From contig JAVLKG010000002.1 in assembly GCA_032128875.1 (NCBI GenBank), positions 960,001-1,024,000 of the forward strand: a stretch of 64,000 bases of DNA, read 5' to 3'. Made by a program: the position numbers and the translations under genes. The notes below the pieces were generated by a model. It searched no databases and was not told the origin of the DNA. It saw nothing but the letters and a program-made list of their open reading frames with translations. The DNA comes from Candidatus Melainabacteria bacterium 17Bon1m. GTDB taxonomy: Bacteria; Cyanobacteriota; Vampirovibrionia; Obscuribacterales; Obscuribacteraceae. Below, one piece after another: positions 1 through 64,000 of the stretch. Numbering within the stretch: position 1 is the stretch's first letter; the number at the start of each line of letters is the position of its first letter.

Positions 1-1052
1 ACCATCTCTCTAGAGATGGCCGGGTAATGGAAGTGCTCAGCGAACATCTTTGTCAGGGATGGTACGAAGGATATTTGCTGACCGGACGCCATGGATTTTT
101 CTCTTGCTACGAAGCATTCATTCACATCATCGATTCGATGTTCAACCAGCATGCTAAATGGCTCAAGGTCACGAAAGACATTGCCTGGAGAGCTCCCATT
201 GCTTCATTGAACTATTTGCTTACCTCGCACGTTTGGCGTCAGGACCACAACGGATTCAGTCACCAGGATCCCGGATTTATCGACCATGCAGTAAACAAGA
301 AAGCAGACATCATTCGCGTCTATCTGCCACCGGATGCAAATACGCTTCTCTATGTCACTCATAAGTGTTTGCGTGGACGAGACAAGATAAATATCATCGT
401 CGCCGGTAAACAACCGCAATTGCAGTGGTTGGATATGGACTCCGCTATCAAACACTGCGCTGTCGGTCTGGGAATTTGGGATTGGGCAAGCAACGATCAA
501 GATGGTGAGCCCGATGTCGTAATGGCATGTGCAGGCGATGTCCCGACTTTGGAGACACTGGCTGCCGTATCAATCTTGCGGCAGAATATTCCTGATTTGA
601 AAATCCGCGTGGTTAACGTAGTCGATTTGATGACTCTGCAGCCGGAATCTGAACACCCGCATGGCCTGTCAGATCAGGAGTTTGACTCAATCTTCACCAA
701 AGACAAGCCGATCATATTTGCTTATCACGGCTATCCCTGGTTGATTCATCGCCTGACCTACAGAAGAACCAATCACAAAAACCTTCATGTGCGCGGCTAC
801 AAGGAAGAAGGCACGACTACAACGCCTTTCGACATGACTGTGATGAATCAGCTCGACCGATTCAATCTTGCATTGGATGTTATCGATCGCGTCGCTAAAG
901 TGGAAGGTGTTTCTGCCCGGGCACGTCAATGGCTGCGCGGTAAGCTCATCGACCATAAGCGCCATATTCACGAGAATGGCGAGGATATGGAGGAAGTGCG
1001 CTCATGGAAATGGCCGTTTGCGCTGCCGAAAGAGAAGAAGGGCTGGTCGTGA
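1..1052 (+). CDS. xfp: Phosphoketolase (xylulose-5-P/fructose-6-P), C-terminal part; 5' end lies outside the window
   Basis: Frame is open from the window edge; motifs [38 protein letters not shown] and [14 protein letters not shown] are typical of XFP. Confidence 0.97.
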
Positions 1053-1056
1053 TAAC

Positions 1057-2241
1057 GTGAATATTCTCGTATTCAACGCCGGCTCAAGCACATTGAAGGC
1101 CAGCCTCTTTAATGAGAATGTCTTTCTGAAGAAGGGCAAAGACGCTTCCTCTCTTTTGCTGGAAACAAACACCAAGGTGTCGGGTGGCAGCAGAGAAACT
1201 TTCAAAAGTGCAGCTTCCGGCGTTGTCGAGAAAATTCTCAAAGATGCGGCTCAGGATAAGAAATCGATTTCGATGATCGGGCATCGGATTGTTCATGGTG
1301 GCAAGAAATTGCGCACCACCACTCTCATTGACCAAAGCGTCATCGATGAAATCGAGGCGAGAGTCGATCTCGCTCCTACGCATAATCCCAATGCTCTCGG
1401 TTGCGTTGACGCTGCAATGTCTATTTTCGGAAATGAAATGCGGCAAGTAGCTGTTTTTGATACTGCTTTCCACCGGACTATTCCAGAGATGCGCAGCCTT
1501 TATCCTGTGCCCGGCGAATGGGACGAGAAATTTGAAATCAGACGATATGGATTCCATGGCATTAATCATGGTTATTGCGCCAGACGCGTTGCCGAGATTT
1601 TGCCGGACGCCGCAGACAGGATAATCATTTGCCATCTAGGCAATGGTTCCTCACTTGCAGCAGTTCTTCATGGCGTTTCGGTGAACACATCGATGGGGTT
1701 TACTCCTTTAGAAGGCTTAATGATGGGCACCAGATGCGGTACTATCGATCCGGGCATAATCTTGCATTTGATCAATCGCGAGAAATTCGATGGAGAACGG
1801 CTTGAACAGATTCTCAATAAAGAATCAGGACTTCTAGCAGTTAGTGCCAAGACAGGCGATATGAGAGAGATTCTAGAAGCAAGAAGTGCTCATGATAAAA
1901 AGGCTGCGCTGGCATTTGATATGTTTATCGACAGACTGTCTCATCACATAGCATCGTTCACAGCTTCGCTGGGCGGGCTAGATACACTTGTATTCACGGG
2001 AGGCATTGGCGAACACTCTTCAGAAGTTCGCCAGGCTGTTGCGGATAATCTTTCTTATCTGGGGATTAAGCTGGACGCGCAAGCAAACAAAGATGCCGTC
2101 GGCGATGCCTACGCAGATGTAACCATATCGGCAAAGAACTCGAAAGTCAGCGTTCTAAAAATTCGTGCTGGGGAAGATTTGGAAATCGCCAGACAATGTT
2201 TTGAATTAGCCAGCTCGCAAGTGTTTTCGTCCTGGCCCTGA
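1057..2241 (+). CDS. ackA: Acetate kinase
   Basis: GTG at 1057 gives (M)NILVFNAGSSTLK; GHRIVHGG, FDTAFH, RRYGFHG, HLGNGSS, TSMGFTPLEG, FTGGIGE; follows xfp directly. Confidence 0.96.
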   Translation: MNILVFNAGSSTLKASLFNENVFLKKGKDASSLLLETNTKVSGGSRETFKSAASGVVEKILKDAAQDKKSISMIGHRIVHGGKKLRTTTLIDQSVIDEIEARVDLAPTHNPNALGCVDAAMSIFGNEMRQVAVFDTAFHRTIPEMRSLYPVPGEWDEKFEIRRYGFHGINHGYCARRVAEILPDAADRIIICHLGNGSSLAAVLHGVSVNTSMGFTPLEGLMMGTRCGTIDPGIILHLINREKFDGERLEQILNKESGLLAVSAKTGDMREILEARSAHDKKAALAFDMFIDRLSHHIASFTASLGGLDTLVFTGGIGEHSSEVRQAVADNLSYLGIKLDAQANKDAVGDAYADVTISAKNSKVSVLKIRAGEDLEIARQCFELASSQVFSSWP

Positions 2242-2252
2242 GGCTTAAGACT

Positions 2253-2783
2253 CTAATTACTCTTCGGTTGCATTGTTCTATAGATGCGTGAGTACTGGCA
2301 ATAATTCTGCCAGCCACGTTCGATTTGACCGCGATCGTCTTCACTCAACTGACGAACGATTTTTCCTGGCACACCCATTACCAGACTGTAGGGTGGAATT
2401 TCTTTGCCCGGCGAAACCACGGCACCGGCTGCAACAATCGAGCCGCGTCCTATCACAGCATGGTCCAAAACCACCGCGCCCATTGCGATCAAGCAATCAG
2501 CCTCAATTCGGCAACCATGCAAAATCGCTCCGTGACCAACTGTGACTCGTTCCGCCACGTACAATCCATGCCTGCCGGTGACATGCAACATGCACCCGTC
2601 CTGGATATTGGTGTTTTCGCCGATTTCAATTGAATTGATATCGCCACGCAAGACGCTGTTAAACCATACGCTTGCGCCTGCAGCAATCTTCACCCGGCCG
2701 ATTAGAACAACGGTTGGGGCGATATATGCGTCTTCGGCGACTTGAGGTTCGTGTCCTTCGAAAGGAATTAGCATGCCATTCAT
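2253..2783 (-). CDS. Gamma-class carbonic anhydrase family (YrdA/CaiE-like) hexapeptide-repeat protein
   Basis: VWFNSVLRGD, NIQDGCMLH, VTVGHGAILHGC (three Zn-ligand His). Confidence 0.92.
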   Translation of the reverse strand: MNGMLIPFEGHEPQVAEDAYIAPTVVLIGRVKIAAGASVWFNSVLRGDINSIEIGENTNIQDGCMLHVTGRHGLYVAERVTVGHGAILHGCRIEADCLIAMGAVVLDHAVIGRGSIVAAGAVVSPGKEIPPYSLVMGVPGKIVRQLSEDDRGQIERGWQNYCQYSRIYRTMQPKSN

Positions 2784-2949
2784 AAGGAAGAGTCTAGCGA
2801 ATTAAAAGCACGTAAACGGTGACTAACTCAACAAAAGAGGATTATCTGATATTGAATTGTGAACCTAAAACAACTAAAGGTCATGCAATGGCGACTTTCG
2901 GGCTGCCAAGATGTTAAAATTAACAACTGGAGTAAAGGAGACGTCACAC

Positions 2950-3222
2950 ATGCCCGTATACGACCAGCCCATGCGGAAGCTTCTTGGAATCCTCTCGCCT
3001 ACTATTTCCTGGCTTAATGAAAAAGGATCGGTAGACGTGAATTCCGTTCCAGAGAATCATTTGGAAGCTATCAAGCAATTGGAGCGTATCGGCGTTGTAC
3101 ATAAGCGCAACAACCGTTGCTATGAATTGCAAAAGATTCGCTTGAAAAAGCTGATGGGCAATCTTGGCATCGAGCAGCTCGTCAATCCAGAGCCGGCAGC
3201 TGCGCCTGTGGAATTGAACTGA
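2950..3222 (+). CDS. Hypothetical protein (~90 aa, possibly winged-helix-like)
   Basis: AAGGAG RBS at 2935-2940 before ATG 2950; IKQLERIGVVHKRNNRCYEL resembles a wHTH helix and wing (inference). Confidence 0.6.
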   Translation: MPVYDQPMRKLLGILSPTISWLNEKGSVDVNSVPENHLEAIKQLERIGVVHKRNNRCYELQKIRLKKLMGNLGIEQLVNPEPAAAPVELN

Positions 3223-3236
3223 TCCTGAACTAGACC

Positions 3237-5663
3237 ATTTTTAAAGATATTGAATTACGAGCGCTGCGTTCGCTTGAGTGGGACAAATTATTAGAGTTCC
3301 TCTCGCAAGAAGCTGAAAGCAAACGCGGAAAAGATCTGTGCCGCCAGGTTTTGCCAGGGCGCGAACGTGCGATTGTCAATGTTTTGCTCGCAGAGTCAGA
3401 TGAGGCGTTGGCGCTGATCTCTCAGCGTACAGGCATGTCGTTCGAGCGCTTGCCGGATCTCGACGAAACATTGAACAGGCTTGAATCTCAGGCTGTTCTT
3501 TCTGAGAGTGAATTGCATGCTTGCCGATTAGCGATGTCGTTGTCCAGGCAGGCTAGAAGGTCACTTTCTCTTCTTGACAATGAAGCATTTCCTGCTCTTC
3601 GCGCATATCTTCCTGCTCTTGCCGATTTCGAAAAGTTGCTAAGAGAGCTCAACGAAATGCTCGATGACGGCGGCAGAGTAAAAGACGATGCGACCCCGCA
3701 TTTAAGAGGTTTGAAAAGTGAAGTTAGACGTCTTGATTCAAAAATCAAAGACGAATTGAATAAAGTTATTCATTCTCAGACTCAGTCAAAAGCTCTTCAA
3801 GAGCCAATTTACACACAGAGAAACGGGCGCTATGTTTTGCCGGTAAGTGCTGCGCAACGGCATGTGGTTCCGGGAATCGTGCACGACAGTTCGCAAAGCG
3901 GATTGACCGTATACGTTGAGCCTATGCCGGTTGTGGAACTCGCAAACAAGCTGAGAATAAAGGAAGCGGAAATCGAACACGAGATTGCTCGCATTCTTTC
4001 CGTTTTGTCTCAACAAGTGTATGCGGGTCGTGATGAGCTTTCACAAGCATTCACTTCTCTGGCAGAATTGGATGCGATTTTTGCCAGGGCTCGCTTTGCC
4101 ACTAAATACGATGGCATTAAACCTGAGTTGAATGAAGAAAATCGTTTTGAATTCATCAGTGTACGTCATCCACTTCTCATACTTCAGTCAGCCAAGGAGA
4201 AGGTTGTTCCTAATACCGTAAGTTTAGGCGGTAAAGATAGAACACTTGTAATTACTGGCCCCAATACGGGCGGTAAAACAGTTCTTCTCAAGACTATCGG
4301 ACTTTTGTCTTTGATGGTCCGCGCCGGCTTGCTTATTCCTGCTGCCCGAGGATCGAAAGCAGCTTTGTTTACTCAGATTTTTGCCGATATTGGAGACGAG
4401 CAATCACTGGCTCAGAGCCTTTCCACATTCTCTTCGCACATGAAGACGATTGTGGAGGTGGTGAAAAGTTCAACGGTCGGTACTCTCGCGCTGCTGGATG
4501 AAATCGGTGTCGGAACGGATCCAAGAGAAGGAGCGGCAATTGCGCGCTCAGTACTCGAGCACCTCAACGATTCGGGAGCCGTCACAGTCAGTACGACCCA
4601 CTTCGGGCAGTTGAAGACTCTTGCTTACAACCTGCCCGGTATGGTGAATGGCAGTTTGGAATTTGATGAAACCACGCTGTCTCCTACCTACCGCTTACGT
4701 ACCGGTATTCCTGGAAGCTCGAAAGGCATTACGATTGCCCGCCGTTTGGGCCTGGATGAAAAACTGGTGGATCTGGCAATTTCTTACCTGGATGTGGCAG
4801 ATGCAGTCATTGATGAAACTGTGGCTCGCCTTGAGGAACGCATCAAGGGACTGGAGTCGAAAGAGGCACTGGCTCAGGAAAAGCTCGTTGAAGCCGAGCG
4901 TTTGACTCAAGAATTGCAGCTCGAAATAGATCGCGAAAGAGCGCAGAGCGAGGAAACCAGGCAAAAGCTCGCTAGCGATCTGAAAGAAGAATTCACTGTA
5001 GCCTTTGAATTAATCAAAGAGACGATAAGAAATCTGCAGAAAGAGCCCAGCATTTCCGGCGCTCAGAAGGCGAAAGAAAAAATGGAGCAGCTCAAAAAAG
5101 AGCTTAACTGGCTCGACTCTCCTGCAAAAAAAGGTGAAAAGACTGCGATCAAACTTTCAGTCGGCGATCGAGTTTCGGTCGTGAGTTTGAACCAGAGGGG
5201 CGTCATTGAAGAGCTTCCCGAAGGTGTGGAAAACAACCCTCGCGGAATTGTTGTCGTTAGGGCGGGTGCTGTCAAACTCAAAGTACCTGCAAGTGATATA
5301 AGACGCATATCGGACGGTGGTCAAAAGTCTGAAAAGGGTCGAGGCGGCGGCAATGCCGGCAAAGCTCGGGGACCTGCGCCTGTTCGTATATACCGAAACG
5401 AAACAAATGTATTTGTTCGCACGGAAATAAATACTCTCGACTTGCGAGGCGAAAGAGTCGATGCCGCGCTCATAAAACTCGAGCAATTTCTGGATGCCTG
5501 CCTGCTTTCCTCAATCAGTCCGGTGATGATTATTCATGGACATGGCACTGGCGCGGTCAAAGATGCCGTGCGGACTTTTCTTTCGAATAGTAACTACGTC
5601 TCGAAATTCCGACCTGGCGAGAACTATGAGGGAGCCGACGGTGTAACGGTCGCTGAATTGTAG
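3237..5663 (+). CDS. mutS2: Endonuclease MutS2 (ribosome-collision sensor RqcU family) with C-terminal Smr domain; start codon uncertain
   Basis: ITGPNTGGKT Walker A, DIGDEQS, LSTFSSHM, LLDEIGVGTDP, Smr LDLRG...IIHGHGTG; MutS2-like N-terminus LRSLEWDKL lies upstream of the first TTG (3351). Confidence 0.93.
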   Translation: MFKDIELRALRSLEWDKLLEFLSQEAESKRGKDLCRQVLPGRERAIVNVLLAESDEALALISQRTGMSFERLPDLDETLNRLESQAVLSESELHACRLAMSLSRQARRSLSLLDNEAFPALRAYLPALADFEKLLRELNEMLDDGGRVKDDATPHLRGLKSEVRRLDSKIKDELNKVIHSQTQSKALQEPIYTQRNGRYVLPVSAAQRHVVPGIVHDSSQSGLTVYVEPMPVVELANKLRIKEAEIEHEIARILSVLSQQVYAGRDELSQAFTSLAELDAIFARARFATKYDGIKPELNEENRFEFISVRHPLLILQSAKEKVVPNTVSLGGKDRTLVITGPNTGGKTVLLKTIGLLSLMVRAGLLIPAARGSKAALFTQIFADIGDEQSLAQSLSTFSSHMKTIVEVVKSSTVGTLALLDEIGVGTDPREGAAIARSVLEHLNDSGAVTVSTTHFGQLKTLAYNLPGMVNGSLEFDETTLSPTYRLRTGIPGSSKGITIARRLGLDEKLVDLAISYLDVADAVIDETVARLEERIKGLESKEALAQEKLVEAERLTQELQLEIDRERAQSEETRQKLASDLKEEFTVAFELIKETIRNLQKEPSISGAQKAKEKMEQLKKELNWLDSPAKKGEKTAIKLSVGDRVSVVSLNQRGVIEELPEGVENNPRGIVVVRAGAVKLKVPASDIRRISDGGQKSEKGRGGGNAGKARGPAPVRIYRNETNVFVRTEINTLDLRGERVDAALIKLEQFLDACLLSSISPVMIIHGHGTGAVKDAVRTFLSNSNYVSKFRPGENYEGADGVTVAEL

Positions 5664-5916
5664 TCCTGCAACCGCGTATTCCTCCCACCCTGGCGTAAAA
5701 ATTTTTTGTCCAGAACTGCAGTCCACTGTATAGAAGCAAGGACTGTCCTCAGTAGGTCGAGCCGACCTAACCCTTACGGAGCCCGACGAGACTTTCCAGG
5801 TTAATTCTTACGCCAATCGGTCTGGGTCTACGTGGTTTTCCCACATACAAATAAGGGAATGATATTTAAGCTGAGTGCAGCATTGGTGCTCCTTTCAGTC
5901 GCGTGAGGTTGTCAAG

Positions 5917-8900
5917 ATGGTCGAAGGGAATCAAGTTCCCGGCGGGGAAGAGATCGGCACACGGAGAGACGTTGTTGCAGAAAACAATGTCCAACCGGCA
6001 GCCGACAGATGGCAGGAAGACTACCAGCGAACGGTAGGTTTCCAGCCTCAGGATGGAACCAGCGAACGACAACAAGTCGCGGCGGGCTACGACCGCAACT
6101 TGGGTTACGACCGCATTGCCGTCGGCAATACGGCGCTCGGTCAACGCATCGACAACATCACCAATCTCCTGGCGATGGGCGAACGCTCCGCCGGAAATCT
6201 GCAAGACGTCAACCGCTTCTACGGCAGAGCACAGAAAGAAGCAGACGACCTTTTCAGTGTTGCCGCTCAGAACGTAATGAAGGGTCGCGAAGACTATCGC
6301 GCCATCCTTTCAGCAAAGAGCCCGCAAGAAGTATTTCAGGGCGTCGAAGCTTCCATTCAGAAGCAGACCCAAGTATTGCAACAACAACTTCAGCAAGAAA
6401 GAGATCCTGCCAGAGCCAGACGACTCGAGCAGATTCTTGCCATGGAGCAAGAGCGCGCTCAGACTCTCGAGCGCATGAAGCAGACGAATAACCCGCAAGA
6501 ACTGAACCGTCTATTAATGTACGACGCGTTCAGTGCTCAGCGTATAGATCTATCTCAGAAGATGATGAATGAGAGAGATCCCAATCAAGTTAGATTGATG
6601 GCCGAAGCAGAACAGAATCTGCACACGGTACAGCGTGCACCTGGTTTTACGCGCGCCAATTACGGCATGCTCCTGATGCGTATGGGGCAATACGATCCAA
6701 ATAGACCGGACAACGCCGCGTTGCGCGCACTTCAAGATGCCGCGTCAGTTGATCCTGAAATGGTCCCTAATCCTAATAGTGCAGATCCGGCACGCCGCAT
6801 GGGCGATCCTAATTTCATGCGCGTTGCATCTGACATCACTCGCATGAGTCCGGACGATCCGAATTTTGCCCGCGCGATGGCCCCTATCTTTAATAGGGAT
6901 ATCAACCGCTCGCCTTCACCGTTGCAGGCTGCAGAAAATACAAATCCGAATGCACGTTATTCGCAAGTTCAAGAACAGCCCTACCAACCTGCAAGAGATG
7001 GCGGTAATCGCCCGCTCGAGCAACAACGCGTAACTGATCAAACACAAGGAGTTACTCCTCTGGTCAATGGAAAGACTCCTTTCCAGCGCGTACAAGAATT
7101 GGGAAAAGTTGTCGAAGCGCAAGGTTTGACACCTGATGTCCGTCAGGCTTATGTATCAGCGATTCAAGATTCTGATAAAGGGACCTCGCCGCGTGTAGCG
7201 GAGCTGCAAGCCCAGCTGGCTCAGCTCGAGCAAAAACAGCAAGCACTCGCTCAAAAGGTTCAAGAAGTTCAGCAAAGTCCTGAAATTGCACAGCTCGTTC
7301 AGTCCGGTATGGCCAAACTGAAGGCACGTCCTGAAGCTGAGCAGCAGCAATTGAAGGCTTTGACCGAGCAATTGCAGAAAACTCAAGATAAAGCGGAGCG
7401 TGAAAAACTGCTCGGCGATATCAATAAGATCTGTCCGGAATTTGTTCAAGTCACAAAATTGCTCGAACAGAAGCTGAAGCCGTTTACCGACGAGCTTCAA
7501 CAAATTCAGCAACAAGGGGCCGCTCTCACCAATGATCTGATTGGTGAAATGAATCAGTCTTCCGCCACTCGCATGGAATATGCCGAGAAGCTCATGAAGT
7601 CTGACAAGCCGGAAGACAAAGAGGCTGCCAAACAACTCCTTATCGAGTCTGTCGCCAAAGCAAAACCGGAACAGCGTGAAGCCTTCGCACAATACGCTCA
7701 GCAGTTGGGACTGACGAAGCAAGAACTCGAACAGGGTCTTGCAAAGATTCCTCAAGCACAAGTCGAGCGTTCCGCCACTCAGCCGGGAGCACAGCCAGGC
7801 GTAGAAACCGGTGAAAGAACCGGCGCCGGCAAACTAATCGACGAAAACAAAAAAGCTTTTGACGCTGCTCAAGACAAGAAAGCCAAACTGGCTGAAATGC
7901 AGGGTTCGTTCAAGAAAGCGATCACTGACGCCGACAAAGAATTCGCCGACGCAGAGACCAGATATAACGCTCTGGATGCAGCTCACACTAAAGCCGCCAA
8001 TGACATGCCGGCTGAGGACAAAGCTAAGTTCCAGAAGATGTTGACGCAAGGCACTCCGGATGCCGAAAAGCAAGCTCTGCAGCAAGAGCTTTCGACCAAG
8101 TACGCAAATATCGTCCAGATGGAAACAGAAATGAAAGCCATCAAAGACGGTGCCCTCGATCTGGCGCTCAACAAATTCGAAGCTCGCTACGAATTTGCCC
8201 GCGCATCGAATTTGGGCGGCGATGATGCCACTGCTAAAGCAATGATGTCCGAAGGGATCAAGACCCTCACTAAGGATGTAGGCACTGAGCTGACCGCCAA
8301 GGTGATGGAAGATCCAGGCGTTGCAGATGTGGCTAAGAAACTCGGCGTTGATGCGAATGCACTGATGAAAGAGGCAGCCGCCGAAGCTCCAGCTGCACAA
8401 CCGGGCAGTGATACCGCAGGCGCTACCGGTGACTTGCAAGGCACCTTGCGCGTTGCTAATGCTCGCATGCAGAAGGGCGATATTGCCGGCGCCAAGCAAG
8501 CTTACGAATCAGCCATCAAGATGGTTGATGCTTCATTCAATCCTGACGAGAACAACAGGAAGATCAAAGAAGCTCAAGATCTACTCGAAAAAGGCAATCT
8601 CACGATTGAGCAGCGCCTGCAAAAACAACAGGAAATTGCAGGTTATTTCAACCAAGCCTACCAGGCATTCGATATAAGAAGCGGATACGCCAGAATTTTG
8701 GCGCACCCGAACTACAATCAAAACGCCGCCGCTGAAGCAGCATTCAAAGATGCGGTGGCCGCAGCAGACAAAGTACCGGTTCAAGCAATGAAGCGTCAAA
8801 TCGGCTTGCTTGCAAACGATATCGGTACCTTCCAAACTGCATACGAACAAGCGACCGGCGACAGAAAGACTCAAATCGAACAAGCGCAGGCTTTCCTTAG

Positions 8901-11313
8901 CGAATTCTCCAACACCTTGAACGGTCAAACGACCGGTGGCGGACCCGCTGCAGACAAAGCGTGGATGAACACGCAAATCAACGCACGCAAAGACCTGGCT
9001 TCCTTCTATGTTCGACTGGTAACCGACATAGATGAGAAGGGTCAGCCGATCATGAAGTCGGATGGCAAGCCTAGATACGTGCCCGACGCTTCCAAAGTCT
9101 TCAAGCCCGAAGAAGCGATGAAGGCAATAGACGAAGCAAAAGCGAAGTATAAGGAATTGCATGGCACCGATCTGGATAAAGATCCTGCCAAAGATCCGAC
9201 TCTGGCAGAATTGGCTAAAGGTATTTACGACAATAGCCCTGCCGAACTGCAGAAGAAGTACCAGAACGTTTCACGCTACTGGGATGAAGCGAAAGCAAGC
9301 ATTCCAACATTGGTCGCCGGCGTCGGCTCAGCTCTTTTGTTGGCCAAGTTCAAGCCATTGAGACCACTTATTGGCGAAAGTGCAGCCGCAACCTGGGGTA
9401 CCGCACTTGTCGGTGGATCTGGTGTCGCATCAGTGACGCACCACACCATGATGAACAACGTGCTTGGTCGTGAAGACAATACGTGGGGCAGAAGTATTGC
9501 CACCGGTACAGGTCTCACACTCGGCGGCGTCGGACTTATGAAAGTACCGAAGATGCTCTTCCGTAATGCCGATGATGTAGCTATGGCTTCTGTTATCGAA
9601 CGCGGCGGCGCCGGCGGTATGAAGTTCCATCCTGCTGTAGAAGGCGCAGCTCCTAAGCTGATGAACCTTGATGAACTCAAGGCTGCCAAAGACCTTCTCG
9701 GAACGAAGCAGGCAAGTATGACTGCCGAAGCGTTTGCAGCAGAGTCCAAGCAACTTGATTCACTGATAAGAGCCAGCCAAAACCGTGATGCTCTATGGGC
9801 ATTACAGGCAGGCAAGAATGGTGCCAAACTTACAGGCGGCTTTGATGCCGAATTGGCTAGAGCTGCAACTGGCGCAGATAAAGCCGCTTTGGTCGACAGA
9901 CTGGGCGGCGCCGTCAAGAAATTCGCACCGGAATTGAGACTTGCTCAAGAAGCGCCTAAGTACGGCGAAATTCTTGCGCAAAGAGGTGGCATTGTCGTCA
10001 AAGATCAAGCCATCGTTGAAAAACTGATTGCCGCTGATCTGCCGGTCATCAGAACCGCTGCCGGTGAGAACGTCCTGGCGATGAGAACAGCCGGCGAACT
10101 CGAGGCGGCACTCAAAGCAATTCCAAATATCGAGCCCAAACTGCTCGGTGCTAAGAATCTGAAGACTGCAACAGCGCAAGCGACTAAGATGCTTGATGAT
10201 TTGGCTGCCACCGGTCTGAAGGGCGACGACTTGCTCGCTCCAGCTCTGAAAAATGCCACACTGGAAAATCAGGCGCAGCTCAATCTCTTGCGTAATCTGG
10301 TTCCGGAAGCGGCAGCAGAAGCTAAATTGGCAGGACGTTTCGGCGGCGTTGCTCAATTGGAAAGAGAGGGCTTGCTCTCCAAAGGTTACGGATTTGCCAC
10401 CGGTAAGTTTGGAGCTCCTATCATCGGTACGACCGCTGGGTTCGGACACGAACTATACAGTTCGAATGCCGAAAACAGAGACTTCAGCTTCGGCAACGCA
10501 GCAGTCAAATCGGCACTCGTTGCCGGCGGACTCTGGGGAGGCGGCAAAGTCATCGAATATGGACACGGTATCGTTAAGCCGATGGGCGCTAAGACTTTCG
10601 CTGATCTCGGTCACTCGCGCTTCATGGCCGGATCTGCCGGCGGAGCCGCCTTCTACTCGGGTTCCAACTACTTACCTGCATGGCAGCACATGTACGGTGG
10701 AGAAGGTAATCTCGATCCGAAGACAGGTAAGCCTTACGAATTCAACTTCAGCAACGCCATCGTTGCTCCAGCCTGGAAAGACGCCGGAGACAACATCTTC
10801 GTCAGCTCCTTCCTGCTGGGCGGTATGGCTGCCAAACCGGGTCAAGCAATTTTGGCTCAAGCTCCTTGGGCTAATTCGAGAATGCTCTGGAAGCCTTTCT
10901 CTGCAGCCGGCGGCGTATTCACCGGTTCTACCTGGAACTACCTGGGCGCTCGCTCCATGCCTGTTCTAGGAGAAATCGGACCAGCGCTGAGCACCAACAT
11001 GGCAATGGGCCAGTTCGAGTTGCTCAACAATCTCTCCAACAGAGACGCTGGTCGCCAATACACCGATGCCTTGAAGATGAAGGACCAGCAGATCACCGAC
11101 GAGTCGCCTGAAGCGATTCAGAAACGTCTGGCTGACTTGAAAGCGCAGCAAGAAAAACAGCAGCAACAGCAGCAACAACAACAGCAAGAACAGCAAAAGC
11201 AACAACAACAGAAGAAGCCAGATGCCCAACCAGGTACCCAGCAAGGGACTGAGCAAGGCAATGGAAATCAGCCTCGTCCGGAAAATCCGGACTTGACCGG
11301 CGGCGTTCAATAA
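5917..11313 (+). CDS. Giant hypothetical protein (~1798 aa): helical/coiled-coil TPR-like N-terminal two-thirds, Gly/Ala-rich hydrophobic C-terminal region, poly-Q tail
   Basis: 5.4-kb ORF with strong codon bias; GAGGT RBS at 5905-5909 before ATG 5917 (MVEGNQ). Confidence 0.9.
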   Translation: MVEGNQVPGGEEIGTRRDVVAENNVQPAADRWQEDYQRTVGFQPQDGTSERQQVAAGYDRNLGYDRIAVGNTALGQRIDNITNLLAMGERSAGNLQDVNRFYGRAQKEADDLFSVAAQNVMKGREDYRAILSAKSPQEVFQGVEASIQKQTQVLQQQLQQERDPARARRLEQILAMEQERAQTLERMKQTNNPQELNRLLMYDAFSAQRIDLSQKMMNERDPNQVRLMAEAEQNLHTVQRAPGFTRANYGMLLMRMGQYDPNRPDNAALRALQDAASVDPEMVPNPNSADPARRMGDPNFMRVASDITRMSPDDPNFARAMAPIFNRDINRSPSPLQAAENTNPNARYSQVQEQPYQPARDGGNRPLEQQRVTDQTQGVTPLVNGKTPFQRVQELGKVVEAQGLTPDVRQAYVSAIQDSDKGTSPRVAELQAQLAQLEQKQQALAQKVQEVQQSPEIAQLVQSGMAKLKARPEAEQQQLKALTEQLQKTQDKAEREKLLGDINKICPEFVQVTKLLEQKLKPFTDELQQIQQQGAALTNDLIGEMNQSSATRMEYAEKLMKSDKPEDKEAAKQLLIESVAKAKPEQREAFAQYAQQLGLTKQELEQGLAKIPQAQVERSATQPGAQPGVETGERTGAGKLIDENKKAFDAAQDKKAKLAEMQGSFKKAITDADKEFADAETRYNALDAAHTKAANDMPAEDKAKFQKMLTQGTPDAEKQALQQELSTKYANIVQMETEMKAIKDGALDLALNKFEARYEFARASNLGGDDATAKAMMSEGIKTLTKDVGTELTAKVMEDPGVADVAKKLGVDANALMKEAAAEAPAAQPGSDTAGATGDLQGTLRVANARMQKGDIAGAKQAYESAIKMVDASFNPDENNRKIKEAQDLLEKGNLTIEQRLQKQQEIAGYFNQAYQAFDIRSGYARILAHPNYNQNAAAEAAFKDAVAAADKVPVQAMKRQIGLLANDIGTFQTAYEQATGDRKTQIEQAQAFLSEFSNTLNGQTTGGGPAADKAWMNTQINARKDLASFYVRLVTDIDEKGQPIMKSDGKPRYVPDASKVFKPEEAMKAIDEAKAKYKELHGTDLDKDPAKDPTLAELAKGIYDNSPAELQKKYQNVSRYWDEAKASIPTLVAGVGSALLLAKFKPLRPLIGESAAATWGTALVGGSGVASVTHHTMMNNVLGREDNTWGRSIATGTGLTLGGVGLMKVPKMLFRNADDVAMASVIERGGAGGMKFHPAVEGAAPKLMNLDELKAAKDLLGTKQASMTAEAFAAESKQLDSLIRASQNRDALWALQAGKNGAKLTGGFDAELARAATGADKAALVDRLGGAVKKFAPELRLAQEAPKYGEILAQRGGIVVKDQAIVEKLIAADLPVIRTAAGENVLAMRTAGELEAALKAIPNIEPKLLGAKNLKTATAQATKMLDDLAATGLKGDDLLAPALKNATLENQAQLNLLRNLVPEAAAEAKLAGRFGGVAQLEREGLLSKGYGFATGKFGAPIIGTTAGFGHELYSSNAENRDFSFGNAAVKSALVAGGLWGGGKVIEYGHGIVKPMGAKTFADLGHSRFMAGSAGGAAFYSGSNYLPAWQHMYGGEGNLDPKTGKPYEFNFSNAIVAPAWKDAGDNIFVSSFLLGGMAAKPGQAILAQAPWANSRMLWKPFSAAGGVFTGSTWNYLGARSMPVLGEIGPALSTNMAMGQFELLNNLSNRDAGRQYTDALKMKDQQITDESPEAIQKRLADLKAQQEKQQQQQQQQQQEQQKQQQQKKPDAQPGTQQGTEQGNGNQPRPENPDLTGGVQ
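11146..11211 (+). repeat. CAG/CAA poly-glutamine tract in the tail of the giant protein
   Basis: Encodes QQEKQQQQQQQQQQEQQKQQQQ. Confidence 0.9.
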
Positions 11314-11317
11314 AATC

Positions 11318-11343
11318 GTGGCTTCTGCTTGCGTAGAAGCCAC
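11318..11343 (+). terminator. Strong hairpin after the giant ORF (terminator or 3' stabiliser; weak U-tract)
   Basis: GTGGCTTCT-GCTTGCGT-AGAAGCCAC, perfect 9-bp stem 4 nt after the stop. Confidence 0.55.
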
Positions 11344-11592
11344 ACTGATTCCTGAAATTCGTGGAGGCGAATTATCAAAACGGGGTTATATTATAGATAA
11401 GATTTTTTATCTGGAGATTCCTGACTAAGGAACCTCCGGATAGCTACTTAAGGGACCCAGGAAAGCAAATTGAGCAGCGGAGATTTAGCCCAAAACAGCC
11501 AGAGAGTGTCCAGAAAGTTTGTATCCCGTATACATGCAGACAAGCACCTTTGCGCTACCAAATTTGCTCTCCGAAAAGAGGTTACTACCTAA

Positions 11593-14500
11593 ATGGTTGA
11601 ACGAAATCAGTACGAGCCAAGTCTGAAGCCCATCAATCAGGGCGACGTCCAAGGTGAAGGTGAAAACCAGAACACCGAAAACGCCCAATTGACGTATTCA
11701 GATGTTATGCGTGCCAAATACGAAGCACCGCAACGCGCCGAGACTCAACAAGTTTCCGATCGTACTAATGTTTCCGACGTCAAAGATCCGGACATCATCA
11801 AAGCTTTCACTCTGGTAGACAATGCCAAAGAAGCATCGATGCTTCTCAATATTCAAGAAAGCAAACAGCCCGACAACACAAAAGTTGAGATGGCTGATGC
11901 TAATGGTCGTCCATTTACTATTACTCTTGGCGAACTCAAGCAAAAGCTCATTGAAGATTTGACAAAGAATTCTGATTTTAAAGGATTCAACGATGCTGGT
12001 CAGCTGAGAGAATTCATCAGCAAGTCTACAGACGCCGCGCTTACTCTCAGCACACAAACCAGAGAGAAGTACGAGGCAAAATCAAGAGAGAGCGATACCA
12101 ACGTCAATGCTCGCAACGAGTTGGCTAAGCAACTTGGTTTTCAACCAACCACCCGTGAAATTCCGGACGGCAATGGCGGCAAGAAGTCCGTAACCTCTTA
12201 CGATATTACTCAAAAGGATATCGATGCCCGTTTGGCTACAACCACAGATGCTGGTCAGAAAGCCAACCTCGAAAAGCTCAAAGGTCTTTTGACCAATTAC
12301 GACAGTATTCAAAAAGAACGCAACGCACTTTCGGCCGTTGACGTTACCGCTGCTCAGTTGATGATGGGCGGTTTCACTCACAAGGCCGGTGAGCAAACTC
12401 TCGAAGGGTTGCCTGCAACCAGAAGCGAAGTTATGCGCTCTTACGAGATCATGAACAAGGCCGGTCGCGGCAACGCTCAACTCGAGCAGACTCCTCAGTT
12501 CCAAATGGTGAAGGAGCAATCCAGCGCCATGTACGCCGACATCCAACTGCAACGCAGCAAAGATGCCGTCAATGCGCTGCAGGAAGCAGACAAATTGAGA
12601 GTCGCCGGCAAGCCCACCGAAGCTCAAGCAAAGTACGAAGAAGCCCTTCAGAAAGTGAAAGGCGTCGACATGGCAACGATTACCACTCAGTGGCAATCGC
12701 AAATGAGAGAGTTCAATACTGTTCAAGAGAAATTGACCGCGCTCGGCAATCCTCCTTCCAATCCGCAAGAAGCGCAGCGTCTTGCTACCGAACTTCAACA
12801 GCGCCAACAAATCGGTTTGCAACTCGAGCAAATCATTCAAGTCGGCAAAGAAGTAAAAACCGAATACGCACGTTTTCTCAATGAGCAAGGCAAGCCTGGC
12901 GAAGCGCTTCCGCTCTTGACCAGCGTCGCTTCCGGAACTCCTCAAGAATTGCTCGCCGGTGATACTACTTTCACCGAGCAGTTGGAAAAAGCTCAAAGCC
13001 TCGGCTCGATCACCAGCGGTGATGCCGAAAAGCACCGCGTCCTTTATGAACAAGCGATGGCTTCCAAAGATTGGACGACTGCCGAGCGCGAAATGGCTGC
13101 TCTCAAAGCTGCTTCAACCAAAGCATCTGAAGCCACCATCCAAGGTGCCAAAGATCGCGTCGCCGTAATGGACAAGAGACAAGCAGAGCTCAAGGCCGAA
13201 GCGGAAGACTTGAAAAAGAACACCACTATGGATGCTGATGCAAAAGCTCTTCGTCAACAACAAATTGATGCAGAGTTGAAAGGCTACGATGTTCTGCGCA
13301 AAGGGTTGTCCGATGGAATTCCGGCTGCCGAGAAAGCTGCTAAAGAGCATGCTAATCAGCTTCGCTACATGGAAGGCATCATTGCTTATTCCAAAGAAGA
13401 CAAAGAAACAGCACACAAAATCTTCAAAGAACTGGAAGCAGAAGCGCCAGAAATCGCCAGCAACAAAGACTACCAATTGGATGCTTTGCTCGAAGACACT
13501 CGCAAGAAAGGCTGGCTCGAGCGTCACTGGGATACGATTGTGAGCGTAGGCAAGATTGTTGCCGTAGTTGGTGCAATCGCTGTTGCCGGTGCAGTCACCG
13601 GTGGTGTCGGAGCAGTCGCACTCGCTGGTGCACTCGGCGCCGCTGGCGTATTCACTGTCGGCGCTGTCGGACACGGTGTTGCCAAAGCCAACGACTGGAA
13701 GTCCACAGACAACTATCACAACTGGAGACCAGGACAAGATTTGCTTATGGGTGCAGCCGGCGGCGCCGGCGGTGCTGCATTGCAAGGACTGTTCGCTGCC
13801 GGCGGAACCGCTGGTTTGGGCGGCAGAATGGTGGCAGCCGGCGGCAGAATTGCTGCAGCAGAAGGCGGCGCAACATTCGGCTCGACAGCTCTCAATGTAG
13901 GCGGCAACGCTCTCATCAGAGGCACTCAACTGGCATCACAAGCCACCACCTTCAAGGGTGCTCTCACCGTGGGTGCTACCTACGGATATGGCGGCGAAGC
14001 AGTAAACTCGTTGACTACCGGAAAACAATTCAGCTTTGGCGATGCCACCAGCAAGACTGCTGGCATGAGCACAGCCCTCTTCTTAGCCGGCAGGACTGGT
14101 GGACTTGGTTCATTCAAGGGCTCGATGGTATACGGCGGCGTCCGAACCGTAGAAGAGCAAGGCAGAGATGTTGTACACGGCAAAGACATCAGTCAAGCGG
14201 CTATGGACAGTCTTGGCAGCTTCGGAAAACACAGCTTCGACGCATTTGCAGTCGGCACCATCGCCAATATGAACGCCGCAGCGCAAGCCGGCAGATTCCA
14301 ATTGGCAAGAGCATTGCCCGAAGGTCAAGCGCTCAACTGGAATTCTGCTCGTCAGTTTGCGGTCAACCTGCCAGGTGCAACCGGCAGCAACCTCCTGTCG
14401 CAAGGCAGATTGGTGTTCAAAGAAGGCATGACCATGACCGGCAAGCAAGGCGCCGTTGTGGGCGCGCTCGGTACCGGACTTGTAGGCTGGCAAGTGCACC

Positions 14501-14643
14501 AAGGTGATGTTGCTTACGATGAAAGCCGCACTGCCAAGACCTGGGATACTCAGGATAATATGACCCGCATGAGAATGAACCAAACAATGGAAGCACTCTC
14601 AAAACCAGTGCCAAAACCGGTCATCAGACGTCCGCAACCGTAA
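11593..14643 (+). CDS. Large hypothetical protein (1016 aa): coiled-coil/TPR-like N-half, glycine-zipper hydrophobic C-half
   Basis: 3-kb ORF; GAGG RBS; hydrophobic block VGKIVAVVGAIAVAGAVTGGVGAVALAGALGAAGVFTVGAVG. Confidence 0.9.
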   Translation: MVERNQYEPSLKPINQGDVQGEGENQNTENAQLTYSDVMRAKYEAPQRAETQQVSDRTNVSDVKDPDIIKAFTLVDNAKEASMLLNIQESKQPDNTKVEMADANGRPFTITLGELKQKLIEDLTKNSDFKGFNDAGQLREFISKSTDAALTLSTQTREKYEAKSRESDTNVNARNELAKQLGFQPTTREIPDGNGGKKSVTSYDITQKDIDARLATTTDAGQKANLEKLKGLLTNYDSIQKERNALSAVDVTAAQLMMGGFTHKAGEQTLEGLPATRSEVMRSYEIMNKAGRGNAQLEQTPQFQMVKEQSSAMYADIQLQRSKDAVNALQEADKLRVAGKPTEAQAKYEEALQKVKGVDMATITTQWQSQMREFNTVQEKLTALGNPPSNPQEAQRLATELQQRQQIGLQLEQIIQVGKEVKTEYARFLNEQGKPGEALPLLTSVASGTPQELLAGDTTFTEQLEKAQSLGSITSGDAEKHRVLYEQAMASKDWTTAEREMAALKAASTKASEATIQGAKDRVAVMDKRQAELKAEAEDLKKNTTMDADAKALRQQQIDAELKGYDVLRKGLSDGIPAAEKAAKEHANQLRYMEGIIAYSKEDKETAHKIFKELEAEAPEIASNKDYQLDALLEDTRKKGWLERHWDTIVSVGKIVAVVGAIAVAGAVTGGVGAVALAGALGAAGVFTVGAVGHGVAKANDWKSTDNYHNWRPGQDLLMGAAGGAGGAALQGLFAAGGTAGLGGRMVAAGGRIAAAEGGATFGSTALNVGGNALIRGTQLASQATTFKGALTVGATYGYGGEAVNSLTTGKQFSFGDATSKTAGMSTALFLAGRTGGLGSFKGSMVYGGVRTVEEQGRDVVHGKDISQAAMDSLGSFGKHSFDAFAVGTIANMNAAAQAGRFQLARALPEGQALNWNSARQFAVNLPGATGSNLLSQGRLVFKEGMTMTGKQGAVVGALGTGLVGWQVHQGDVAYDESRTAKTWDTQDNMTRMRMNQTMEALSKPVPKPVIRRPQP

Positions 14644-14707
14644 CTTCATTTATATCTGAGTCCGAGTCGGACAATCTTGTATAAGCGCATGACTTATACT
14701 GGAGGAC

Positions 14708-15466
14708 ATGCCGCATCTTTCGGTAATCATTCCGGCTTACAACGAAGAAAAGAGGTTGCCGACTACGCTCGAGTCGGTGCATGCTTTCTTGTCTGAAACC
14801 GGTCAAGACTTTGAAATAATCGTTGTTGACGACGGCAGCAGCGATAATACAAAGGCGGTTGTCAACGACTTTGCGGGTACGCACTGCAGCGTCAGGTTGA
14901 TTGCGCATACACCGAATATGGGCAAAGGATATTCAGTGCGTGAGGGTATGCTCAAAGCGCAGGGAGAATATCTCCTGCTTGATGATGCTGACGGTGCTTC
15001 GCCGATTGCTGAAGTCGTGCGACTGCTGAGCGCAATTGAAGCTGGGGCCGATGTGGCGATTGGCTCACGTGCTAAGCCAGGCGACGAAACTGTTGTGAAG
15101 GCTCTCTCTCACCGCAAACATATCGGCAATACATTCAATTTGATTGTTCAATCGTCATTGCTGCCGGGGATACAAGACACGCAATGCGGTTTCAAACTTT
15201 TTAAGCGAGATGTTGCCATGGATTTGTTCTCGATTGCGAGATTGAACCGCTACGCTTTCGATGTGGAAATACTCTATCTGGCAAGAATGAAAGGCTATGA
15301 GATTGCTGAAGTGCCAATCAATTGGACCAATGTCGAAGGCTCCAAAATAAATCTCGTGACTGATCCTATGAGTATGCTTTTTGAAATCGGCAAAGTAATT
15401 CTTGGGCGTATGCTTGGAAGTTATGGCAAATTGTCGAAGTCCAAGCAACGGCCGTCCGACGGCTAA
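14708..15466 (+). CDS. GT2 glycosyltransferase, dolichyl/polyprenyl-phosphate glucosyltransferase-like
   Basis: LSVIIPAYNEE, VVDDGSSD, NMGKGYSVREG, DADGA, DTQCGFKLF, FDVEIL; GGAGG RBS. Confidence 0.92.
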   Translation: MPHLSVIIPAYNEEKRLPTTLESVHAFLSETGQDFEIIVVDDGSSDNTKAVVNDFAGTHCSVRLIAHTPNMGKGYSVREGMLKAQGEYLLLDDADGASPIAEVVRLLSAIEAGADVAIGSRAKPGDETVVKALSHRKHIGNTFNLIVQSSLLPGIQDTQCGFKLFKRDVAMDLFSIARLNRYAFDVEILYLARMKGYEIAEVPINWTNVEGSKINLVTDPMSMLFEIGKVILGRMLGSYGKLSKSKQRPSDG

Positions 15467-15497
15467 AACGCAGGTTCTTGCCAATCAGGCAGCAGTA

Positions 15498-18305
15498 ATG
15501 GAAAACGCAAGCAAAGAACGAATAAAGATCGCCGGCACTTATAAAAACGATCTTTTCTGTCTCCTTTGCCTGACAGTTTTTGTAATTGCTATTTTCTCCA
15601 GCACAATTTTTTCCGGCAAGGATATTTCTCGAATTGGCACTGTTGCACATCGAGACACGCTCTTTGGGCGCCTGGCGAAAGGCACTCCCGATCCGATGGA
15701 TACTTGCACGTATCAAGAACATGCGCCGAATTATCTGCTGACTGAAAGGATAATTGCCGGTGGTGATTTGCCGCTTTGGAATCCATATTTGGGCTTTGGC
15801 TGTCCGCTCTGGGCAGACTCTCAAGTTCTCGCATTCTCTCCGATAACCTGGCTGCAAGCGCCTTTTGCGTCGATGCGATTGTATAACTTGCTGATGGTTG
15901 TTCATATTTGGCTGGGTTGCCTATTTGCATATTCGTTTGCGCGCTTATTAAAACTTTCCCCACCAGCTTCTTTGCTCGCATCCATGTCTTATGGCTTGTG
16001 TCCAAACCTGCTCTACATGTTCGAGTGGAATCGCTGTCAGAGTGCCTTCTTTCCACTCCCCTTTTTTGGATTTGCCTTGTTATGGCGATACTCAACTTCT
16101 CTTTCGATTGTTGTCTGTGCCCTTTCATGCACTGCAATGGTGGTGTCTGGTCATGCGGTGCCAAGTTTCTTTGCAATTTTTCTGGCCTCCGTTATGTACT
16201 TTTCGCTATCTCTTGGGGAGCCTCAAACCCAGGCTGGGTCAGGCTTTGTGAGGCTGCCGCGAATTGCCTGTAATTTTATTTCGGTAGGCATAATTACCCT
16301 TCTTCTTTCGGCTCCATTTGTAGTACCGTTTTTGGAAGGTGTGCGTGCATCCGATACATTCAAAGCAACGCAGGGTTATGTTCGATACATTGTGCGAGCT
16401 TCGGCGCTGTTACCTTCGCTTTTTTATCCTTTCCATGGGGCTGGAAGTGTCTATGCCGGTGCGATTTCGATAATTCTTGCTGTGAGCGCCCCGTTTGTTT
16501 CCCGCCGCAATCGAAGGCTCGTCCTCCTTCTTTCAGGGGTGGCTCTTTTTATAATTTGTATTTTGACTAGACCGGGTCCGTTCGACATAGTGTTCCAATT
16601 GCCATACTTGAACTGGTTCATGGTTTTGTATGCTTTGCCTGCGCTGCTGCTATTCATCGCTGTATTAGCAGGTGCAGGCTTTGATGCACTGCTAGAAGAA
16701 GACTCTCGCTTACGCTCTGCAGCAATAATTTTTGCAGTTGCTCTACTTGCCATTGCTATGCCAACTATTTTTCAAAATATGCATTTAACTGCCAAATTTA
16801 CTCTATTGAATGATTGGGTTAAAACAATGGAAGTGAGCTCGGCTGTTCGCATTCGCGAGCTTATTATCATTGTAATTTTCTTGTCAGTTGTTTTTTCGCT
16901 ATCTAAATGTCCTGCAAATTTGAGAAGCAAACTGATACTTTGCCTGATTGTTTTGAACGCTGTAAGTTTGTCGTTTACCATTCGCAAGTCACTGCCGGCT
17001 CGCCCTGCATTCGCTTACGAGGCAGTGGAACCGCTCGGCTTTCTCCGGTCGCAAGGACGGCGCGTGATCAGTATGGGCAGACATGTGCTCGTGCCGAATA
17101 CGAGTCAGATTTTTTCCGTCTCTAATGTTCTTTCGTTTATGCCGACGCACCCGAAGGGTGTTCCGTCATTTTTAGAAGCGATGGGAATCACTCTTGAGGG
17201 TGTGAGCCAGTTTGCTGAAAAGCCGCTGACCAGGCTTGTTGATATCGGTGCTGTCAAGTATGCAGTAGCCAGTGAGCCGGTTCTCTCTGCAGAGGATAAA
17301 TTGCCTGAGGCAGTCGGTGTGTCTGTGAATGGTGGCATCAGTTTCAGTTCGCATGTAAATCTTGTCGGCTACGGACTACAACTGGACGCAAGCAATCAGG
17401 ATATTGTCGGCAGGTTGAAGTGGAAACTATCGAGCGTCCGCGAAAAGTCGTCCGCCGTATTTATGGTTATGTTGCTAAAACCTGATGGTTCCGTTCTTTG
17501 GATTGGCGACCGCCATTCGATTGATGAAGCTAAAGAATCATATGTCACAGCATCTATACCAAAATCGGTGAAACCTGGCGATGAAGTTTGCTTGATTATG
17601 CAGGTGCTCGATTTATCTAGTATGAAGCTTCTATCGGCTTCAAATGCGCCAGCAAGCATGCAGTTCTTGCCCAGTCCAAATTCTCTTTTGCTGGGACGAT
17701 TTAAAGTGCCGGAGAAAGCCCCATCTACCAATCGGCAATTTCGGCTTGTCCATGAGACGGCACCAGAGATGGTGCGCGTGTACGAGAATAAATCTTGTTT
17801 GCCTGAAGCTTACATGGTCACCGCGACACATACGGTGGGCTCGATTGAAGAAGCTTTGTCGCAGATGTTGAAGCCCGGGTTTGATCCAAAGACTGTCGCT
17901 GTAGTTGAGGGATCAGATATTCGGTCATCAGGTCTGAAACCTGGTGAAGCGAATACATCCGGTGCAACCCTTATCGAAGCGAAAGTGAGTCGCTCAGGAG
18001 TCAACGAGGTACTCGTCGAAGCAGAGCCAAAACAGCCATCGTTGCTTGTTCTTACTGATGTCTGCTTTCCTGGCTGGCGGGTAACTATTGACGGGAGGGA
18101 TGCTCCAATCATTCGTGCTAACGGAGTGTTTCGGGGCGTTTTTCTTGAGGCTGGCCATCATAAACTGCGATTTTTCTTTGACCCAATCAGCGTCAAGATC
18201 GGTTTTGCAATGTTTTTCCTAGGGCTTATATTTGTTCTTTTTCTTTTGCGTCCATTGCGAAGTTTCACAAAAAAGCCCTTGGACAGTGGGCCTGAGCCTT
18301 CCTGA
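15498..18305 (+). CDS. YfhO-family (GT-C fold) polytopic membrane protein
   Basis: PLWNPYLGFGCP, many TM segments, C-terminal FPGWRVTIDG...RANGVFRGV...GHH; start inferred at ATG 15498. Confidence 0.85.
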   Translation: MENASKERIKIAGTYKNDLFCLLCLTVFVIAIFSSTIFSGKDISRIGTVAHRDTLFGRLAKGTPDPMDTCTYQEHAPNYLLTERIIAGGDLPLWNPYLGFGCPLWADSQVLAFSPITWLQAPFASMRLYNLLMVVHIWLGCLFAYSFARLLKLSPPASLLASMSYGLCPNLLYMFEWNRCQSAFFPLPFFGFALLWRYSTSLSIVVCALSCTAMVVSGHAVPSFFAIFLASVMYFSLSLGEPQTQAGSGFVRLPRIACNFISVGIITLLLSAPFVVPFLEGVRASDTFKATQGYVRYIVRASALLPSLFYPFHGAGSVYAGAISIILAVSAPFVSRRNRRLVLLLSGVALFIICILTRPGPFDIVFQLPYLNWFMVLYALPALLLFIAVLAGAGFDALLEEDSRLRSAAIIFAVALLAIAMPTIFQNMHLTAKFTLLNDWVKTMEVSSAVRIRELIIIVIFLSVVFSLSKCPANLRSKLILCLIVLNAVSLSFTIRKSLPARPAFAYEAVEPLGFLRSQGRRVISMGRHVLVPNTSQIFSVSNVLSFMPTHPKGVPSFLEAMGITLEGVSQFAEKPLTRLVDIGAVKYAVASEPVLSAEDKLPEAVGVSVNGGISFSSHVNLVGYGLQLDASNQDIVGRLKWKLSSVREKSSAVFMVMLLKPDGSVLWIGDRHSIDEAKESYVTASIPKSVKPGDEVCLIMQVLDLSSMKLLSASNAPASMQFLPSPNSLLLGRFKVPEKAPSTNRQFRLVHETAPEMVRVYENKSCLPEAYMVTATHTVGSIEEALSQMLKPGFDPKTVAVVEGSDIRSSGLKPGEANTSGATLIEAKVSRSGVNEVLVEAEPKQPSLLVLTDVCFPGWRVTIDGRDAPIIRANGVFRGVFLEAGHHKLRFFFDPISVKIGFAMFFLGLIFVLFLLRPLRSFTKKPLDSGPEPS

Positions 18306-18474
18306 ATCGCTCGAGCGAGTGTCGAATAATTTCTTGCTGTGGTGCCGGCCTCCCTCGATAGCTGGTTCCCCTCTTGCGACTAAGCCGCTAGAATAAAGAT
18401 AGGTAGTAAAGGCATCCGGTTTCCTGTTTTTATTTTTGAATTGGGCTCTGCTCCGAGCGAGTGAACCTTTTAGT

Positions 18475-18948
18475 ATGACCGGCTCCGATAACCACACACC
18501 AGAAGAAAGGCTGCAAAGAGCCTTGTCCACGCTTGAAGAGATGGTCGGCGAAGACCATCCACATACGGTTTTAGCCCGAATGCGCCTGGGTGATTACTAT
18601 TACGAGAATGCTCAGTACACCCGATGTAAACCGTTTTACACGACCGTTTTAGAAAAATACAGCCAAATTTACGGTCCAGACACTATCGAGACCGCCATGG
18701 CTACTCATAAGTTGGCTTTGCTCTATCATGCTTTGGAGCAATATGACAAAGCTGAGCCCCTATACAATGAGGCTCTTCGCGTTCTTAGAATCGAGCGAGG
18801 CGACTATCACCAAGATGTGCTCGGTGTTTTGAAAGATCTGGCTACGATGCTCCAGATGATGAACCGCGATGAAGAGGCTCAAGAGCTCCTGAATTTTGCG
18901 CAGGACCATTTGTCTGGTCGCTGGAAAACCATTCCCTACGAGGCTTAG
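18475..18948 (+). CDS. TPR protein (kinesin-light-chain-like repeats)
   Basis: GEDHPHT, LALLYHALEQYDKAEPLYNEAL repeats. Confidence 0.8.
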   Translation: MTGSDNHTPEERLQRALSTLEEMVGEDHPHTVLARMRLGDYYYENAQYTRCKPFYTTVLEKYSQIYGPDTIETAMATHKLALLYHALEQYDKAEPLYNEALRVLRIERGDYHQDVLGVLKDLATMLQMMNRDEEAQELLNFAQDHLSGRWKTIPYEA

Positions 18949-19019
18949 CGGGTTTTTGCCCGTATTTGGACCCTAATAGCACTTCTAGAAGTTAAACGGA
19001 TAACGATTAAACTTCTAGG

Positions 19020-19826
19020 TCAACTTTGGGGCTGGCTCGACTCTTCTTTTTCAAGCCTGGTAAGGACTTCCACTAATTCGTCGTGGATTTTACCGTTGGT
19101 AGCCAGGATGTGTCCGGTGGCAATATCGAGCGGGCCGCCGGCAAGGTTGCTTACCTTTCCGCCTGCTTCCTCGACAATCAAGCTTCCGGCTCCGATGTCC
19201 CAGGGCGCAAGCTTCATTTCCCAGAATCCATCCAGTCTTCCTGATGCGACATAGCACAGGTCGAGAGCGGCTGAGCCATCCCTGCGCACGCCGTGAGTTT
19301 GATCGGTAAGAGTCTTGAATTGAAGGATATTGGTTCGCAAAGCTTTGCTCGTGTCTGGTGGAAACCCGGTGGCAAGCAGGCTGGTTTGCAGGTCTTTAGC
19401 ATCGGACACAAACAATCGCTCATCATTGAGATAAGCTCCCTGACCGGGCTCGGCTGCAAACAATTCATCGGTCATGGGGTTATAGACAATGCCTAGAATG
19501 CGCTTGCCTTCTTCTTCCAGTCCAATTGAAACCGAGAAAAACGGATAGGTGTGGGCGTAATTTGTCGTGCCATCCAAAGGGTCGATAAGCCAGCGTCTTT
19601 TGGACGTCTGTCCTTTGGTGAAGCCGCTTTCTTCTGCAAGCACGTCGTCTTCAGGAAATTCGTCTTTGATGATGGAGAAAATCTTTGCTTCTGATGCTTT
19701 ATCGACGTCGGTGACGATGTTGTAAGCGGCTTTGTAATCTATTACTCGGACATCCCCAAGTCTCTCTTTGAGGATTTTGCCGGCTTCCAAAGCTGCTCTT
19801 GTCGCTATCTTTCGTGCGTTTTTCAA
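19020..19826 (-). CDS. suhB: Inositol monophosphatase family protein
   Basis: WLIDPLDGTTNYAH, RRDGSAALDLCYVASGRLDGFWE, WDIGAG. Confidence 0.92.
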   Translation of the reverse strand: MKNARKIATRAALEAGKILKERLGDVRVIDYKAAYNIVTDVDKASEAKIFSIIKDEFPEDDVLAEESGFTKGQTSKRRWLIDPLDGTTNYAHTYPFFSVSIGLEEEGKRILGIVYNPMTDELFAAEPGQGAYLNDERLFVSDAKDLQTSLLATGFPPDTSKALRTNILQFKTLTDQTHGVRRDGSAALDLCYVASGRLDGFWEMKLAPWDIGAGSLIVEEAGGKVSNLAGGPLDIATGHILATNGKIHDELVEVLTRLEKEESSQPQS

Positions 19827-19942
19827 AATTTGAGATTCTCTTTTGATGTAATGGGGTGCCGAAAAGCCTCTAAATTCGCTTGTAGTTTACTCGACGGCCG
19901 GACAAGTCGATATAAGAAACATTAACCGGCATGCCTAGCCGC

Positions 19943-19972
19943 TTGACGATTATCCGGCCAGCTAATTATGCT
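19943..19972 (+). promoter_or_regulatory. Putative sigma70-type promoter of the ileS leader
   Basis: TTGACG (19943-48), N18, TATGCT (19967-72). Confidence 0.5.
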
Positions 19973-20017
19973 GGTGAATCTCGCTGCAATTGATGCGGCG
20001 ACCGTTCGCTTGTCAGT

Positions 20018-20077
20018 ATGAGTTTTGCGCAAATGTTCACCCAGCAGGCAATTTCGGCGATTATTATCCTTGATTGA
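20018..20077 (+). CDS. Putative Ile-rich leader peptide MSFAQMFTQQAISAIIILD (alternative start ATG 20033)
   Basis: Ile codons ATT (20051) and ATT-ATT-ATC (20060-68) just before the stop, upstream of antiterminator/terminator hairpins and ileS. Confidence 0.75.
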   Translation: MSFAQMFTQQAISAIIILD

Positions 20078-20104
20078 GGCTGGCTGCAGGTTCAAAGATT
20101 GACT

Positions 20105-20141
20105 GCCGCCGGTTGGGTTAGACTGGCGGTTCGTTTTTTTT
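20105..20141 (+). terminator. Attenuator terminator upstream of ileS
   Basis: GCCGCCGGTT-GGGTTA-GACTGGCGGT stem followed by TCGTTTTTTTT, about 55 nt before the ileS ATG. Confidence 0.8.
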
Positions 20142-20194
20142 GACCCAGCGCAAACCAAGTAGCAACTAGTCACAGAGACTCCGGAGCACAAACC

Positions 20195-23014
20195 ATGAGT
20201 GATTACAGCTTGAATCTCCCTCAAACAGACTTTCCGATGAAGGCCAACAGTGCCGTCAGGGAAGTTGAGATTCAAAAGCGTTGGGATGCCGATGACGTAT
20301 ACGCCAAAGCCATGAAGAAGCGAGAATCGAGCGATAAATTCGTATTGCATGATGGACCGCCTTATTTGAGCAGCAGCAAAATTCACATCGGTACCGCACT
20401 GAATAAAGTGCTCAAAGACATCGTCTGCAAGTACAAAAATCAAAAAGGCTTCTATTCGCCTTATGTACCTGGATACGACAGCCACGGCTTGCCAATCGAG
20501 AACGCTGCACTCAAAGATGTGAAGGGTGGCAGGCACTCCATCACTCCGGTCGAATTGCGAAAACGCTGCAGAGAATTTGCTTTGTCTAATTTGAAAGGGC
20601 AGGAAGCAAACTTCCGCAGATTGGGCGTCTGGGGCGATTGGGAGCATCCTTATATAACCCTTGATCAAAAATTTGAAGCCGCGCAAATTCGCGTCTTCGG
20701 ACAGATGGCGACCAAGGGCTTCCTCTACAAAGGTCTAAAATCAGTGTCGTGGTGTCCCACTTGCGAAACCGCACTGGCTGAAGCTGAAGTTGAATATGCC
20801 GATCATAAATCGAATTCGATCTATGTAAAATTCGAAGTCGCTCCGCAGTCCAGAGCGAAGTTGCCGAAATTTATCAAGGATGAAGATCAAGTCAATTTCG
20901 TCATCTGGACAACCACTCCCTGGACACTTCCTGCCAACTTGGGCGTGGCTCTGCATCCTGATTTCAACTATCAATTCTTGAAGACGAAAGATCACGGAGT
21001 GCTAGTTGTTTCCGAAGGGCTGAAAGATGCTTTCTTGAGCACGACCGGTGTTGGTGACGTGGAAGTGCTTGGCGATGCGCTAGGCAAAGAGCTCGAACTA
21101 ATCGAGACAAAACATCCATTTATCGATCGCACCAGCCTTGTCGTGTTGGGCGGCCACGTGACCAATGAAACAGGTACCGGCGTCGTTCACACTGCGCCCG
21201 GACACGGTCCTGAAGACTTCGAGTTGGGTGCTAAGTACAAACTGGGAGTCGTTTCGCCAGTTGATGAGCGAGGCATCTTCACCGATGAAGCCGGCCAATT
21301 CAAAGGGCAGTTCTACGAAAAGGCTAACCAACCCATTCTCGATCACCTCACTGAATTGGGCAAACTGATCCATCACAGCACATATAGTCACAGTTATCCG
21401 CACTGCTGGCGGTGCAAAAAACCACTGATTTTCAGAGCTACAGAACAATGGTTTGCGTCGGTTGATGGTTTCAGAAAAGATGCATTGAAAGCTATCGACA
21501 GCGTGCAATGGATTCCGGAGTCAGGTCGCAATCGTATCTTCAATATGGTGGAAAACCGTTCCGACTGGTGCATCAGCCGTCAGCGTGCCTGGGGTGTTCC
21601 AATCCCTGTCTTCTATTGCGAAAAATGCAATAAGCATTTGATGACTGCTGAAAGTATCGAAAAGGTTGCTGCGGCATTCGAAAAATACGGCTCTGATTCG
21701 TGGTGGGAAAAGTCGCCGAGAGAACTGATTGGTGATCTCAAATGCGAGTGCGGTCATGGTGAATTCCGCAAGGAAAGCGACATCATGGATGTTTGGTTCG
21801 ATTCTGGAACCACATGGCATGGTGTTCTGGACATGCGCAAAGATCAATTGAGAGGCGCACCATGCGAACTTTATTTGGAGGGTTCGGATCAGCACCGCGG
21901 ATGGTTCCAATCTTCTTTGCTGACTTCCGTGGCGGTTAGCGGAAAGGCACCATATAAGACCGTTTTGACTCATGGCTTCGTTGTTGATGAAACAGGCAGA
22001 AAGATGTCCAAATCGATGGGCAATGTCGTTGAGCCCGATGAAGTAATCAAACAGTACGGTGCCGACGTACTCAGACTCTGGGTTGCTTCGGTTAACTACA
22101 CCGATGACATTCCGATCGGCAAAAACATGCTTGCCCAGTTGGCTGAGGTTTATCGCAAACTGCGCAACACGGCGCGTTACTTGCTCGGTAATTTGAGTGA
22201 TTTCAATCCCAAGACCGACCGTGTCGCTTATGAAAAACTATCGCCAATTGATCAGTTCATCTTGCACAGACTAAGCAGTCTTGTGAAGGAAGTAACTGAA
22301 GATTTCGACCGCTTCGAATTCTTCAAGTACTATCAACTTCTGCAGAATTTTTGCGTAGTTGATCTTTCCAGCTTCTACTTCGATATCGCCAAAGACAGGC
22401 TCTACACGGGTGGTAAGACTTCCGAGTCGAGACGTGCAGTGCAAACAGTGCTGGAAGAAGTACTTTTGACTCTGGTGCGTATCATTGCTCCGGTCGCGCC
22501 CCACCTTGCCGATGACATCTGGCAGCATTTGCCTGAAGCAATCAGAAAATTCGAAGCAACTGAAACCAGTGTTTTGCTTACGGATTTCCCGGTCGCTCAA
22601 GCACGCTATGTTGATGAAACTCTTTCTCAATTGTTCGAATCTCTCATCGATGTTCGTGAGACCGTCAATAAAGCGTTGGAGCAAGCACGTGCGGATAAGA
22701 AAATCGGCAAGTCGACCGAGGCTCAAGTTCTCATCGCCATTGAAAACGCCGAGTTGAGAAAGAAAGTTGAATCTCTTGGCTCTGATTTGCCGGGCTTTTT
22801 CATCACTTCGCAAGCTACTGTGCAAGCGGAAGTGAATGGAAAGGCTTCAGGAACACGCTTGTCCGAGGTGAAGGAAAACGGCTTGACAGTTGTCGTTTTC
22901 AACGCCGAAGGTACGAAGTGTGCGCGTTGCTGGAAATTCAAAACTGAAGTTGGCAGCTTGAAAGAAAATCCTGAGCTTTGCACGTCCTGCCTGGAAGCGC
23001 TCAAAGAGAGCTAA
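20195..23014 (+). CDS. ileS: Isoleucine--tRNA ligase (type 1, C-terminal Zn finger)
   Basis: LHDGPPY, HIGT, WTTTPWTLPAN, DWCISRQR, EGSDQHRGWF, KMSKS, CARCW...CTSC. Confidence 0.98.
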   Translation: MSDYSLNLPQTDFPMKANSAVREVEIQKRWDADDVYAKAMKKRESSDKFVLHDGPPYLSSSKIHIGTALNKVLKDIVCKYKNQKGFYSPYVPGYDSHGLPIENAALKDVKGGRHSITPVELRKRCREFALSNLKGQEANFRRLGVWGDWEHPYITLDQKFEAAQIRVFGQMATKGFLYKGLKSVSWCPTCETALAEAEVEYADHKSNSIYVKFEVAPQSRAKLPKFIKDEDQVNFVIWTTTPWTLPANLGVALHPDFNYQFLKTKDHGVLVVSEGLKDAFLSTTGVGDVEVLGDALGKELELIETKHPFIDRTSLVVLGGHVTNETGTGVVHTAPGHGPEDFELGAKYKLGVVSPVDERGIFTDEAGQFKGQFYEKANQPILDHLTELGKLIHHSTYSHSYPHCWRCKKPLIFRATEQWFASVDGFRKDALKAIDSVQWIPESGRNRIFNMVENRSDWCISRQRAWGVPIPVFYCEKCNKHLMTAESIEKVAAAFEKYGSDSWWEKSPRELIGDLKCECGHGEFRKESDIMDVWFDSGTTWHGVLDMRKDQLRGAPCELYLEGSDQHRGWFQSSLLTSVAVSGKAPYKTVLTHGFVVDETGRKMSKSMGNVVEPDEVIKQYGADVLRLWVASVNYTDDIPIGKNMLAQLAEVYRKLRNTARYLLGNLSDFNPKTDRVAYEKLSPIDQFILHRLSSLVKEVTEDFDRFEFFKYYQLLQNFCVVDLSSFYFDIAKDRLYTGGKTSESRRAVQTVLEEVLLTLVRIIAPVAPHLADDIWQHLPEAIRKFEATETSVLLTDFPVAQARYVDETLSQLFESLIDVRETVNKALEQARADKKIGKSTEAQVLIAIENAELRKKVESLGSDLPGFFITSQATVQAEVNGKASGTRLSEVKENGLTVVVFNAEGTKCARCWKFKTEVGSLKENPELCTSCLEALKES

Positions 23015-23178
23015 GTCGAGGCTCAGACTTTCAAGGCGTCTGATATAGATGTCACCTGGGATCTTCATCCGGCAAGCTTGGGGAAAACCTCATTGTGCAA
23101 GCCTGACTTCGTATTGATTTAGGGGTATAAATAAGTTGTGACCTCAGGTTTGTCCCGCGCTCTTCAAGTAGTGAAGTC

Positions 23179-24951
23179 TTGTCAAAAGACGATATAGAAA
23201 GCCAAGTCAAAAAATGTCGCGAGCAGCTCAAGGATGCTCAGGATTTCTATTGGCAATCACGATTTCAAGAGTCTGAAGCACTGTACAAAGAGTGTCTGGC
23301 TAAGCTTGATCACATCTTCCCCGGCTACAGTCCTGAGACCGCAACCTGTTTGCAAGGATTGGGCGACACATATTATTTCCAGAGTCGCTACCTGGCAGCC
23401 TTAGACCACTACAAGCGCCTTCTCTCCATGCGCGAAAGACTGGCCGCCAATGATCCGCAAGGATTGGTTACGGCTCTCATAAAAATGGCCAAGACTTCCG
23501 AAAAGCTCAATGAGCCGGAAGAAGCATTGCGTTTCTACAGAAGAGCTTTGGAAGTCGCTCAAGTTTCTCTCTTTATCGGACATCCGGTTTTGACTAGTTT
23601 GCTCGAGTCATACCATGCCTTTTTGAAACGTTCTCAAGGCGATTCGGGTATGGCGGCCGATATCGAGAAAAAGTTGAAAATGTCTCGGGAGAGATACACA
23701 GAAGAAGAGCTTTCCAAAATCATGGGCAGCCCGGACAAACAGGCTCAGGGGCGCAATGCTCCGCAAGAGCCTGTTGAGGAAGAAGCTCATATAGTCGATG
23801 TCGACCATCCTCTGTATGAAGGCAAGGTGCCAAATAACAGCATTATGGGTGTGGTCTGGATCGTTGTCGTCGTGGTGGCAGTGATCTCCATGGCTGGTGC
23901 AGGTGTTTATTTCGGCGCCCAACTCGGCGAAGGTCCTCAGTATGCCTGTGTGAAAACAGGTCAGAAATTTTTGACACTTGATGAAGACAAACAGATCAGT
24001 GTTGGTTCCAACAACAGCGTTGATATGACGCTGAACGGAACAACCAGTAAAGTCAATTGCCGCACATTGAGCAATCCTGCTAGCGGATTGATGTTTGCGA
24101 TTACCGATTTCGCAGGCAAACAGCCGCTCTATGTGAAAACCCCCGAGGTTATTTCAGATCCTGCCGGGGTCTTACTCTACGCCAGTGATGCGCCTGAGTG
24201 GCAGACTATTCAAGCGATGAAGGGAGTAGCCTCCACCATCAAGCTCTATGTGACTAAAAACAAGAAAATGCCGGAGCAACTGGAAGAGCTTATCGAGTTA
24301 AAAAACCCCGAGTATCATAATCCCTTCTCCGGGATGCGGAATTTACCGGCAGTCTCTTCCGGTACATATGGTCCAGAAGGCAATGTAGAAAAGGTTCAAG
24401 AAGCGCTGGTAGCAACAAAGCAGCTTGATACCAGAAAGCTGGATCCAAAACTCCTGACACTTTCTCTGCCGAAAGTCGTGTCACCAGGGGCGGTGCTGGC
24501 GATTTGCTTGCAGGGTGATGACAAAAAACCTTCCTCATTTTTTGTCGTCGGTGCGGACCGCACAGGACAGCTCTTTCGCAACTGTGACAATACGGGCGCA
24601 CTGGTTTTGAGAGGTGAGCCGGACGGCACTTCTCACTTCGTGTGCCCGCTTACATTGCACAAAGATTTGCCCAGGGAAAATTCCATTGTCGTCTCGATTC
24701 GCTCGAGCAAAAGATTTGCCACCTTGCTTGGCATGGTAATTGCAGACGTGGTTTTGATTATTCCGATCATCGTCGGATGGATTGTTCTTCAGAACTTTAC
24801 GGATAACACAATGATTGGTTACGGCACGATGAGCCAGAAAACCAAGAAGATTAAGGGCGCCAGATGGATTTACTTCCCGTTTGTTATGCTGTACATCGCA
24901 TACACGCTTCTGGTTCTCGGTGAGTTTGTTATTGGTGGCATCATTCCGTAG
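23179..24951 (+). CDS. Membrane protein with N-terminal TPR domain, a central TM helix, extracytoplasmic domain and two C-terminal TMs
   Basis: TPR-like ETATCLQGLGDTYYFQSRY; TM GVVWIVVVVVAVISMAGAGVYF. Confidence 0.75.
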   Translation: MSKDDIESQVKKCREQLKDAQDFYWQSRFQESEALYKECLAKLDHIFPGYSPETATCLQGLGDTYYFQSRYLAALDHYKRLLSMRERLAANDPQGLVTALIKMAKTSEKLNEPEEALRFYRRALEVAQVSLFIGHPVLTSLLESYHAFLKRSQGDSGMAADIEKKLKMSRERYTEEELSKIMGSPDKQAQGRNAPQEPVEEEAHIVDVDHPLYEGKVPNNSIMGVVWIVVVVVAVISMAGAGVYFGAQLGEGPQYACVKTGQKFLTLDEDKQISVGSNNSVDMTLNGTTSKVNCRTLSNPASGLMFAITDFAGKQPLYVKTPEVISDPAGVLLYASDAPEWQTIQAMKGVASTIKLYVTKNKKMPEQLEELIELKNPEYHNPFSGMRNLPAVSSGTYGPEGNVEKVQEALVATKQLDTRKLDPKLLTLSLPKVVSPGAVLAICLQGDDKKPSSFFVVGADRTGQLFRNCDNTGALVLRGEPDGTSHFVCPLTLHKDLPRENSIVVSIRSSKRFATLLGMVIADVVLIIPIIVGWIVLQNFTDNTMIGYGTMSQKTKKIKGARWIYFPFVMLYIAYTLLVLGEFVIGGIIP

Positions 24952-24965
24952 CGAGCCGCGCTTCC

Positions 24966-25814
24966 ATGCGAAAAAAGGCTGCAAAAGCGGATCAATCTGA
25001 TATCAGCGGTCATCTCGAAATTGACCGTTGGGTTGCTGATGCAAGCGACGAACCAACTGACCTTGCCGATATTTATCTGGCGGCGCATGACTCTGCGCTC
25101 AGTGCTGATGTGCGCGCGCTTCTCTTTCTTATCTATGGTTCTCGATCTGCCGGTAAGTGCCGGAGGCAGCCGAGTTTCGCAGATAATGAGAGATGGTTGC
25201 GCAGAGCATTTTACTTTGGACTTAAGTATGGAATGCCGCCACAGCCTAAAGTAATCGCGCGCATCCTCGAGTACGAAGAAGGTTTGGACCTTTCGGTCGC
25301 TTATGTTCGCGAATGCGATGCAGCACCAGTTTTCAAAATTCGTGAGAAGCTGGGATTAGAGCTTCTGGAGAGCGGAATGGATGCTCCAGGTCTGATTTCG
25401 CTTTGCCGTGCCTTGCATGCAATTGAACCGCTTTCAGAGCGCCTTCTGGATGCCTCTGAGGAGATTGAAATGATTTTGCCTCATATGCGGCAGGTGGAAG
25501 AGCCAAAAGCCATTAAAGTGCGAAGAGAGCAGGTTGATCGCCTGGCAGTTCTAATCGGCGAATACATGCTGCGCACCCGCTCTACAAAAGTGGTCATCCT
25601 GCTTGCTGGTTTTATCAATACGATGCTGGCTACAGCGCCGTTGACTTCACAGTTGGTAAGAACGATTGAGCGCGCGCTTGCGGAATTTCTCAGTTTTGAC
25701 GATGCCAAACTTGCCGATTGTTTGAAAATTGAAATCGATCAAGATAGAGGGAAGGTTATTTCCAGCCTGAAGGAAGTTGTTCAAATTCTCGAACGTGCAA
25801 AGCGTGACAACTAG
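24966..25814 (+). CDS. Hypothetical alpha-helical protein
   Basis: 282-aa ORF in operon-like position, 14 bp after the previous gene. Confidence 0.6.
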   Translation: MRKKAAKADQSDISGHLEIDRWVADASDEPTDLADIYLAAHDSALSADVRALLFLIYGSRSAGKCRRQPSFADNERWLRRAFYFGLKYGMPPQPKVIARILEYEEGLDLSVAYVRECDAAPVFKIREKLGLELLESGMDAPGLISLCRALHAIEPLSERLLDASEEIEMILPHMRQVEEPKAIKVRREQVDRLAVLIGEYMLRTRSTKVVILLAGFINTMLATAPLTSQLVRTIERALAEFLSFDDAKLADCLKIEIDQDRGKVISSLKEVVQILERAKRDN

Positions 25815-25820
25815 CGCTAA

Positions 25821-26594
25821 TTAGGCTTTTCGATGCCGTACTGTTTCCGCAATTAGAGCAGCACCGCCAGTGACGAGAATCATGAGCGTGCTCAACGCAT
25901 TGATCTCAGGGCTGACACCGAATTTGACCATGCTGAAGATGCGCAAGGGCAGTGTAGTGCTGCCTACCCCGGCTGTAAATTGCGTGATAACAAAATCATC
26001 GAGTGAAAGCACAAAAGCAAGAAGCGCGCCGGCAATAATACCGGGTGCCAATAAAGGAAGTGTGACTCTAAAAAACGCCGTAACAGGCGACGCGCCCAGG
26101 TCTTGGGCTGCTTCTTCAAGGCGCGGGTCAAGCCCCTCCATGCGTCCCATCACTGTCAGGGTTACATAGGCAACACAAAACACGATATGAGAGACGACAA
26201 CCGTTGCAAGACCAAGCGGCACGCCTATAGCAATGAAAAGAATCAGTGCAGCGACGGCCATTGCAATTTCTGGAATGATGATAGGCAAAAGCAATAGACC
26301 GCGATAAGCGCCTTTCCCTTTGAAGTGAAGACGCGTCAAACCGACCGCAGCCATCGTACCCATGACAGTCGAGAAGAGAACGGCAAGCACCGCGACGATG
26401 AGGCTGTTCGCCAGCGCTAGACCGATATCCTCGTTATGAAAAAGCCTGGTGTACCAGTCGAAAGTAAATCCGGTGAATCTTACTGCCAGCCGTGATTGTT
26501 CGAAGCTAAAGGCAATCAAAACAAGTATCGGAATGTACATGAAGGCGTAGATGCCCAAAGCGTACAAATGCAGCCATATTGGCTTGGCTAGCAT
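25821..26594 (-). CDS. potC: Spermidine/putrescine ABC transporter permease (PotC-like)
   Basis: FMYIPILVLIAFSF, LEEAAQDLGAS (EAA motif), SLDDFVIT, SPEINALST. Confidence 0.85.
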   Translation of the reverse strand: MLAKPIWLHLYALGIYAFMYIPILVLIAFSFEQSRLAVRFTGFTFDWYTRLFHNEDIGLALANSLIVAVLAVLFSTVMGTMAAVGLTRLHFKGKGAYRGLLLLPIIIPEIAMAVAALILFIAIGVPLGLATVVVSHIVFCVAYVTLTVMGRMEGLDPRLEEAAQDLGASPVTAFFRVTLPLLAPGIIAGALLAFVLSLDDFVITQFTAGVGSTTLPLRIFSMVKFGVSPEINALSTLMILVTGGAALIAETVRHRKA

Positions 26595-26596
26595 TG

Positions 26597-28354
26597 CTAG
26601 TTCAACTCCTTCAACTGGCCTTGCATTGATTTTAATGGCATCATGTCCCCCCGCTTCGAGGCTACTTCAATTCCCTTTTGTAGAATTGCGGCTGCCTCTG
26701 ATTTTCTGTCCAAAGCTGCAAAGGCTTTCGCTAGATCTACGTAAGCAACAGTATGAGTGGGTTTTACCTCGATGGCTTTTTGCAAATACGGTAAAGATTT
26801 CTCGAAGTCTTCCAGAGTGACGAGGCAATTTCCCATGCCGCTATTAGCAAGCAAGTCATCCGGATCTATCTCGAGCACTTGGGAAAACATATCCATTCGC
26901 CCTACCGCTTCTTCTTTAAGGCGCTTTTTCTCTTCTTCTTCCTGCCGTTCACGAGTGGCTTCTTTTGCCGCCATGCGCATCCGAATGCTCATTGATATAG
27001 CCTTTTCTTCTTCAGCTTTTTCGATCTGCTCCTGCTGCATGTAAAAAACTGAAAGATTTGCGTGTGCCATAACCGAGTCTGCATTTAAATCAACCAGAGC
27101 TTTCATCAAAGCTACTGCTTCATCAAGTCTATTTCTGCGAGAAAGAATCACGCCCAATGCTTCATACGCATCTTCCATCGCCGGAGCCAGCATAAGCGCC
27201 TCTCGCAACAGCGTCTCGGCATAAGATGTTTCATCCTCATCACTTTCTTTGGCGAAAGACTCAAGCGCTTCTTCATATAATTGTCTTGCTCTTTGTTCCG
27301 CGCTTGGCGGTGCAATAAACGGCAAAAGCGCAATTTCGACTTCGAATGGCTTGCCGTCAATGCTCACGGCTAGTTGTTTTCCGACAACCCTGTATTCTCG
27401 TTTTACATAAGCCAGGGCAACATATTTATCCAGGCTCGGCGAGAAACAATTTGATTGAATCCAACCAATCGTTTGCGAATCATGCAAAATTTCGCTGTTT
27501 ATGGCAAACGGTTTTTGTGATCGGTTGCCTTCAAAGCTCGTGAAAACAAGTCCCACAAGTCCTCTTGAAGGCGCTCCATGAGACTTCACTCGAGCCAAAA
27601 CTTCTTGACCCAGAAAACATCCCTTCGTGTAACTGACATGAGAGTGGTCGAGACCTGTCTCCGGCATCAAATTTTCTTCAGTTAGATCGACTCCGAAAGA
27701 AACCATTCCGGCTTCGATTCGCGCGGCGTCGACGCCCTTTTCATCAAGCTCTACAACATCAATGGTTGTGGCAGTCTTTTGTAACTGTTGCCAGAATTTT
27801 TCGCTGTTTTTCTCTTCAACAAAAATCACATAGCCTTCTTCTCCTGTTAGAGATCTGGAGAAGACTATAGATTTGAAGCCGAATAAATCTATCTGGCAAA
27901 CAGGTAAAGCCAGATCATTGGCTGTTTTCGCCCCGGCTTGCATGATGAGCTTTCGGGCTCGCGGTCCTTGAACTGCAAACAATTTTCCAGTCAGTCTCTC
28001 GAATTCGACTTTGTCTGCAAAACGGAAAGTATCGAGCTGATTAACGACTTTTTCGCACTGGTTGTTTGAAATCAGTAGAAAGTATTTTTCGTTATGACGA
28101 AACACATCGAAGAGCGATATCACATGAGCTTTGCGGTCCAGCAGCGCGCTCATCTGACCGTCAAACTCTTTCATGCCCTTCACGTCATTTGTGGTTTGAG
28201 AATGAAGGAATCTTTCTGCATCCTTACCGCTCACTTCGACTATCGCATAGTCAGGCAATGCAAAGATTGCCCCTGTGGTTCGCAGTCCTTTATTCGGCGA
28301 CGCTTTGATTGTCTTAGAGTCTGTTTGTGCTGCCACTGTGGTATTTCTCGTCAA
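26597..28354 (-). CDS. ygfZ: YgfZ/IBA57-type folate-binding Fe-S maturation protein fused to C-terminal TPR repeats
   Basis: GKDAERFLHSQTTND, ARIEAG, signature SYTKGCFLGQE; TPR C-terminus. Confidence 0.85.
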   Translation of the reverse strand: MTRNTTVAAQTDSKTIKASPNKGLRTTGAIFALPDYAIVEVSGKDAERFLHSQTTNDVKGMKEFDGQMSALLDRKAHVISLFDVFRHNEKYFLLISNNQCEKVVNQLDTFRFADKVEFERLTGKLFAVQGPRARKLIMQAGAKTANDLALPVCQIDLFGFKSIVFSRSLTGEEGYVIFVEEKNSEKFWQQLQKTATTIDVVELDEKGVDAARIEAGMVSFGVDLTEENLMPETGLDHSHVSYTKGCFLGQEVLARVKSHGAPSRGLVGLVFTSFEGNRSQKPFAINSEILHDSQTIGWIQSNCFSPSLDKYVALAYVKREYRVVGKQLAVSIDGKPFEVEIALLPFIAPPSAEQRARQLYEEALESFAKESDEDETSYAETLLREALMLAPAMEDAYEALGVILSRRNRLDEAVALMKALVDLNADSVMAHANLSVFYMQQEQIEKAEEEKAISMSIRMRMAAKEATRERQEEEEKKRLKEEAVGRMDMFSQVLEIDPDDLLANSGMGNCLVTLEDFEKSLPYLQKAIEVKPTHTVAYVDLAKAFAALDRKSEAAAILQKGIEVASKRGDMMPLKSMQGQLKELN

Positions 28355-28422
28355 GAGAGCTCTATATCCTTATGCAAGATCGATAAGCATAAGGCAATGA
28401 GCTCCGCTTAGCAAAACCAGGT

Positions 28423-28461
28423 AATAAAAATCCGGTCTCCAGTGAATGCCAGGAGACCGGA
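28423..28461 (-). terminator. Rho-independent terminator after the iscA-family gene
   Basis: TCCGGTCTCC/GGAGACCGGA 10-bp stem, followed by TTTTTATT on the minus strand. Confidence 0.75.
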
Positions 28462-28480
28462 CCAATAATTTGTTGCTGGA

Positions 28481-28828
28481 CTAAACGCTAAAGGACGAAC
28501 CGCAGCCACAGCTGCCTTTGGCTTGCGGATTCTTGATTACAAAGCCGCGACCTTCCAGTCCGCTTTGATAGTCCAGAACCGTTCCTTTCAGGTAGATCGA
28601 GCTTTTCGGGTCTACAAAGACCTTAACGCCATGCATCTCGATGACGTTGTCTTTTTCAGCAGCATTATCAAAACTCATGCCGTAAGACATACCGGAGCAT
28701 CCGCCGCCTCGGATCTCGAGTCTGAGACCGGAATTGCCAGGCTCCTTTTCCAGAAGCGCTTTTACTTCCTGCGCAGCCGCCTCGGTGATGGTCACAATGG
28801 CTGGAGCTGTCGCTGTTTGTTCTGTCAT
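28481..28828 (-). CDS. iscA: A-type Fe-S cluster carrier (IscA/ErpA/HesB family)
   Basis: GGGCSGMSY, NPQAKGSCGCGSSF; AGGA RBS before ATG 28828. Confidence 0.93.
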   Translation of the reverse strand: MTEQTATAPAIVTITEAAAQEVKALLEKEPGNSGLRLEIRGGGCSGMSYGMSFDNAAEKDNVIEMHGVKVFVDPKSSIYLKGTVLDYQSGLEGRGFVIKNPQAKGSCGCGSSFSV

Positions 28829-28997
28829 AGTCAGATTCCTCAAGATTTCTACTTTCGTTGTAATGCTAGGAAAGCAAGGGATTGCAAGGACGCATTTTTA
28901 CGGGGCCGGCGGCATAGGGAGCCGCCACCGTCAATCTATCACATGACAACAAAAATGGACCGTCAGGTAACGATATCTTAGGGTTCTGGAAGATAAG

Positions 28998-29567
28998 TTA
29001 TTGGAAATTGTCGAACATGATCTGCCCGAGTTCGCTTATCGTCGTAAACGACTCTTTCACCACATCCATGTCCAGAGAATTGAAGTTTTGAGGTACTGAC
29101 AGCGAAATGCCGGCATCAGTTCGGATTACGAGTTCACTGAATTTAGCGTAATGCTCCAGTTTAAGCACCTTTTCAAGGACGCCTGGGTAGTGGACAAATC
29201 TTTCAGCCAATTCTCTGCTGTTGTAAGAAACGAGGAAATTGGACTTGATACGCGGCTCGTCGATTGGTTGTCCTTTAGATTCGAGCAGAAGCAAGCGCGC
29301 AAAAATTGAGTACAAACCTCTGGTCATGCGGGGATAGAAGGTCATGTTGAGAGCATCGGGGTCCATTGGTTTTGGACCATCGCTCAGATCGCCAATTTCT
29401 AGAAAGAATGTGACACCAAATGGAAAACCCGCTCTGAAGGCTTCCAGCGTAAGCGGAAAACCCAACAGGCTGCCTTTTATGCAAACTTCTACTCGGTCGG
29501 AATCATCGACTATTCGCCCCTCAATAAGGTTGGCGACTGCCTCCAATTTCCAAGTTTGCACGCCCAT
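28998..29567 (-). CDS. Hypothetical protein
   Basis: 189-aa ORF co-oriented with neighbours. Confidence 0.65.
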   Translation of the reverse strand: MGVQTWKLEAVANLIEGRIVDDSDRVEVCIKGSLLGFPLTLEAFRAGFPFGVTFFLEIGDLSDGPKPMDPDALNMTFYPRMTRGLYSIFARLLLLESKGQPIDEPRIKSNFLVSYNSRELAERFVHYPGVLEKVLKLEHYAKFSELVIRTDAGISLSVPQNFNSLDMDVVKESFTTISELGQIMFDNFQ

Positions 29568-29595
29568 TTTTTAGTATACCGAGGAGCTTCTAGTG

Positions 29596-30681
29596 CTATT
29601 TCCAAGCGTCATTGTTAGTCTGCGAGCCGCTGTCCGTTGACCCGCCGTCTGCCGGACTCGGTTTGAGATCTTCACTTGATCCGGGTGGTTGCACGAACAT
29701 CTCCACCTTCTTCTCTTCTTTGGGTTTGCGCTTAAACAGTGGGAAGCGCGGTTTTGCCGCTCCTGAATCAGAGGTAGTTTTATCTGCTGTCGACTTATCT
29801 GCGGCCTGTTTTTTCTCTACTGCAGCGACTGTGCTGTCACCGGTTTTCTTGGTTGTCGTGCCGGTTTCCTTTGCCGGAGGCACTACAGACATTTCAACTT
29901 CTCTGGATGTTGCTTCGCGTGTGAATTCTGTTTCTTGCTCTTTGAGCATCTTTTGCGCGTCTCTTACAAAGTCAGAGTTGGGCGCCATTTCCAACGATTT
30001 TTTCAAGAACACTTGTGATTGAGCTAAGTGTTTTGTCTTGTGTAAAATTCCGCCGATTCTGTAATACGCATCGGGCATCGACTTCTTCGGATCGGCCTCA
30101 ATAGCCTTCATGTACTCAGCCAGCGCAGCCTTTTCGTCCTTTTCGCTTTCCAGGGCGTTGCCCATGTTGTAATAGGCGGAGGCAAAACTTGGATCGATTT
30201 CCACCGCCTTGGCCCATTTGTCTTTGGCTTCGGCAGCTTTTCCACGGGCATAGAGTGCGTTGCCCAGACCGTTTAGGGTCGTCGGCTTGTCCGGCTTTAG
30301 CGCCAGTGCTTTGTTAAAAGCTTCTGCCGCCTTCTCATAGCTTTTTTGAGCCAGATAGACGGCCCCCAGGTTGCTGTAGGCTTCAGCCAGGCGACCATCA
30401 GCCAATATGGCTGCCTTATATTCTTGGATGGCTTGGTTAAGCGACCCATTTTGATGAAACTCGACGCCGCGGTTGTAGTGTTTTACGGCATCTTCAGCGT
30501 ATTGCTTTTTCTTCGGCTTTTCTGCAGGAGCGTCGCCTTCGGCCTCACCTTCTGCAACCGACAAAGAATGCAGAGCTGTAAAATTCACTGCCAGAGCTGG
30601 GTTTGCAGTCCATAGGAGCAGACCAGACAAGCAAGAAACTAGCAAAACTATCTCAGGTACTGGTTTACGATGATCCGTCAC
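29596..30681 (-). CDS. Exported TPR protein
   Basis: Signal-peptide-like N-terminus ending ALA; repeats AEAYSNLGAVY, TLNGLGNALY, SAYYNMGNAL. Confidence 0.85.
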   Translation of the reverse strand: MTDHRKPVPEIVLLVSCLSGLLLWTANPALAVNFTALHSLSVAEGEAEGDAPAEKPKKKQYAEDAVKHYNRGVEFHQNGSLNQAIQEYKAAILADGRLAEAYSNLGAVYLAQKSYEKAAEAFNKALALKPDKPTTLNGLGNALYARGKAAEAKDKWAKAVEIDPSFASAYYNMGNALESEKDEKAALAEYMKAIEADPKKSMPDAYYRIGGILHKTKHLAQSQVFLKKSLEMAPNSDFVRDAQKMLKEQETEFTREATSREVEMSVVPPAKETGTTTKKTGDSTVAAVEKKQAADKSTADKTTSDSGAAKPRFPLFKRKPKEEKKVEMFVQPPGSSEDLKPSPADGGSTDSGSQTNNDAWK

Positions 30682-30911
30682 AACGATTTAGATCCGGTTA
30701 ATTCAAGTCCACTGAGCCCGTACAGTGCAGGCACTGGGTTCCTATTATATCTCCAATGGCGAAAGCAACCTTGCTGCCTCCGGAAGCTTGATAAGGTTTG
30801 AAAGAATCAATTCAAATTGCCGCAGGCCGAGGCGCTTGAGCGACGCTCAGACGTGCCTGAAATACTGCATACCTCGGGAGGATATCCAAAGGACATCGTG
30901 AACTTGAACTG

Positions 30912-31367
30912 TCAAGCGGATGTCTTTTTTCTGTCAATGAGGCTCTTAACGAGTGCTCGTAAACCCAAGAAGTAAGAGTCGGCACCAAATCCGGTGATGA
31001 CACCAATGGCAATATCAGACAAATAGGTCTTATGTCTGAATTCTTCTCTTGCGTAAATATTGGAGCAGTGTACTTCGACACAAGGTAAAGAAACGCCGAG
31101 AATAGCGTCTCTGAGCGCAATTGAAGTATGTCCGTAAGCAGCCGGATTGATCAGCAGTCCATCCACCTTTTCCGCGCCGGCCTTGTGAATTTCTTCAATC
31201 AAAACCGATTCGCTGTTTGACTGGAGAAACGTAATTTCGACAGAAAGTTCTTTGGCGATTTTTTCCAATCCGTTATTGATGTCGGCAAGCGTCGACGAGC
31301 CATAGATGGACTTTTCGCGTGTGCCGAAAAGATTGAGATTGGGCCCGTGCAGTACGAGTACTTTCAA
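30912..31367 (-). CDS. aroQ: Type II 3-dehydroquinate dehydratase
   Basis: [47 protein letters not shown]. Confidence 0.96.
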
Positions 31368-31387
31368 TATAAACCTTAGTCTAAAAC

Positions 31388-32005
31388 TTAGTCTTGGTCT
31401 TCATCCATGCCGTCGAGCGAGCACAAAGAAGCGTTCAAGAACGGATCGTTGCGCTGAAGAATCTGCTCGGAGCGAATCAGTCCGATTATCTGTGCCAGCA
31501 AGTCGCGCGCCAGGAGCAGTTCGCTGCCATGTTCGACGGATTTTGGTACGACAAACATCGTAGAGGCAAGAAGCATGCGAGCTTCTACCGGACCCACATC
31601 TTGAGACTGCAAAATTTCTGCCAGAAGCTGCGGCTCCACTTTGTTTTCGAATACGATTGATTTGCAATAGGTCAAAATTGAAGGCTTCAAGCCCTTGCTG
31701 CGATCGCCGGGCAATGAGGCTGCAGCTCTAATCAGATTTACTTTGTTGGACACATCACCGAGCGACTCGGCGCTGTCTACCAGGTTGCGGACCTGGTTGG
31801 CTTTGGTATTGAACTGACGTCTCAATTCGTTCTCAGCAACTTGAGCCACTGGCTTTGTCGCATTGTCATAGCGTTTGTCATAGAAGTCCTGGACTTGCTG
31901 ACGTTTTAACTCAACGCCGTATGGCATCAGTTCGATAAAAATCGACTCCAGCCCTTCCAGCTGAGACTGCAGATACATCAATTCGTCCTGGGAAACTGCG
32001 GGCAA
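31388..32005 (-). CDS. Hypothetical alpha-helical protein
   Basis: 205-aa ORF with AAGGAG RBS before a TTG start. Confidence 0.75.
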
Positions 32006-32115
32006 GACTCTCTGCTCCTTCTATTACTAGACTTCCTGCACTTGACATAAACAAGGGCGCGCAAGAATAACACCCATAATATTAGATCTTCTACCCGAAC
32101 TTTAATGGGCTTTGC

Positions 32116-32706
32116 TCAGTTTTTCATACTTTCCAGTATTTTTTGTGCGACTTGATCGGTGGAAAGCCCGTCAGTTTGCACGGTGAGCTGGGCTCGTTCG
32201 TATACTTTTGCCCGCTGGGATTCCAGAGCACAAAGTCGATTTCTTAATACATGTTCATCAGATTGGGTTTCCGGCTCAGAAGAAGTGCCACGACCGGCAA
32301 TAGAATTCGCTTTTAAGAGAGGCCTGTCATGAGTCGATGCCAGTCTCTTAACCAATTCATCAACTGCAGTCTTCAGGTAGATGACTTTGCCGAGTTTCAA
32401 AAGTGCGTCCATATTCCCGGGCGTCATTGGCAATCCACCACCGCAACTCAATACGAACGACCCACTTTTGAAATCATCCAGCAAAGCGCTTTCCATTTCC
32501 CGAAACCGCCCTTCGCCGTCTTCAGCAAAGATGGTGCTGACAGTGCGATTTTGCTTCGCTTCTATTAGCCGGTCTGAATCGAAAAAGGAGAGGTTCATCA
32601 GTTGGGCTAGAATTTCTCCCACGCTTGTTTTTCCTGCTCCAGGCAGTCCGATAAGCACGACAGATTTAGCAGTTTCAACAGGTTCGACCTGAGCAGGTCT
32701 GTCCAC
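32116..32706 (-). CDS. aroK: Shikimate kinase
   Basis: LIGLPGAGKT, FDSD, GEGRFREME, SCGGG, RPLL. Confidence 0.94.
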   Translation of the reverse strand: MDRPAQVEPVETAKSVVLIGLPGAGKTSVGEILAQLMNLSFFDSDRLIEAKQNRTVSTIFAEDGEGRFREMESALLDDFKSGSFVLSCGGGLPMTPGNMDALLKLGKVIYLKTAVDELVKRLASTHDRPLLKANSIAGRGTSSEPETQSDEHVLRNRLCALESQRAKVYERAQLTVQTDGLSTDQVAQKILESMKN

Positions 32707-32711
32707 TTCGA

Positions 32712-34238
32712 CTATCCCGCGCGTCCCGAACTCGCCAGACCAATGTGTCTGTAAGCAGATTCGATTTTGTTATGCGCATCGATCAAACTTGGATCGAGTT
32801 GCAATGCGCGTTTGAACTCGCCAATCGAGTGCATGTAGTCTTTCATGTTGTAATAAGCCAATCCCAGTCCATAGTGCGCACTGGGCATGTCCGGCGAGAC
32901 GCTAATTGCTTTTTGGAAATTGAAAGCGGCTGCGTGATAATCACCTTTGAGGGAATGCATTGTGCCCAGGTTATTGCGCAGGATCGCATTATTAGGATGG
33001 TGCTTTACGGCCCGCTCCAGAACTATCTTTGCCGCCTCATGATCTCCGCGGGTGCTGAGCATGGACGAAAGATGTGCCGAGGCTTCCAAATTATTCGGCT
33101 CCAGCAGCAACGCTTTTTCGAATTCTTGTTTGGCTTTGCCGGTGTCGCCTAAAGATGCATAAGTCATGGCCAAGCGAGTATGGGAGACGGAATCTTTCTC
33201 ATCCAAGCGGACCGCTTCTTTCAATTCTTTTTCTGCCATAGACAAATCGCCGGAATGTGCGGCGACGATGCCCAATTGCTGGTGAGCAATAGCGTTGGCA
33301 GGGTCCTTTTGAACGATAGCATTGTACTCGTTAACTGCTTCCGGCACTCTTCTGGACTGCATCAATGCTTGAGCGCGAGCAAGCGAAAGTAATGTCTCCG
33401 AAGACATCCTTGTGCCGCTCTGTCCAAGTGCCGCACCAGGAGCTGCCATCTTTACCGAAGCGGTGGGCCTGCTCAAATCGGCACCGACTGATATGTCGTG
33501 CTTGAGCTCTTCCAGCTGTGCCACCACTTTGTCGTGCTGTCCGAGGCTTTCGAACATGCGAGCCAGATTGCCGTGGGCGGCGGATAATTCCACATTTACT
33601 TTCGAGCAAGCTAATACTGCAGCTGTTGCGCCTTTTACGTCGCCAGCTTGCCGGAGCTTTTGAGCTTCTGCTGATTTTTCAGAGATTTTTTCTCTAGCTA
33701 CCGAGACCACCCTTCTGAAGTGACTGATAGCTGTGTCAAAGTCGCCTGACTCTGCATAAATAAGTCCGAGCTGGTTGTGTAGTGCCGGATTGTCCGGCTC
33801 GGTCTCCAGCCCTGCCAAAAGTTCACGGGCTGCTCCATCCAGCAGTTTGACCTGGTCTCTTTTCTCGCGCACGTTTTGCGACGCGCTCATGACTCCGCCG
33901 CGGGCAGTCGAAGGCGCTTTATTGATAATTCCGAGCAGTTTTTGCTGCCACTCTTCAATTTTGGGCAAGCCCGGCCCAGGTGAACCCATGAATGTGAGTG
34001 GCAATACCGGCAGGGTCACAAGTCCGACTGCCGCGAAGAATACAAATACGAGACGCCCCCGACCGCGCCTTTCTTTGGGCTGGTTCGAGGGGTCGTGTGA
34101 TTGTTTTGTCCTGAGTGATTCCAATGTGTGTTGCACCACGCCAGATGCTTTTTTGAGGGCTTGAAGTAGTCGGGTCCGTCTTCTTTTGCAGGACCCAGTT
34201 TTTGGAAAGATGGTTATATATATGCGCTCGTATGCCAA
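32712..34238 (-). CDS. Membrane-anchored TPR protein (start uncertain)
   Basis: TM LVFVFFAAVGLVTLPVLPL; multiple TPRs (ALHNQLGLIY, AHYGLGLAYY). Confidence 0.82.
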   Translation of the reverse strand: MAYERIYITIFPKTGSCKRRRTRLLQALKKASGVVQHTLESLRTKQSHDPSNQPKERRGRGRLVFVFFAAVGLVTLPVLPLTFMGSPGPGLPKIEEWQQKLLGIINKAPSTARGGVMSASQNVREKRDQVKLLDGAARELLAGLETEPDNPALHNQLGLIYAESGDFDTAISHFRRVVSVAREKISEKSAEAQKLRQAGDVKGATAAVLACSKVNVELSAAHGNLARMFESLGQHDKVVAQLEELKHDISVGADLSRPTASVKMAAPGAALGQSGTRMSSETLLSLARAQALMQSRRVPEAVNEYNAIVQKDPANAIAHQQLGIVAAHSGDLSMAEKELKEAVRLDEKDSVSHTRLAMTYASLGDTGKAKQEFEKALLLEPNNLEASAHLSSMLSTRGDHEAAKIVLERAVKHHPNNAILRNNLGTMHSLKGDYHAAAFNFQKAISVSPDMPSAHYGLGLAYYNMKDYMHSIGEFKRALQLDPSLIDAHNKIESAYRHIGLASSGRAG

Positions 34239-34328
34239 GAGTAATATCGTTCGATCCCGGAGTCAATACGGAATTCACGAATTACGCCGGAACCGACACA
34301 ATTGCCAAGAGGCTGATTTGGATTGTTG

Positions 34329-34347
34329 AAAAGGGGCGTTAAGCCCC
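34329..34347 (-). terminator. Putative terminator after the lpt operon
   Basis: GGGGC-GTTAA-GCCCC with TTTT on the minus strand. Confidence 0.5.
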
Positions 34348-34352
34348 ATTTA

Positions 34353-35453
34353 TTAACGACTCTTAAACCAGAGGATTATCAATCCTAAGGTTCCGACAAA
34401 AAGATTCGGCATCCAGGCGGCAAGCATTGGAGGAATTCTTCCAGCTTCCCCTAATGCGCCTGAGGTGGATTGTAGGACGTAATAGATAAAGACTACGACC
34501 GCTGAATAGATCAAGCCGAGGTTACTGCGAGAACGCCTAGCCAATAGTCCAAGCGGTGCTCCGGCGAGTGCGACGATCAAGCAGGCGAGTGGTTGAGAGA
34601 ACTTTTGATAGAAGCGGACTAAGAGGTCGTTTGATACCGCATTTGATTCGCCGAGCAATTTGATGTAATTGCCCAACTCCCACATATTCATTTCTTTGGG
34701 ATTGATCTTTCCTGTATCCATCACTTTCTGGACGTTTTGAATACCAGGCAGAGTCAATTTCTTGAATTGCAAAATACGAGTGATATCACTGTCACCGGCA
34801 AGAACGTAAGTTCTTCCCTCGCTCAAGATCCACTCTCCATGGTTCCAAATGCCGTTTTTGGCGCTGATGATTTGCACCAACTTGTCGCGGGTGAAATCGA
34901 GGATGATAACGTTATACAGGCTCTTTCCATTACATAGCCCGATATAGAACACTCGGTTCAGGTTTAAGTCTTTGCCTCTTTCCATGTAGGTGAAGTTGGC
35001 TTGGCCTGAAGGAAGTTCTGATTTGTAGAGGGCAAGGAATTCGAGTTTTTTTGAAGTTCTGTTTGCCACAGGAACGACGCATTCATTGACCGCAAAACTT
35101 GCAATGCTGGTCAGTAAGCCGAAAAGAAGCGGGGCAACCATGATTCGGTAGAAAGAAACACCGCTCGTACGCATAGCGATGATTTCCGAATCGCTGGAGA
35201 GCCTGTTGAATACAAGCAATGTACCGAGCAACACCCCAATTGGAATCGTCATAACGATGATTTCCGGAAGGTGCAAGCCCAGGATTGTGAGCGCCATATT
35301 GATAGGTACACCGGCACGCATGATCAAATTGAAGATGGTCTTCAATTGATCGGCGCCGAACCATACGCCCGTGACGATGCCGATACCGAACAGGAGCGGC
35401 TGCCAGAACTCATTGGCAATATAACGATCAATAAGTTTCAGGCCGCCGATCAT
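34353..35453 (-). CDS. LPS export permease LptF/LptG family
   Basis: LIDRYI, RLSSDSEIIAMRTSGVSFYRI, AAWMPN; overlaps lptB. Confidence 0.92.
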   Translation of the reverse strand: MIGGLKLIDRYIANEFWQPLLFGIGIVTGVWFGADQLKTIFNLIMRAGVPINMALTILGLHLPEIIVMTIPIGVLLGTLLVFNRLSSDSEIIAMRTSGVSFYRIMVAPLLFGLLTSIASFAVNECVVPVANRTSKKLEFLALYKSELPSGQANFTYMERGKDLNLNRVFYIGLCNGKSLYNVIILDFTRDKLVQIISAKNGIWNHGEWILSEGRTYVLAGDSDITRILQFKKLTLPGIQNVQKVMDTGKINPKEMNMWELGNYIKLLGESNAVSNDLLVRFYQKFSQPLACLIVALAGAPLGLLARRSRSNLGLIYSAVVVFIYYVLQSTSGALGEAGRIPPMLAAWMPNLFVGTLGLIILWFKSR

Positions 35454-36211
35454 AGAATGAAGTCCTCTCCGAGATACTGTTTGCGTGCGACAGGGCTGTC
35501 TGCGACTTCACGGGACGTGCCCTGAACAAGAATTTTGCCGTAATCGATCAAATAGGCGCGGTCTGTGATTTTCAGCGTCGCGCGAGGGTTGTGGTCGGTG
35601 ATCAAAACGCCCATATTCCATTCATCGCGCAATCTGCGGATGAGACCTTGAATGTCTACGATTGAAATCGGGTCGACCCCTGTAAACGGTTCGTCCAAAA
35701 GAATGAACTCAGGCTCAATAGCCAGACAGCGCGCGATTTCCAGACGGCGGCGTTCACCACCGGAAAGAGAGACGGCGGTCATATTGCCCAGGTGGGTCAA
35801 ACCGAATTGTTCGAGAAGCCAGTCGATTCTCTCGTTTTGTTCGCGCCTGCCCATCTTGCGCAGTTCGAGGACCAAGCGAATGTTTTCTTTGCATGTCAGT
35901 TTGCGGAAAATCGAATTTTCCTGCGGCAGATAACCAACGCCCATGCGTGCGCGCTCGTGAATGGGCTTTCTGGTCATTTCTTTGTCGCCCAGAGCAATCT
36001 TGCCTCGCTCGGGTTTCACCAGTCCCAAGACCATGTCGAATGACGTGGTTTTTCCAGCTCCGTTTCTGCCGAGTAGGCCGACAATCTCGCCGCGACTTAC
36101 ATGGAAGCTGACACCGTCAACGACTTTTCTGCCGCTGTAGCTCTTCTGCAAATTTTCAACAGTGAGCGTTTTAGTCGCTACACCGGTTCGATTAAGTGCG
36201 GTTGCTGTCAT
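35450..36211 (-). CDS. lptB: LPS export ABC ATPase
   Basis: GRNGAGKTT, YLPQENSIFRKL, LSGGERRRLEIAR, LLDEPFTGVDP, ITDHN. Confidence 0.95.
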   Translation of the reverse strand: MTATALNRTGVATKTLTVENLQKSYSGRKVVDGVSFHVSRGEIVGLLGRNGAGKTTSFDMVLGLVKPERGKIALGDKEMTRKPIHERARMGVGYLPQENSIFRKLTCKENIRLVLELRKMGRREQNERIDWLLEQFGLTHLGNMTAVSLSGGERRRLEIARCLAIEPEFILLDEPFTGVDPISIVDIQGLIRRLRDEWNMGVLITDHNPRATLKITDRAYLIDYGKILVQGTSREVADSPVARKQYLGEDFIL

Positions 36212-37731
36212 TTTGGGGTATCCACCTTGGTGACGCTCAGCTTTGTAGATTCAGGCGCCGATTTTGGTTGAGTAGTGGCAATTGTGCTTCTAGGCACGAC
36301 GAACATCGGAGATTTTGATGCGGTGGTTGGCTGTTTTTGCGCCAGCTGCGTTCCGCCGCCGCTGCCGGGGGCTTTTTGCTGAAGAATGAATGCTTTGGTG
36401 TTGCCTTCTGCAATAACTTTGTTGTCTGCGACCGTATAAGTAATACGGTCGGCAATCCAGCGCTTACCGGGCTGAGTAATCTGGCAGCGCCCGTAAAGAA
36501 GTACCTTTTCTGTTTCGCCTGTCGTCAAGTTTTTCACCATGACCATTTTGGGTGCAACGCCAATCGTCTCTCCATATAAGAGTTTGACGTTACCATCTGC
36601 CGTGCAGCGACCGGTGTTTTCACTGTAGTCTTGCGAATCAGAGAAAATGAAGATTGGCTGCTTGTCAGCTTCGTCAGCAGCATTTGCTGCTTGCATCTCT
36701 GCCGCTTCCGGGCTTTCAGCGCTCTGCTCACCGGTGATGTCTACAGCCGGAGTGCTTGGTCTTCTAATGGACTCGGTGGCGACTATAGGCTTGTTGGTTC
36801 CGGTTTTAAAGGTGCTGAATGGGCCCCCCTTTTTAGGAGCTTCAGCTTGCTGAGTCTGAACCACCGTTGATTTCACATGTCCTGTCGCTTGTAACCGCTT
36901 CGTCGTTAGGAAGTACGTCATCAAGTCCGACTCCGTACAGTTCTTGCCCTGCGTCGCTTTTACGTGCCCCGTAAAGAGTGCCGTTTCCGGCTTTTGCTCT
37001 GCGTCATAAACGAGCTTCAGAGTGTCGGATTTGACGAAGATGTCTCCTGTTTTGACTCTTACATTGCCGCGCGCATCGAATTGACCGGTCGTGCGGTTAT
37101 ATTGCTGGCGGTCAGCATCAGTGATGATTTTTTCGTGCTTTGTAGGTTGGTCTTTTGGCTTGGTTGCCGGAGTCGCTTTTGGTGCGTCCTCGCTGGCAAC
37201 TTCCGAGGGGTTTTCGGATGACTCGCCGTCTGGTTTGGTCTCGTCAGTTGAATCCGTAGATGCTGTCACCTCTTTAGCCGGCTTTTTCGCTGTCGCTTTG
37301 TTGTCGGTTTTCTTAGGTGTTTTCGCCGTGCTCGAATTTTCCTGAGGAATGACCTCAGAGTGCGCATTACCTTCAGCAATGATGATGGATGATGCCATCT
37401 CGAAAGTCAGCTTGTCTGCATGAATCAGGTTTTGTCCCTGACGCAAGCGAGGATGACCTGTGAAGATGGCGCGCTGTGGTTTTCCGTTAGCGTCTTTGAA
37501 AAGAGTCGCAATCGGTGCGTCGATGATGCTGTCTTTGTAAGTCACGCGAACATTGCCGCGGGCAATGACGTGATCGTCTGCAAATTCTTGTTCGTTTGCC
37601 TGAATATCAATCGTGCCGCCGCCGCTGTCGTCGATCGCGAATTGAGCGGTGGCTTGCAGAGGTGCCAAAAGAAGTAATGCGGCCGTAAACACGGTCGAGG
37701 AAATTTTGAGTGTCTGGCTTTGCTTTCTCAC
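36208..37731 (-). CDS. lptA: LptA/OstA-family periplasmic bridge protein with three beta-jellyroll repeats
   Basis: Signal peptide; three repeats (ARGNVRV, ARGNVRV, ADGNVKL); lies between lptC and lptB. Confidence 0.8.
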   Translation of the reverse strand: MRKQSQTLKISSTVFTAALLLLAPLQATAQFAIDDSGGGTIDIQANEQEFADDHVIARGNVRVTYKDSIIDAPIATLFKDANGKPQRAIFTGHPRLRQGQNLIHADKLTFEMASSIIIAEGNAHSEVIPQENSSTAKTPKKTDNKATAKKPAKEVTASTDSTDETKPDGESSENPSEVASEDAPKATPATKPKDQPTKHEKIITDADRQQYNRTTGQFDARGNVRVKTGDIFVKSDTLKLVYDAEQKPETALFTGHVKATQGKNCTESDLMTYFLTTKRLQATGHVKSTVVQTQQAEAPKKGGPFSTFKTGTNKPIVATESIRRPSTPAVDITGEQSAESPEAAEMQAANAADEADKQPIFIFSDSQDYSENTGRCTADGNVKLLYGETIGVAPKMVMVKNLTTGETEKVLLYGRCQITQPGKRWIADRITYTVADNKVIAEGNTKAFILQQKAPGSGGGTQLAQKQPTTASKSPMFVVPRSTIATTQPKSAPESTKLSVTKVDTPK

Positions 37732-37770
37732 AACGAGTTTCCGATTCTAGGGTCTTCCTGGTTCGATTTC

Positions 37771-38382
37771 CTAAATGCTCACAAGAGAGTGCGTATTGCC
37801 GATGACTTTCACGTTGTGAATCCCGCCCTTCACGAACTCGCCAACTGCCTGGTTTCCGGTCACCTTGGCTACCCCGGGCATGTCGATGTTAACACCACCT
37901 GTAGCTACAAACTGATTTTTTTTACTTAACTCCAATCTTGAAGACTCCATGCGACCCTTCCCGGGCTCACCTTCCGCGACCACGCGCGACGACTTATTGG
38001 AATCCAGACTGACTTTTCGCGTTGCTTCGTTGGCCACCCCAGTCGGGGCCGAAAGACGCATTTTAATTTTGTTATCTTTGTAGTATTCGACAATAACTTC
38101 GGTCAAAGTGACGTCTTTTGTCGCCGTCAACATGGTTCCTGTTTTTGCTGTCAGATGCCAGCGCAAATTGTTGCTGTCATCGACCTCTTTTAGTTCGTAA
38201 TTGTCGATGGCGACTCGATCCTGCATCGGATTTTCTTTTTGTTCTTTTTTATAGGATTCCATCTCGATGCGAGCTTGCTCGTTCGAGAAGTACCAGAAAT
38301 AAGTTAGTCCGGCAGGGATTGAAAGCGCTGCGACCAATTTCAGCGTGTTCTTGCTAAAGATTTTTCCGAGAAAATTCGACAT
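37771..38382 (-). CDS. lptC: LPS export periplasmic protein LptC
   Basis: N-terminal TM, LRWHLTAKTG, beta-rich; upstream of lptA. Confidence 0.75.
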   Translation of the reverse strand: MSNFLGKIFSKNTLKLVAALSIPAGLTYFWYFSNEQARIEMESYKKEQKENPMQDRVAIDNYELKEVDDSNNLRWHLTAKTGTMLTATKDVTLTEVIVEYYKDNKIKMRLSAPTGVANEATRKVSLDSNKSSRVVAEGEPGKGRMESSRLELSKKNQFVATGGVNIDMPGVAKVTGNQAVGEFVKGGIHNVKVIGNTHSLVSI

Positions 38383-38402
38383 GCCTTGTTGTTTCTACCT
38401 GC

Positions 38403-39494
38403 CTATTGGGACGCGCCACGCAAGGCGATTGCCCGGGAAATATTTGCCAAACACTCTTTCAAATTGCCTTGCTTGAGATAGCCTTCGCCAAGGAAAAAGA
38501 AAGCGGCAGGATTATTCGGAAAACGTTGTGCGCAGTCTTTCCAAACTGACATGGAAGAATCCAGATCTCCTGTGTATTCAAGGTTCAAATGCGCTCTGTA
38601 GGCAATTGCCCAAACATCATCTGGTTTTCTTCTGATCAACTCGTCGAGATTGCTAAGCGCGGATTGATAATAAGACTTTACTTGTGCCACTACAGAAGGT
38701 GCAGCCTGCTCCAGAGCACCTTTGATATGGGGTGCATCTGCTCCGGTTTTCAGCTCCGGCAATTTGATGGCGTTTCCATCTTTGTCCTTAGGCATGTATG
38801 GTAGTGCCCAGGCATTCAGCCAATTTGGCGAACCTGAATTTGGTTTTGCTGCATTATTATCGTTGCCGGCGTTGTTGCTGTTCTTCGCGGATTGAGCAGC
38901 TGCAGCCTGCTTGAGTTTTTCCAGATATTCTTGCTCTTTTTTCGACTGTCTGGCGATCAAATAAGCCTTCATGTAATACGCCCAGGCGAGTCCATAACGA
39001 ACGCGGTTTTCGTCCGGATAGTTTTTCACCATGTCTTCGTATTGCAGGATCATCTTGTCGAAATACGCGGGACCACCGTCTTTTTCAGCCAGACGGCGCG
39101 CTCGCCGGATTTCTTTTAGTGCTTCTTCGACTCTGCTTGTGCGGGTTAATGCGACAGCATAAATAAAACTTGCCTCGGCGCTCTCCGGATAAGCTTCAGC
39201 TTGCTTTTTGGCTAGTGCTGGATCATCAGTGGGCACCAAGTCTTCGGTCGCTGTACCGACATTTATTTCGACACCTGGTTTGGCAATAATTTTTTTGCGA
39301 ACCGCAGCAGTGTCACCATCTTTGGTGCCGGTGGTGCCACCGTTTAAACTTTCACTTGCGCCGCCGGTTGGTAAAACGACTGGCGGTGCTGTCTCCTGCA
39401 CATCTGCAGCCCACACAGGCGCAAAAGAGACGGCAATGGAAAAGCACAATGTGCTTGCCATAAATTTGGTCTGACTTTGGTAACTTCTAATCAA
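38403..39494 (-). CDS. Exported TPR-like hypothetical protein (alternative start ATG 39461)
   Basis: Signal peptide ...APVWA; TPR-like AAFFFLGEGYLKQG. Confidence 0.75.
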   Translation of the reverse strand: MIRSYQSQTKFMASTLCFSIAVSFAPVWAADVQETAPPVVLPTGGASESLNGGTTGTKDGDTAAVRKKIIAKPGVEINVGTATEDLVPTDDPALAKKQAEAYPESAEASFIYAVALTRTSRVEEALKEIRRARRLAEKDGGPAYFDKMILQYEDMVKNYPDENRVRYGLAWAYYMKAYLIARQSKKEQEYLEKLKQAAAAQSAKNSNNAGNDNNAAKPNSGSPNWLNAWALPYMPKDKDGNAIKLPELKTGADAPHIKGALEQAAPSVVAQVKSYYQSALSNLDELIRRKPDDVWAIAYRAHLNLEYTGDLDSSMSVWKDCAQRFPNNPAAFFFLGEGYLKQGNLKECLANISRAIALRGASQ

Positions 39495-39676
39495 CTTCTT
39501 GTCAACTTCCGCTTTCTCACCGCCGAAACGGTAGTCAATTGCATATAGGACACCTGAAATTGGCAGGTGTGCGGCTCTTAAGAACTGCCTGATCTTAACA
39601 GACGACAGGAAGTTGCCAGTTGGTCCCGTAGTCCTCTTAAAAAGTTTTCGTCAAATCGGTAATGATCCGCACGAAA

Positions 39677-40345
39677 TCAAGCCAGTTTCTGGCTTCTACC
39701 GTTAAGAATTATTCGCGCGACATCGTCAAGAGAATCTACGATGTAAAGAGGATCTGCTGTGATCAAAATATCTTTGCTGTGAATGCCAGTGGTCACACCG
39801 ATAGCATCAACACCAGCATTGCGAGCCATTTCCAGGTCGTAAATACTGTCGCCAATCACAACTGTGTCAGAGTGCTGCATTCCCAGCAGTTTTATCGTAT
39901 GGTGCACGGACTCCGGGTGCGGCTTATGGTGGGTAATATCGGTAGCGCCGACGACCACTTCGAAATAAGGCGACAAATCGTGATGATCAAGAACCACTTC
40001 AATAAGCGGTCGGCGCTTTGATGAGGCTATAGAGATTTTGATACCGGCATCTCGCAAGCTGTTGAGCATGGAGATCAGGTCTGGAAAGAGCGGGCAAATT
40101 TCAATAGTTTTTCCGTCATAGATGGCGCGGTATCGATCGGCCACCTCCAACCAGAAGTCTTCCGAATGATTCGGAAAGATAATTTCCATCTGCTTGCCGA
40201 GCGGAACCCCCACCAGGTCACGCCACTTAGTCAAAATGTCTTCATGGAGATCGTATTCAATAACGACTTGACGCATAACGTCGATAATTCCAGGAGCGGA
40301 ATCGACAAGGGTGCCGTCAAAGTCAAAGATTGCGAGTTTGTACAA
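39677..40345 (-). CDS. HAD-family phosphatase (Gph/PpaX-like)
   Basis: FDFDGTLVDS, KPHPE, IGDSIYDLEMARNAG. Confidence 0.9.
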   Translation of the reverse strand: MYKLAIFDFDGTLVDSAPGIIDVMRQVVIEYDLHEDILTKWRDLVGVPLGKQMEIIFPNHSEDFWLEVADRYRAIYDGKTIEICPLFPDLISMLNSLRDAGIKISIASSKRRPLIEVVLDHHDLSPYFEVVVGATDITHHKPHPESVHHTIKLLGMQHSDTVVIGDSIYDLEMARNAGVDAIGVTTGIHSKDILITADPLYIVDSLDDVARIILNGRSQKLA

Positions 40346-40346
40346 A

Positions 40347-41483
40347 TTAGACGCTCACTTTTCGATGGGATTCGATAAGGTCGAAAAAGCGCTCGAAAAG
40401 ATAGTTTGCGTCATGTGGTCCGGGGCTGGATTCCGGGTGGTATTGCACACCAAAAATTGGCAGTGTTTTATGGCGGAAACCTTCAACACTGTGGTCATTG
40501 AGATTCACGTGAGTTAGTTCTAGTGAATCCGGAAAGCTATCTTCGGCAACTGCAAAACCATGGTTTTGGCAGGTGATTTCAACTTTACCTGTAAGTAAAT
40601 CTTTGACCGGCTGGTTGCCGCCGCGATGGCCGAACTTAAGCTTGTAAGTCTGTGCGCCCATAGAGATGCAAAGCAGCTGATGCCCCAGGCAGATGCCAAA
40701 AATAGGCAGACCGGCGGAAATCAATTTAGGCAACTCATTCAAGACTCCGGCGCAAGCTGCTGGATCTCCGGGACCATTGGAAAGAAATACAGCATCAGGC
40801 TTATCTGACAATACTTTGTCCGCTTTAGCCGATGCCGGATACACAGTCAGTGCCATGTCCCTAGCTGCCAATTGGTCCAAAATGCTCTTCTTTACACCGA
40901 AGTCCATGACTGCAACCTTATACTTGCCGACTCCGACCTTATAAGGCTCTTTCGTCGTCACTTCATCGGTGAGGTCTAAACCTTCCATTTCACTGGACGA
41001 TTTTGCCAGTGCAACCAATTTTTCCGGGTCGAGAATCTCCGTGGACATTGCTGAACGCATCGCCCCTTTGTCGCGGATGTGTCGAGTAATGGCGCGCGTG
41101 TCTACATCGGAGATGCCTAAGATTCCTTGAGATTCCAGAAAATCGGAGAGTGAAGCAGTCGCTCTCCAGTTGCTGTAGACCCTGCTCAAATGCCTGATTA
41201 CCAGACCGCGTGCGAATATCTTTCGAGACTCGACATCTTCATTATTAGTCCCGTAATTACCTATTTCAGGATATGTGAGAGTGACAATCTGACCGGCATA
41301 GCTCGGGTCTGTCATTATCTCCTGGTAACCGCTCAAGCTGGTATTGAACACCAACTCTCCGGTTGTCGTGCCGGCTTTGCCGAACGCAAGCCCTGCAAAA
41401 GTCTCACCGTCTTCCAGCGCAAGTAGGCAGCGCTTGGGCGACTCAGTCGCTTTTGCGTTTTTTGTATCCGATGCTTCCACCAA
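40347..41483 (-). CDS. carA: Carbamoyl-phosphate synthase small subunit
   Basis: GELVFNTSLSGYQE..TDPSY, LSNGPGDP, GICLGHQ, QYHPESSPGPHD. Confidence 0.97.
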   Translation of the reverse strand: MVEASDTKNAKATESPKRCLLALEDGETFAGLAFGKAGTTTGELVFNTSLSGYQEIMTDPSYAGQIVTLTYPEIGNYGTNNEDVESRKIFARGLVIRHLSRVYSNWRATASLSDFLESQGILGISDVDTRAITRHIRDKGAMRSAMSTEILDPEKLVALAKSSSEMEGLDLTDEVTTKEPYKVGVGKYKVAVMDFGVKKSILDQLAARDMALTVYPASAKADKVLSDKPDAVFLSNGPGDPAACAGVLNELPKLISAGLPIFGICLGHQLLCISMGAQTYKLKFGHRGGNQPVKDLLTGKVEITCQNHGFAVAEDSFPDSLELTHVNLNDHSVEGFRHKTLPIFGVQYHPESSPGPHDANYLFERFFDLIESHRKVSV

Positions 41484-41928
41484 TTCGAGTATCCTCTTTT
41501 AATCAATTATATTACCGGAAACCCCTGAACTGGGTACGATCCTACAGCTAATCGGGTCGGAAGCTTTACGACGCAATTGTTACCGACCGTGTTCCGCTAG
41601 CCGTTCTGTAGAGCTTTTGCATATGCTCTGGGCGGTAGAAGCGGTTCGGATAGCACCTTCCAGCGCAATCAAGGATATAAGTTGCAAGCGCCTGACTGTT
41701 TCCGTCTCAGAATTTGTTAATTGGCGTAACAACGCGAAAGTATTTCCAGCTGTCCAGCTTTCTATGTAATTTCTTCTTCTGTTTATGAGCTGAATATAAG
41801 CGTTTCTTTAGGGAGTGCACGGCGCGCCTTTGTAGAATTAGAGAGCTTATTTCTCAGGTTTTTGAGAGCTAGACATCAAGTAGACAAGGTCTAGCCGACT
41901 CGAACCGATTCTAACGGACGACACCTAG

Positions 41929-43542
41929 ATGAACGATTTGACCCAGTACGCCATTTGCATCAAGTATCTCCTTCCTGAGATATGTCTTGTTGTGGCGATT
42001 CTTTTGGCTGCACTGTGGAACCTTTTCGTTCCCAAAGCAAAAGAATGGACACCGTTTTTCAGTCTGCTCGGACTGACATCTGCGATGTGGTTCTTGATGA
42101 AGTCATGGTCCAGTACAGCGTTGCCGCTGTTCAATGGACTATTCACCGTCGACCAATTGACGACAAGCTTCGGATTGCTCGCCTGTATGGTCGGTGCCAT
42201 TTGCGTTTTGATGACTGTCGGCTACGAACATCACCTGGGCAGAAACCGCGGAGAGTTCTATGCGATTTTGCTGACAGCTGTTCTTTCCGTCATGCTGCTA
42301 GCCGGCTCGACTGACTTGATTATGCTTTTCGTCAGTCTCGAGACGCTCAGTATCTGCTGCGTTATCTTGGCTGGTTTTTCTAAAACAGACGCGCGCAGCA
42401 GTGAAGCCGCGCTCAAGTATTTACTGTCTACCGCTGCTACTACCGCCACCCTCTTATACGGTCTTTCTTTCTTATATGGCATGACCGGATCGACTAGCTT
42501 TCAGGCTATCCGTGAGCGCCTGGAAATGCCGATGTCTTCCCCAACAGAGATGATGGGAAGTGTTTTTCTCTTGGTGCTACTTTTGAGCGCGGTTGGTTTC
42601 AAACTTTCACTCGTTCCATTCCACATGTGGACACCGGACGTATATGAAGGTGCACCCACACCAGTTACTGCTTTCCTTTCTATCGGTTCAAAAGCCGGTG
42701 GATTTGTGGTGGCATTGCGCTTGCTCGTCGACGTTTTCGGCAAGCAGTCTTCCGACTGGGTAATTGTTGTAAGCGCTCTGGCAATTCTCTCGATGGTCGT
42801 GGGCAACCTGGTTGCGCTCGCGCAGAAATCATTCAAGAGAATGTTGGCTTATTCTTCCATCGCGCATGTCGGCTACATCATGATCGGCATGCTCGCCGTC
42901 AACCATGAAGGGTTGGGGGCAATGATGTATTACGTCGTCGTCTACGGCTTTATGAATCTCGGCGCCTTCGCCGGAGCGATTCTCTTCGCCAACGAAACCG
43001 GCAGCGACAAGATAGATGATTACGCTGGTTTGATTCGCAAACGGCCCTTGCTCGCTTTGGGCATGTCTGTTTGCCTGCTCAATCTGGCTGGACTGCCGAT
43101 TCCTCCGGCTGGTTTTTTCGCCAAGCTCTTCGTCTTCTGGGCAGGCTCTTCCATTCAAACACCGGTCGGTGGCATTCCGCTGGGCGCCTTGCTAGTGGCA
43201 GTTGCTCTTGCAACATCGGTGCCGGCAATCTATTACTACACTCAAGTAGTAATCAAAATGATCGTCGACAAGCCGTCTGCAAAAGTTGAAGCTTTGCCGA
43301 AAGAGAAAGCCTATATCGACAGCCCGCAAGAAGCTCCGGCTCTGGCTCTGGCGATGTGCTTGATTGTGATCGTTGCAACGGGAACCACTGCAGTCGATCC
43401 GGTTATGAAATTCTCGAAAGAAGCTGTCAAACCACTAATTGCTCGTCCATCTACTGTTGTTCCTCCCGTCAGCCTGCTGGAAGACTCATCTCCTTTTGGC
43501 AGAACAGCTGAAATCGCGGGAAATACAGGATTGACACACTAA
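41929..43542 (+). CDS. nuoN: NADH-quinone oxidoreductase subunit N (NuoN/NdhB)
   Basis: SSEAALKY, FKLSLVPFHMWTPDVYEGAPTPVTAFLS, KRMLAYSSIAH. Confidence 0.95.
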   Translation: MNDLTQYAICIKYLLPEICLVVAILLAALWNLFVPKAKEWTPFFSLLGLTSAMWFLMKSWSSTALPLFNGLFTVDQLTTSFGLLACMVGAICVLMTVGYEHHLGRNRGEFYAILLTAVLSVMLLAGSTDLIMLFVSLETLSICCVILAGFSKTDARSSEAALKYLLSTAATTATLLYGLSFLYGMTGSTSFQAIRERLEMPMSSPTEMMGSVFLLVLLLSAVGFKLSLVPFHMWTPDVYEGAPTPVTAFLSIGSKAGGFVVALRLLVDVFGKQSSDWVIVVSALAILSMVVGNLVALAQKSFKRMLAYSSIAHVGYIMIGMLAVNHEGLGAMMYYVVVYGFMNLGAFAGAILFANETGSDKIDDYAGLIRKRPLLALGMSVCLLNLAGLPIPPAGFFAKLFVFWAGSSIQTPVGGIPLGALLVAVALATSVPAIYYYTQVVIKMIVDKPSAKVEALPKEKAYIDSPQEAPALALAMCLIVIVATGTTAVDPVMKFSKEAVKPLIARPSTVVPPVSLLEDSSPFGRTAEIAGNTGLTH

Positions 43543-43556
43543 AGTGAATCAGTGAG

Positions 43557-46208
43557 ATGAGCCTACACTCGCTCGTCCAACTGAAGAATCAGATTGCCGA
43601 CCCGACTAAACTCAGTCGTCCTCTTCGGTATCTGTTGCTCTTCTTTGCAGTTATTGTTCCTCTTGTAATTCACTATTATCCGTATTTGTTCGGCGGGCGC
43701 TCTTTTGTGTCTTCCGATCATCATCTTTTCTTTGAACCGTTTTGCCGCTTCATGGGAGACGCGTATAGAGAAGGGCGTCTGCCTTTGTGGAACCGCTGGC
43801 TGTATTTTGGAATGCCGCAATTCGCCTTGCCGTCTCCATCATATTTGTATCCACCCACTTTGTTGTATGCGCTGTTTTCGTATAGCCAAGGACTTTCGAT
43901 ACAGCAAATTCTGCATCACAGCGTTGCTGCTATTGGTGGGTGTCTACTTGCTGAAAGCCTTGGTTTGAGCTTTGGCGCATCAGCATGTGCCGGGCTGGCT
44001 TTTGCATTTAGCGGATACATGTTTACTTTGAGCGCTAATTATTCGCTTGTTGCTGGTGTTAGCTGGCTTCCCATGGCATTGTTTGCATCGCGCAGAATAC
44101 GTTTTGCAGAAACGCTCGCGCAGCGATCGCAGTGGATAATTGTCCTTTCAGTCTGTGTTTTCCTGATGATCAGTGCCGGCCGACCTGAGGTTTTTGTGCC
44201 GGTTATGGTGATTGTTCTGGCGCACGCTCTGACGGGTATTGGACGTCATTACTTGTTGAAGTTCAAAACTAGCTGGAAGCGACAAGCGGACATTGAAACG
44301 ATCGATCCGGCAGCACAACTGCATGACGAGAGACCGTTGAAACTTTTCTTTTGCCGTTTGCTTGCCCTGGCGATTGGTGGCTGCCTTTGTATGCCGTTGC
44401 TGTTACCGGCGCTCGAATGGGCTTCTGGTTCGACTCGAGCGAAAGGACTTGATCCTAGTGAAGTAACTATCTGGAGTGCAAATTGGTACAGCTTTCTGAC
44501 AATGATTTTGGCGCAACCGTTTGGCGATTTGCAGACAATCGGTAACGCCTTCTTGCCTGTCGCAGCTGACCGCGCTGCCTACATGCCTTTCCTGCCATCT
44601 GCTTATGTTGGCGCGGCCGTTTTTACTTTAGCAATACTTGGTCTCTTTCATACTCGCTCACCATGGCTGGTGCCTGTTGGTTTGTTGCTGGTGGCAGGAA
44701 CTACATTCTCGCTGGGGCGTTACACGCCAATTTTGCCGTGGTTGATTCATACCTTCCCATCACTGGCTGTTTTTCGCTATCCGGTTAAGCTGCTTATCCT
44801 GCCGATTATGGCGCTGTGTCTGCTTGCCGCTTTTGGGATTCAAGCTGCTAAAGACAATCGCATCGGCTACAAAGCGCTGCAAAAAATGGCGCTATTTTGG
44901 ATTGTGGTGATGCTGGGAGGCATTCTATCTGTCTTTCTAGGAAGGTATTGGCTCACCCTACAATCCGCAAAACTCGGCATCAATTCTGAGATTGCAATTG
45001 CTATTGGCACGGCGGTCTTTCACAGCGGTGCAATTGGTCTGACAATGGTGTCAATTTGCATTTTGCGCTACAAAAATCTCTTAGGCCATTTTGGTTTTAT
45101 TCTCTTTACCGGCTTGCTTCTAACGATGGACTTGTTTGGGACATCTATTCGTTTTCCCGCATTGTCAGCGCCTTCAAGCTTTTACAGTGATAAGCCCATT
45201 GTTGTAAAAATGCTGGAGAAACAAGTTGGCGAGTCCGCGATTTCAAAAACGCGAGTCTTGAATATTTACTACGATCCGCTGGCAGCTCCTGCCTCTACCT
45301 TCCAGGGAGAGCCCAGGGAGCGGACTCTTAAATACTACAGATACTGCCGTGATTTGCTTGTTTGCAATAGCAATATGGACTACGGTGTGCAGCAGGCTTA
45401 CGGATACGAAGGAACATTGTCTGCAAAATACAGGCATCTTGCTCTCAGTATCATCAATGATATAAGAAACGCCAGCGCCGCCGAAGAAAACGAAAAGGAT
45501 GCGAAGGTCGGCAGCGACAGTGTTTTCGATGAGCGCATGCGCAGGTTTGCAGACGCCGCAGGTCTTCAGTTTGTCACCTGTCAGCTTCGACGTGATGGGC
45601 AGAAACAACCGGATCTTTCTTTTGACGATTTCGAGATTGTAGAAGATATCGATTCGAAAAACATTCGACTATACAAAGTGAGACGCCCGAAAGCGAGAGT
45701 TGAACTCACTGAGCATTGGACATGGGTTGACACTACTGAACAAGCATTTCAAATTTTGCAGGTGGAGAAGGCTAAAGATAATGGATTGTCCTTGATGCCG
45801 CTTATTGAGAAACGAAAGGACGAGAACAAGTCATATCCTCTGGGTTTTGTCAGCGAGTGTACACCCAGCAAAGCCACATGTGAAATATTGTGCGACAAGC
45901 CTGAGCATGTCACTGTCTCTGTCAATGTGCCCCGTCCTTGTATGTTGATTTTGCGAGATCAGTTTTATCCTGGATGGAAGGCGCTCCTTGATTCAGTATC
46001 AGTGCCCATCTATCGAGCTAATGGATTTACAAGGGCGGTGTATGTACCGGCTGGTGCTCATGCCATCGAGTTTAATTACAAACCTGATAGCTTGAAATAT
46101 GGCGTGCGTATCGCCCTTGTTGCTCTTGCAGCTTTAGCTGTGCTTGCTTTTTTAGCTTTTGCACCTGGTGTCTGGCGTTTTGTGAAATGGACGGCCGGAC
46201 AAAACTGA
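43557..46208 (+). CDS. YfhO-family (GT-C fold) membrane protein
   Basis: GRLPLWNRWLYFGMP, FRYPVK, FYPGWKA...YRANGFTRAVYVPAGAHAIEFNY. Confidence 0.85.
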   Translation: MSLHSLVQLKNQIADPTKLSRPLRYLLLFFAVIVPLVIHYYPYLFGGRSFVSSDHHLFFEPFCRFMGDAYREGRLPLWNRWLYFGMPQFALPSPSYLYPPTLLYALFSYSQGLSIQQILHHSVAAIGGCLLAESLGLSFGASACAGLAFAFSGYMFTLSANYSLVAGVSWLPMALFASRRIRFAETLAQRSQWIIVLSVCVFLMISAGRPEVFVPVMVIVLAHALTGIGRHYLLKFKTSWKRQADIETIDPAAQLHDERPLKLFFCRLLALAIGGCLCMPLLLPALEWASGSTRAKGLDPSEVTIWSANWYSFLTMILAQPFGDLQTIGNAFLPVAADRAAYMPFLPSAYVGAAVFTLAILGLFHTRSPWLVPVGLLLVAGTTFSLGRYTPILPWLIHTFPSLAVFRYPVKLLILPIMALCLLAAFGIQAAKDNRIGYKALQKMALFWIVVMLGGILSVFLGRYWLTLQSAKLGINSEIAIAIGTAVFHSGAIGLTMVSICILRYKNLLGHFGFILFTGLLLTMDLFGTSIRFPALSAPSSFYSDKPIVVKMLEKQVGESAISKTRVLNIYYDPLAAPASTFQGEPRERTLKYYRYCRDLLVCNSNMDYGVQQAYGYEGTLSAKYRHLALSIINDIRNASAAEENEKDAKVGSDSVFDERMRRFADAAGLQFVTCQLRRDGQKQPDLSFDDFEIVEDIDSKNIRLYKVRRPKARVELTEHWTWVDTTEQAFQILQVEKAKDNGLSLMPLIEKRKDENKSYPLGFVSECTPSKATCEILCDKPEHVTVSVNVPRPCMLILRDQFYPGWKALLDSVSVPIYRANGFTRAVYVPAGAHAIEFNYKPDSLKYGVRIALVALAALAVLAFLAFAPGVWRFVKWTAGQN

Positions 46209-46254
46209 GTTGCAATGATGCTAGGATCATAGGTACCGTTGATGAGAGTTTTTT

Positions 46255-46328
46255 GCCCTCTTAGTTCAGCTGGATAGAACACCTCCGTCCTAAGGAGGGT
46301 GTCGGGGGTTCGAATCCCTCAGAGGGTG
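46255..46328 (+). tRNA. tRNA-Arg (anticodon CCT); CCA not encoded
   Basis: Acceptor GCCCTCT/AGAGGGT, D arm GTTC/GAAC with A20, anticodon stem CCTCC/GGAGG with loop GT-CCT-AA, T arm GGGGG-TTCGAAT-CCCTC. Confidence 0.95.
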
Positions 46329-46338
46329 CTTACTACGC

Positions 46339-46380
46339 AAAAGGGAAAGGCGATCCCCATGCCTTTCCCTTTTACTTTTT
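46339..46380 (+). terminator. Intrinsic, likely bidirectional terminator after the tRNA
   Basis: AAAAGGGAAAGGC-N9-GCCTTTCCCTTTT perfect inverted repeat followed by ACTTTTT. Confidence 0.88.
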
Positions 46381-46571
46381 GGAACCGATTTTTCAATCGA
46401 TTCATATAACTGTCAGTTGATTTGCTCTATAGGCAAGTCCTTTCTAGTTAGGGTGTGTTCGATTTGAAAGAAAGCGTAAGCTGTCCCTCCTATTTCTAGT
46501 CAGTTGTAATAGAACTTCGGTTTTACGTCACAGCCGTTCTTGCCTGGTGTGTAGAAGCAAGATGGCTACTA

Positions 46572-46592
46572 CTTCTTCTTCTTCTTCTTCTT
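46572..46592. repeat. (CTT)7 intergenic microsatellite
   Basis: Seven perfect CTT units just beyond the ssb stop. Confidence 0.85.
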
Positions 46593-46605
46593 CGGAATAA
46601 ACTTT

Positions 46606-47151
46606 CTATGCTGTTTTGGCGCGCTTTCTGCCCCCTTTTACTGGTGGCGTATCGGCGAAAACGCCTTTCACTCTTTCGACGATTTCTTCGTCTTCCTCTT
46701 CATCTCCAGCGTCTTCATCAACTTCGTCGAAGTCTTCATCTTCGATATCAGCTTCTTTGTATTTGACACTGCGTACAGATTCACCTTTGGCGAATGTTCT
46801 ACTCATGTCTATTTCACCTCCTGAAAAATCTGTCTGAGAACGTCTAGGAAAGGCGATTTGATCTGCATTTACCACAGGTGTAACTCTCGCTTGACCGTTT
46901 TTGTCGGTCCAACGATCAAGCGTGAGTCTTCCTGTCGCGGTCACCTGCTGCCCTTTATCCAGATATTGTCCGGCGAGTTCAGCAAGGCGGCCCCACGCTA
47001 CAACGTTGTAGTAGTCCGCAGATTCACTTTCGCTCTTTTTAGCGTGATTAACGGCTACGACAAAAGTAGTTTTTAGCTTTCCACTGGCAAGTTGTATCTG
47101 CTCGGGAGCCTTCACGAGATTCCCCACTATTGAAATATTGGCAAGACCCAT
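46606..47151 (-). CDS. ssb: Single-stranded DNA-binding protein with atypical C-terminal tail
   Basis: NISIVGNLVKAPE, VAWGRLAE, YLDKGQQV..TGRL; GGAGG RBS before ATG 47151. Confidence 0.88.
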   Translation of the reverse strand: MGLANISIVGNLVKAPEQIQLASGKLKTTFVVAVNHAKKSESESADYYNVVAWGRLAELAGQYLDKGQQVTATGRLTLDRWTDKNGQARVTPVVNADQIAFPRRSQTDFSGGEIDMSRTFAKGESVRSVKYKEADIEDEDFDEVDEDAGDEEEDEEIVERVKGVFADTPPVKGGRKRAKTA

Positions 47152-47324
47152 AACTCTACCTCCGTCAGGCTTGCTGCCTGCATAAGGGGTACGACTCAAG
47201 TGAAGTGGGGAGATGATTAAAAGTTAGCATGCCATACATGCGTATGTCAACTCTTGACTTTTTCTTGATAGAAAACGCCGTCTCCTGGGCTTTGCGGCTC
47301 GATTGATAGCTGTATGGTGGTGGT

Positions 47325-48539
47325 ATGAATCTATTGCTGTATCGGTATCGTGAGGCACGGCCATGTGTGCAAGTGCCGGAGTTAAAACTCGTGATTCAGA
47401 GCTCCGCTGACTGGTTTCAACGGTATAGATTTTGTCAACCGCTCGGACAGGGCGGCATGGGCGTGATTTATCTTGCCGAAGATAAGGCTCAGGGCAATAT
47501 TCAATGCGTCGTAAAACAGCTGATAAGTAAACCTAGCAATCCAGATGAACAATTCGAAGCAGAGCGACTATTCAAAAGAGAAGTAGAAATACTTAGGCAG
47601 CTCGATCACTCGGGTATCGTTCGTTTCTCCGATTTCCATGTTACTGATGACGGCAAATACTTCCTGGTAATGGATTATGTTCCAGGTAAAAACCTGGATA
47701 GCATCGTGCAGAATTATGGTCCATTCGGCTCCGAGGCAACCGTAGAAATTGGTATTCAGTGCTGCGAGGTTCTCGAATATCTGCATGAAAGAGATTACCC
47801 AATCATATATAGGGACCTGAAGCCGAGCAACTTGATGCTCACTCCAGAGGGGCAGATCGTATTTATAGATTTCGGCATCGCGCGCATGTTCATGCCGAAG
47901 CAAGCAGCAACACGAGTCGTTACAGCAGGCTACTCGCCGCCTGAACAATATTTCGGCCGACCAGAAACGCGAAGTGACTTGTATGCACTTGGCGCTACTC
48001 TTGGACATTTATGCACGGGTGTTCGTCCAAAACCGCTCACCGTCAGCGCTCCTGGTATTACCCATCCAGCTGTAATTCCAGAACTGGACGATCTAATTAG
48101 AAGGATGACTGCTCACAATCCGGAAGATAGACCGTTCAGTGCACGCGAAGTTCGATATGAGCTGTACAAGATCTATCACAGCATGCATCCCGATTTCGAA
48201 ATTCCAGAGGAAGCCTTGGTGCCAGTGCAAGCAGCTGTAGCGCCAAAGAAAGAGGGGCCACCAACTAATCCAAATTTGCGTTCCGGTTTGCACAGTGATT
48301 CGAGCAAGCGTCCAGCGAATTGGCTCGAGCGAGAACAGCCAAAAGAAGATGACATTCAGAAGGTAACGAGAAAAGACGCAGAAAGAGTGAATCCTGCCGA
48401 TGTGCAGCACGCACGCCGGACGAGTGAGAGATTGACTCGTCCTGATGCCAGAGACTCTAACTACAGGCGAAGAAACTCGCAATCGCAGCCAGCACCACAA
48501 ACCTTCTGGGATAAGCTCAGGCAATTTTTTAGCAAATAA
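47325..48539 (+). CDS. Hanks-type Ser/Thr protein kinase, cytoplasmic, with low-complexity C-tail (start may be a GTG near 47367-47373)
   Basis: LGQGGMGVIY, VVK, YRDLKPSN, DFG, GYSPPEQ, DLYALG. Confidence 0.93.
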   Translation: MNLLLYRYREARPCVQVPELKLVIQSSADWFQRYRFCQPLGQGGMGVIYLAEDKAQGNIQCVVKQLISKPSNPDEQFEAERLFKREVEILRQLDHSGIVRFSDFHVTDDGKYFLVMDYVPGKNLDSIVQNYGPFGSEATVEIGIQCCEVLEYLHERDYPIIYRDLKPSNLMLTPEGQIVFIDFGIARMFMPKQAATRVVTAGYSPPEQYFGRPETRSDLYALGATLGHLCTGVRPKPLTVSAPGITHPAVIPELDDLIRRMTAHNPEDRPFSAREVRYELYKIYHSMHPDFEIPEEALVPVQAAVAPKKEGPPTNPNLRSGLHSDSSKRPANWLEREQPKEDDIQKVTRKDAERVNPADVQHARRTSERLTRPDARDSNYRRRNSQSQPAPQTFWDKLRQFFSK

Positions 48540-48678
48540 ACGTATTTTCGGATATTCTTGTGCCTCACCTGGAGCAAGTAAATGCAGAAGTTTAACCGTT
48601 ATCGGTCAAACTTCCAGACGTCACCGGCTGGATCTGGCTGGCATCTTGGCATTCTAGTAAATGTGCTGGCTGAGCGTA

Positions 48679-48731
48679 TTGACAATCATGCTCTGGCGGG
48701 CGTACGATAGTAAGCGTAAGAAACACAATAA
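48679..48731 (+). promoter_or_regulatory. Sigma70-type promoter of the vWA/purA-like operon with a candidate GT-N7-AC operator at the start site
   Basis: TTGACA (48679-84), N18, TACGAT (48703-08); TAAGC-GT-AAGAAAC-AC-AATAA at 48711-31. Confidence 0.55.
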
Positions 48732-48909
48732 CTAGGTGAATCCAGAGACGTGGCCTGTACGGGATAATTTGTTGGGTTCGCAACTATCAACCTACGCTTT
48801 GCAGCTGGAAGTTTCCGCTGCGCATGGATTTGCTCAACGAAATCGAAAGAGAACGGCATCACAGGTGGTGCTGCGATCTAATGCGAGCAATTTCAAAGGA
48901 GAATGTGTC

Positions 48910-49812
48910 ATGGGTTATGCAAGATGGAATCATGATGACTGGGACGACTATGTAAGAGGCAATATTCGAAAGTCTATAGATGAGATCTTCAGCAATCGTC
49001 TTGATCCAGAGTTAGACCCTAAGAATGTCAGCTTCAGGGAGTCGCGTGATTCGGCAGAAAATCCTCTTTCGACTCCTATCATTGTTGCTGTTGACCAGAC
49101 AGGCTCGATGGGTTTTCTCGCTGAAAGTCTGATAAGAGAAGGGTTGGGAATTCTTGTCGAATCTATTTACGAGAGAAAGCCGGTTACTGATCCGCACGTC
49201 ATGTGTATGGCTCTGGGAGATGCTTGGTGCGATCGGGCTCCACTGCAGGTAACGCAGTTCGAAGCCGATATCAGAATTGCAGAGCAGCTCTCAAAGTTTT
49301 ACATCGAAGCAAACGGTGGCGGTAACAACTTCGAGAGCTATAACCTGCCATGGTACTTTGCTGCGACGCGCACCAGATGTGATGCTTGGTTGAGACGCCA
49401 AAGGAAAGGTTATCTGTTTACTGTCGGTGACGAACCACCGCCCCCCGAGCTGAAGGTCGAGCATGTCAAAACATTCCTGGGCGGTGGACTGCAGCGCGAC
49501 ACAAGCTCAAAAGAGCTGTTAAGGCTAACCTCACAGACTTGGCAGGTCATTCATATCATTACCGAAGAGGGTTCGTATTATCGCTCGCGACCTAAGCAAA
49601 CCAGCGACGCTTGGGCGAGCTTGCTCGGTAAAAGGGCGATTTCATTGAGTGATCATCGAAATCTTCCGGAGCTAATTGTTTCGATCATGCAGGTCCTGCA
49701 AGGAGAAAATCCGCAAGAGGTGGCTTACAGCTGGTCGGGAAAAACGGCTTCAGTGCTCATGAATGCGCTGAAAGGGCTGGCCGAACCATACGTTCCCTTC
49801 ATCAGCGCGTAG
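48910..49812 (+). CDS. von Willebrand factor A (MIDAS) domain protein
   Basis: AAAGGAG RBS, ATG 48910; IIVAVDQTGSMG (DxTxS), GGGNNFESY, GYLFTVGDE. Confidence 0.85.
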   Translation: MGYARWNHDDWDDYVRGNIRKSIDEIFSNRLDPELDPKNVSFRESRDSAENPLSTPIIVAVDQTGSMGFLAESLIREGLGILVESIYERKPVTDPHVMCMALGDAWCDRAPLQVTQFEADIRIAEQLSKFYIEANGGGNNFESYNLPWYFAATRTRCDAWLRRQRKGYLFTVGDEPPPPELKVEHVKTFLGGGLQRDTSSKELLRLTSQTWQVIHIITEEGSYYRSRPKQTSDAWASLLGKRAISLSDHRNLPELIVSIMQVLQGENPQEVAYSWSGKTASVLMNALKGLAEPYVPFISA

Positions 49813-49838
49813 CTGTCAGCTATAAGGAGGACACCATT

Positions 49839-51035
49839 ATGAGAACTGGAATTGCTGTGATTGGAGCCAACTATGGCGACGAAGGGAAGGGATTGGTTAC
49901 TGATTTCATCACCAATCAACTGGCAGCAGAATGCTCCGTCGTTAGATTCAACGGCGGAGCGCAGGCTGGGCACACTGTCGTGACGCCGGATGGAAGGAGG
50001 CATGTTTTCAGCCATATTGGCGCTGGTTCTTTTAGTGGTTGTCCCACCTACTTATCGCAGTTCTTCGTCGTCAATCCGCGACTATTCGTAAAGGAATTGG
50101 CCGATCTCACTTGTATAGGAGTACAACCACGGGTCTTGATTGATCCAAGGTGCTTTGTCACAACTCCAATCGATGTACTTGTAAATCAGGCACTTGAGCG
50201 GAAGCGTGGAACCAAACGTCATGGAAGTTGTGGCGTCGGAATCAATGAAACTGTGACCCGTTGTTTACGGTCGACTGAATTTGCAACCCAGGCCCAGGAG
50301 CTTTTAAATCCAAGTTTGTTTGAGCGCAAACTACTGCATGTTTTTCGAAACTGGCTTCCTCAGAGGCTTGTGGAGCTAAATATCGATCTGGAAGAATCAA
50401 TAATTCAAGAGGCGTTCAAACAATCTGAGTCGATAGCTTCAAGATTTATCTGTGAATGCGAATCTCTATTGAACGCATCGCAGATCACTTTTCGAATTCC
50501 GGATACTCGCTTTGTTGTGTTCGAAGGCGCTCAGGGCTTGATGCTTGATGAAAACAGGCTGGATCAATTTCCTCACGTCACTCGCTCGAAGACCGGTCTT
50601 GAGAACATAGGTTTCTTGTTCCAAAAGTATGGTCTTGAAGAAATGCAAGTCAATTACGTCTCTCGAACATACCTGACCAAGCATGGAGCCGGTCCTTTGC
50701 CAGGCGAGTGTTCATGGCGGTTTCCGGACGCGACGAACGTTGCTAACCCATACCAGGGAACTCTTCGCTACGCGCCGCTGAATATTGATAATCTGAACTA
50801 TTCAATTGATTTGGATTTGAAACGAGGAAAGTATCTGTTTCCAAATCTCTCGGCTGGCATTGCCTTCACCTGTACAGATCAGCTTGAAATGCCGGATATG
50901 CGAAGGCTACCTCTGGCGGTAAACATGGTTAGCCGCGGTCCGAAAAGAGGTGATATCGAAGTTCTAGACGGCGCGAATTATTTAAAGAGTGCTTTAAAAC
51001 CAATTTCACGAGCAAGAGCAGTCTTACGCGCATAG
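49839..51035 (+). CDS. Divergent adenylosuccinate synthetase-like (PurA superfamily) enzyme
   Basis: GANYGDEGKG, GGAQAGHTV, FEGAQG, FPHVTRS, TKHGAGPLP; AAGGAGG RBS; lacks the canonical TTGRxRR loop. Confidence 0.88.
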   Translation: MRTGIAVIGANYGDEGKGLVTDFITNQLAAECSVVRFNGGAQAGHTVVTPDGRRHVFSHIGAGSFSGCPTYLSQFFVVNPRLFVKELADLTCIGVQPRVLIDPRCFVTTPIDVLVNQALERKRGTKRHGSCGVGINETVTRCLRSTEFATQAQELLNPSLFERKLLHVFRNWLPQRLVELNIDLEESIIQEAFKQSESIASRFICECESLLNASQITFRIPDTRFVVFEGAQGLMLDENRLDQFPHVTRSKTGLENIGFLFQKYGLEEMQVNYVSRTYLTKHGAGPLPGECSWRFPDATNVANPYQGTLRYAPLNIDNLNYSIDLDLKRGKYLFPNLSAGIAFTCTDQLEMPDMRRLPLAVNMVSRGPKRGDIEVLDGANYLKSALKPISRARAVLRA

Positions 51036-52219
51036 GTATCTTCTGCTCGGTCCAAAATGGTCGTGATTACTTCAGTATAAAACTGTGGGGGTTTGCAGTT
51101 CATCCAGAGGTAGAAAGAAAATGAACCAGGAATAGTATTGATTTCATTGAAATAGAGCACGTTGGTTCTCTTGTCCAGCATGAAATCGATTCTGGAAACA
51201 CCCGAACAATTGAGGACTTTGAAGGCTTTGACCGCATACTCACGAGCACGCTCTTTAAGCTCTTCCGGAAGGTCCGGCGGGTCTATAACGCGCGTCAATG
51301 AAGCCATACCGGCAACAGAATTGTCGCCTTTCTTGCTGCCGCCCCTCAAATATTTGTCTTCGTAAGTAAGTTCATCTCCTGAGGACGAGACAGGAATTTC
51401 GACTACCGATGCTTTTGGTTCTCCATCGTCAAGGACTGAGACATTCATTTCCATCTTGTCGTCCAAGCACGGCTCGACAATTGCACCGACGTCGTATTTC
51501 AACGCCAGGACAATTGCCGAGTTGAATTCTTCAATGTTGCGAACCTTCGCCACGCCGATGCTAGAGCCTAGGTTCAGCGGTTTTACGAATAGGGGAAAAT
51601 TTTCCAAACCTGGATGTTGCAATACCTGATCGCGCAGGAAGTCGAGGTGATTGCCATAGTCAGCTTCAATCGACTCTCGTTTTACAACCACTCCGGGTAG
51701 AACTGGAATACCATGGCTTTCAACCAATTTTTTCGCATGGTACTTACTCATCCCCAATGCTGAAGCGAGTACATTGCAGCCGGTGTACGGGACATCAGCC
51801 AGCTCCAAAAGCCCCTGTATGCAACCATCTTCGCCGTAGGTGCCGTGGAAAGCAGGCAAGAAAATATCCACGTGAATAACGGATTCGGATGTTTTGCTAA
51901 GCATCGAATACGGTGCCTTGCCCGAAGATTTTGGACGCCGGATGGTTAGACCCTTAATATTTGGCTCTGGCAAAAGCGTCACTTCATCAACGCTTCCGAG
52001 TGATCCAGGCATGCGTCGGTAAAAACTTTTGTCGTACAAAGCATCACCGCTGTACCACTTGCCTTGTGGAGAAATATAAACAGGGATCGGTTTGTACTTC
52101 ACCGTGTCCATCGCTTTGATAAGCTGCAAGCCGGTGATAATCGAGATCTCGTGCTCAACTGAGCGCCCACCAAAGAGCACCGCCACTGCTTTTCTTTTCT
52201 TGTCACCGTTGGTGTTCAT
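50978..52219 (-). CDS. ddl: D-alanine--D-alanine ligase
   Basis: FGGRSVEHEIS, HGTYGEDG, FVKPLNLGSSIGV, YEDKY, RIDF, NEINTIPGS. Confidence 0.94.
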   Translation of the reverse strand: MNTNGDKKRKAVAVLFGGRSVEHEISIITGLQLIKAMDTVKYKPIPVYISPQGKWYSGDALYDKSFYRRMPGSLGSVDEVTLLPEPNIKGLTIRRPKSSGKAPYSMLSKTSESVIHVDIFLPAFHGTYGEDGCIQGLLELADVPYTGCNVLASALGMSKYHAKKLVESHGIPVLPGVVVKRESIEADYGNHLDFLRDQVLQHPGLENFPLFVKPLNLGSSIGVAKVRNIEEFNSAIVLALKYDVGAIVEPCLDDKMEMNVSVLDDGEPKASVVEIPVSSSGDELTYEDKYLRGGSKKGDNSVAGMASLTRVIDPPDLPEELKERAREYAVKAFKVLNCSGVSRIDFMLDKRTNVLYFNEINTIPGSFSFYLWMNCKPPQFYTEVITTILDRAEDTYARKTALAREIGFKALFK

Positions 52220-52233
52220 GCAGGCAGAGCTTC

Positions 52234-53946
52234 CTAAAATACCGGGACAGTTTCATAAAGGTCGGGCAGGTCGTTTTCAATCAAGACCGTATCGCCGTCC
52301 TGGCAATAATCGTGACCAAGGAAGCTGAATGCTTCCGACATTTTGTCGAATTCTTTGATTTTTTCCGCAGGCATCCCGCCTTGTGAAAGCCCATCCATGA
52401 GTGCTTGCCGGTTTGTTGTTCCGACAATTGCAACCATGTCACAGATGCTGGCCGCTATTTGTGCGGCTTTCTTGTTCTCTTCAAACTGTTTTTCGCCAAG
52501 CTCAACCATGCCTGGCGTCACCAGTACGCGCCGACCGTCTTTCTGCTCGGAGAGAACTTCAAGTGCAGCGGCAAATCCCACCGGATTGGAATTGTAAGCA
52601 TCGTTCAGACGCAGTACCCGTCCCTGTCGAATCGGCTTACTGCTGCTGCCGGCCGCAACGAATGATGCAGGGGTTGTTTTAACCGGCTCCAGTCGATTGC
52701 TTTCCGTTTTTACATGACGAATGGCTGCAATCACTAGCTGTGGATTCATTCCCAGCGAAACAGCCATTGTGAATGACGCCAGAATATTTCCTAGCATCGG
52801 CTTGCCCAGCAGCTTAGTGAAACCTTGATATGTCTGCCCTTCGTAATCGATGGAGAAGTAGGTCCCGTCCGCCGTCGCTTGTATGTTGTGCATGTAGGCA
52901 TCGAGGTGACCGTTGCTATTGTCCAACCCGTACAGTTTTGTGATGCGCTTGGGGTTTTCTTTTGCAACGCGGCGGCAATACTCACTGTCTCCGTTCACGA
53001 CTAAGATGCCGTCCGAAGGAACTGCCTGCGCTAGCTCAGACTTCGCCTTAAAGACGTTTTCGTGAGAGCCGAATCTTTCCAGGTGCATTCCGCCAATTGC
53101 CGTAATAATAGCGGCGTCGGGCGGCGTCAGAGTGCACATACGTTTTATCGAACCGATGTAATAGGCTCCCATTTCAACAACCGCAAACCGATGGCCGGGA
53201 CGCATGCGCTCGCGAATTTCGCGTGTCATGCCCATATAGCTGTTGATGCTGCGAGGAGTGCTGAATGTTGCTCCCACGGTTGAAAGAATATCGGCAAGGA
53301 TAACTTTCGTGCTTGTTTTTCCGTAGCTGCCTGTGATTCCAATGATTTTAGGCTTTACAGATTTGACGATGCTGCGCGCTTCATTCGCGAAATTCTCTTG
53401 CAGATCCTTCTCTTTGCCGGAAAGGATTTGATTTGCCAAAACAAGGAATAGAGGCTGTGCCTGAATAAGTACGATAGACGCAAAAAGGAAAATCGGGACA
53501 ATATTCTTGCCGCCGGCAAACCATACAATTAATGCCAGTAAGATCGTCGTCGCTATGTAAAGCCACATAGCAAGCCGGAAGATGCGTTTCGCCCGCTCCG
53601 TCATTTTGAGCGTGATTTTTCCGGTTCCGGTCGGATCTTCTTCTTGTTTTGCCAGACGAAACATCGCCATACACGCAAAAACACTAGTTAAAAACGACCC
53701 TCTATCATCAACAGAAAGATAGAATGCCGAAAGCGCACCGCAGAAAAGCGTTGTCAGTGAGCCCTTCTTATCGAACGCGCGCTTTTCAATAATCCAGTCG
53801 ATGAAGCGTTTTCCTTCATATTCTTGCTGTTGGAAATATTGAAGATAGCGCATCCCACGCTTTTCGAAAAATCCGATTGTGCCCAGTCCGGCAAGAGCGA
53901 GACCAACCATTACTGATTCGGGAGAGGCCGAGAATTCTTCAAACAT
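52234..53946 (-). CDS. murF: MurF-type Mur ligase with N-terminal transmembrane segments
   Basis: GITGSYGKTSTK, VVEMGA, NDAYNSNP, TPGMVELG; next to ddl. Confidence 0.85.
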   Translation of the reverse strand: MFEEFSASPESVMVGLALAGLGTIGFFEKRGMRYLQYFQQQEYEGKRFIDWIIEKRAFDKKGSLTTLFCGALSAFYLSVDDRGSFLTSVFACMAMFRLAKQEEDPTGTGKITLKMTERAKRIFRLAMWLYIATTILLALIVWFAGGKNIVPIFLFASIVLIQAQPLFLVLANQILSGKEKDLQENFANEARSIVKSVKPKIIGITGSYGKTSTKVILADILSTVGATFSTPRSINSYMGMTREIRERMRPGHRFAVVEMGAYYIGSIKRMCTLTPPDAAIITAIGGMHLERFGSHENVFKAKSELAQAVPSDGILVVNGDSEYCRRVAKENPKRITKLYGLDNSNGHLDAYMHNIQATADGTYFSIDYEGQTYQGFTKLLGKPMLGNILASFTMAVSLGMNPQLVIAAIRHVKTESNRLEPVKTTPASFVAAGSSSKPIRQGRVLRLNDAYNSNPVGFAAALEVLSEQKDGRRVLVTPGMVELGEKQFEENKKAAQIAASICDMVAIVGTTNRQALMDGLSQGGMPAEKIKEFDKMSEAFSFLGHDYCQDGDTVLIENDLPDLYETVPVF

Positions 53947-54733
53947 TTGCCAGGTCTCCTTGCCTAATCGCTAAGGATTCTGTGCTCTGAGAGTTGAGAA
54001 ATTCAAGGATGTAGAAAGCGCAAAGATGCGCACCTTCATCTATGAAAGGGAAGTGATCTTTATCAGGTAAAACCACAAGCTGAGAATTAGGAATAATGGA
54101 CTTCAAGCGATAGCCCATTTCGACAGGTGTTTCTTCGTCCTTTTCGCCCCACAAAAGAAACGTAGGACAGGTGATCTGCGCGGCATCCTGACTTTGATCT
54201 TCGTTGACCGTTTTTACGAGTATATTCTTCAAGGCGCCGGCGTTTCGATAATCACGCGATGCATATTTCGCAACGAACCAGGTCTCGAAATACTTGGTCC
54301 CAAAAGTCGAATCACACCACTTAAGAGTGTTAGAAAGAAGTTTCAGACCCTTGGCGCGATAAAGACGCTTGCCTTTGAGTTGAGAGCGCAGACCGCCCGT
54401 ATTGATCAGGATGAGGGTATTCACTCGTTTTTTGTGCCGAACTGCCATGCGCATTGCGACGCGACCACCGAATGAGTGACCGATGACAATAGCGCTTTCC
54501 AAGCCTAGTTTTTCAAAAAGCTCGTCTATGCAGCGCGCATAATCTACTGTATCCCAGTCGTCTTTCGGCTTCTCTGACTTGCCAAAGCCAGGAAAATCGA
54601 CCAGGTAGACTTGATGGTAGCGCGAGAGCAGATCGCCCAGAATACGCATAGAATCGAGCGTCTGTCCCCACCCGTGCAACATTACCACAGGACTGCCGTG
54701 TTGCCCGAGTTTGACGTAGTTTACTTCTGCCAC
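53939..54733 (-). CDS. Alpha/beta-fold hydrolase
   Basis: MLHGWG, DFPGFG, GHSFGG nucleophile elbow, WGEKD, DHFPF. Confidence 0.92.
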   Translation of the reverse strand: MAEVNYVKLGQHGSPVVMLHGWGQTLDSMRILGDLLSRYHQVYLVDFPGFGKSEKPKDDWDTVDYARCIDELFEKLGLESAIVIGHSFGGRVAMRMAVRHKKRVNTLILINTGGLRSQLKGKRLYRAKGLKLLSNTLKWCDSTFGTKYFETWFVAKYASRDYRNAGALKNILVKTVNEDQSQDAAQITCPTFLLWGEKDEETPVEMGYRLKSIIPNSQLVVLPDKDHFPFIDEGAHLCAFYILEFLNSQSTESLAIRQGDLANV

Positions 54734-54837
54734 TTGACTCTATCCATTAATTGACCATGGGCTGCATTTATAGTAACCCGGCTGTCTTGTTACTCCGTTT
54801 AAAAACAAGTAAAACAGCCACTTTTGCGTGTTTTACT

Positions 54838-55764
54838 TCACGGACTCCATACCGCCTTTTCTTCTGCAGTGAAGTCTCCCAGCGTTTTCCACTCAGGATT
54901 AAGTCTCACTCCAAATTTTTCCATCACTCTATCTTGCATCTTGTGAAGCAAGGTCGTTACTTGATCTGAAGTCGCGCCGCCCAGATTGATAACGAAATTA
55001 GCATGCAGAGCGGAAACTGCCGCTTGACCCTCTTTCAGTTCCTTGGCGCCGGATTGGTCTAATAACATCCCGGCTGCGCGGGTAGGTTCCGGATTTTTGA
55101 AAGTGCTGCCGGCATTGGGAAAGCCAATGGGCTGCGTGCGCAGACGGTATTCTTCGTTGTGTCTTATGCGCACTTCAATCTCTTCAGGGCGATCGGTATT
55201 CAATCGCAATTTTGCTGACAAAACCGCATGCTTTGCTGGATCGAGGGCGCATCGTCGGTATTGAAAACCGAGTTCGTCCTTTTTCAGTGTGACAACTTTA
55301 TTGATTGTCGAATCATAGACAGAGATTTCTTCTACTATTTCCGACATCGAGCTTCCGTGTGCTCCGGCATTCATGATAACGCCGCCGCCTACCGTACCTG
55401 GAATTCCAGCGGCAAATTCCAAACCACAAAGACCCCATTGAGCAGCGTGTCTTGCCAAATGCGGCAGCCGTGAGCCGGCGCCAGCTTCAATTAAATTGCT
55501 TTCCAGTCGTTCCACTGCTGTTATTTGAGTGGTTCTAATTACGGTGCCGGAAAAGCCTTTCGATGATATGAGCAGATTGGAGCCGCCGCCCAAAACGAAC
55601 CATTCTTCGTTGTTCTTAGCTAATTCGTCGACTATCGACGCCAGTTCTGCAACTGTCGACGGTTGAATCAGACGTTTTGCCTCGCCGCCAATCTTGAGCG
55701 TTGTGTATCGAGCGAGTGGCGCGTCAAATTGGTCTTCTTTTATCCCTGGCTTTTTTTCAAGCAT
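54838..55764 (-). CDS. murB: UDP-N-acetylenolpyruvoylglucosamine reductase
   Basis: LGGGSNLL, GIPGTVGG..MNAGAHG, NAGSTFKNP, HANFVIN. Confidence 0.96.
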   Translation of the reverse strand: MLEKKPGIKEDQFDAPLARYTTLKIGGEAKRLIQPSTVAELASIVDELAKNNEEWFVLGGGSNLLISSKGFSGTVIRTTQITAVERLESNLIEAGAGSRLPHLARHAAQWGLCGLEFAAGIPGTVGGGVIMNAGAHGSSMSEIVEEISVYDSTINKVVTLKKDELGFQYRRCALDPAKHAVLSAKLRLNTDRPEEIEVRIRHNEEYRLRTQPIGFPNAGSTFKNPEPTRAAGMLLDQSGAKELKEGQAAVSALHANFVINLGGATSDQVTTLLHKMQDRVMEKFGVRLNPEWKTLGDFTAEEKAVWSP

Positions 55765-57239
55765 TTGATGAGCTCGCTGCCAACATCAGTAATATCACCG
55801 GCGCCAATGGTCAAAACCAGATCGTTTGGCTGGAGATGACCGGCAATTTTTTCAGGCAATTCCGCCGTTTTTCCTGCCAGATGTTTTGCATTGGCATGCT
55901 TCATTTCGCTGACGAAACGCTCTGAGGTTATGCCGTCAATGTTGCCGCCGCGTGCAACATAGATGTCTGTGATGAGGACAAGATCGGCACCATCGAATGA
56001 CTTGAGAAACTCATTCCAAAGATCGCGCAAGCGCCCAGGCTGGTGAGGTTGGAAAACAGCAACCACGCGCGATTTTTTGCCGTTGGTGTTTTTAGCGATC
56101 AGGTATTGTTGAGCCGCTTGCAGTGTGGCGACAACTTCTGTCGGGTGGTGTGCGTAATCGTCGACGATAAGGGTGCCATCAACATCACCTTTGATCTGAA
56201 AACGGCGTGCGACACCACCAAATGTTTCCATAGAGCGCGCGGCAGTTTCAAACGGAATACCAAGCTCCATGCCGGAAACTATTGCGGCAAGAGCGTTCTG
56301 CTTGTTGTGCTCGCCTGGAACTTTGAGTGTCAGTTCTCCAAGCATCTTGTCTTTTTTGTACACTTTCATGCCGAAGCCGTTTAATGATTCATAGCGATAA
56401 TCAGCTTCAGGAGCCAAATCTACGCGTCCGTAAGTAACTGTCGGTTTCGTAATCCGCTTGAGCAGCTTCTTGCAGCCTGCATCATCAATGCAAACAATAA
56501 CTTTGTTATCGCAATGGGCTGCAAATTCGAGCATGGCGTCTTCGATTTGCGCCATTCCGCCCGGGTAATTCTCCAAATGGTCTGGCTCTATATTTGTAAT
56601 TACAGCCAGGTGAGACGGCAATTTCGAATGTGTACCATCGGACTCGTCAGCTTCCGCTACAAAGTAGCCGCCCTGTCCATATCGTGCATTGCTGCCGATT
56701 CTCTCGAAAATCCCGCCGACTACGACGGATGGGTCTAGCCCTCCATCGATGAGTACTTGAGAAACCATGCCTGTTGTGGTGGTCTTGCCGTGTGTGCCGG
56801 TGATTGCCACCATTTTGGATTTGGAGCCCAAAGCAGCCAGCATTTGCGAACGGTGAAAAACAGGAAGATTTTTGGCGCGTGCGGCGGCCAGTTCGGGATT
56901 TTCATTGACGATTGCTGTCGAGATAACAAGACTGCCCGCATCGACAACGTTTTCAGCGACATGCCCGATGAATATCTTCGCTCCCAACTCGGCTAATTCG
57001 TTTGTGATTTCGCCCGCTTGTTTGTCTGAGCCTGATACAGCTTTGCCTTCGCGCAGGAGCAAACGCGCTAACGCCGACATACCGATGCCGCCGATGCCTA
57101 TGAAGTGCACCGGTTCGGCCAGATTGTCGAGCTTGATATCGGTTGTTTGCAATGCTGCCTGCTTGTTGCCGCCCAATTGGGAAAATGTACCGTCTATTTC
57201 CAATGTATGTTCAAAACCGCCTGTGATATTACTGCTCAT
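55740..57239 (-). CDS. murC: UDP-N-acetylmuramate--L-alanine ligase
   Basis: HFIGIGGIGMSALA, GTHGKTTTT, EADESD, DDYAHHPTE, FQPH. Confidence 0.96.
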   Translation of the reverse strand: MSSNITGGFEHTLEIDGTFSQLGGNKQAALQTTDIKLDNLAEPVHFIGIGGIGMSALARLLLREGKAVSGSDKQAGEITNELAELGAKIFIGHVAENVVDAGSLVISTAIVNENPELAAARAKNLPVFHRSQMLAALGSKSKMVAITGTHGKTTTTGMVSQVLIDGGLDPSVVVGGIFERIGSNARYGQGGYFVAEADESDGTHSKLPSHLAVITNIEPDHLENYPGGMAQIEDAMLEFAAHCDNKVIVCIDDAGCKKLLKRITKPTVTYGRVDLAPEADYRYESLNGFGMKVYKKDKMLGELTLKVPGEHNKQNALAAIVSGMELGIPFETAARSMETFGGVARRFQIKGDVDGTLIVDDYAHHPTEVVATLQAAQQYLIAKNTNGKKSRVVAVFQPHQPGRLRDLWNEFLKSFDGADLVLITDIYVARGGNIDGITSERFVSEMKHANAKHLAGKTAELPEKIAGHLQPNDLVLTIGAGDITDVGSELIKCLKKSQG

Positions 57240-57410
57240 AGACTCCTTCTACATATGTATTGGAAATTCATTGAACTACAAGAACCAAACTACGTCCCGC
57301 TTTCAGCCGATTTCCACAATCAATATTACCGGAAAAGCCGCTCCGCTCAATGTTTTTTGAGGCGAAAGTTGGCGGCTAAATTCGGCTGGAGCGAATTTTA
57401 AATAAGTGCC

Positions 57411-57438
57411 AAAAAGCCGACGCCGTTTGGCGCCGACC
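57411..57438 (-). terminator. Intrinsic terminator of rpsT
   Basis: Minus strand GGTCGGCGCC-AAAC-GGCGTCGGCT followed by TTTT. Confidence 0.75.
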
Positions 57439-57463
57439 TATAGAGCATTTGATTGTCTTTCGA

Positions 57464-57733
57464 CTACTTGGCTGAAATCGCCAGAACTTTGCCGGCCAGA
57501 CGAGATTTTCTTCTGGCTGCTGCGTTCTTATGCAAAACTCCCTTTGCCACTGCTTTATCGATTACTTCGTAAGCATGGCTGAGAGCTTCTTTGGCGTCTT
57601 TTGCACTGGCCGATTTGACTGCATCTGCAACGTCGTTGCGGACGGTGCGGACGGCGGATTTCCATGTTCTGTTGCGAAGGCGGTTGCGCTCGGCAACGAG
57701 TACACGTTTTTTAGCTGACTTGATATTAGGCAC
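57464..57733 (-). CDS. rpsT: 30S ribosomal protein S20
   Basis: (M)PNIKSAKKR, IDKAVAKGVLHKNAAARRKSRLA. Confidence 0.97.
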   Translation of the reverse strand: MPNIKSAKKRVLVAERNRLRNRTWKSAVRTVRNDVADAVKSASAKDAKEALSHAYEVIDKAVAKGVLHKNAAARRKSRLAGKVLAISAK

Positions 57734-57905
57734 GGCTTAGAATCCTGACCTGTTGTACGTTTCGAGTTCGGTATTCTAACACATGTCCTTCGGATAACGG
57801 GTCAGCCAGGGTTTGCGCCGTAAATGGATGCTTACAAAAGTTCAGGTGCTTTTCTTAGTTTGATCTCAAACTTCGCTCCACTTTGCTTGCGCCTGTATAA
57901 GCCCT

Positions 57906-57942
57906 GAAAAACAAGACGGGCGCGCTCTTTAGGCGTGCCCGT
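57906..57942 (-). terminator. Intrinsic terminator after the small hypothetical gene
   Basis: ACGGGCGCGC/GCGTGCCCGT stem with CTTGTTTTT on the minus strand. Confidence 0.65.
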
Positions 57943-57971
57943 AAAACTCAAACAGCAGACTCAACCGGCTC

Positions 57972-58442
57972 TTAGAAATTGTTGGGATCGATGGTCGGAC
58001 CCTGTTGTTTCTTCGGATCCGGTCCGCTGGTCTGCGATCCGCCCTTGTTTTTGACAGAATTTTCACCAGGCGGTCCGGTCAGGGTCAAAATACCTGCCAT
58101 CAATTTGCCGTATCCACCTTTGTCTGCCTGGCTTTGAGCCCAGTCGACCGCGGCTTGAGCTCCATCTTTGCAATACTGCTCTACGTTGGGACCGGCGAGG
58201 GTAGCTCGGTGCGCCGTGATGTTTTCGCAATTTTTTGACTTAGAAAAATCATCCAGTACTTGATCGGCAGTCTTAAATTTATTGTCACCAACTTTCTTGA
58301 CTTCTTTCTTGTCGATTACTTCTTTCTTGTCTTGCTTCTCTTTGTTTTTGCTTTCGTAGGCTTCGCGATGCATTTGCGCGGAGCCGTCATTATTCTTATC
58401 TCCGCCGCCTTTTGGTACTTCTCTGCCTACATCTCTGCTCAT
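57972..58442 (-). CDS. Hypothetical hydrophilic protein (~156 aa)
   Basis: AGGAG RBS before ATG 58442 (MSRDVGRE); has its own terminator. Confidence 0.65.
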   Translation of the reverse strand: MSRDVGREVPKGGGDKNNDGSAQMHREAYESKNKEKQDKKEVIDKKEVKKVGDNKFKTADQVLDDFSKSKNCENITAHRATLAGPNVEQYCKDGAQAAVDWAQSQADKGGYGKLMAGILTLTGPPGENSVKNKGGSQTSGPDPKKQQGPTIDPNNF

Positions 58443-58719
58443 AAAAGCTCCTGCCCTCAAACTGCCATGGGGTGTCTTTCGCGCTATTTTACGGGATTTA
58501 GTAACTGCCGCTCTAATTCGTCTTCTTCTTCGCAGAAGGAGGAGGGCCTGATACCTCAATTTCATAATTACCCTGTCACTCTCATCGAGTCAATGCGGTA
58601 ATTACGTAGTCACAGTGATTTCTCACTAAAAATAATACAGTGGTTGAGGGCAAACGTGTTTTTCTCGGAATCCCCGAACCACTCGTATATTGCAAGTTCC
58701 AATTCGTAAGGCAGAAGTC

Positions 58720-60255
58720 TTAATTGCTAGTCCCAGAGCTGGGTTTTACTTTCCAGTCGAATTTGTAGCGGATTTGAATATAGTGTGGCGAGCCTGCTGG
58801 CAATTTTGGCAAAGGCGATGCTGCCTTGAGTGCTGCCAAGGCTGAATCGTCTATAGCCTGATCGCCAGAACTCTCGGTAATGGTGGGGTCGATGATTGTG
58901 CCATTGCGTTTGATTGTGAAAACAGACACGACATGCTTTTCATTCATGCCTTTGGGTGGTGCCCACTTAGATTGAATCAGCTGCTTCATCTCTTTCATGT
59001 ACGGACCCATATCGACGTTCTGAGGCGGAGTATCGTCATTTTCGTCGTCGTCATCACCAGCTTCTTTTGCTGCGGGTTTAGCGGGTGCTGAAATCGGCGC
59101 CCCTTTTGCTGGTGTCGCTTTGGCTGCTGGTGTGGTTTTTGCTGCACCTGCCGGCCTGGCATCCGTGGCGGTTGCTCCCGGTGCTACCGTCAGGTCAGCG
59201 CTCGGTAAATTAGCTGCAATGAGTGTTTTCGACCTGGTCATTCTTCCTGGCGCACCATACTTGATGTCGGGCCTTTGCATTGCCAGTTGATCTAATGAAT
59301 GCCCGATATGCAATGATTTCGGTGGGATTGAACTTTTGAGTCGCACGCCCAGAGGCACATCGACAATGTCCGGACTGTCTGTTGCTGCCAAGAAAAGTGG
59401 GGTTTGGTCTTTCCCTTGAACTTGTTCTGCATCTCTTGTCACGCTTTGCGATACATACGCGGCTAATGTGGCAAGTGGCTGTGTGCCTGCATCGGCGGAC
59501 ATGCCTTCAACCAGATATTGAGTGAAGCTGGAAACCGGTGCGCTCGATGACTGTTGCGATTGCTGCATACCTTTGGTCGCCGACAAGACTGTGACGCCGC
59601 TATTTTCTGCGATTTTCTCAATGTTGAGTCCACCTTCTGCAGTGTTAGCACCGGGAGCAGGAGGCACAGCTGGTGATAGATCCAGGAATGCAACCACGCG
59701 CTTGGATTGAAGGCGTCTTTTAACATTGGCCAGTAAGCTGCTGAGTGGGATGCCTTCTACGCCTGCCTTGTCCAACTTGCTGTCGTTAGCTAGAAGCATC
59801 ACGCCCCTGCCTGCATCACCACGAACAAAGCGAGTGCAAATGTAGATGACGACGAGATCTTCAGGCAGCGCTTTTTTGCATAGCCACTCATCAGTCAGAA
59901 TATTTTCGATCGCATCTTTAGACGCCGCAGCATTGGCTATGGCCACCACATGGTCCGGCGCAAACCGACCGACTCCCACACTTTTGAAGACTTCAGTCAG
60001 CGCAGTAGTGTTTTTATACGCGAAAGGCAACGGCGTGATTGTCGGATCTTGATACCGCCCGACGCCAATGAAAACGCCCCACTTGTCTCTTATTTCAAGG
60101 GCCGCAGCCGGCTTTTTACCTTGAGAGGAGGCGCTGACTTTCGACATTGCCGCGTTTTTCATGCGTACAAGCGGGTTTTCAGCCAGAGCCGGTATGCTGC
60201 AAGGCGATTGCAGTAGACAGAGAACGGCTGAAAGTGTGAATGCGCTTTTTAGCAT
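58720..60255 (-). CDS. Exported caspase-like (peptidase C14 fold, catalytically degenerate) protein with C-terminal TonB-C domain
   Basis: Signal peptide; KWGVFIGVGRYQDP, DLVVIYICTRF, VVAFLDLS; C-terminal FTIKRNG..ESSGDQAIDDSALAALKAASPLPKLP. Confidence 0.8.
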   Translation of the reverse strand: MLKSAFTLSAVLCLLQSPCSIPALAENPLVRMKNAAMSKVSASSQGKKPAAALEIRDKWGVFIGVGRYQDPTITPLPFAYKNTTALTEVFKSVGVGRFAPDHVVAIANAAASKDAIENILTDEWLCKKALPEDLVVIYICTRFVRGDAGRGVMLLANDSKLDKAGVEGIPLSSLLANVKRRLQSKRVVAFLDLSPAVPPAPGANTAEGGLNIEKIAENSGVTVLSATKGMQQSQQSSSAPVSSFTQYLVEGMSADAGTQPLATLAAYVSQSVTRDAEQVQGKDQTPLFLAATDSPDIVDVPLGVRLKSSIPPKSLHIGHSLDQLAMQRPDIKYGAPGRMTRSKTLIAANLPSADLTVAPGATATDARPAGAAKTTPAAKATPAKGAPISAPAKPAAKEAGDDDDENDDTPPQNVDMGPYMKEMKQLIQSKWAPPKGMNEKHVVSVFTIKRNGTIIDPTITESSGDQAIDDSALAALKAASPLPKLPAGSPHYIQIRYKFDWKVKPSSGTSN

Positions 60256-62675
60256 GAAATTTCCTCTACAAACTCCTTCACTTCCTTTGAGGACGGCAGG
60301 CGGCTTTGAGCTATTTTCGGATTGACCGACTGCAATTTGGCAGATGCCTCCACGAGCCTTTCAGCGTCGGAGTTGCCAGATATCCTGTCTAATTGCTCCC
60401 GGCTGGCTGAGCGCGTTTTGCTATGTACACTGTTCTTAGACATTGTTTTGGCGCTTACCGACTCAACTCTCTCGACGATTTCCGGCTCGAGTTCATAGGT
60501 GTCGTAAATCAATCGATCGATAGACCTGTCGATGAAGAGTATCAGATCATCGGTTTTTTGTGAGCATCCATTTACTTCGAGCTTCCCAAAAGAGCCGAAA
60601 GGGATCAATTCCGCAATGGATCTCGTCAGGTAAGAAATGAGCCGTGCGCGTTCCTCAGTCAACATTTGCAAGGGCATCGATTCAACTGTGTCGATGTCCA
60701 CTTGCGCTAAAGCTCGACCGGCCTCGCGGGTTCGCAAACGATAGAGATGTTTCCATAAAGTCGAGTTGATCAGTGCACACAGGCTGATAAGGTCCAGTGA
60801 TGGGTCTTTGCTCAGGGCTGGGGAAAAACTATGCACGTTGTTCAAATGGTACAAACCGCTCTCATCGTAGGCGCAGACGAGTGAATCACCCGTTTGCCGA
60901 ACGAGAATTTTTGGATTTTGAATGATTTGCTCGTTAAATCCACCTTTGAAAAGTAGCTCGGGATTTACGTTTATCCAATCCCCATCCCAAACGACCATAA
61001 ACCGGCGCACTTGTGCTCCTGACGTGATTCCCCTGCGCCAGGTTGTGTTTAGCGGTTGTCTTGCCGTGATTGAATTTCTTCCGCAAAGCGAGCGTATGCC
61101 CGTGTAGCCAGACAAAACACTCTTCAGTCGTGGCATTTGATCTGTTAGCTTCAATAACTTGTGATCGTGTTTGTTGAAAATCAGCCTGAACGAGTCATTT
61201 GATTTGTCGTGCAATTCATTGATCGCTAAAGAATACTTGGTCGCATTCTCGAATTCGTCGAGGGCACCGATAGCCTGACCACTGTCATCGATGTATGTGG
61301 ACAAGTCGACTGCATAGTCTTCTGTGCATTTCTCTTTTTCGTAGTGAGCGACACACCACCTACCCACTACCGCTTCGGGAATTATGCGGGCGGGAAACTC
61401 GCTCAGTGATCGAATGCGGCAATTGGAAAGGAGCAACAAACGCAACTTACGATAATAACTGCCGGTCAGAAATCCGTCCGGAACAAGAAGTACGATACTG
61501 CCTCCGGTGGCAGTATATCTGATAGCAATGTCCTGAAAAATGGAGTGATATCGAACCTTATATTCTGCGGCCTCGAAATAGCGCCGCTTCAAAAATTTCG
61601 CAGAAGTATCCAGCAGAACCTTTTGATTTCTAGCGCCGAAGCTCACATAAGGCGGGTTTGTAATCACTAGATCAAATACATTTTTGTTGTCTGTTTGCAA
61701 TCCTGCTGCATCGAGGATCGAATCAGAAACGACAATATGTTTTCTCAACTTTTGTCCGAGTTGCTTATATAAATGTAGGCAACCAAAGCCGTCCTCTAAA
61801 CCGTCATATATAGAGGTGCAAATTTTTTCGATGTGGCGGGCGGCGCAGAGCGTGACGCTGAGCCTTGCCAGGGCTGCCGCTCTGGGATCTAACTCTTGAC
61901 CATATAAAGAATCGCACGCAAGTGCATATATGTTTTCAGCGCCGGCCGATTCCGCCAATTCAGAATCTATATATTGAATGAAGCCGCAAAGAAAGTTGCC
62001 CGTTCCGCACGAAGGATCCAGGACCTTGAAGGTTTCATCGACGTTGCCATCATTGGTGAGCTGCCGCTTAGCCAAGTGAGACGCTGATTTAGCCCGTTTA
62101 AGGCGTTTGATTAAATCAGTTGAGTAACGACGAAAGGCTATATCAAAGCAGTACTTCACTACATATGGTGGCGTATAAAACTGACCGACTATGCGTCTTC
62201 TTTCTTTAGCCTGAATATCAAAATCTACCTTCGCGCTGTTTTCCAAAGATATATCCAGGCTTTGATTGGCAATCAGCTCGAAGAGAGTTCCAAGCAGCTC
62301 AATACCAGGAGCCAGTCTTGATGAAAGCAGATTCCGAGAGATACTGACTATTTCCTCTTCCAACTCCTTTGAAATCGGGGTGGCAAATGGATATTCATTC
62401 GTCCTAACCATGTGCGATAGCAGAGCAGAAATTTTTTGCTGATCTGTTTTTGACATAGCTGATCTGCATATATGAGAACCACAAGTGGTGGCAAGCCAGA
62501 TGGCCAAAGCGCGCAATGCGTATTCATCGCAAAGCTCGGAAAGCTCCGCACTGTCAGGTATATAGGTCCGCTCACCTCTTGTATCTAATGCGTAACGGAC
62601 TGTTGCACGACCTACTGCAAGACGCAGTTGCATAAGAGCTTTTTTGCCAGAGTTTGGCGCTTTCGGCTGTTTCAT
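60249..62675 (-). CDS. N6-adenine DNA methyltransferase (gamma class, TaqI/Eco57I-like with C-terminal TRD)
   Basis: GQFYTP, VLDPSCGTGNF, ITNPPY, PKILVRQTG. Confidence 0.88.
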   Translation of the reverse strand: MKQPKAPNSGKKALMQLRLAVGRATVRYALDTRGERTYIPDSAELSELCDEYALRALAIWLATTCGSHICRSAMSKTDQQKISALLSHMVRTNEYPFATPISKELEEEIVSISRNLLSSRLAPGIELLGTLFELIANQSLDISLENSAKVDFDIQAKERRRIVGQFYTPPYVVKYCFDIAFRRYSTDLIKRLKRAKSASHLAKRQLTNDGNVDETFKVLDPSCGTGNFLCGFIQYIDSELAESAGAENIYALACDSLYGQELDPRAAALARLSVTLCAARHIEKICTSIYDGLEDGFGCLHLYKQLGQKLRKHIVVSDSILDAAGLQTDNKNVFDLVITNPPYVSFGARNQKVLLDTSAKFLKRRYFEAAEYKVRYHSIFQDIAIRYTATGGSIVLLVPDGFLTGSYYRKLRLLLLSNCRIRSLSEFPARIIPEAVVGRWCVAHYEKEKCTEDYAVDLSTYIDDSGQAIGALDEFENATKYSLAINELHDKSNDSFRLIFNKHDHKLLKLTDQMPRLKSVLSGYTGIRSLCGRNSITARQPLNTTWRRGITSGAQVRRFMVVWDGDWINVNPELLFKGGFNEQIIQNPKILVRQTGDSLVCAYDESGLYHLNNVHSFSPALSKDPSLDLISLCALINSTLWKHLYRLRTREAGRALAQVDIDTVESMPLQMLTEERARLISYLTRSIAELIPFGSFGKLEVNGCSQKTDDLILFIDRSIDRLIYDTYELEPEIVERVESVSAKTMSKNSVHSKTRSASREQLDRISGNSDAERLVEASAKLQSVNPKIAQSRLPSSKEVKEFVEEISC

Positions 62676-62927
62676 CGGACTTTACTAAGTGAATCTCTCA
62701 AACGTCCAGCAGTTCAATAATTATGCAGTGCAATCAAAAATGGCACCATACAAATTTTTCTGAAAAGGTCCGCGGAGCTTCGAGGAGAAGTTTGATTATG
62801 AAATGCAAGTTGGTGCCATTAAGGTCCGCAATTAAATTATCTACAGCTGTAGAAAACCCTGTAAAAAGCTCTGCATCCCGGATACAGTGGATGTCTTGAG
62901 ATTGACAGGTTCGGGAGCATAAACCCC

Positions 62928-63800
62928 TTGGCAGGAACTTTATATATAGTCGCTACCCCAATAGGCAACCTGAGTGATTTGAGCGATCGGGTTAAGGACG
63001 TGCTCAGGACAGCGGACTTGCTTCTTGTCGAAGACACCCGCGTGAGCGCGAAGCTGCTCAATCATTTGGATATAAAAAAGCAGCTTGTCAGCTGCCACGA
63101 ACACAATGAGAAAGAAAAGGTCGAGCTTCTTGCTCGTGCAGCGGAGCAAAACCTGAAAGTGGCATTGCTATCGGATGCTGGAACACCGTTGATTTCTGAT
63201 CCCGGTGAACATCTGGTTTCCAAAGCCGTTGAACTGGGCTTTACAGTCATTCCCATCGCTGGACCCAGCGCCTTCTTGATGGCTCTTGTCGGAAGTGGCT
63301 TGCCCTGTGACCGTTTTGCCTTCGAGGGTTTTCTGCCTGACAAGCCAAAGGACATTCGCGACAGACTCATTGGTCTTGTAAAAGACTCGCGAACACTGGT
63401 TTTTTACGTGTCGCCGCATAAATTGGAACGTACCCTGGCGGAGGTAAAAGCCCTGTTCGGTAGCCGAAAAGCGTGTTTGGCGCGTGAATTGACCAAGCTG
63501 CACGAAGAATTCATTCGAGGAACAGTAGATGAAATAGCCCAGAAATGTGCCAGTGCTGAGTGGCGAGGCGAGTTTGTTCTTGTTATTCAAGGCAACATAG
63601 AAATAGAGTCAGAGGACATTTCCCTCAGCCAAAATGAGTACGAAGAATATGTCCGAGTGCGCTTGGAGCAAGGCGATCGTGCCTCTGAGGTTGCACAAGA
63701 TGCGGCAAAACTTTTCAAACGAAAACGCTCCGACGTTTATCGCCTCGTTGTTGACTACCAGAAAGGGCGACATACCCAGCTCGGGGAGTGCGATAATTGA
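62928..63800 (+). CDS. rsmI: 16S rRNA (C1402-2'-O)-methyltransferase
   Basis: LYIVATPIGNLSD, EDTR, SDAGTPLISDPG, FEGFLP, ARELTKLHEE. Confidence 0.96.
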   Translation: MAGTLYIVATPIGNLSDLSDRVKDVLRTADLLLVEDTRVSAKLLNHLDIKKQLVSCHEHNEKEKVELLARAAEQNLKVALLSDAGTPLISDPGEHLVSKAVELGFTVIPIAGPSAFLMALVGSGLPCDRFAFEGFLPDKPKDIRDRLIGLVKDSRTLVFYVSPHKLERTLAEVKALFGSRKACLARELTKLHEEFIRGTVDEIAQKCASAEWRGEFVLVIQGNIEIESEDISLSQNEYEEYVRVRLEQGDRASEVAQDAAKLFKRKRSDVYRLVVDYQKGRHTQLGECDN

Positions 63801-63857
63801 AAAGTGCCGAAACCGAAAAATCGAGCACAAAATAAACAGCGGCTGTGAAAGTTTTTT

Positions 63858-64000
63858 GTGTTTCAAAAAGGCAAAGCATACAAAGTAAAAGTTGAAGCGT
63901 CGCCTGGCGAAGTGGGCTTTGGGCGCGCAACTATCGTCGACAAGATCGGCGAGAAGATTTTGGTTCAACTAAAAACAAGTCGTGAAGCCAATAAAGTCCT
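63858..64000 (+). CDS. Partial hypothetical protein running off the window end
   Basis: GTG 63858 opens (M)FQKGKAYKVKVEASPGEVGFGRATIVDKIGEKILVQLK with no stop before the edge. Confidence 0.5.
   Translation, partial: MFQKGKAYKVKVEASPGEVGFGRATIVDKIGEKILVQLKTSREANKV

Follow-up and report, generated by a model that had tools for sequence, protein, structure and literature searches.

Two adjacent giant genes of Obscuribacterales that may encode an exported, membrane-inserting pair

What two adjacent giant proteins without export signals do for their owner is of interest because the lifestyle of the Obscuribacterales, cyanobacterial relatives that do not photosynthesize and have not been cultured, is largely unknown, and no literature on the secreted proteins of this order was found. 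The genes, A and B, lie in a 64,000-nucleotide stretch of DNA (the window). Both are real open reading frames, and relatives of their products are named Ca. Obscuribacterales. They define two protein families that are specific to the order and have no entry in Pfam or NCBIfam: A-family proteins were found in 51 of the 79 genomes of the order and B-family proteins in 62, and neither occurred in the 171 genomes from other orders. The locus is arranged as follows.

3351..5663, + strand: mutS2, conserved upstream neighbour (TIGR01069, E=3.7e-226)
5917..11313, + strand: gene A, 1798 aa, 1 Cys, no signal peptide, start MVEGNQ
11317..11344, no strand assigned: 10-pair hairpin just past the A stop, listed as terminator-like on the - strand (consensus match only)
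11593..14643, + strand: gene B, 1016 aa, 0 Cys, no signal peptide, start MVERNQ
14708..15466, + strand: GT2 glycosyltransferase, conserved downstream neighbour, 64 nt past B (PF00535, E=1.2e-34)

A preliminary description of the locus had reported that both proteins lack a Sec signal peptide, and this extends to their families, where the N-terminal hydropathy peak is below 1.0 in 72/79 B and 13/15 A members. The absence of a hydrophobic N-terminus and the near absence of Cys were counted in favor of export by another route. The common start MVExNQ had been taken as a meaningful motif. The letters are present in the window pair, yet only seven of 79 B members and two of 15 A members begin this way, and the proposed genome-wide search found the looser pattern M[VA]E.{1,2}NQ inside two unrelated ORFs as well, plus one further match; it was rejected as a shared signal. 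The R-[YH]-W-D motif does occur once in each protein, at A1120 and B644. Its family-level form ahead of the B hairpin is W-x-x-R-[NH]-W (W 56, R 49 and W 43 of 79 members), from which the A family retains only a Trp (11/15). The B family starts also carry a weak leader motif of the L-x-x-[DE]-A type at residues ~20-40 (627 bits vs 529-556 for shuffles given fewer restarts), and the corresponding regular expression had 10 early matches in 5009 genes that formed no clear class. Codon usage, described as that of highly expressed genes, is indeed biased toward the ribosomal set, to a moderately high degree (B ranks 126 and A 244 of 3559 genes); a self-consistent CAI settled on AT-rich genes and was not used further. 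Three RNA-library contigs match the window with 0 differences, but they come from a single sample, possibly the one from which the window derives, and are flat over 31-54 kb, and are therefore no evidence on expression.

The two genes form a conserved two-gene unit, as had been suggested. A directly precedes B in 47 of the 52 genomes with an A match, and in four genomes of one genus they are fused into proteins of 3.1-3.3 kaa. The constant order and the fusions were counted in favor of a pair that acts as a translocon; the arrangement in a second family of the order, where A and B are not adjacent, weakens this reading. The slot usually lies between mutS2 and the GT2 gene. The presence of GT2 after it in nearly every locus, together with a weak YfhO match in the gene following GT2 in the window, could suggest that A and B are glycoproteins of the cell surface or envelope that reach it by a non-Sec route and are glycosylated with help from the GT2 and membrane glycosyltransferase-like products; their low Cys content and moderately high codon bias would agree with this. 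We regard this explanation as very unlikely. One locus has a B copy beyond GT2, the gene after GT2 varies between loci, and no surface-layer or anchor domain was found by Pfam in A, B or the 53 B and 16 A-locus proteins. Since mutS2 is as constant a neighbor as GT2, the slot may reflect mere synteny.

The helical parts of both proteins consist of repeats.

6349..8796, + strand: four coiled-coil-interrupted TPR-like repeats of A (residues 145-315, 385-605, 640-815 and 836-960; profile-profile comparison)
11770..13512, + strand: three interrupted TPR-like repeats of B (residues 60-312, 315-472 and 474-640; structure model and profile-profile comparison)

Profile-profile comparison matched the A repeats with each other and with those of B (P 70-97%; reversed controls ≤2.9%), and the kinship through the interrupted repeat reached 98% in HHalign. 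Because both helical parts are the same TPR-like repeat, A and B are, as judged from their sequences, distant paralogues. The long helical and coiled-coil regions and the relatedness noted at first thus stand, while the TPR-like nature of the helical part had been overlooked. No other method linked A with B: phmmer and HMM cross-searches of this genome found neither this link nor close paralogues. Weak matches in these searches lay at C4:552553 and C16:66237. The B repeats were modeled with pLDDT mostly 80-95; they are helix-turn-helix units that superpose on TPR structures (Z ~10-11.6, rmsd ~2 over 83-101 residues), and Pfam TPR scores are at or over cut-off in several family members. All fold matches of B were to generic TPR proteins. 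Foldseek with the B model gave one match at E≤0.001 (TM 0.07), scores in the whole-B Atlas search were under 0.9, and PDB sequence searches gave weak helical matches only. Complex prediction with the A and B cores had a score of 0.00 and returned no answer.

Beyond the repeats, the proteins carry the segments on which a membrane role depends.

9274..9606, + strand: A, Trp followed by a marginally hydrophobic Gly/Ala-rich segment (residues 1120-1230; hydropathy)
10429..10515, + strand: A copy of a shared 29-aa block (BLASTP, profile-profile comparison)
13513..13797, + strand: B, W-x-x-R-[NH]-W helix and Gly/Ala-rich hydrophobic hairpin (residues 641-735; hydropathy, family motif)
13933..14286, + strand: B, predicted four-helix glycine-rich bundle containing the shared block (residues 781-898; model, pLDDT ~58-85)
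13975..14061, + strand: B copy of the shared 29-aa block (BLASTP, profile-profile comparison)

Gly/Ala-rich hydrophobic regions were correctly recognized in both proteins, with a clear hairpin in B and a marginal segment in A; the two regions align weakly (profile-profile P 26%). The best B segment differs from 207 ordinary internal membrane segments of the same genome, with a Gly+Ala fraction of 0.47 vs 0.26 and a Leu/Ile/Phe fraction of 0.21 vs 0.37, and this composition was counted in favor of insertion into a membrane by an exported protein. The ungapped block was found exactly where it had been placed, with 12 identities in 29 residues (43 in 87 nucleotides), and is significant (BLASTP E=5e-5; profile-profile P=71% vs 0.4% reversed), but among 108 family proteins it was detected in just 27, almost all of them from close relatives of the window's genus. 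Foldseek with the low-confidence C-terminal model of B found no match at E≤0.001.

The same hairpin is open to a different explanation. Its hydrophobicity lies inside the interquartile range of the genome's membrane segments, enough for an ordinary anchor, and it has Lys/Arg on the N-side and an uncharged turn, properties that weaken the pore reading. B could then sit in the inner membrane of the producing cell, held there by its hairpin with N- and C-terminus both cytoplasmic, and A could be peripheral. The TPR repeats would form a scaffold, for example one that acts as chaperone or sorting platform for signal-less proteins under the same control, or one that shapes the membrane. Such a scaffold would need no export signal; the charge pattern fits an N-in/C-in topology, generic TPR matches would be expected, and most genomes have one copy in a fixed slot among housekeeping genes. 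On the other hand, the Gly/Ala-rich composition does not favor it, and a housekeeping scaffold would not usually show mosaic exchange, a rapidly diverging C-terminal half or tandem expansions, with proteins of 650-3200 aa in a single slot. We consider this, the chief rival reading, somewhat unlikely.

The exchange is evident from comparison of alleles, since those of B are mosaic. Relative G011 shares 88-97% DNA identity over A and 89-97% over GT2, and 65-81% over B; in relatives G004 and G009 the B hairpin is 94% alike and its flanking segments 40-42%. These cases were counted in favor of the translocon-like reading. C-terminal module exchange is also a trait of polymorphic toxins, and A and B might each be a polymorphic pore-forming toxin or kin-recognition protein, the variable C-terminal half being payload or identity tag. 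Besides the shuffling, the fact that each gene has its own copy of a promoter-like motif (see below) would fit, as would the likeness of B residues 630-910 to Rhs-associated (0.92) and DUF637 (0.86) clusters in language-model features, a lead only. This explanation is nevertheless decidedly improbable. There is no room for an immunity gene (the longest closed ORF has 40 aa between A and B and 14 aa after B), no orphan C-terminal cassettes were found in the loci examined, and two unlike genes kept in strict order are better explained by co-operation. No Pfam toxin or enzyme domain was detected in the 53 B and 16 A-locus proteins, which, with the lack of an immunity ORF, speaks for a translocon rather than a toxin. 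Among the structure-search matches listed for the B models there was no pore-forming toxin, which excludes nothing.

A shared upstream sequence was identified by motif sampling, and it and the TPR-like kinship are the points that go beyond the first reading of the sequence.

5706..5734, + strand: promoter-like bipartite motif 5′ of A, TGTCCARAA-N11-YGTATASA (motif sampling in relatives)
11506..11534, + strand: promoter-like motif 5′ of B (matrix rank 4, 25.7 bits)

The consensus is TGTCCARAA-N11/12-YGTATASA, and the A copy can be read in sigma-70 spacing as TTGTCC-17-TATAGA. With a matrix built from relatives only, the A copy was the top genome-wide match (29.6 bits). The motif lies upstream of 44 of 67 family genes vs two of 247 other genes at the same loci. 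Of nine family genomes, eight contained exact matches, 17 in all, and the backwards pattern had 0; all 17 were intergenic and 16 preceded an ORF without a hydrophobic N-terminus (background 39.5%). These data suggest a putative promoter common to A, B and other signal-less genes. Genes under the motif in this genome encode, among others, an Rhs/YD-repeat protein, a TPR-CHAT protein and an esterase, a company counted in favor of the delivery of co-regulated signal-less proteins. The idea of an effector regulon is weakened because, in this genome, the polar-start, low-Cys class accounts for only five of 16 strict-motif genes (three of 14 without A and B) and 51 of 91 matrix matches are inside genes; seven motif matches were on the reverse strand. 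A sigma-70 consensus scan was at chance level; the genome encodes 17 sigma-70 proteins. An ECF-like sigma gene restricted to the order (68/79 genomes; 0/171 others) has a motif-like site in this genome, and its autoregulation through the motif was rejected because the site is present in 1/30 (strict) or 3/30 (loose) orthologues. The SigF regulon was rejected too: the cyanobacterial SigF core promoter, TAGGC (-32) and GGTAA (-12) as given in PMC2532724, differs from the A/B motif.

Export requires a machine, and the inventory of secretion systems that had been proposed narrows the choice. The T3SS export gate proteins FHIPEP and FliP (PF00771, PF00813) had 0 matches in this genome, which is 93% complete, with positive controls; a T3SS translocator in the strict sense, one of the early suggestions, is thus not upheld, and a route other than type III is likely. 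Flagellum, T6SS sheath, WXG100 and phage-type sheath were not found in this genome either. Two VirB4-like ATPases, marking two VirB4-type systems, and one VirD4-like coupling protein (C1:805944) were present, as T4SS protein substrates would require. These calls are over Pfam cut-offs and under the NCBIfam equivalog cut-offs; PF03135 missed the VirB4s and PF19044 recovered both, and their best scores, below cut-off, were to CD1110/TraC-type models. Close VirB4 homologues occurred in 79/79 genomes of the order and 0/171 others, which together with the loci themselves was counted in favor of a type IV route. This route is weakened because A and B lie apart from both type IV loci, and searches of the T4SS, Tad, T4P and secretin loci and of the DNA preceding them did not turn up the strict motif, leaving no sign of linkage or common regulation. 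It is further weakened because the restriction of A/B and VirB4 to the same order is a single event, and 17 of the 79 VirB4-bearing genomes have no B match.

Known systems resemble the pair in part. T3SS translocators are encoded as adjacent pairs, as are A and B, and a coiled coil followed by one or two hydrophobic segments is found in A/B as well. IpaB/IpaC with IpgC and AopB with AcrH, as described in PMC8117225, share with A/B the coiled coil before the hydrophobic region, the lack of a Sec signal and TPR helices tied to a hydrophobic protein. A/B differ in that no export gate was found in this genome, in their internal TPRs and in a size of 1-1.8 kaa; no translocator-family match was found in Pfam or NCBIfam for A, B or family members, and the IpaB coiled-coil match to B (Z 9.4, rmsd 4.2, 114 aligned) stood among generic helical ones. 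Bipartite alpha-PFTs of the ClyA superfamily (YaxAB/XaxAB) are the products of two adjacent signal-less genes, with a hydrophobic hairpin in one partner. In the model of B the N-terminal 640 aa are TPR-like and the C-terminal part is of low confidence, and searches of Pfam and PDB sequences yielded no ClyA-superfamily match. Membrane-entry regions of Rhs and CdiA/DUF637 pre-toxins are glycine-rich helical hairpins subject to module exchange, as in A/B, which in contrast have no Rhs core, C-terminal toxin domain, immunity gene or adjoining two-partner transporter; Pfam trafficking or C-terminal toxin domains (Rhs, CdiA, LXG) numbered 0 in the 53 B and 16 A-locus proteins. B residues ~773-907 also match glycine-zipper bundles of Tim17/Tim22 (6lo8_A, Tim22, Z 8.4, rmsd 3.3, 106 aligned; 7cgp_A, Tim22, Z 7.5) and complex I chain Y (8bef_Y, Z 8.5), a lead only, with mean pLDDT 46, Z values typical of common helical bundles and no Pfam Tim17 match.

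Taken together, we tentatively favor the reading that A and B are an exported, membrane-inserting pair that acts like a translocon, with type IV secretion as its likely route. They would be exported together, probably through one of the order's two chromosomal T4SS, and would insert into the membrane of a target cell as a two-part delivery pore for other signal-less proteins under the same motif. By analogy with T3SS translocator pairs, B may be the two-helix major part and A an amphipathic minor part, and the TPR repeats may cover the hydrophobic helices until export, a task that separate TPR chaperones perform for translocators. How type IV machines get proteins across the target membrane is a poorly defined step, which such a translocon would address. 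The fuller proposal, a previously undescribed protein-injection system of Obscuribacterales in which an order-wide chromosomal type IV machine and a self-chaperoned A/B translocon head their own signal-less effector regulon, is rather unlikely; if true, these common yet uncultured bacteria would be contact-dependent predators or parasites, and a role in predation may be supposed. Lineage-wide VirB4 systems have been proposed for cell contact other than conjugation in Patescibacteria, with a relaxase-poor chromosomal T4SS (PMC12102498), and for predation in Vampirovibrio chlorellavorus (PMC4451040); the passages concerned name no translocon-like substrate pair, and the Vampirovibrio VirB4 is T-type, in contrast to those found here. 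Within the order, the promoter-like motif can be used to single out candidate effectors in any genome, making export and target range testable by proteomics and heterologous assays.

The A leader contains one more conserved non-coding element.

5829..5872, + strand: TACGTRGTTTYCCCA...GGGAATGAT...TAAGCT (motif sampling)

It had no Rfam match or consensus RNA structure and was not enriched genome-wide (19 matches vs 49 for the control). Across 20 A upstream regions it scored 35.9 bits per sequence vs ~15 in shuffled ones.

Genes A (5917..11313, + strand) and B (11593..14643, + strand) are intact ORFs encoding proteins of 1798 and 1016 amino acids, flanked by mutS2 and a GT2 glycosyltransferase gene, in a 7.55-Mb genome (G000) that is 93% complete. 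In a class survey of 250 genomes at least 85% complete, B was found in 62 and A in 51 of the 79 Obscuribacterales genomes, and neither was found in the 171 genomes of other orders. The B profile retrieved 93 clusters at E<=1e-10 from 1.84 billion representatives. B was present in all 52 A-bearing genomes (source genome included; hand count over the places listed), and A was directly upstream of B on the same strand, or fused to it, in 47. The fusion occurs in four genomes of a single genus. Of the five genomes that break adjacency, two belong to the order's second family and three are fragmented assemblies. At 15 further B-hit loci, mutS2 and GT2 both flank the gene in 10, one does in 2, and 3 lie elsewhere. 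Between one and three giant genes occupy this slot, and the locus is mosaic within the genus: DNA identity in G011 is 65-81% for B versus 88-97% for A and GT2, and the B hairpins of G004 and G009 are 94% identical while the adjoining segments share 40-42%. That A and B, next to GT2, are glycosylated surface proteins is a reading we consider highly improbable.

A has no Pfam or NCBIfam match, and a sub-threshold TPR match is the sole result for B. Profile-profile comparison nevertheless related A to B (98.3%, E 1.2e-14), with an alignment running through the N-terminal helical parts. Cutting the profiles into units revealed interrupted repeats, four in A and three in B, that match each other with P of 70-97% (reversed-column control, <=2.9%). 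The model of B, built from 79 sequences (mean pLDDT 74, pTM 0.53), consists of TPR hairpins with long coiled-coil insertions, and structure searches with it returned generic TPR proteins. The preliminary description had reported a 29-amino-acid block common to A (10429-10515) and B (13975-14061); its coordinates and 12/29 identities were exact on re-checking. The block is significant (B-copy profile versus A orthologues, E 1e-9 to 1e-17, one orthologue matched twice), but turned up in only 27 of the 108 family proteins, almost all of them closely related, and looks like a module passed between A and B genes within this lineage. The MVExNQ start, also noted there, is no family trait, being seen in just 7/79 B and 2/15 A members. 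A ends in a poly-Gln tail (11143-11310) retained in genus orthologues.

In B, the repeats are followed by W-x-x-R-[NH]-W, a pair of hydrophobic helices (641-699) and more glycine-rich helices. On a position-independent hydrophobicity scale, and against 207 membrane segments of the source genome, the best B segment (median 1.59) falls inside their range (quartiles -1.43 to 1.84), with far higher Gly/Ala, and that of A (3.79) is intermediate between them and soluble proteins (6.98). In the main rival reading, which we judge somewhat less likely than the pore proposed below, A and B would form a scaffold in the producer's own membrane. One B-family member (L013, G015:C338) appears, by sequence reading, to carry an EF-hand-like insertion immediately N-terminal to the hairpin. 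Modelled alone, the C-terminal part of B gave low confidence (pLDDT 46) and weak Tim22-like matches, and its language-model features resemble Rhs-associated and DUF637 clusters; both are leads only. A and B do not belong to polymorphic toxin families, and stand-alone polymorphic toxins or identity proteins are an improbable reading. Since no toxin domains were found in the family proteins and no immunity gene beside A or B, and pairing is strict, delivery is favoured over kin killing.

Motif sampling of upstream DNA identified TGTCCARAA-N11/12-YGTATASA before A (5706..5734) and B (11506..11534) across genera, at 20.4 bits per sequence versus about 12 in shuffled DNA. With a matrix built from 32 relatives' sites, the A site ranked first and the B site fourth in the source genome; the matrix tail is noise, because 51 of 91 low-threshold hits fall inside genes. 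The strict pattern precedes 44/67 family genes, a circular count since it was derived from those upstreams, versus 2/247 other genes of the same loci, both signal-less and in the same slot. In the source genome it precedes 16 of 5009 genes; shuffled controls gave 2-4 and the reverse strand 7. Fourteen other genomes yielded 17 exact matches, spread over eight of the nine family genomes, and the backwards pattern gave one hit, in another order. All 17 are intergenic and 16 have an ORF 68-194 nt downstream. These 16 ORFs all lack a hydrophobic N-terminus, as do 39.5% of source-genome genes; four are A/B family genes, and kin among the genomes are not independent. A leader element of A (5829-5872) is non-coding and conserved order-wide; Rfam was negative and no consensus fold was found.

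Source-genome genes behind high-scoring sites are mostly Pfam-less and Cys-poor with polar starts. They include those for an Rhs/YD protein, an EF-hand esterase, a weak paralogue (C4:552553) and a TPR-CHAT protein, before whose gene the motif is kept in two other genera; an S41 peptidase with a signal is a counter-example. The motif also precedes the gene for a 1773-aa Cys-free, signal-less protein adjoining fabF (L087, G000:C2:372389-377743), which in the genus members G002, G003, G007 and G009 (L037-L040) is followed by an 820-830-aa A paralogue absent from the source genome. Two candidate sigma factors were considered. The SigF-like gene (L090, G000:C1:1124676-1125557) is part of the type IV pilus locus, where pilC-like and ABC transporter genes flank it, and the published SigF consensus (PMC2532724) differs from the motif. 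The ECF-like candidate failed an autoregulation test; its gene (L082, G000:C5:391470-392918) is divergent, escapes Pfam Sigma70_r2 and is order-restricted (68/79 versus 0/171 genomes), and an unknown gene of 232 aa comes after it.

A and B make up a real pair of paralogous families, uncharacterised and specific to the order, that share a regulon. The literature searched, outside subscription papers, held no description of A, B or the motif, and the motif and regulation finding is new. Our tentative proposal, put at somewhat below even confidence, is that A and B would be exported together with the products of other motif genes and, once inserted in the membrane of a target, make up a two-part pore. 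Their TPR repeats would serve as built-in chaperones, by analogy with IpgC, which protects the IpaB membrane domain (PMC8117225). On the evidence so far, A and B would work as a translocator pair does; they are not members of the T3SS translocator families.

FHIPEP, FliP, VipB, WXG100 and a phage-type sheath were not found in the 93%-complete genome, which encodes three secretins, PilB/PilT, a Tad-like ATPase locus (gene names by our own reading), two VirB4-like ATPases and one VirD4-like protein. The strict motif is absent from its secretin, PilB/PilT, Tad-like and VirB4 loci. At E<=1e-30, all 79 order genomes (79/79) have close VirB4 homologues, usually two per genome, against 0/171 of the others. 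The two chromosomal VirB4-type loci (G000:C3:872807-888608, L045 and L046; G000:C1:790908-808895, L043) each include a 1.7-1.8 kaa multi-pass protein, and the one in C1 is strongly biased in codon usage (rank 16 of 3559). Through most of the order the C3 VirB4 keeps 71-80% identity, and no coupling protein lies next to it. Signal-less EF-hand and LysM proteins, one with a calpain-family protease domain, are encoded at G000:C11:118061-124497 (L088). Signal-less LysM proteins in the genome suggest that some non-Sec route exists.

The gene for a signal-less Rhs/YD protein that weakly matches annexin and PRTase-CE (L050, G000:C15:61067-71214) faces one whose product, also signal-less, bears a GP30.3/NADAR-like domain. 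Large, Cys-poor, signal-less proteins with Gly/Ala hairpins and no over-cut-off Pfam match are encoded at G000:C3:422491-431023 (L047) and C16:66237-68603 (L048), one locus being a tandem pair. Gene clusters on contigs C7, C8 and C13, with distinct AT-rich codon usage that dominates the self-consistent CAI set, are possibly foreign DNA or bin contamination.

Follow-up and report, generated by a model that had tools for sequence, protein, structure and literature searches.

A vWA-like protein gene paired with a divergent relative of adenylosuccinate synthetase: putative core of a module found in bacteria, megaplasmids and large phages

Two adjacent genes in the analysed window (the whole stretch of DNA, 64,000 nucleotides), hereafter called A and B, appear to be the core, in its minimal two-gene form, of a module that is widespread and in which a predicted vWA-like protein is paired with a member of the adenylosuccinate synthetase superfamily. 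The understood branches of this superfamily are PurA and the phage enzyme PurZ, the latter enabling 2-aminoadenine DNA. The relatives of B are placed by profile scores and phylogeny as a third, large branch, which keeps the residues that perform the chemistry and differs in its pockets. No description of the A-B pair or of the module was found in print in a full-text literature search. The explanation as a whole, i.e. an undescribed module core made up of a vWA/MIDAS protein and a GTP-dependent ligase of the third branch, with the mechanism and context proposed below, is considered to have slightly better than an even chance of being correct.

Both open reading frames are present in the window. 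The features of the locus are the following:

48540 to 50977, plus strand: extent of the cassette, which has no counterpart in a congener where the kinase gene and ddl adjoin
48585 to 48616, no strand assigned: hairpin with a 14-bp stem after the kinase gene, belonging to the palindrome family TWAACCGTTAWCGGTTWA
48679 to 48708, plus strand: promoter-like site, TTGACA-18-TACGAT, preceding A by about 200 nt
48896 to 48901, plus strand: ribosome binding site of A, AAGGAG, 8 nt 5' of the ATG at 48910
48910 to 49812, plus strand: gene A, 300 amino acids, vWA-like protein
49825 to 49830, plus strand: ribosome binding site of B, AGGAGG, 8 nt 5' of the ATG at 49839
49839 to 51035, plus strand: gene B, 398 amino acids, adenylosuccinate synthetase superfamily member
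50978 to 52219, minus strand: ddl, convergent with B, its 3' end overlapped by the last 58 nt of B

The tight two-gene unit of the original prediction was recovered, with an intergenic gap of 26 nt (49813-49838) and a strong ribosome binding site before each ATG. A longer ORF containing A begins at a GTG at 48736, and a Met-Gly start matching the ATG at 48910 is present in 19 of 19 aligned A homologues. The promoter attributed to the unit is a consensus match only (10 of 12 positions) and, taken alone, a weak one, a scan of the region having given 5 sites against 7.4 expected by chance; both hexamers and the next 25 nt are conserved in the relatives L006 and L027, which is consistent with the unit having its own promoter. 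The leader of A matched no Rfam family at E ≤ 1, and the stability of its predicted RNA fold was unremarkable (z-score 0.12). The hairpin at 48585-48616 is also conserved in L006 and L027. Its palindrome family has 12 sites genome-wide, compared with 5 for the reversed control, and the sites examined lie just beyond gene ends or between convergent genes. Because these 12 sites sit at gene 3' ends, the hairpin is likely a terminator or REP-like element dividing the kinase transcript from A-B, and its reading as an operator was dropped. Three sequencing runs labelled RNA-Seq were discarded as evidence of transcription, since they contain the whole stretch in contigs as long as 137 kb, in which the depth is flat over all genes, and so behave like DNA.

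The unit lies between a kinase gene and ddl, and in a congener these two genes adjoin without the pair. In blastn, window positions 46000-48539 corresponded to L108 4810-7353, and 50978-52500 to L108 7370-8890. G257 has a precise empty site and G254 retains a decayed remnant of B; the genus offers natural variants with, without and with a decayed pair at one chromosomal site. Of 12 congeners, 4 have gene A. Within the family it was found in 10 of the 36 genomes, and it was in none of the 24 genomes that represent other families in this class. No direct repeats, as a signature of a mobile element, were visible in the junction alignment, and the pair is surrounded here by housekeeping genes (SSB, ddl and mur genes). 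In this genome the module appears to stand alone, as a dispensable accessory operon that has its own promoter and lies inserted between the Hanks kinase gene and ddl.

The position of A beside a Hanks-type Ser/Thr kinase gene recalls the TerY-P-type triads, which Aravind's group is said to have described as consisting of a vWA protein, a PP2C phosphatase and a Ser/Thr kinase. Unlike in these triads, no PP2C gene is located beside the pair here and A has no Pfam VWA or TerY-type match. Furthermore, the kinase is retained, with 94% identity, in a congener without the pair, and the terminator-type hairpin separates it from A, and for these reasons its adjacency looks incidental. The kinase was rejected as a functional partner. 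In PADLOC-DB 2.0 no family was matched by A or by B at E ≤ 0.1, and the kinase matched generic kinase models only.

Gene B matched PF00709 (E 2e-43) over profile positions 1-277 of 416 only, i.e. the N-terminal two thirds, and phrog_1211 with an E-value of 3e-56. Its scores were about 109 bits (108.7-109.5) with TIGR00184, whose cut-off is 395.55, 121.7 bits with NF002223 (cut-off 402) and 44.7 bits with the PurZ model NF038379 (cut-off 300). A canonical purA, with the motifs GTTKRGIG, TTGRPRR and TKLD, was found elsewhere in the genome and scored 512.8 bits with TIGR00184, compared with 108.7 for B, so that B is not the only purA homologue of this bacterium. The predicted model of B (mean pLDDT 83.2) had only adenylosuccinate synthetases among its best Foldseek matches (TM-score 0.59-0.67), with PurZ structures at ranks 15 and 29. 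Residues 4-291 of B were aligned with the solved E. coli PurA by phmmer, and the hhalign alignment of a canonical PurA profile with the family of B took in the aspartate loop, with a probability of 100 and an E-value of 1e-39.

In a tree built from a MAFFT alignment of 51 rows (33 B-like, 13 PurA and 5 PurZ), the B-like, PurA and PurZ rows each lay on their own side of a branch (SH-aLRT 99, 97 and 99), the tree being unrooted in effect and the program having warned of long branches meeting. The original view, that B is distinct both from canonical PurA and from PurZ, is upheld by this separation, by scores far below both cut-offs and by the retention of Asp13.

The motifs GDEGKG, AGHT, EGAQG, PHVT, HGSCGVG, TNVANPYQGTLR and TCTD, read earlier from B, are all present in its translation. 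Residue positions are given below in E. coli PurA numbering unless stated otherwise, and counts refer to the 33 B-like rows. With PurA (EC 6.3.4.4; E. coli structures such as 1ADE and 1CG0) B shares the fold, the GDEGKG P-loop and the residues Asp13, Lys16, His41, Gln224 and Thr239, each of which is kept in 33/33 rows, as had been predicted for the catalytic Asp13, His41, Gln224 and Thr239. Asp333 (32/33) and Ser414 (29/33), the guanine-recognising contacts to the GTP base, are probably retained in both; these contacts, and the match of TKLD with TCTD, lie in a gappy part of the MAFFT alignment past the end of the significant profile alignment. The predicted change of TKLD to TCTD (K331 to C in 30/33) holds on the MAFFT alignment and the fold, this stretch having no significant sequence alignment.

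The substrate pockets differ from those of PurA, in agreement with the changes noticed originally in the IMP loop and the aspartate loop. Among the IMP 5'-phosphate contacts checked (Asn38, Thr128/Thr129 and Arg143 of the partner subunit), N38 is replaced by Q in 32/33 rows, T128 by S in 33/33 and T129 by C in 31/33, and R143 is not conserved, its position being occupied by S, A, P or D. R131 is replaced by a hydrophobic residue, S240 by R in 31/33 and V273 by H in 33/33. The aspartate loop Thr300-Thr301-Gly-Arg303-x-Arg305 is absent from the family both in hhalign, which placed a 4-residue gap within it, and in the MAFFT rows, where R303 is deleted in 33/33, T301 replaced by Q in 33/33 and R305 by L in 27/33. 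As judged from these alignments, B no longer has the aspartate loop, and other residues stand in place of the IMP 5'-phosphate clamp. B also lacks the long C-terminal insert of PurA. New invariant residues of the family are, in the numbering of B itself, His128, Cys131, Arg249, His282 and Q306.

Gene A had no match in Pfam, NCBIfam or PADLOC, and a sequence search against solved structures gave no match at E ≤ 1. A Pfam scan of 10 family members at E ≤ 10 returned chance-level matches only, VWA_CoxE being found in one of the ten with an E-value of 0.13. It matched phrog_2971 (E 4e-42), and 4324 homologues at E ≤ 0.001 were counted for this partner of the third-branch enzyme alone. The protein contains the motifs D62-x-T64-x-S66, of the MIDAS type, and LFTxGDE, a highly conserved block GDAW..PLQ..QFE.D...GGGN..ESY..WYFAAT, and an N-terminal Met1-Gly2 that is invariant in 19/19 bacterial rows and in 10/10 mixed bacterial and phage rows. 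The elements of a MIDAS motif (DxSxS, a later Thr and an Asp ending strand 4) are all found in A, the first of them reading DxTxS: D62, T64, S66, T155 and D174 are invariant in the 19 bacterial rows, and when phage rows are included D62, S66, T155 and D174 occur in 10/10 and T64 in 9/10. In the predicted model, which is of mediocre quality (mean pLDDT 67.9), the most conserved block, residues 103-146, has a pLDDT below 50. All nine PDB matches of this model in Foldseek at E ≤ 0.001 were of the vWA or integrin I type (probability 0.97-1.0), with low TM-scores of 0.3-0.54, and the Atlas leads at 0.81-0.85 also pointed to vWA. A may have a vWA-like fold. Prediction of an A-B complex, with both proteins entered as alignments, gave a score of 0.00 in two runs carried out without controls, a result that is uninformative on binding.

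The linkage of B to a vWA-like gene is conserved, as had been anticipated: B lies directly after A on the same strand in 72 of 74 testable loci, as it does in the window, a pairing that sets it apart from PurA. The lineages with this adjacency include Obscuribacterales, Competibacteraceae, Alphaproteobacteria, Acidobacteriota, Actinomycetota, Myxococcota and Bdellovibrionales, and two predicted A-B fusion proteins were found. The pair is carried by about 220 large phages; phage records matching B and A numbered 201 and 200, respectively, for Mycobacterium, 10 and 10 for Rhizobium, and 6 and 6 for Vibrio, and the two genes were adjacent in all three phage records examined, one from each of these groups. 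A has 49% (Vibrio), 43% (Rhizobium) and 32% (Mycobacterium) identity with the product of the gene upstream of the phage PurA-like gene. It also matched 21 megaplasmid records, and in the one megaplasmid opened, Allorhizobium pAtS4e, the order of genes was NUDIX, hypothetical, A-like and 'adenylosuccinate synthetase'.

The original prediction had further placed similar pairs, in phages as well as in other bacteria, next to kinase and NUDIX/NrtR genes. The association is real, but the 'kinase' is a J-domain pseudokinase-like protein, encoded directly upstream of the pair in 45 of 67 testable loci. An HMM search (E 2e-23) showed it to be homologous to the 'Ser/Thr kinase' that mycobacteriophages encode beside the pair, and the catalytic loop of the pseudokinase consensus is degenerate. 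PP2C-kinase fusions or kinases were found in 9 of 80 loci. Of the 67 testable loci, 31 have an NrtR-like gene (NUDIX and NrtR_WHD domains), mostly divergent, at most 2.5 kb upstream of the module. NrtR proteins were reportedly defined by Rodionov and colleagues in 2008 as Nudix-related regulators of NAD metabolism which respond to ADP-ribose. Tandem palindromic boxes are present in the upstream region on the NrtR side in Competibacteraceae loci, and the palindromes TTATTTG-N7-CAAATAA and TTGTTATT-N4-AATAACAA were found to be enriched 5' of the operon in other lineages. A phosphoribosyltransferase-like gene and an NMNAT/NUDIX gene lie at a distance of about 3-4 kb from the pair in a Rhizobium phage. 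No NAD-salvage family occurred among the recurrent neighbour clusters annotated (10 representatives). No paper containing both 'NrtR' and 'adenylosuccinate' was found.

The window supplies the module in its minimal two-gene form. The J-domain pseudokinase was not found by profile search in the window or in the whole genome (93% complete), the sole match to its profile (E 1e-4), located beside the canonical purA, being an ordinary DnaJ. Unlike in NrtR regulons, neither an NrtR gene nor a known box accompanies the pair here; the one clear NrtR-like gene of the genome is about 385 kb away, and the two palindromes from other lineages, tried as candidate NrtR operators, have no copy upstream of A.

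In the mechanism proposed, B would bind GTP, and its Asp14 and His45 (own numbering) would phosphorylate an oxo group on a purine-like ring. The 5' end of this substrate would carry no free phosphate monoester, and the compound could be a dinucleotide, ADP-ribose-like or at the nucleoside level. An amine other than aspartate would then attack the activated carbon, with the vWA partner A positioning or supplying one of the reactants. We infer GTP-driven activation of an oxo-purine-like ring followed by attack of a non-aspartate nucleophile; chemistry of this type, suggested originally for a phosphorylated 6-oxo-purine-type substrate, fits the residue pattern. Because the module elsewhere sits behind an NrtR-like regulator and a J-domain pseudokinase, the context points indirectly to NAD/ADP-ribose-linked nucleotide metabolism useful to both bacteria and large phages, a link that rests on the adjacent putative Nudix-wHTH regulator of other lineages, which is absent beside the pair here. 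A stress or conflict role is suggested by the patchy distribution and phage carriage only. Identifying the product of B would probably lead to a new reaction, of the nucleotide or the nucleotide-protein kind, that is common to bacteria, megaplasmids and large phages and may be tied to NAD/ADP-ribose homeostasis.

The strongest competing explanation is that the pair is a biological-conflict module, acting as an anti-phage or stress effector in bacteria and as counter-defence in phages, where it would rebuild or remove a nucleotide, for example by acting on NAD+ depletion products or deaminated adenine nucleotides. Its patchiness even within the genus (4/12), the presence, absence and decay at one chromosomal site, the carriage by about 220 large phages and megaplasmids, the NrtR-like regulator nearby in 31/67 loci and the NAD-salvage-type genes near the pair in a Rhizobium phage would all agree with such a role. 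However, neither gene has a PADLOC match at E ≤ 0.1, the neighbours are SSB, ddl and mur genes instead of a defence island, no toxin-like or nuclease-like effector was found in the conserved core, and a metabolic benefit common to phages and hosts would explain no less well why both carry the module; the explanation is regarded as rather unlikely. A signalling device, in which B would be a catalytically dead nucleotide-binding scaffold or sensor acting together with the vWA protein and a pseudokinase, could account for the degenerate catalytic loop of the usual partner and for the heavily remodelled pockets of B. This is improbable given that D13, K16, H41 and Q224 are invariant in 33/33 rows across phyla and phages, with new invariant polar residues (H128, C131, H282 and Q306 in the numbering of B) beside them; the four conserved residues are all those known to perform the chemistry in PurA, and such a pattern is typical of a working enzyme. 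It is also conceivable that B is a protein-modifying ligase which tags A. It would activate a 6-oxopurine nucleotide with GTP, the nucleophile would be the alpha-amino group of the N-terminal glycine of A after removal of Met1, and the product would be an N6-(protein)-adenylate-type tag, with the protein joined to purine C6; the role of the J-domain pseudokinase would be to bring Hsp70 to this tagged protein, and that of the NrtR-like regulator to link the system to NAD/ADP-ribose stress. The invariant Met1-Gly2 of A, the lost aspartate pocket of B and the rare A-B fusions allow this scheme, which, with its Hsp70 recruitment and stress tie included, is held to be distinctly improbable.

Two further possibilities concern the identity of B itself. 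As a second, divergent but genuine adenylosuccinate synthetase, i.e. a purine-salvage isozyme with A as an unrelated neighbour, B would be expected to have the PF00709 fold and complete catalytic set that it has, and its homologues are indeed called 'adenylosuccinate synthase' in public records. The loss of R303 in all 33 rows, the replacement of T301 (33 rows) and R305 (27 rows), the changed 5'-phosphate clamp, the scores far under the equivalog cut-offs and the presence of a canonical purA make this very unlikely, and an unrelated neighbour would not give adjacency in 72 of 74 testable loci. PurZ and PurZ0 (6FM1, 7ODX, 7VF6) are, like B, divergent, short, phage-carried members of the superfamily, and a PurZ-type enzyme making the precursor of 2-aminoadenine (Z) nucleotides would share the short C-terminal architecture of B and the '2-aminooxy adenylosuccinate synthetase' label given by PHROG and several phage records. 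However, Ser13, R143, R305 and R306 are present in 5/5 PurZ rows, whereas the B family has Asp13 in 33/33 rows and has lost these arginines together with the aspartate loop that PurZ still needs. The serine of PurZ, part of the original argument, is also found at position 13 in all 147 phage PurZ sequences according to the text of PMC12884076 (2026). PurZ genes adjoin DNA polymerase and dATPase genes, whereas B adjoins a vWA gene and has no such partner beside it here. With 44.7 bits against a cut-off of 300 and a separate branch in the tree, B is extremely unlikely to be of the PurZ type.

Of the 767 PF00709 homologues sorted in the same article, 251 fell into a PurA group and 151 into a PurZ group; the text, its supplement apart, does not appear to comment on the remaining homologues, and the supplementary tree (Fig. 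S8) may show the branch of B. Homologues of B are named 'adenylosuccinate synthase' or 'adenylosuccinate synthetase' in public records, and the family is labelled '2-aminooxy adenylosuccinate synthetase' in PHROG and several phage records. Such labels are misleading when metabolism is reconstructed or Z-genome phages are predicted.

The vWA-like gene (A) and the adjoining PurA-like gene (B) of 17Bon1m form a real pair, a further example, reduced to the two-gene minimum, of an undescribed vWA plus PurA-like module. Full-text searches of the literature gave no description of the A-B pair. In one study from 2026 (PMC12884076), 767 homologues of PF00709 were sorted to give 251 PurA and 151 PurZ (the phage 2-aminoadenine-pathway enzyme), and the accessible part of that article leaves the remainder undiscussed.

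The predicted product of B matched PF00709 (Pfam, E 2e-43) over profile positions 1-277 of 416 only, and scored 85-122 bits with the NCBIfam PurA equivalogs, whose cut-offs are 395-700, and 44.7 bits with the PurZ model, whose cut-off is 300. Its AlphaFold model was good (pLDDT 83.2), and the top Foldseek matches of the model were adenylosuccinate synthetases throughout (TM-score 0.59-0.67), with PurZ and PurZ0 lower in the list. The original prediction had set B apart from both canonical PurA and PurZ. A separate canonical purA is indeed present elsewhere in the genome (512.8 bits; motifs GTTKRGIG, TTGRPRR and TKLD), a whole-genome profile search having returned one B and one PurA. The B-like rows were also apart from the two known groups when 33 of them were placed in one tree with 13 canonical PurA and 5 phage PurZ rows (51 in all): each group was set off by a single branch, with SH-aLRT support of 99 (B-like), 97 (PurA) and 99 (PurZ). 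The tree came from a quick search in which the tool warned of long branches meeting, and it is in effect unrooted.

PurA residues (E. coli numbering) and their state among the 33 B-like rows
Catalysis: D13, K16, H41, Q224 and T239, each kept in 33/33
GTP base: D333, kept in 32/33
GTP base: S414, kept in 29/33
GTP base: K331, replaced by C in 30/33 (the equivalence of TKLD and TCTD rests on a weaker part of the alignment)
IMP 5'-phosphate: N38, replaced by Q in 32/33
IMP 5'-phosphate: T128, replaced by S in 33/33
IMP 5'-phosphate: T129, replaced by C in 31/33
IMP 5'-phosphate: R131, replaced by a hydrophobic residue
IMP 5'-phosphate: R143, not conserved
Pocket: S240, replaced by R in 31/33
Pocket: V273, replaced by H in 33/33
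Aspartate loop: T300, replaced by an aromatic residue
Aspartate loop: T301, replaced by Q in 33/33
Aspartate loop: R303, deleted in 33/33
Aspartate loop: R305, replaced by L in 27/33

These counts bear out the earlier reading of the motifs, according to which B kept the catalytic residues of PurA and had altered IMP, aspartate and GTP elements. A 4-residue gap in the aspartate loop was placed independently by profile-profile alignment, and Ser13 was found in 5/5 PurZ rows, whereas all B-like rows have D13. The alignment thus shows the catalytic and probable GTP-binding residues of B to be strongly constrained, and both predicted substrate pockets to be rebuilt with new invariant polar residues; residues newly invariant in the B family are His128, Cys131, Arg249, His282 and Gln306 (B numbering).

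The product of A had no match in Pfam, NCBIfam or PADLOC, nor among solved structures in a sequence search. It matched phrog_2971 (E 4e-42), a PHROG without assigned function, and 4324 homologues were found at E <= 0.001. Invariant in 19 bacterial rows were Met1-Gly2, D62-x-T64-x-S66, a GDAW..PLQ..QFE.D...GGGN..ESY..WYFAAT block and LFTxGDE; when phage rows were added, Met1-Gly2, D62, S66, T155 and D174 were still invariant and T64 was kept in 9/10. The structural model was mediocre, with a pLDDT of 67.9 overall and of less than 50 in the most conserved block. Foldseek gave nine PDB matches at E <= 0.001; every one was a vWA or integrin I-type domain, although the TM-scores were low (0.3-0.54). 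The protein-atlas leads, scoring below 0.9, also pointed to vWA. A is predicted, with moderate confidence, to be a vWA-like protein carrying a MIDAS-type site.

When one genome per species was scanned with the A profile, 80 loci were obtained, of which 78 contained the A ORF and 74 had room downstream. In 72 of the 74, B was the next gene after A and shared its strand. At one of the two exceptions B lies 1.4 kb further on, split into two ORFs, perhaps through an insertion or frameshift (L040, Candidatus Competibacter, 6875-9655), and at the other B was probably lost to the contig end. A is an obligate genomic partner of B. The loci span Obscuribacterales/Melainabacteria, Competibacteraceae, several Alphaproteobacteria, Acidobacteriota, Actinomycetota, Myxococcota and Bdellovibrionales. 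Among 50,697 records of a phage collection, B matched 238 and A 219, in parallel numbers for Mycobacterium (201 and 200), Rhizobium (10 and 10) and Vibrio (6 and 6) phages. In each of the three phage records examined the A-like gene precedes the B-like gene: the two are neighbours in the Vibrio and Rhizobium phages, and one small ORF intervenes in the mycobacteriophage. The A-like proteins of the Vibrio, Rhizobium and Mycobacterium phages are 49, 43 and 32 % identical to A, respectively. Plasmids with A matches numbered 21 of 72,556, all of them large, and in pAtS4e of Allorhizobium ampelinum the order is a divergent NUDIX protein, a hypothetical protein, the A-like protein and an 'adenylosuccinate synthetase'. 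Two predicted proteins, P0242 (652 amino acids) and P0243 (715 amino acids), join an N-terminal A to a C-terminal B, compared with 4324 unfused homologues; these rare fusions could be real or gene-calling artefacts. Two vWA-like genes in tandem, followed by a single PurA-like gene, are found in Mesorhizobium sp. SP-1A (L077, 6053-6985 and 7001-7909) and also in L053.

In 17Bon1m, A and B are on the same strand, flanked by a kinase gene and ddl:

47325-48539, Hanks-type Ser/Thr kinase gene (Pkinase, E 2e-36, Pfam)
48585-48616, hairpin with a 14-bp stem, between the kinase gene and A
48679-48708, plus strand, promoter-like TTGACA-18-TACGAT
48910-49812, plus strand, gene A, 300 amino acids
49839-51035, plus strand, gene B, 398 amino acids
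50978-52219, minus strand, ddl, convergent to B

The A-B spacer is 26 nt, and ribosome-binding sites (AAGGAG for A, AGGAGG for B) lie 8 nt 5' of each start codon. The ORF of A is open from a GTG at 48736, and the Met-Gly start of 19/19 aligned homologues corresponds to the ATG at 48910. The TTGACA-18-TACGAT sequence and the next 25 nt are kept in two relatives with the same arrangement; in a promoter scan the number of sites of this type in the region was not above chance, so that the promoter-like site is supported by its conservation only. The leader of A (approximately 200 nt) matched no Rfam family and its fold stability was not unusual. The final 58 nt of B overlap ddl on the opposite strand, the last 19 codons (50978-51035) being antisense to the 3' end of ddl, and the resulting tail (..ALKPISRA.AVLRA) is limited to the closest relatives (the window, P0002 and P0009). 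The ddl gene also adjoins the locus in the relatives that could be checked (L006, L007, L010 and L027).

In the congeneric genome G257 (94 % complete) the kinase gene (93.8 % identity) adjoins ddl (97.1 %), with no counterpart of window positions 48540-50977, and in a second congener, G254, what remains between kinase and ddl is the C-terminal part of B, in two pieces, A being absent. Because of these two loci, the pair is a dispensable cassette and the upstream Hanks kinase a bystander. As a partner of the pair this kinase was rejected, since it stays beside ddl in G257 without the pair and is separated from A by the hairpin. The G254 remnant (L109, contig C134, approximately 1302-1789; residues 231-398 of B) shows the cassette at a natural pseudogene stage. 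Counted over samples that include many incomplete genomes, A is carried by 4/12 congeners, 10/36 genomes of the family, 0/24 genomes of other families in the class and 2/251 genomes of an even phylum sample.

Clustering and annotation of the ORFs neighbouring A loci confirmed the kinase and NUDIX/NrtR neighbours which the original prediction had named for other bacteria and phages. In 45/67 testable loci the gene immediately upstream encodes a protein of approximately 357 amino acids that combines a J-domain HPD motif with a degenerate kinase-like core; it is homologous to the 'serine/threonine kinase' gene beside the pair in mycobacteriophage (HMM E 2e-23). A NUDIX plus NrtR_WHD regulator is encoded no more than 2.5 kb upstream in 31/67, and both occur together in 21/67. 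Tandem palindromic boxes of the type TTATTTGCAAAA(A/T)ACAAATAA, which are candidate operators, occupy the stretch between the operon and a divergent NrtR-like gene in Competibacteraceae and related loci (L036, L037, L040, L047, L063, L085 and others), approximately 1.1-1.2 kb before the start of the vWA-like gene. In 17Bon1m, the J-domain pseudokinase profile had no match within the window and, over the whole genome (93 % complete), matched nothing but an ordinary DnaJ; no copy of the box patterns was seen upstream of A, and the one clear NrtR-like gene is approximately 385 kb from the pair. No relationship was found between the Hanks kinase and the J-domain protein, and its similarity to the phage 'kinase' protein is marginal only.

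B would still move the gamma-phosphate of GTP onto the oxo group of a purine-like ring, the 5' end of which is probably not a free phosphate, and the activated carbon would then be taken by an amine other than aspartate, with A positioning or supplying a reactant for B. An indirect tie of the module to NAD/ADP-ribose metabolism is suggested by the NrtR-like regulators and by genes of NAD-salvage type in the neighbourhood of the pair in one Rhizobium phage; this link is missing at the 17Bon1m locus. The main rival explanation is a conflict role for the pair, in defence or counter-defence, with which the patchy distribution and the carriage by phages fit, although neither A nor B has a PADLOC match.

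The hairpin at 48585-48616 belongs to a family of 18-bp palindromes, TWAACCGTTAWCGGTTWA, with 12 genomic sites compared with 5 for the reversed control. Those examined lie just past gene ends or between convergent genes, and the family resembles a terminator or REP-like element specific to the lineage. The 11 other sites include 858436-858453 of contig C2 and 209197-209214 of contig C9 of this genome (G000). Three runs recorded as RNA-Seq (X2-X4) gave contigs to 137 kb and flat depth over window positions 46000-53000, and therefore act like genomic DNA. The region 5875-14643 contains two very large ORFs of 1812 and 1016 amino acids on the same strand and coincides with a stretch where AT skew is strongly positive, at 0.17-0.24 over 6-14 kb. 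A membrane protein of 883 amino acids (43557-46208), weakly matched at its C-terminus by YfhO (E 0.004, below the Pfam cut-off), is kept in congeners with 68-79 % identity.
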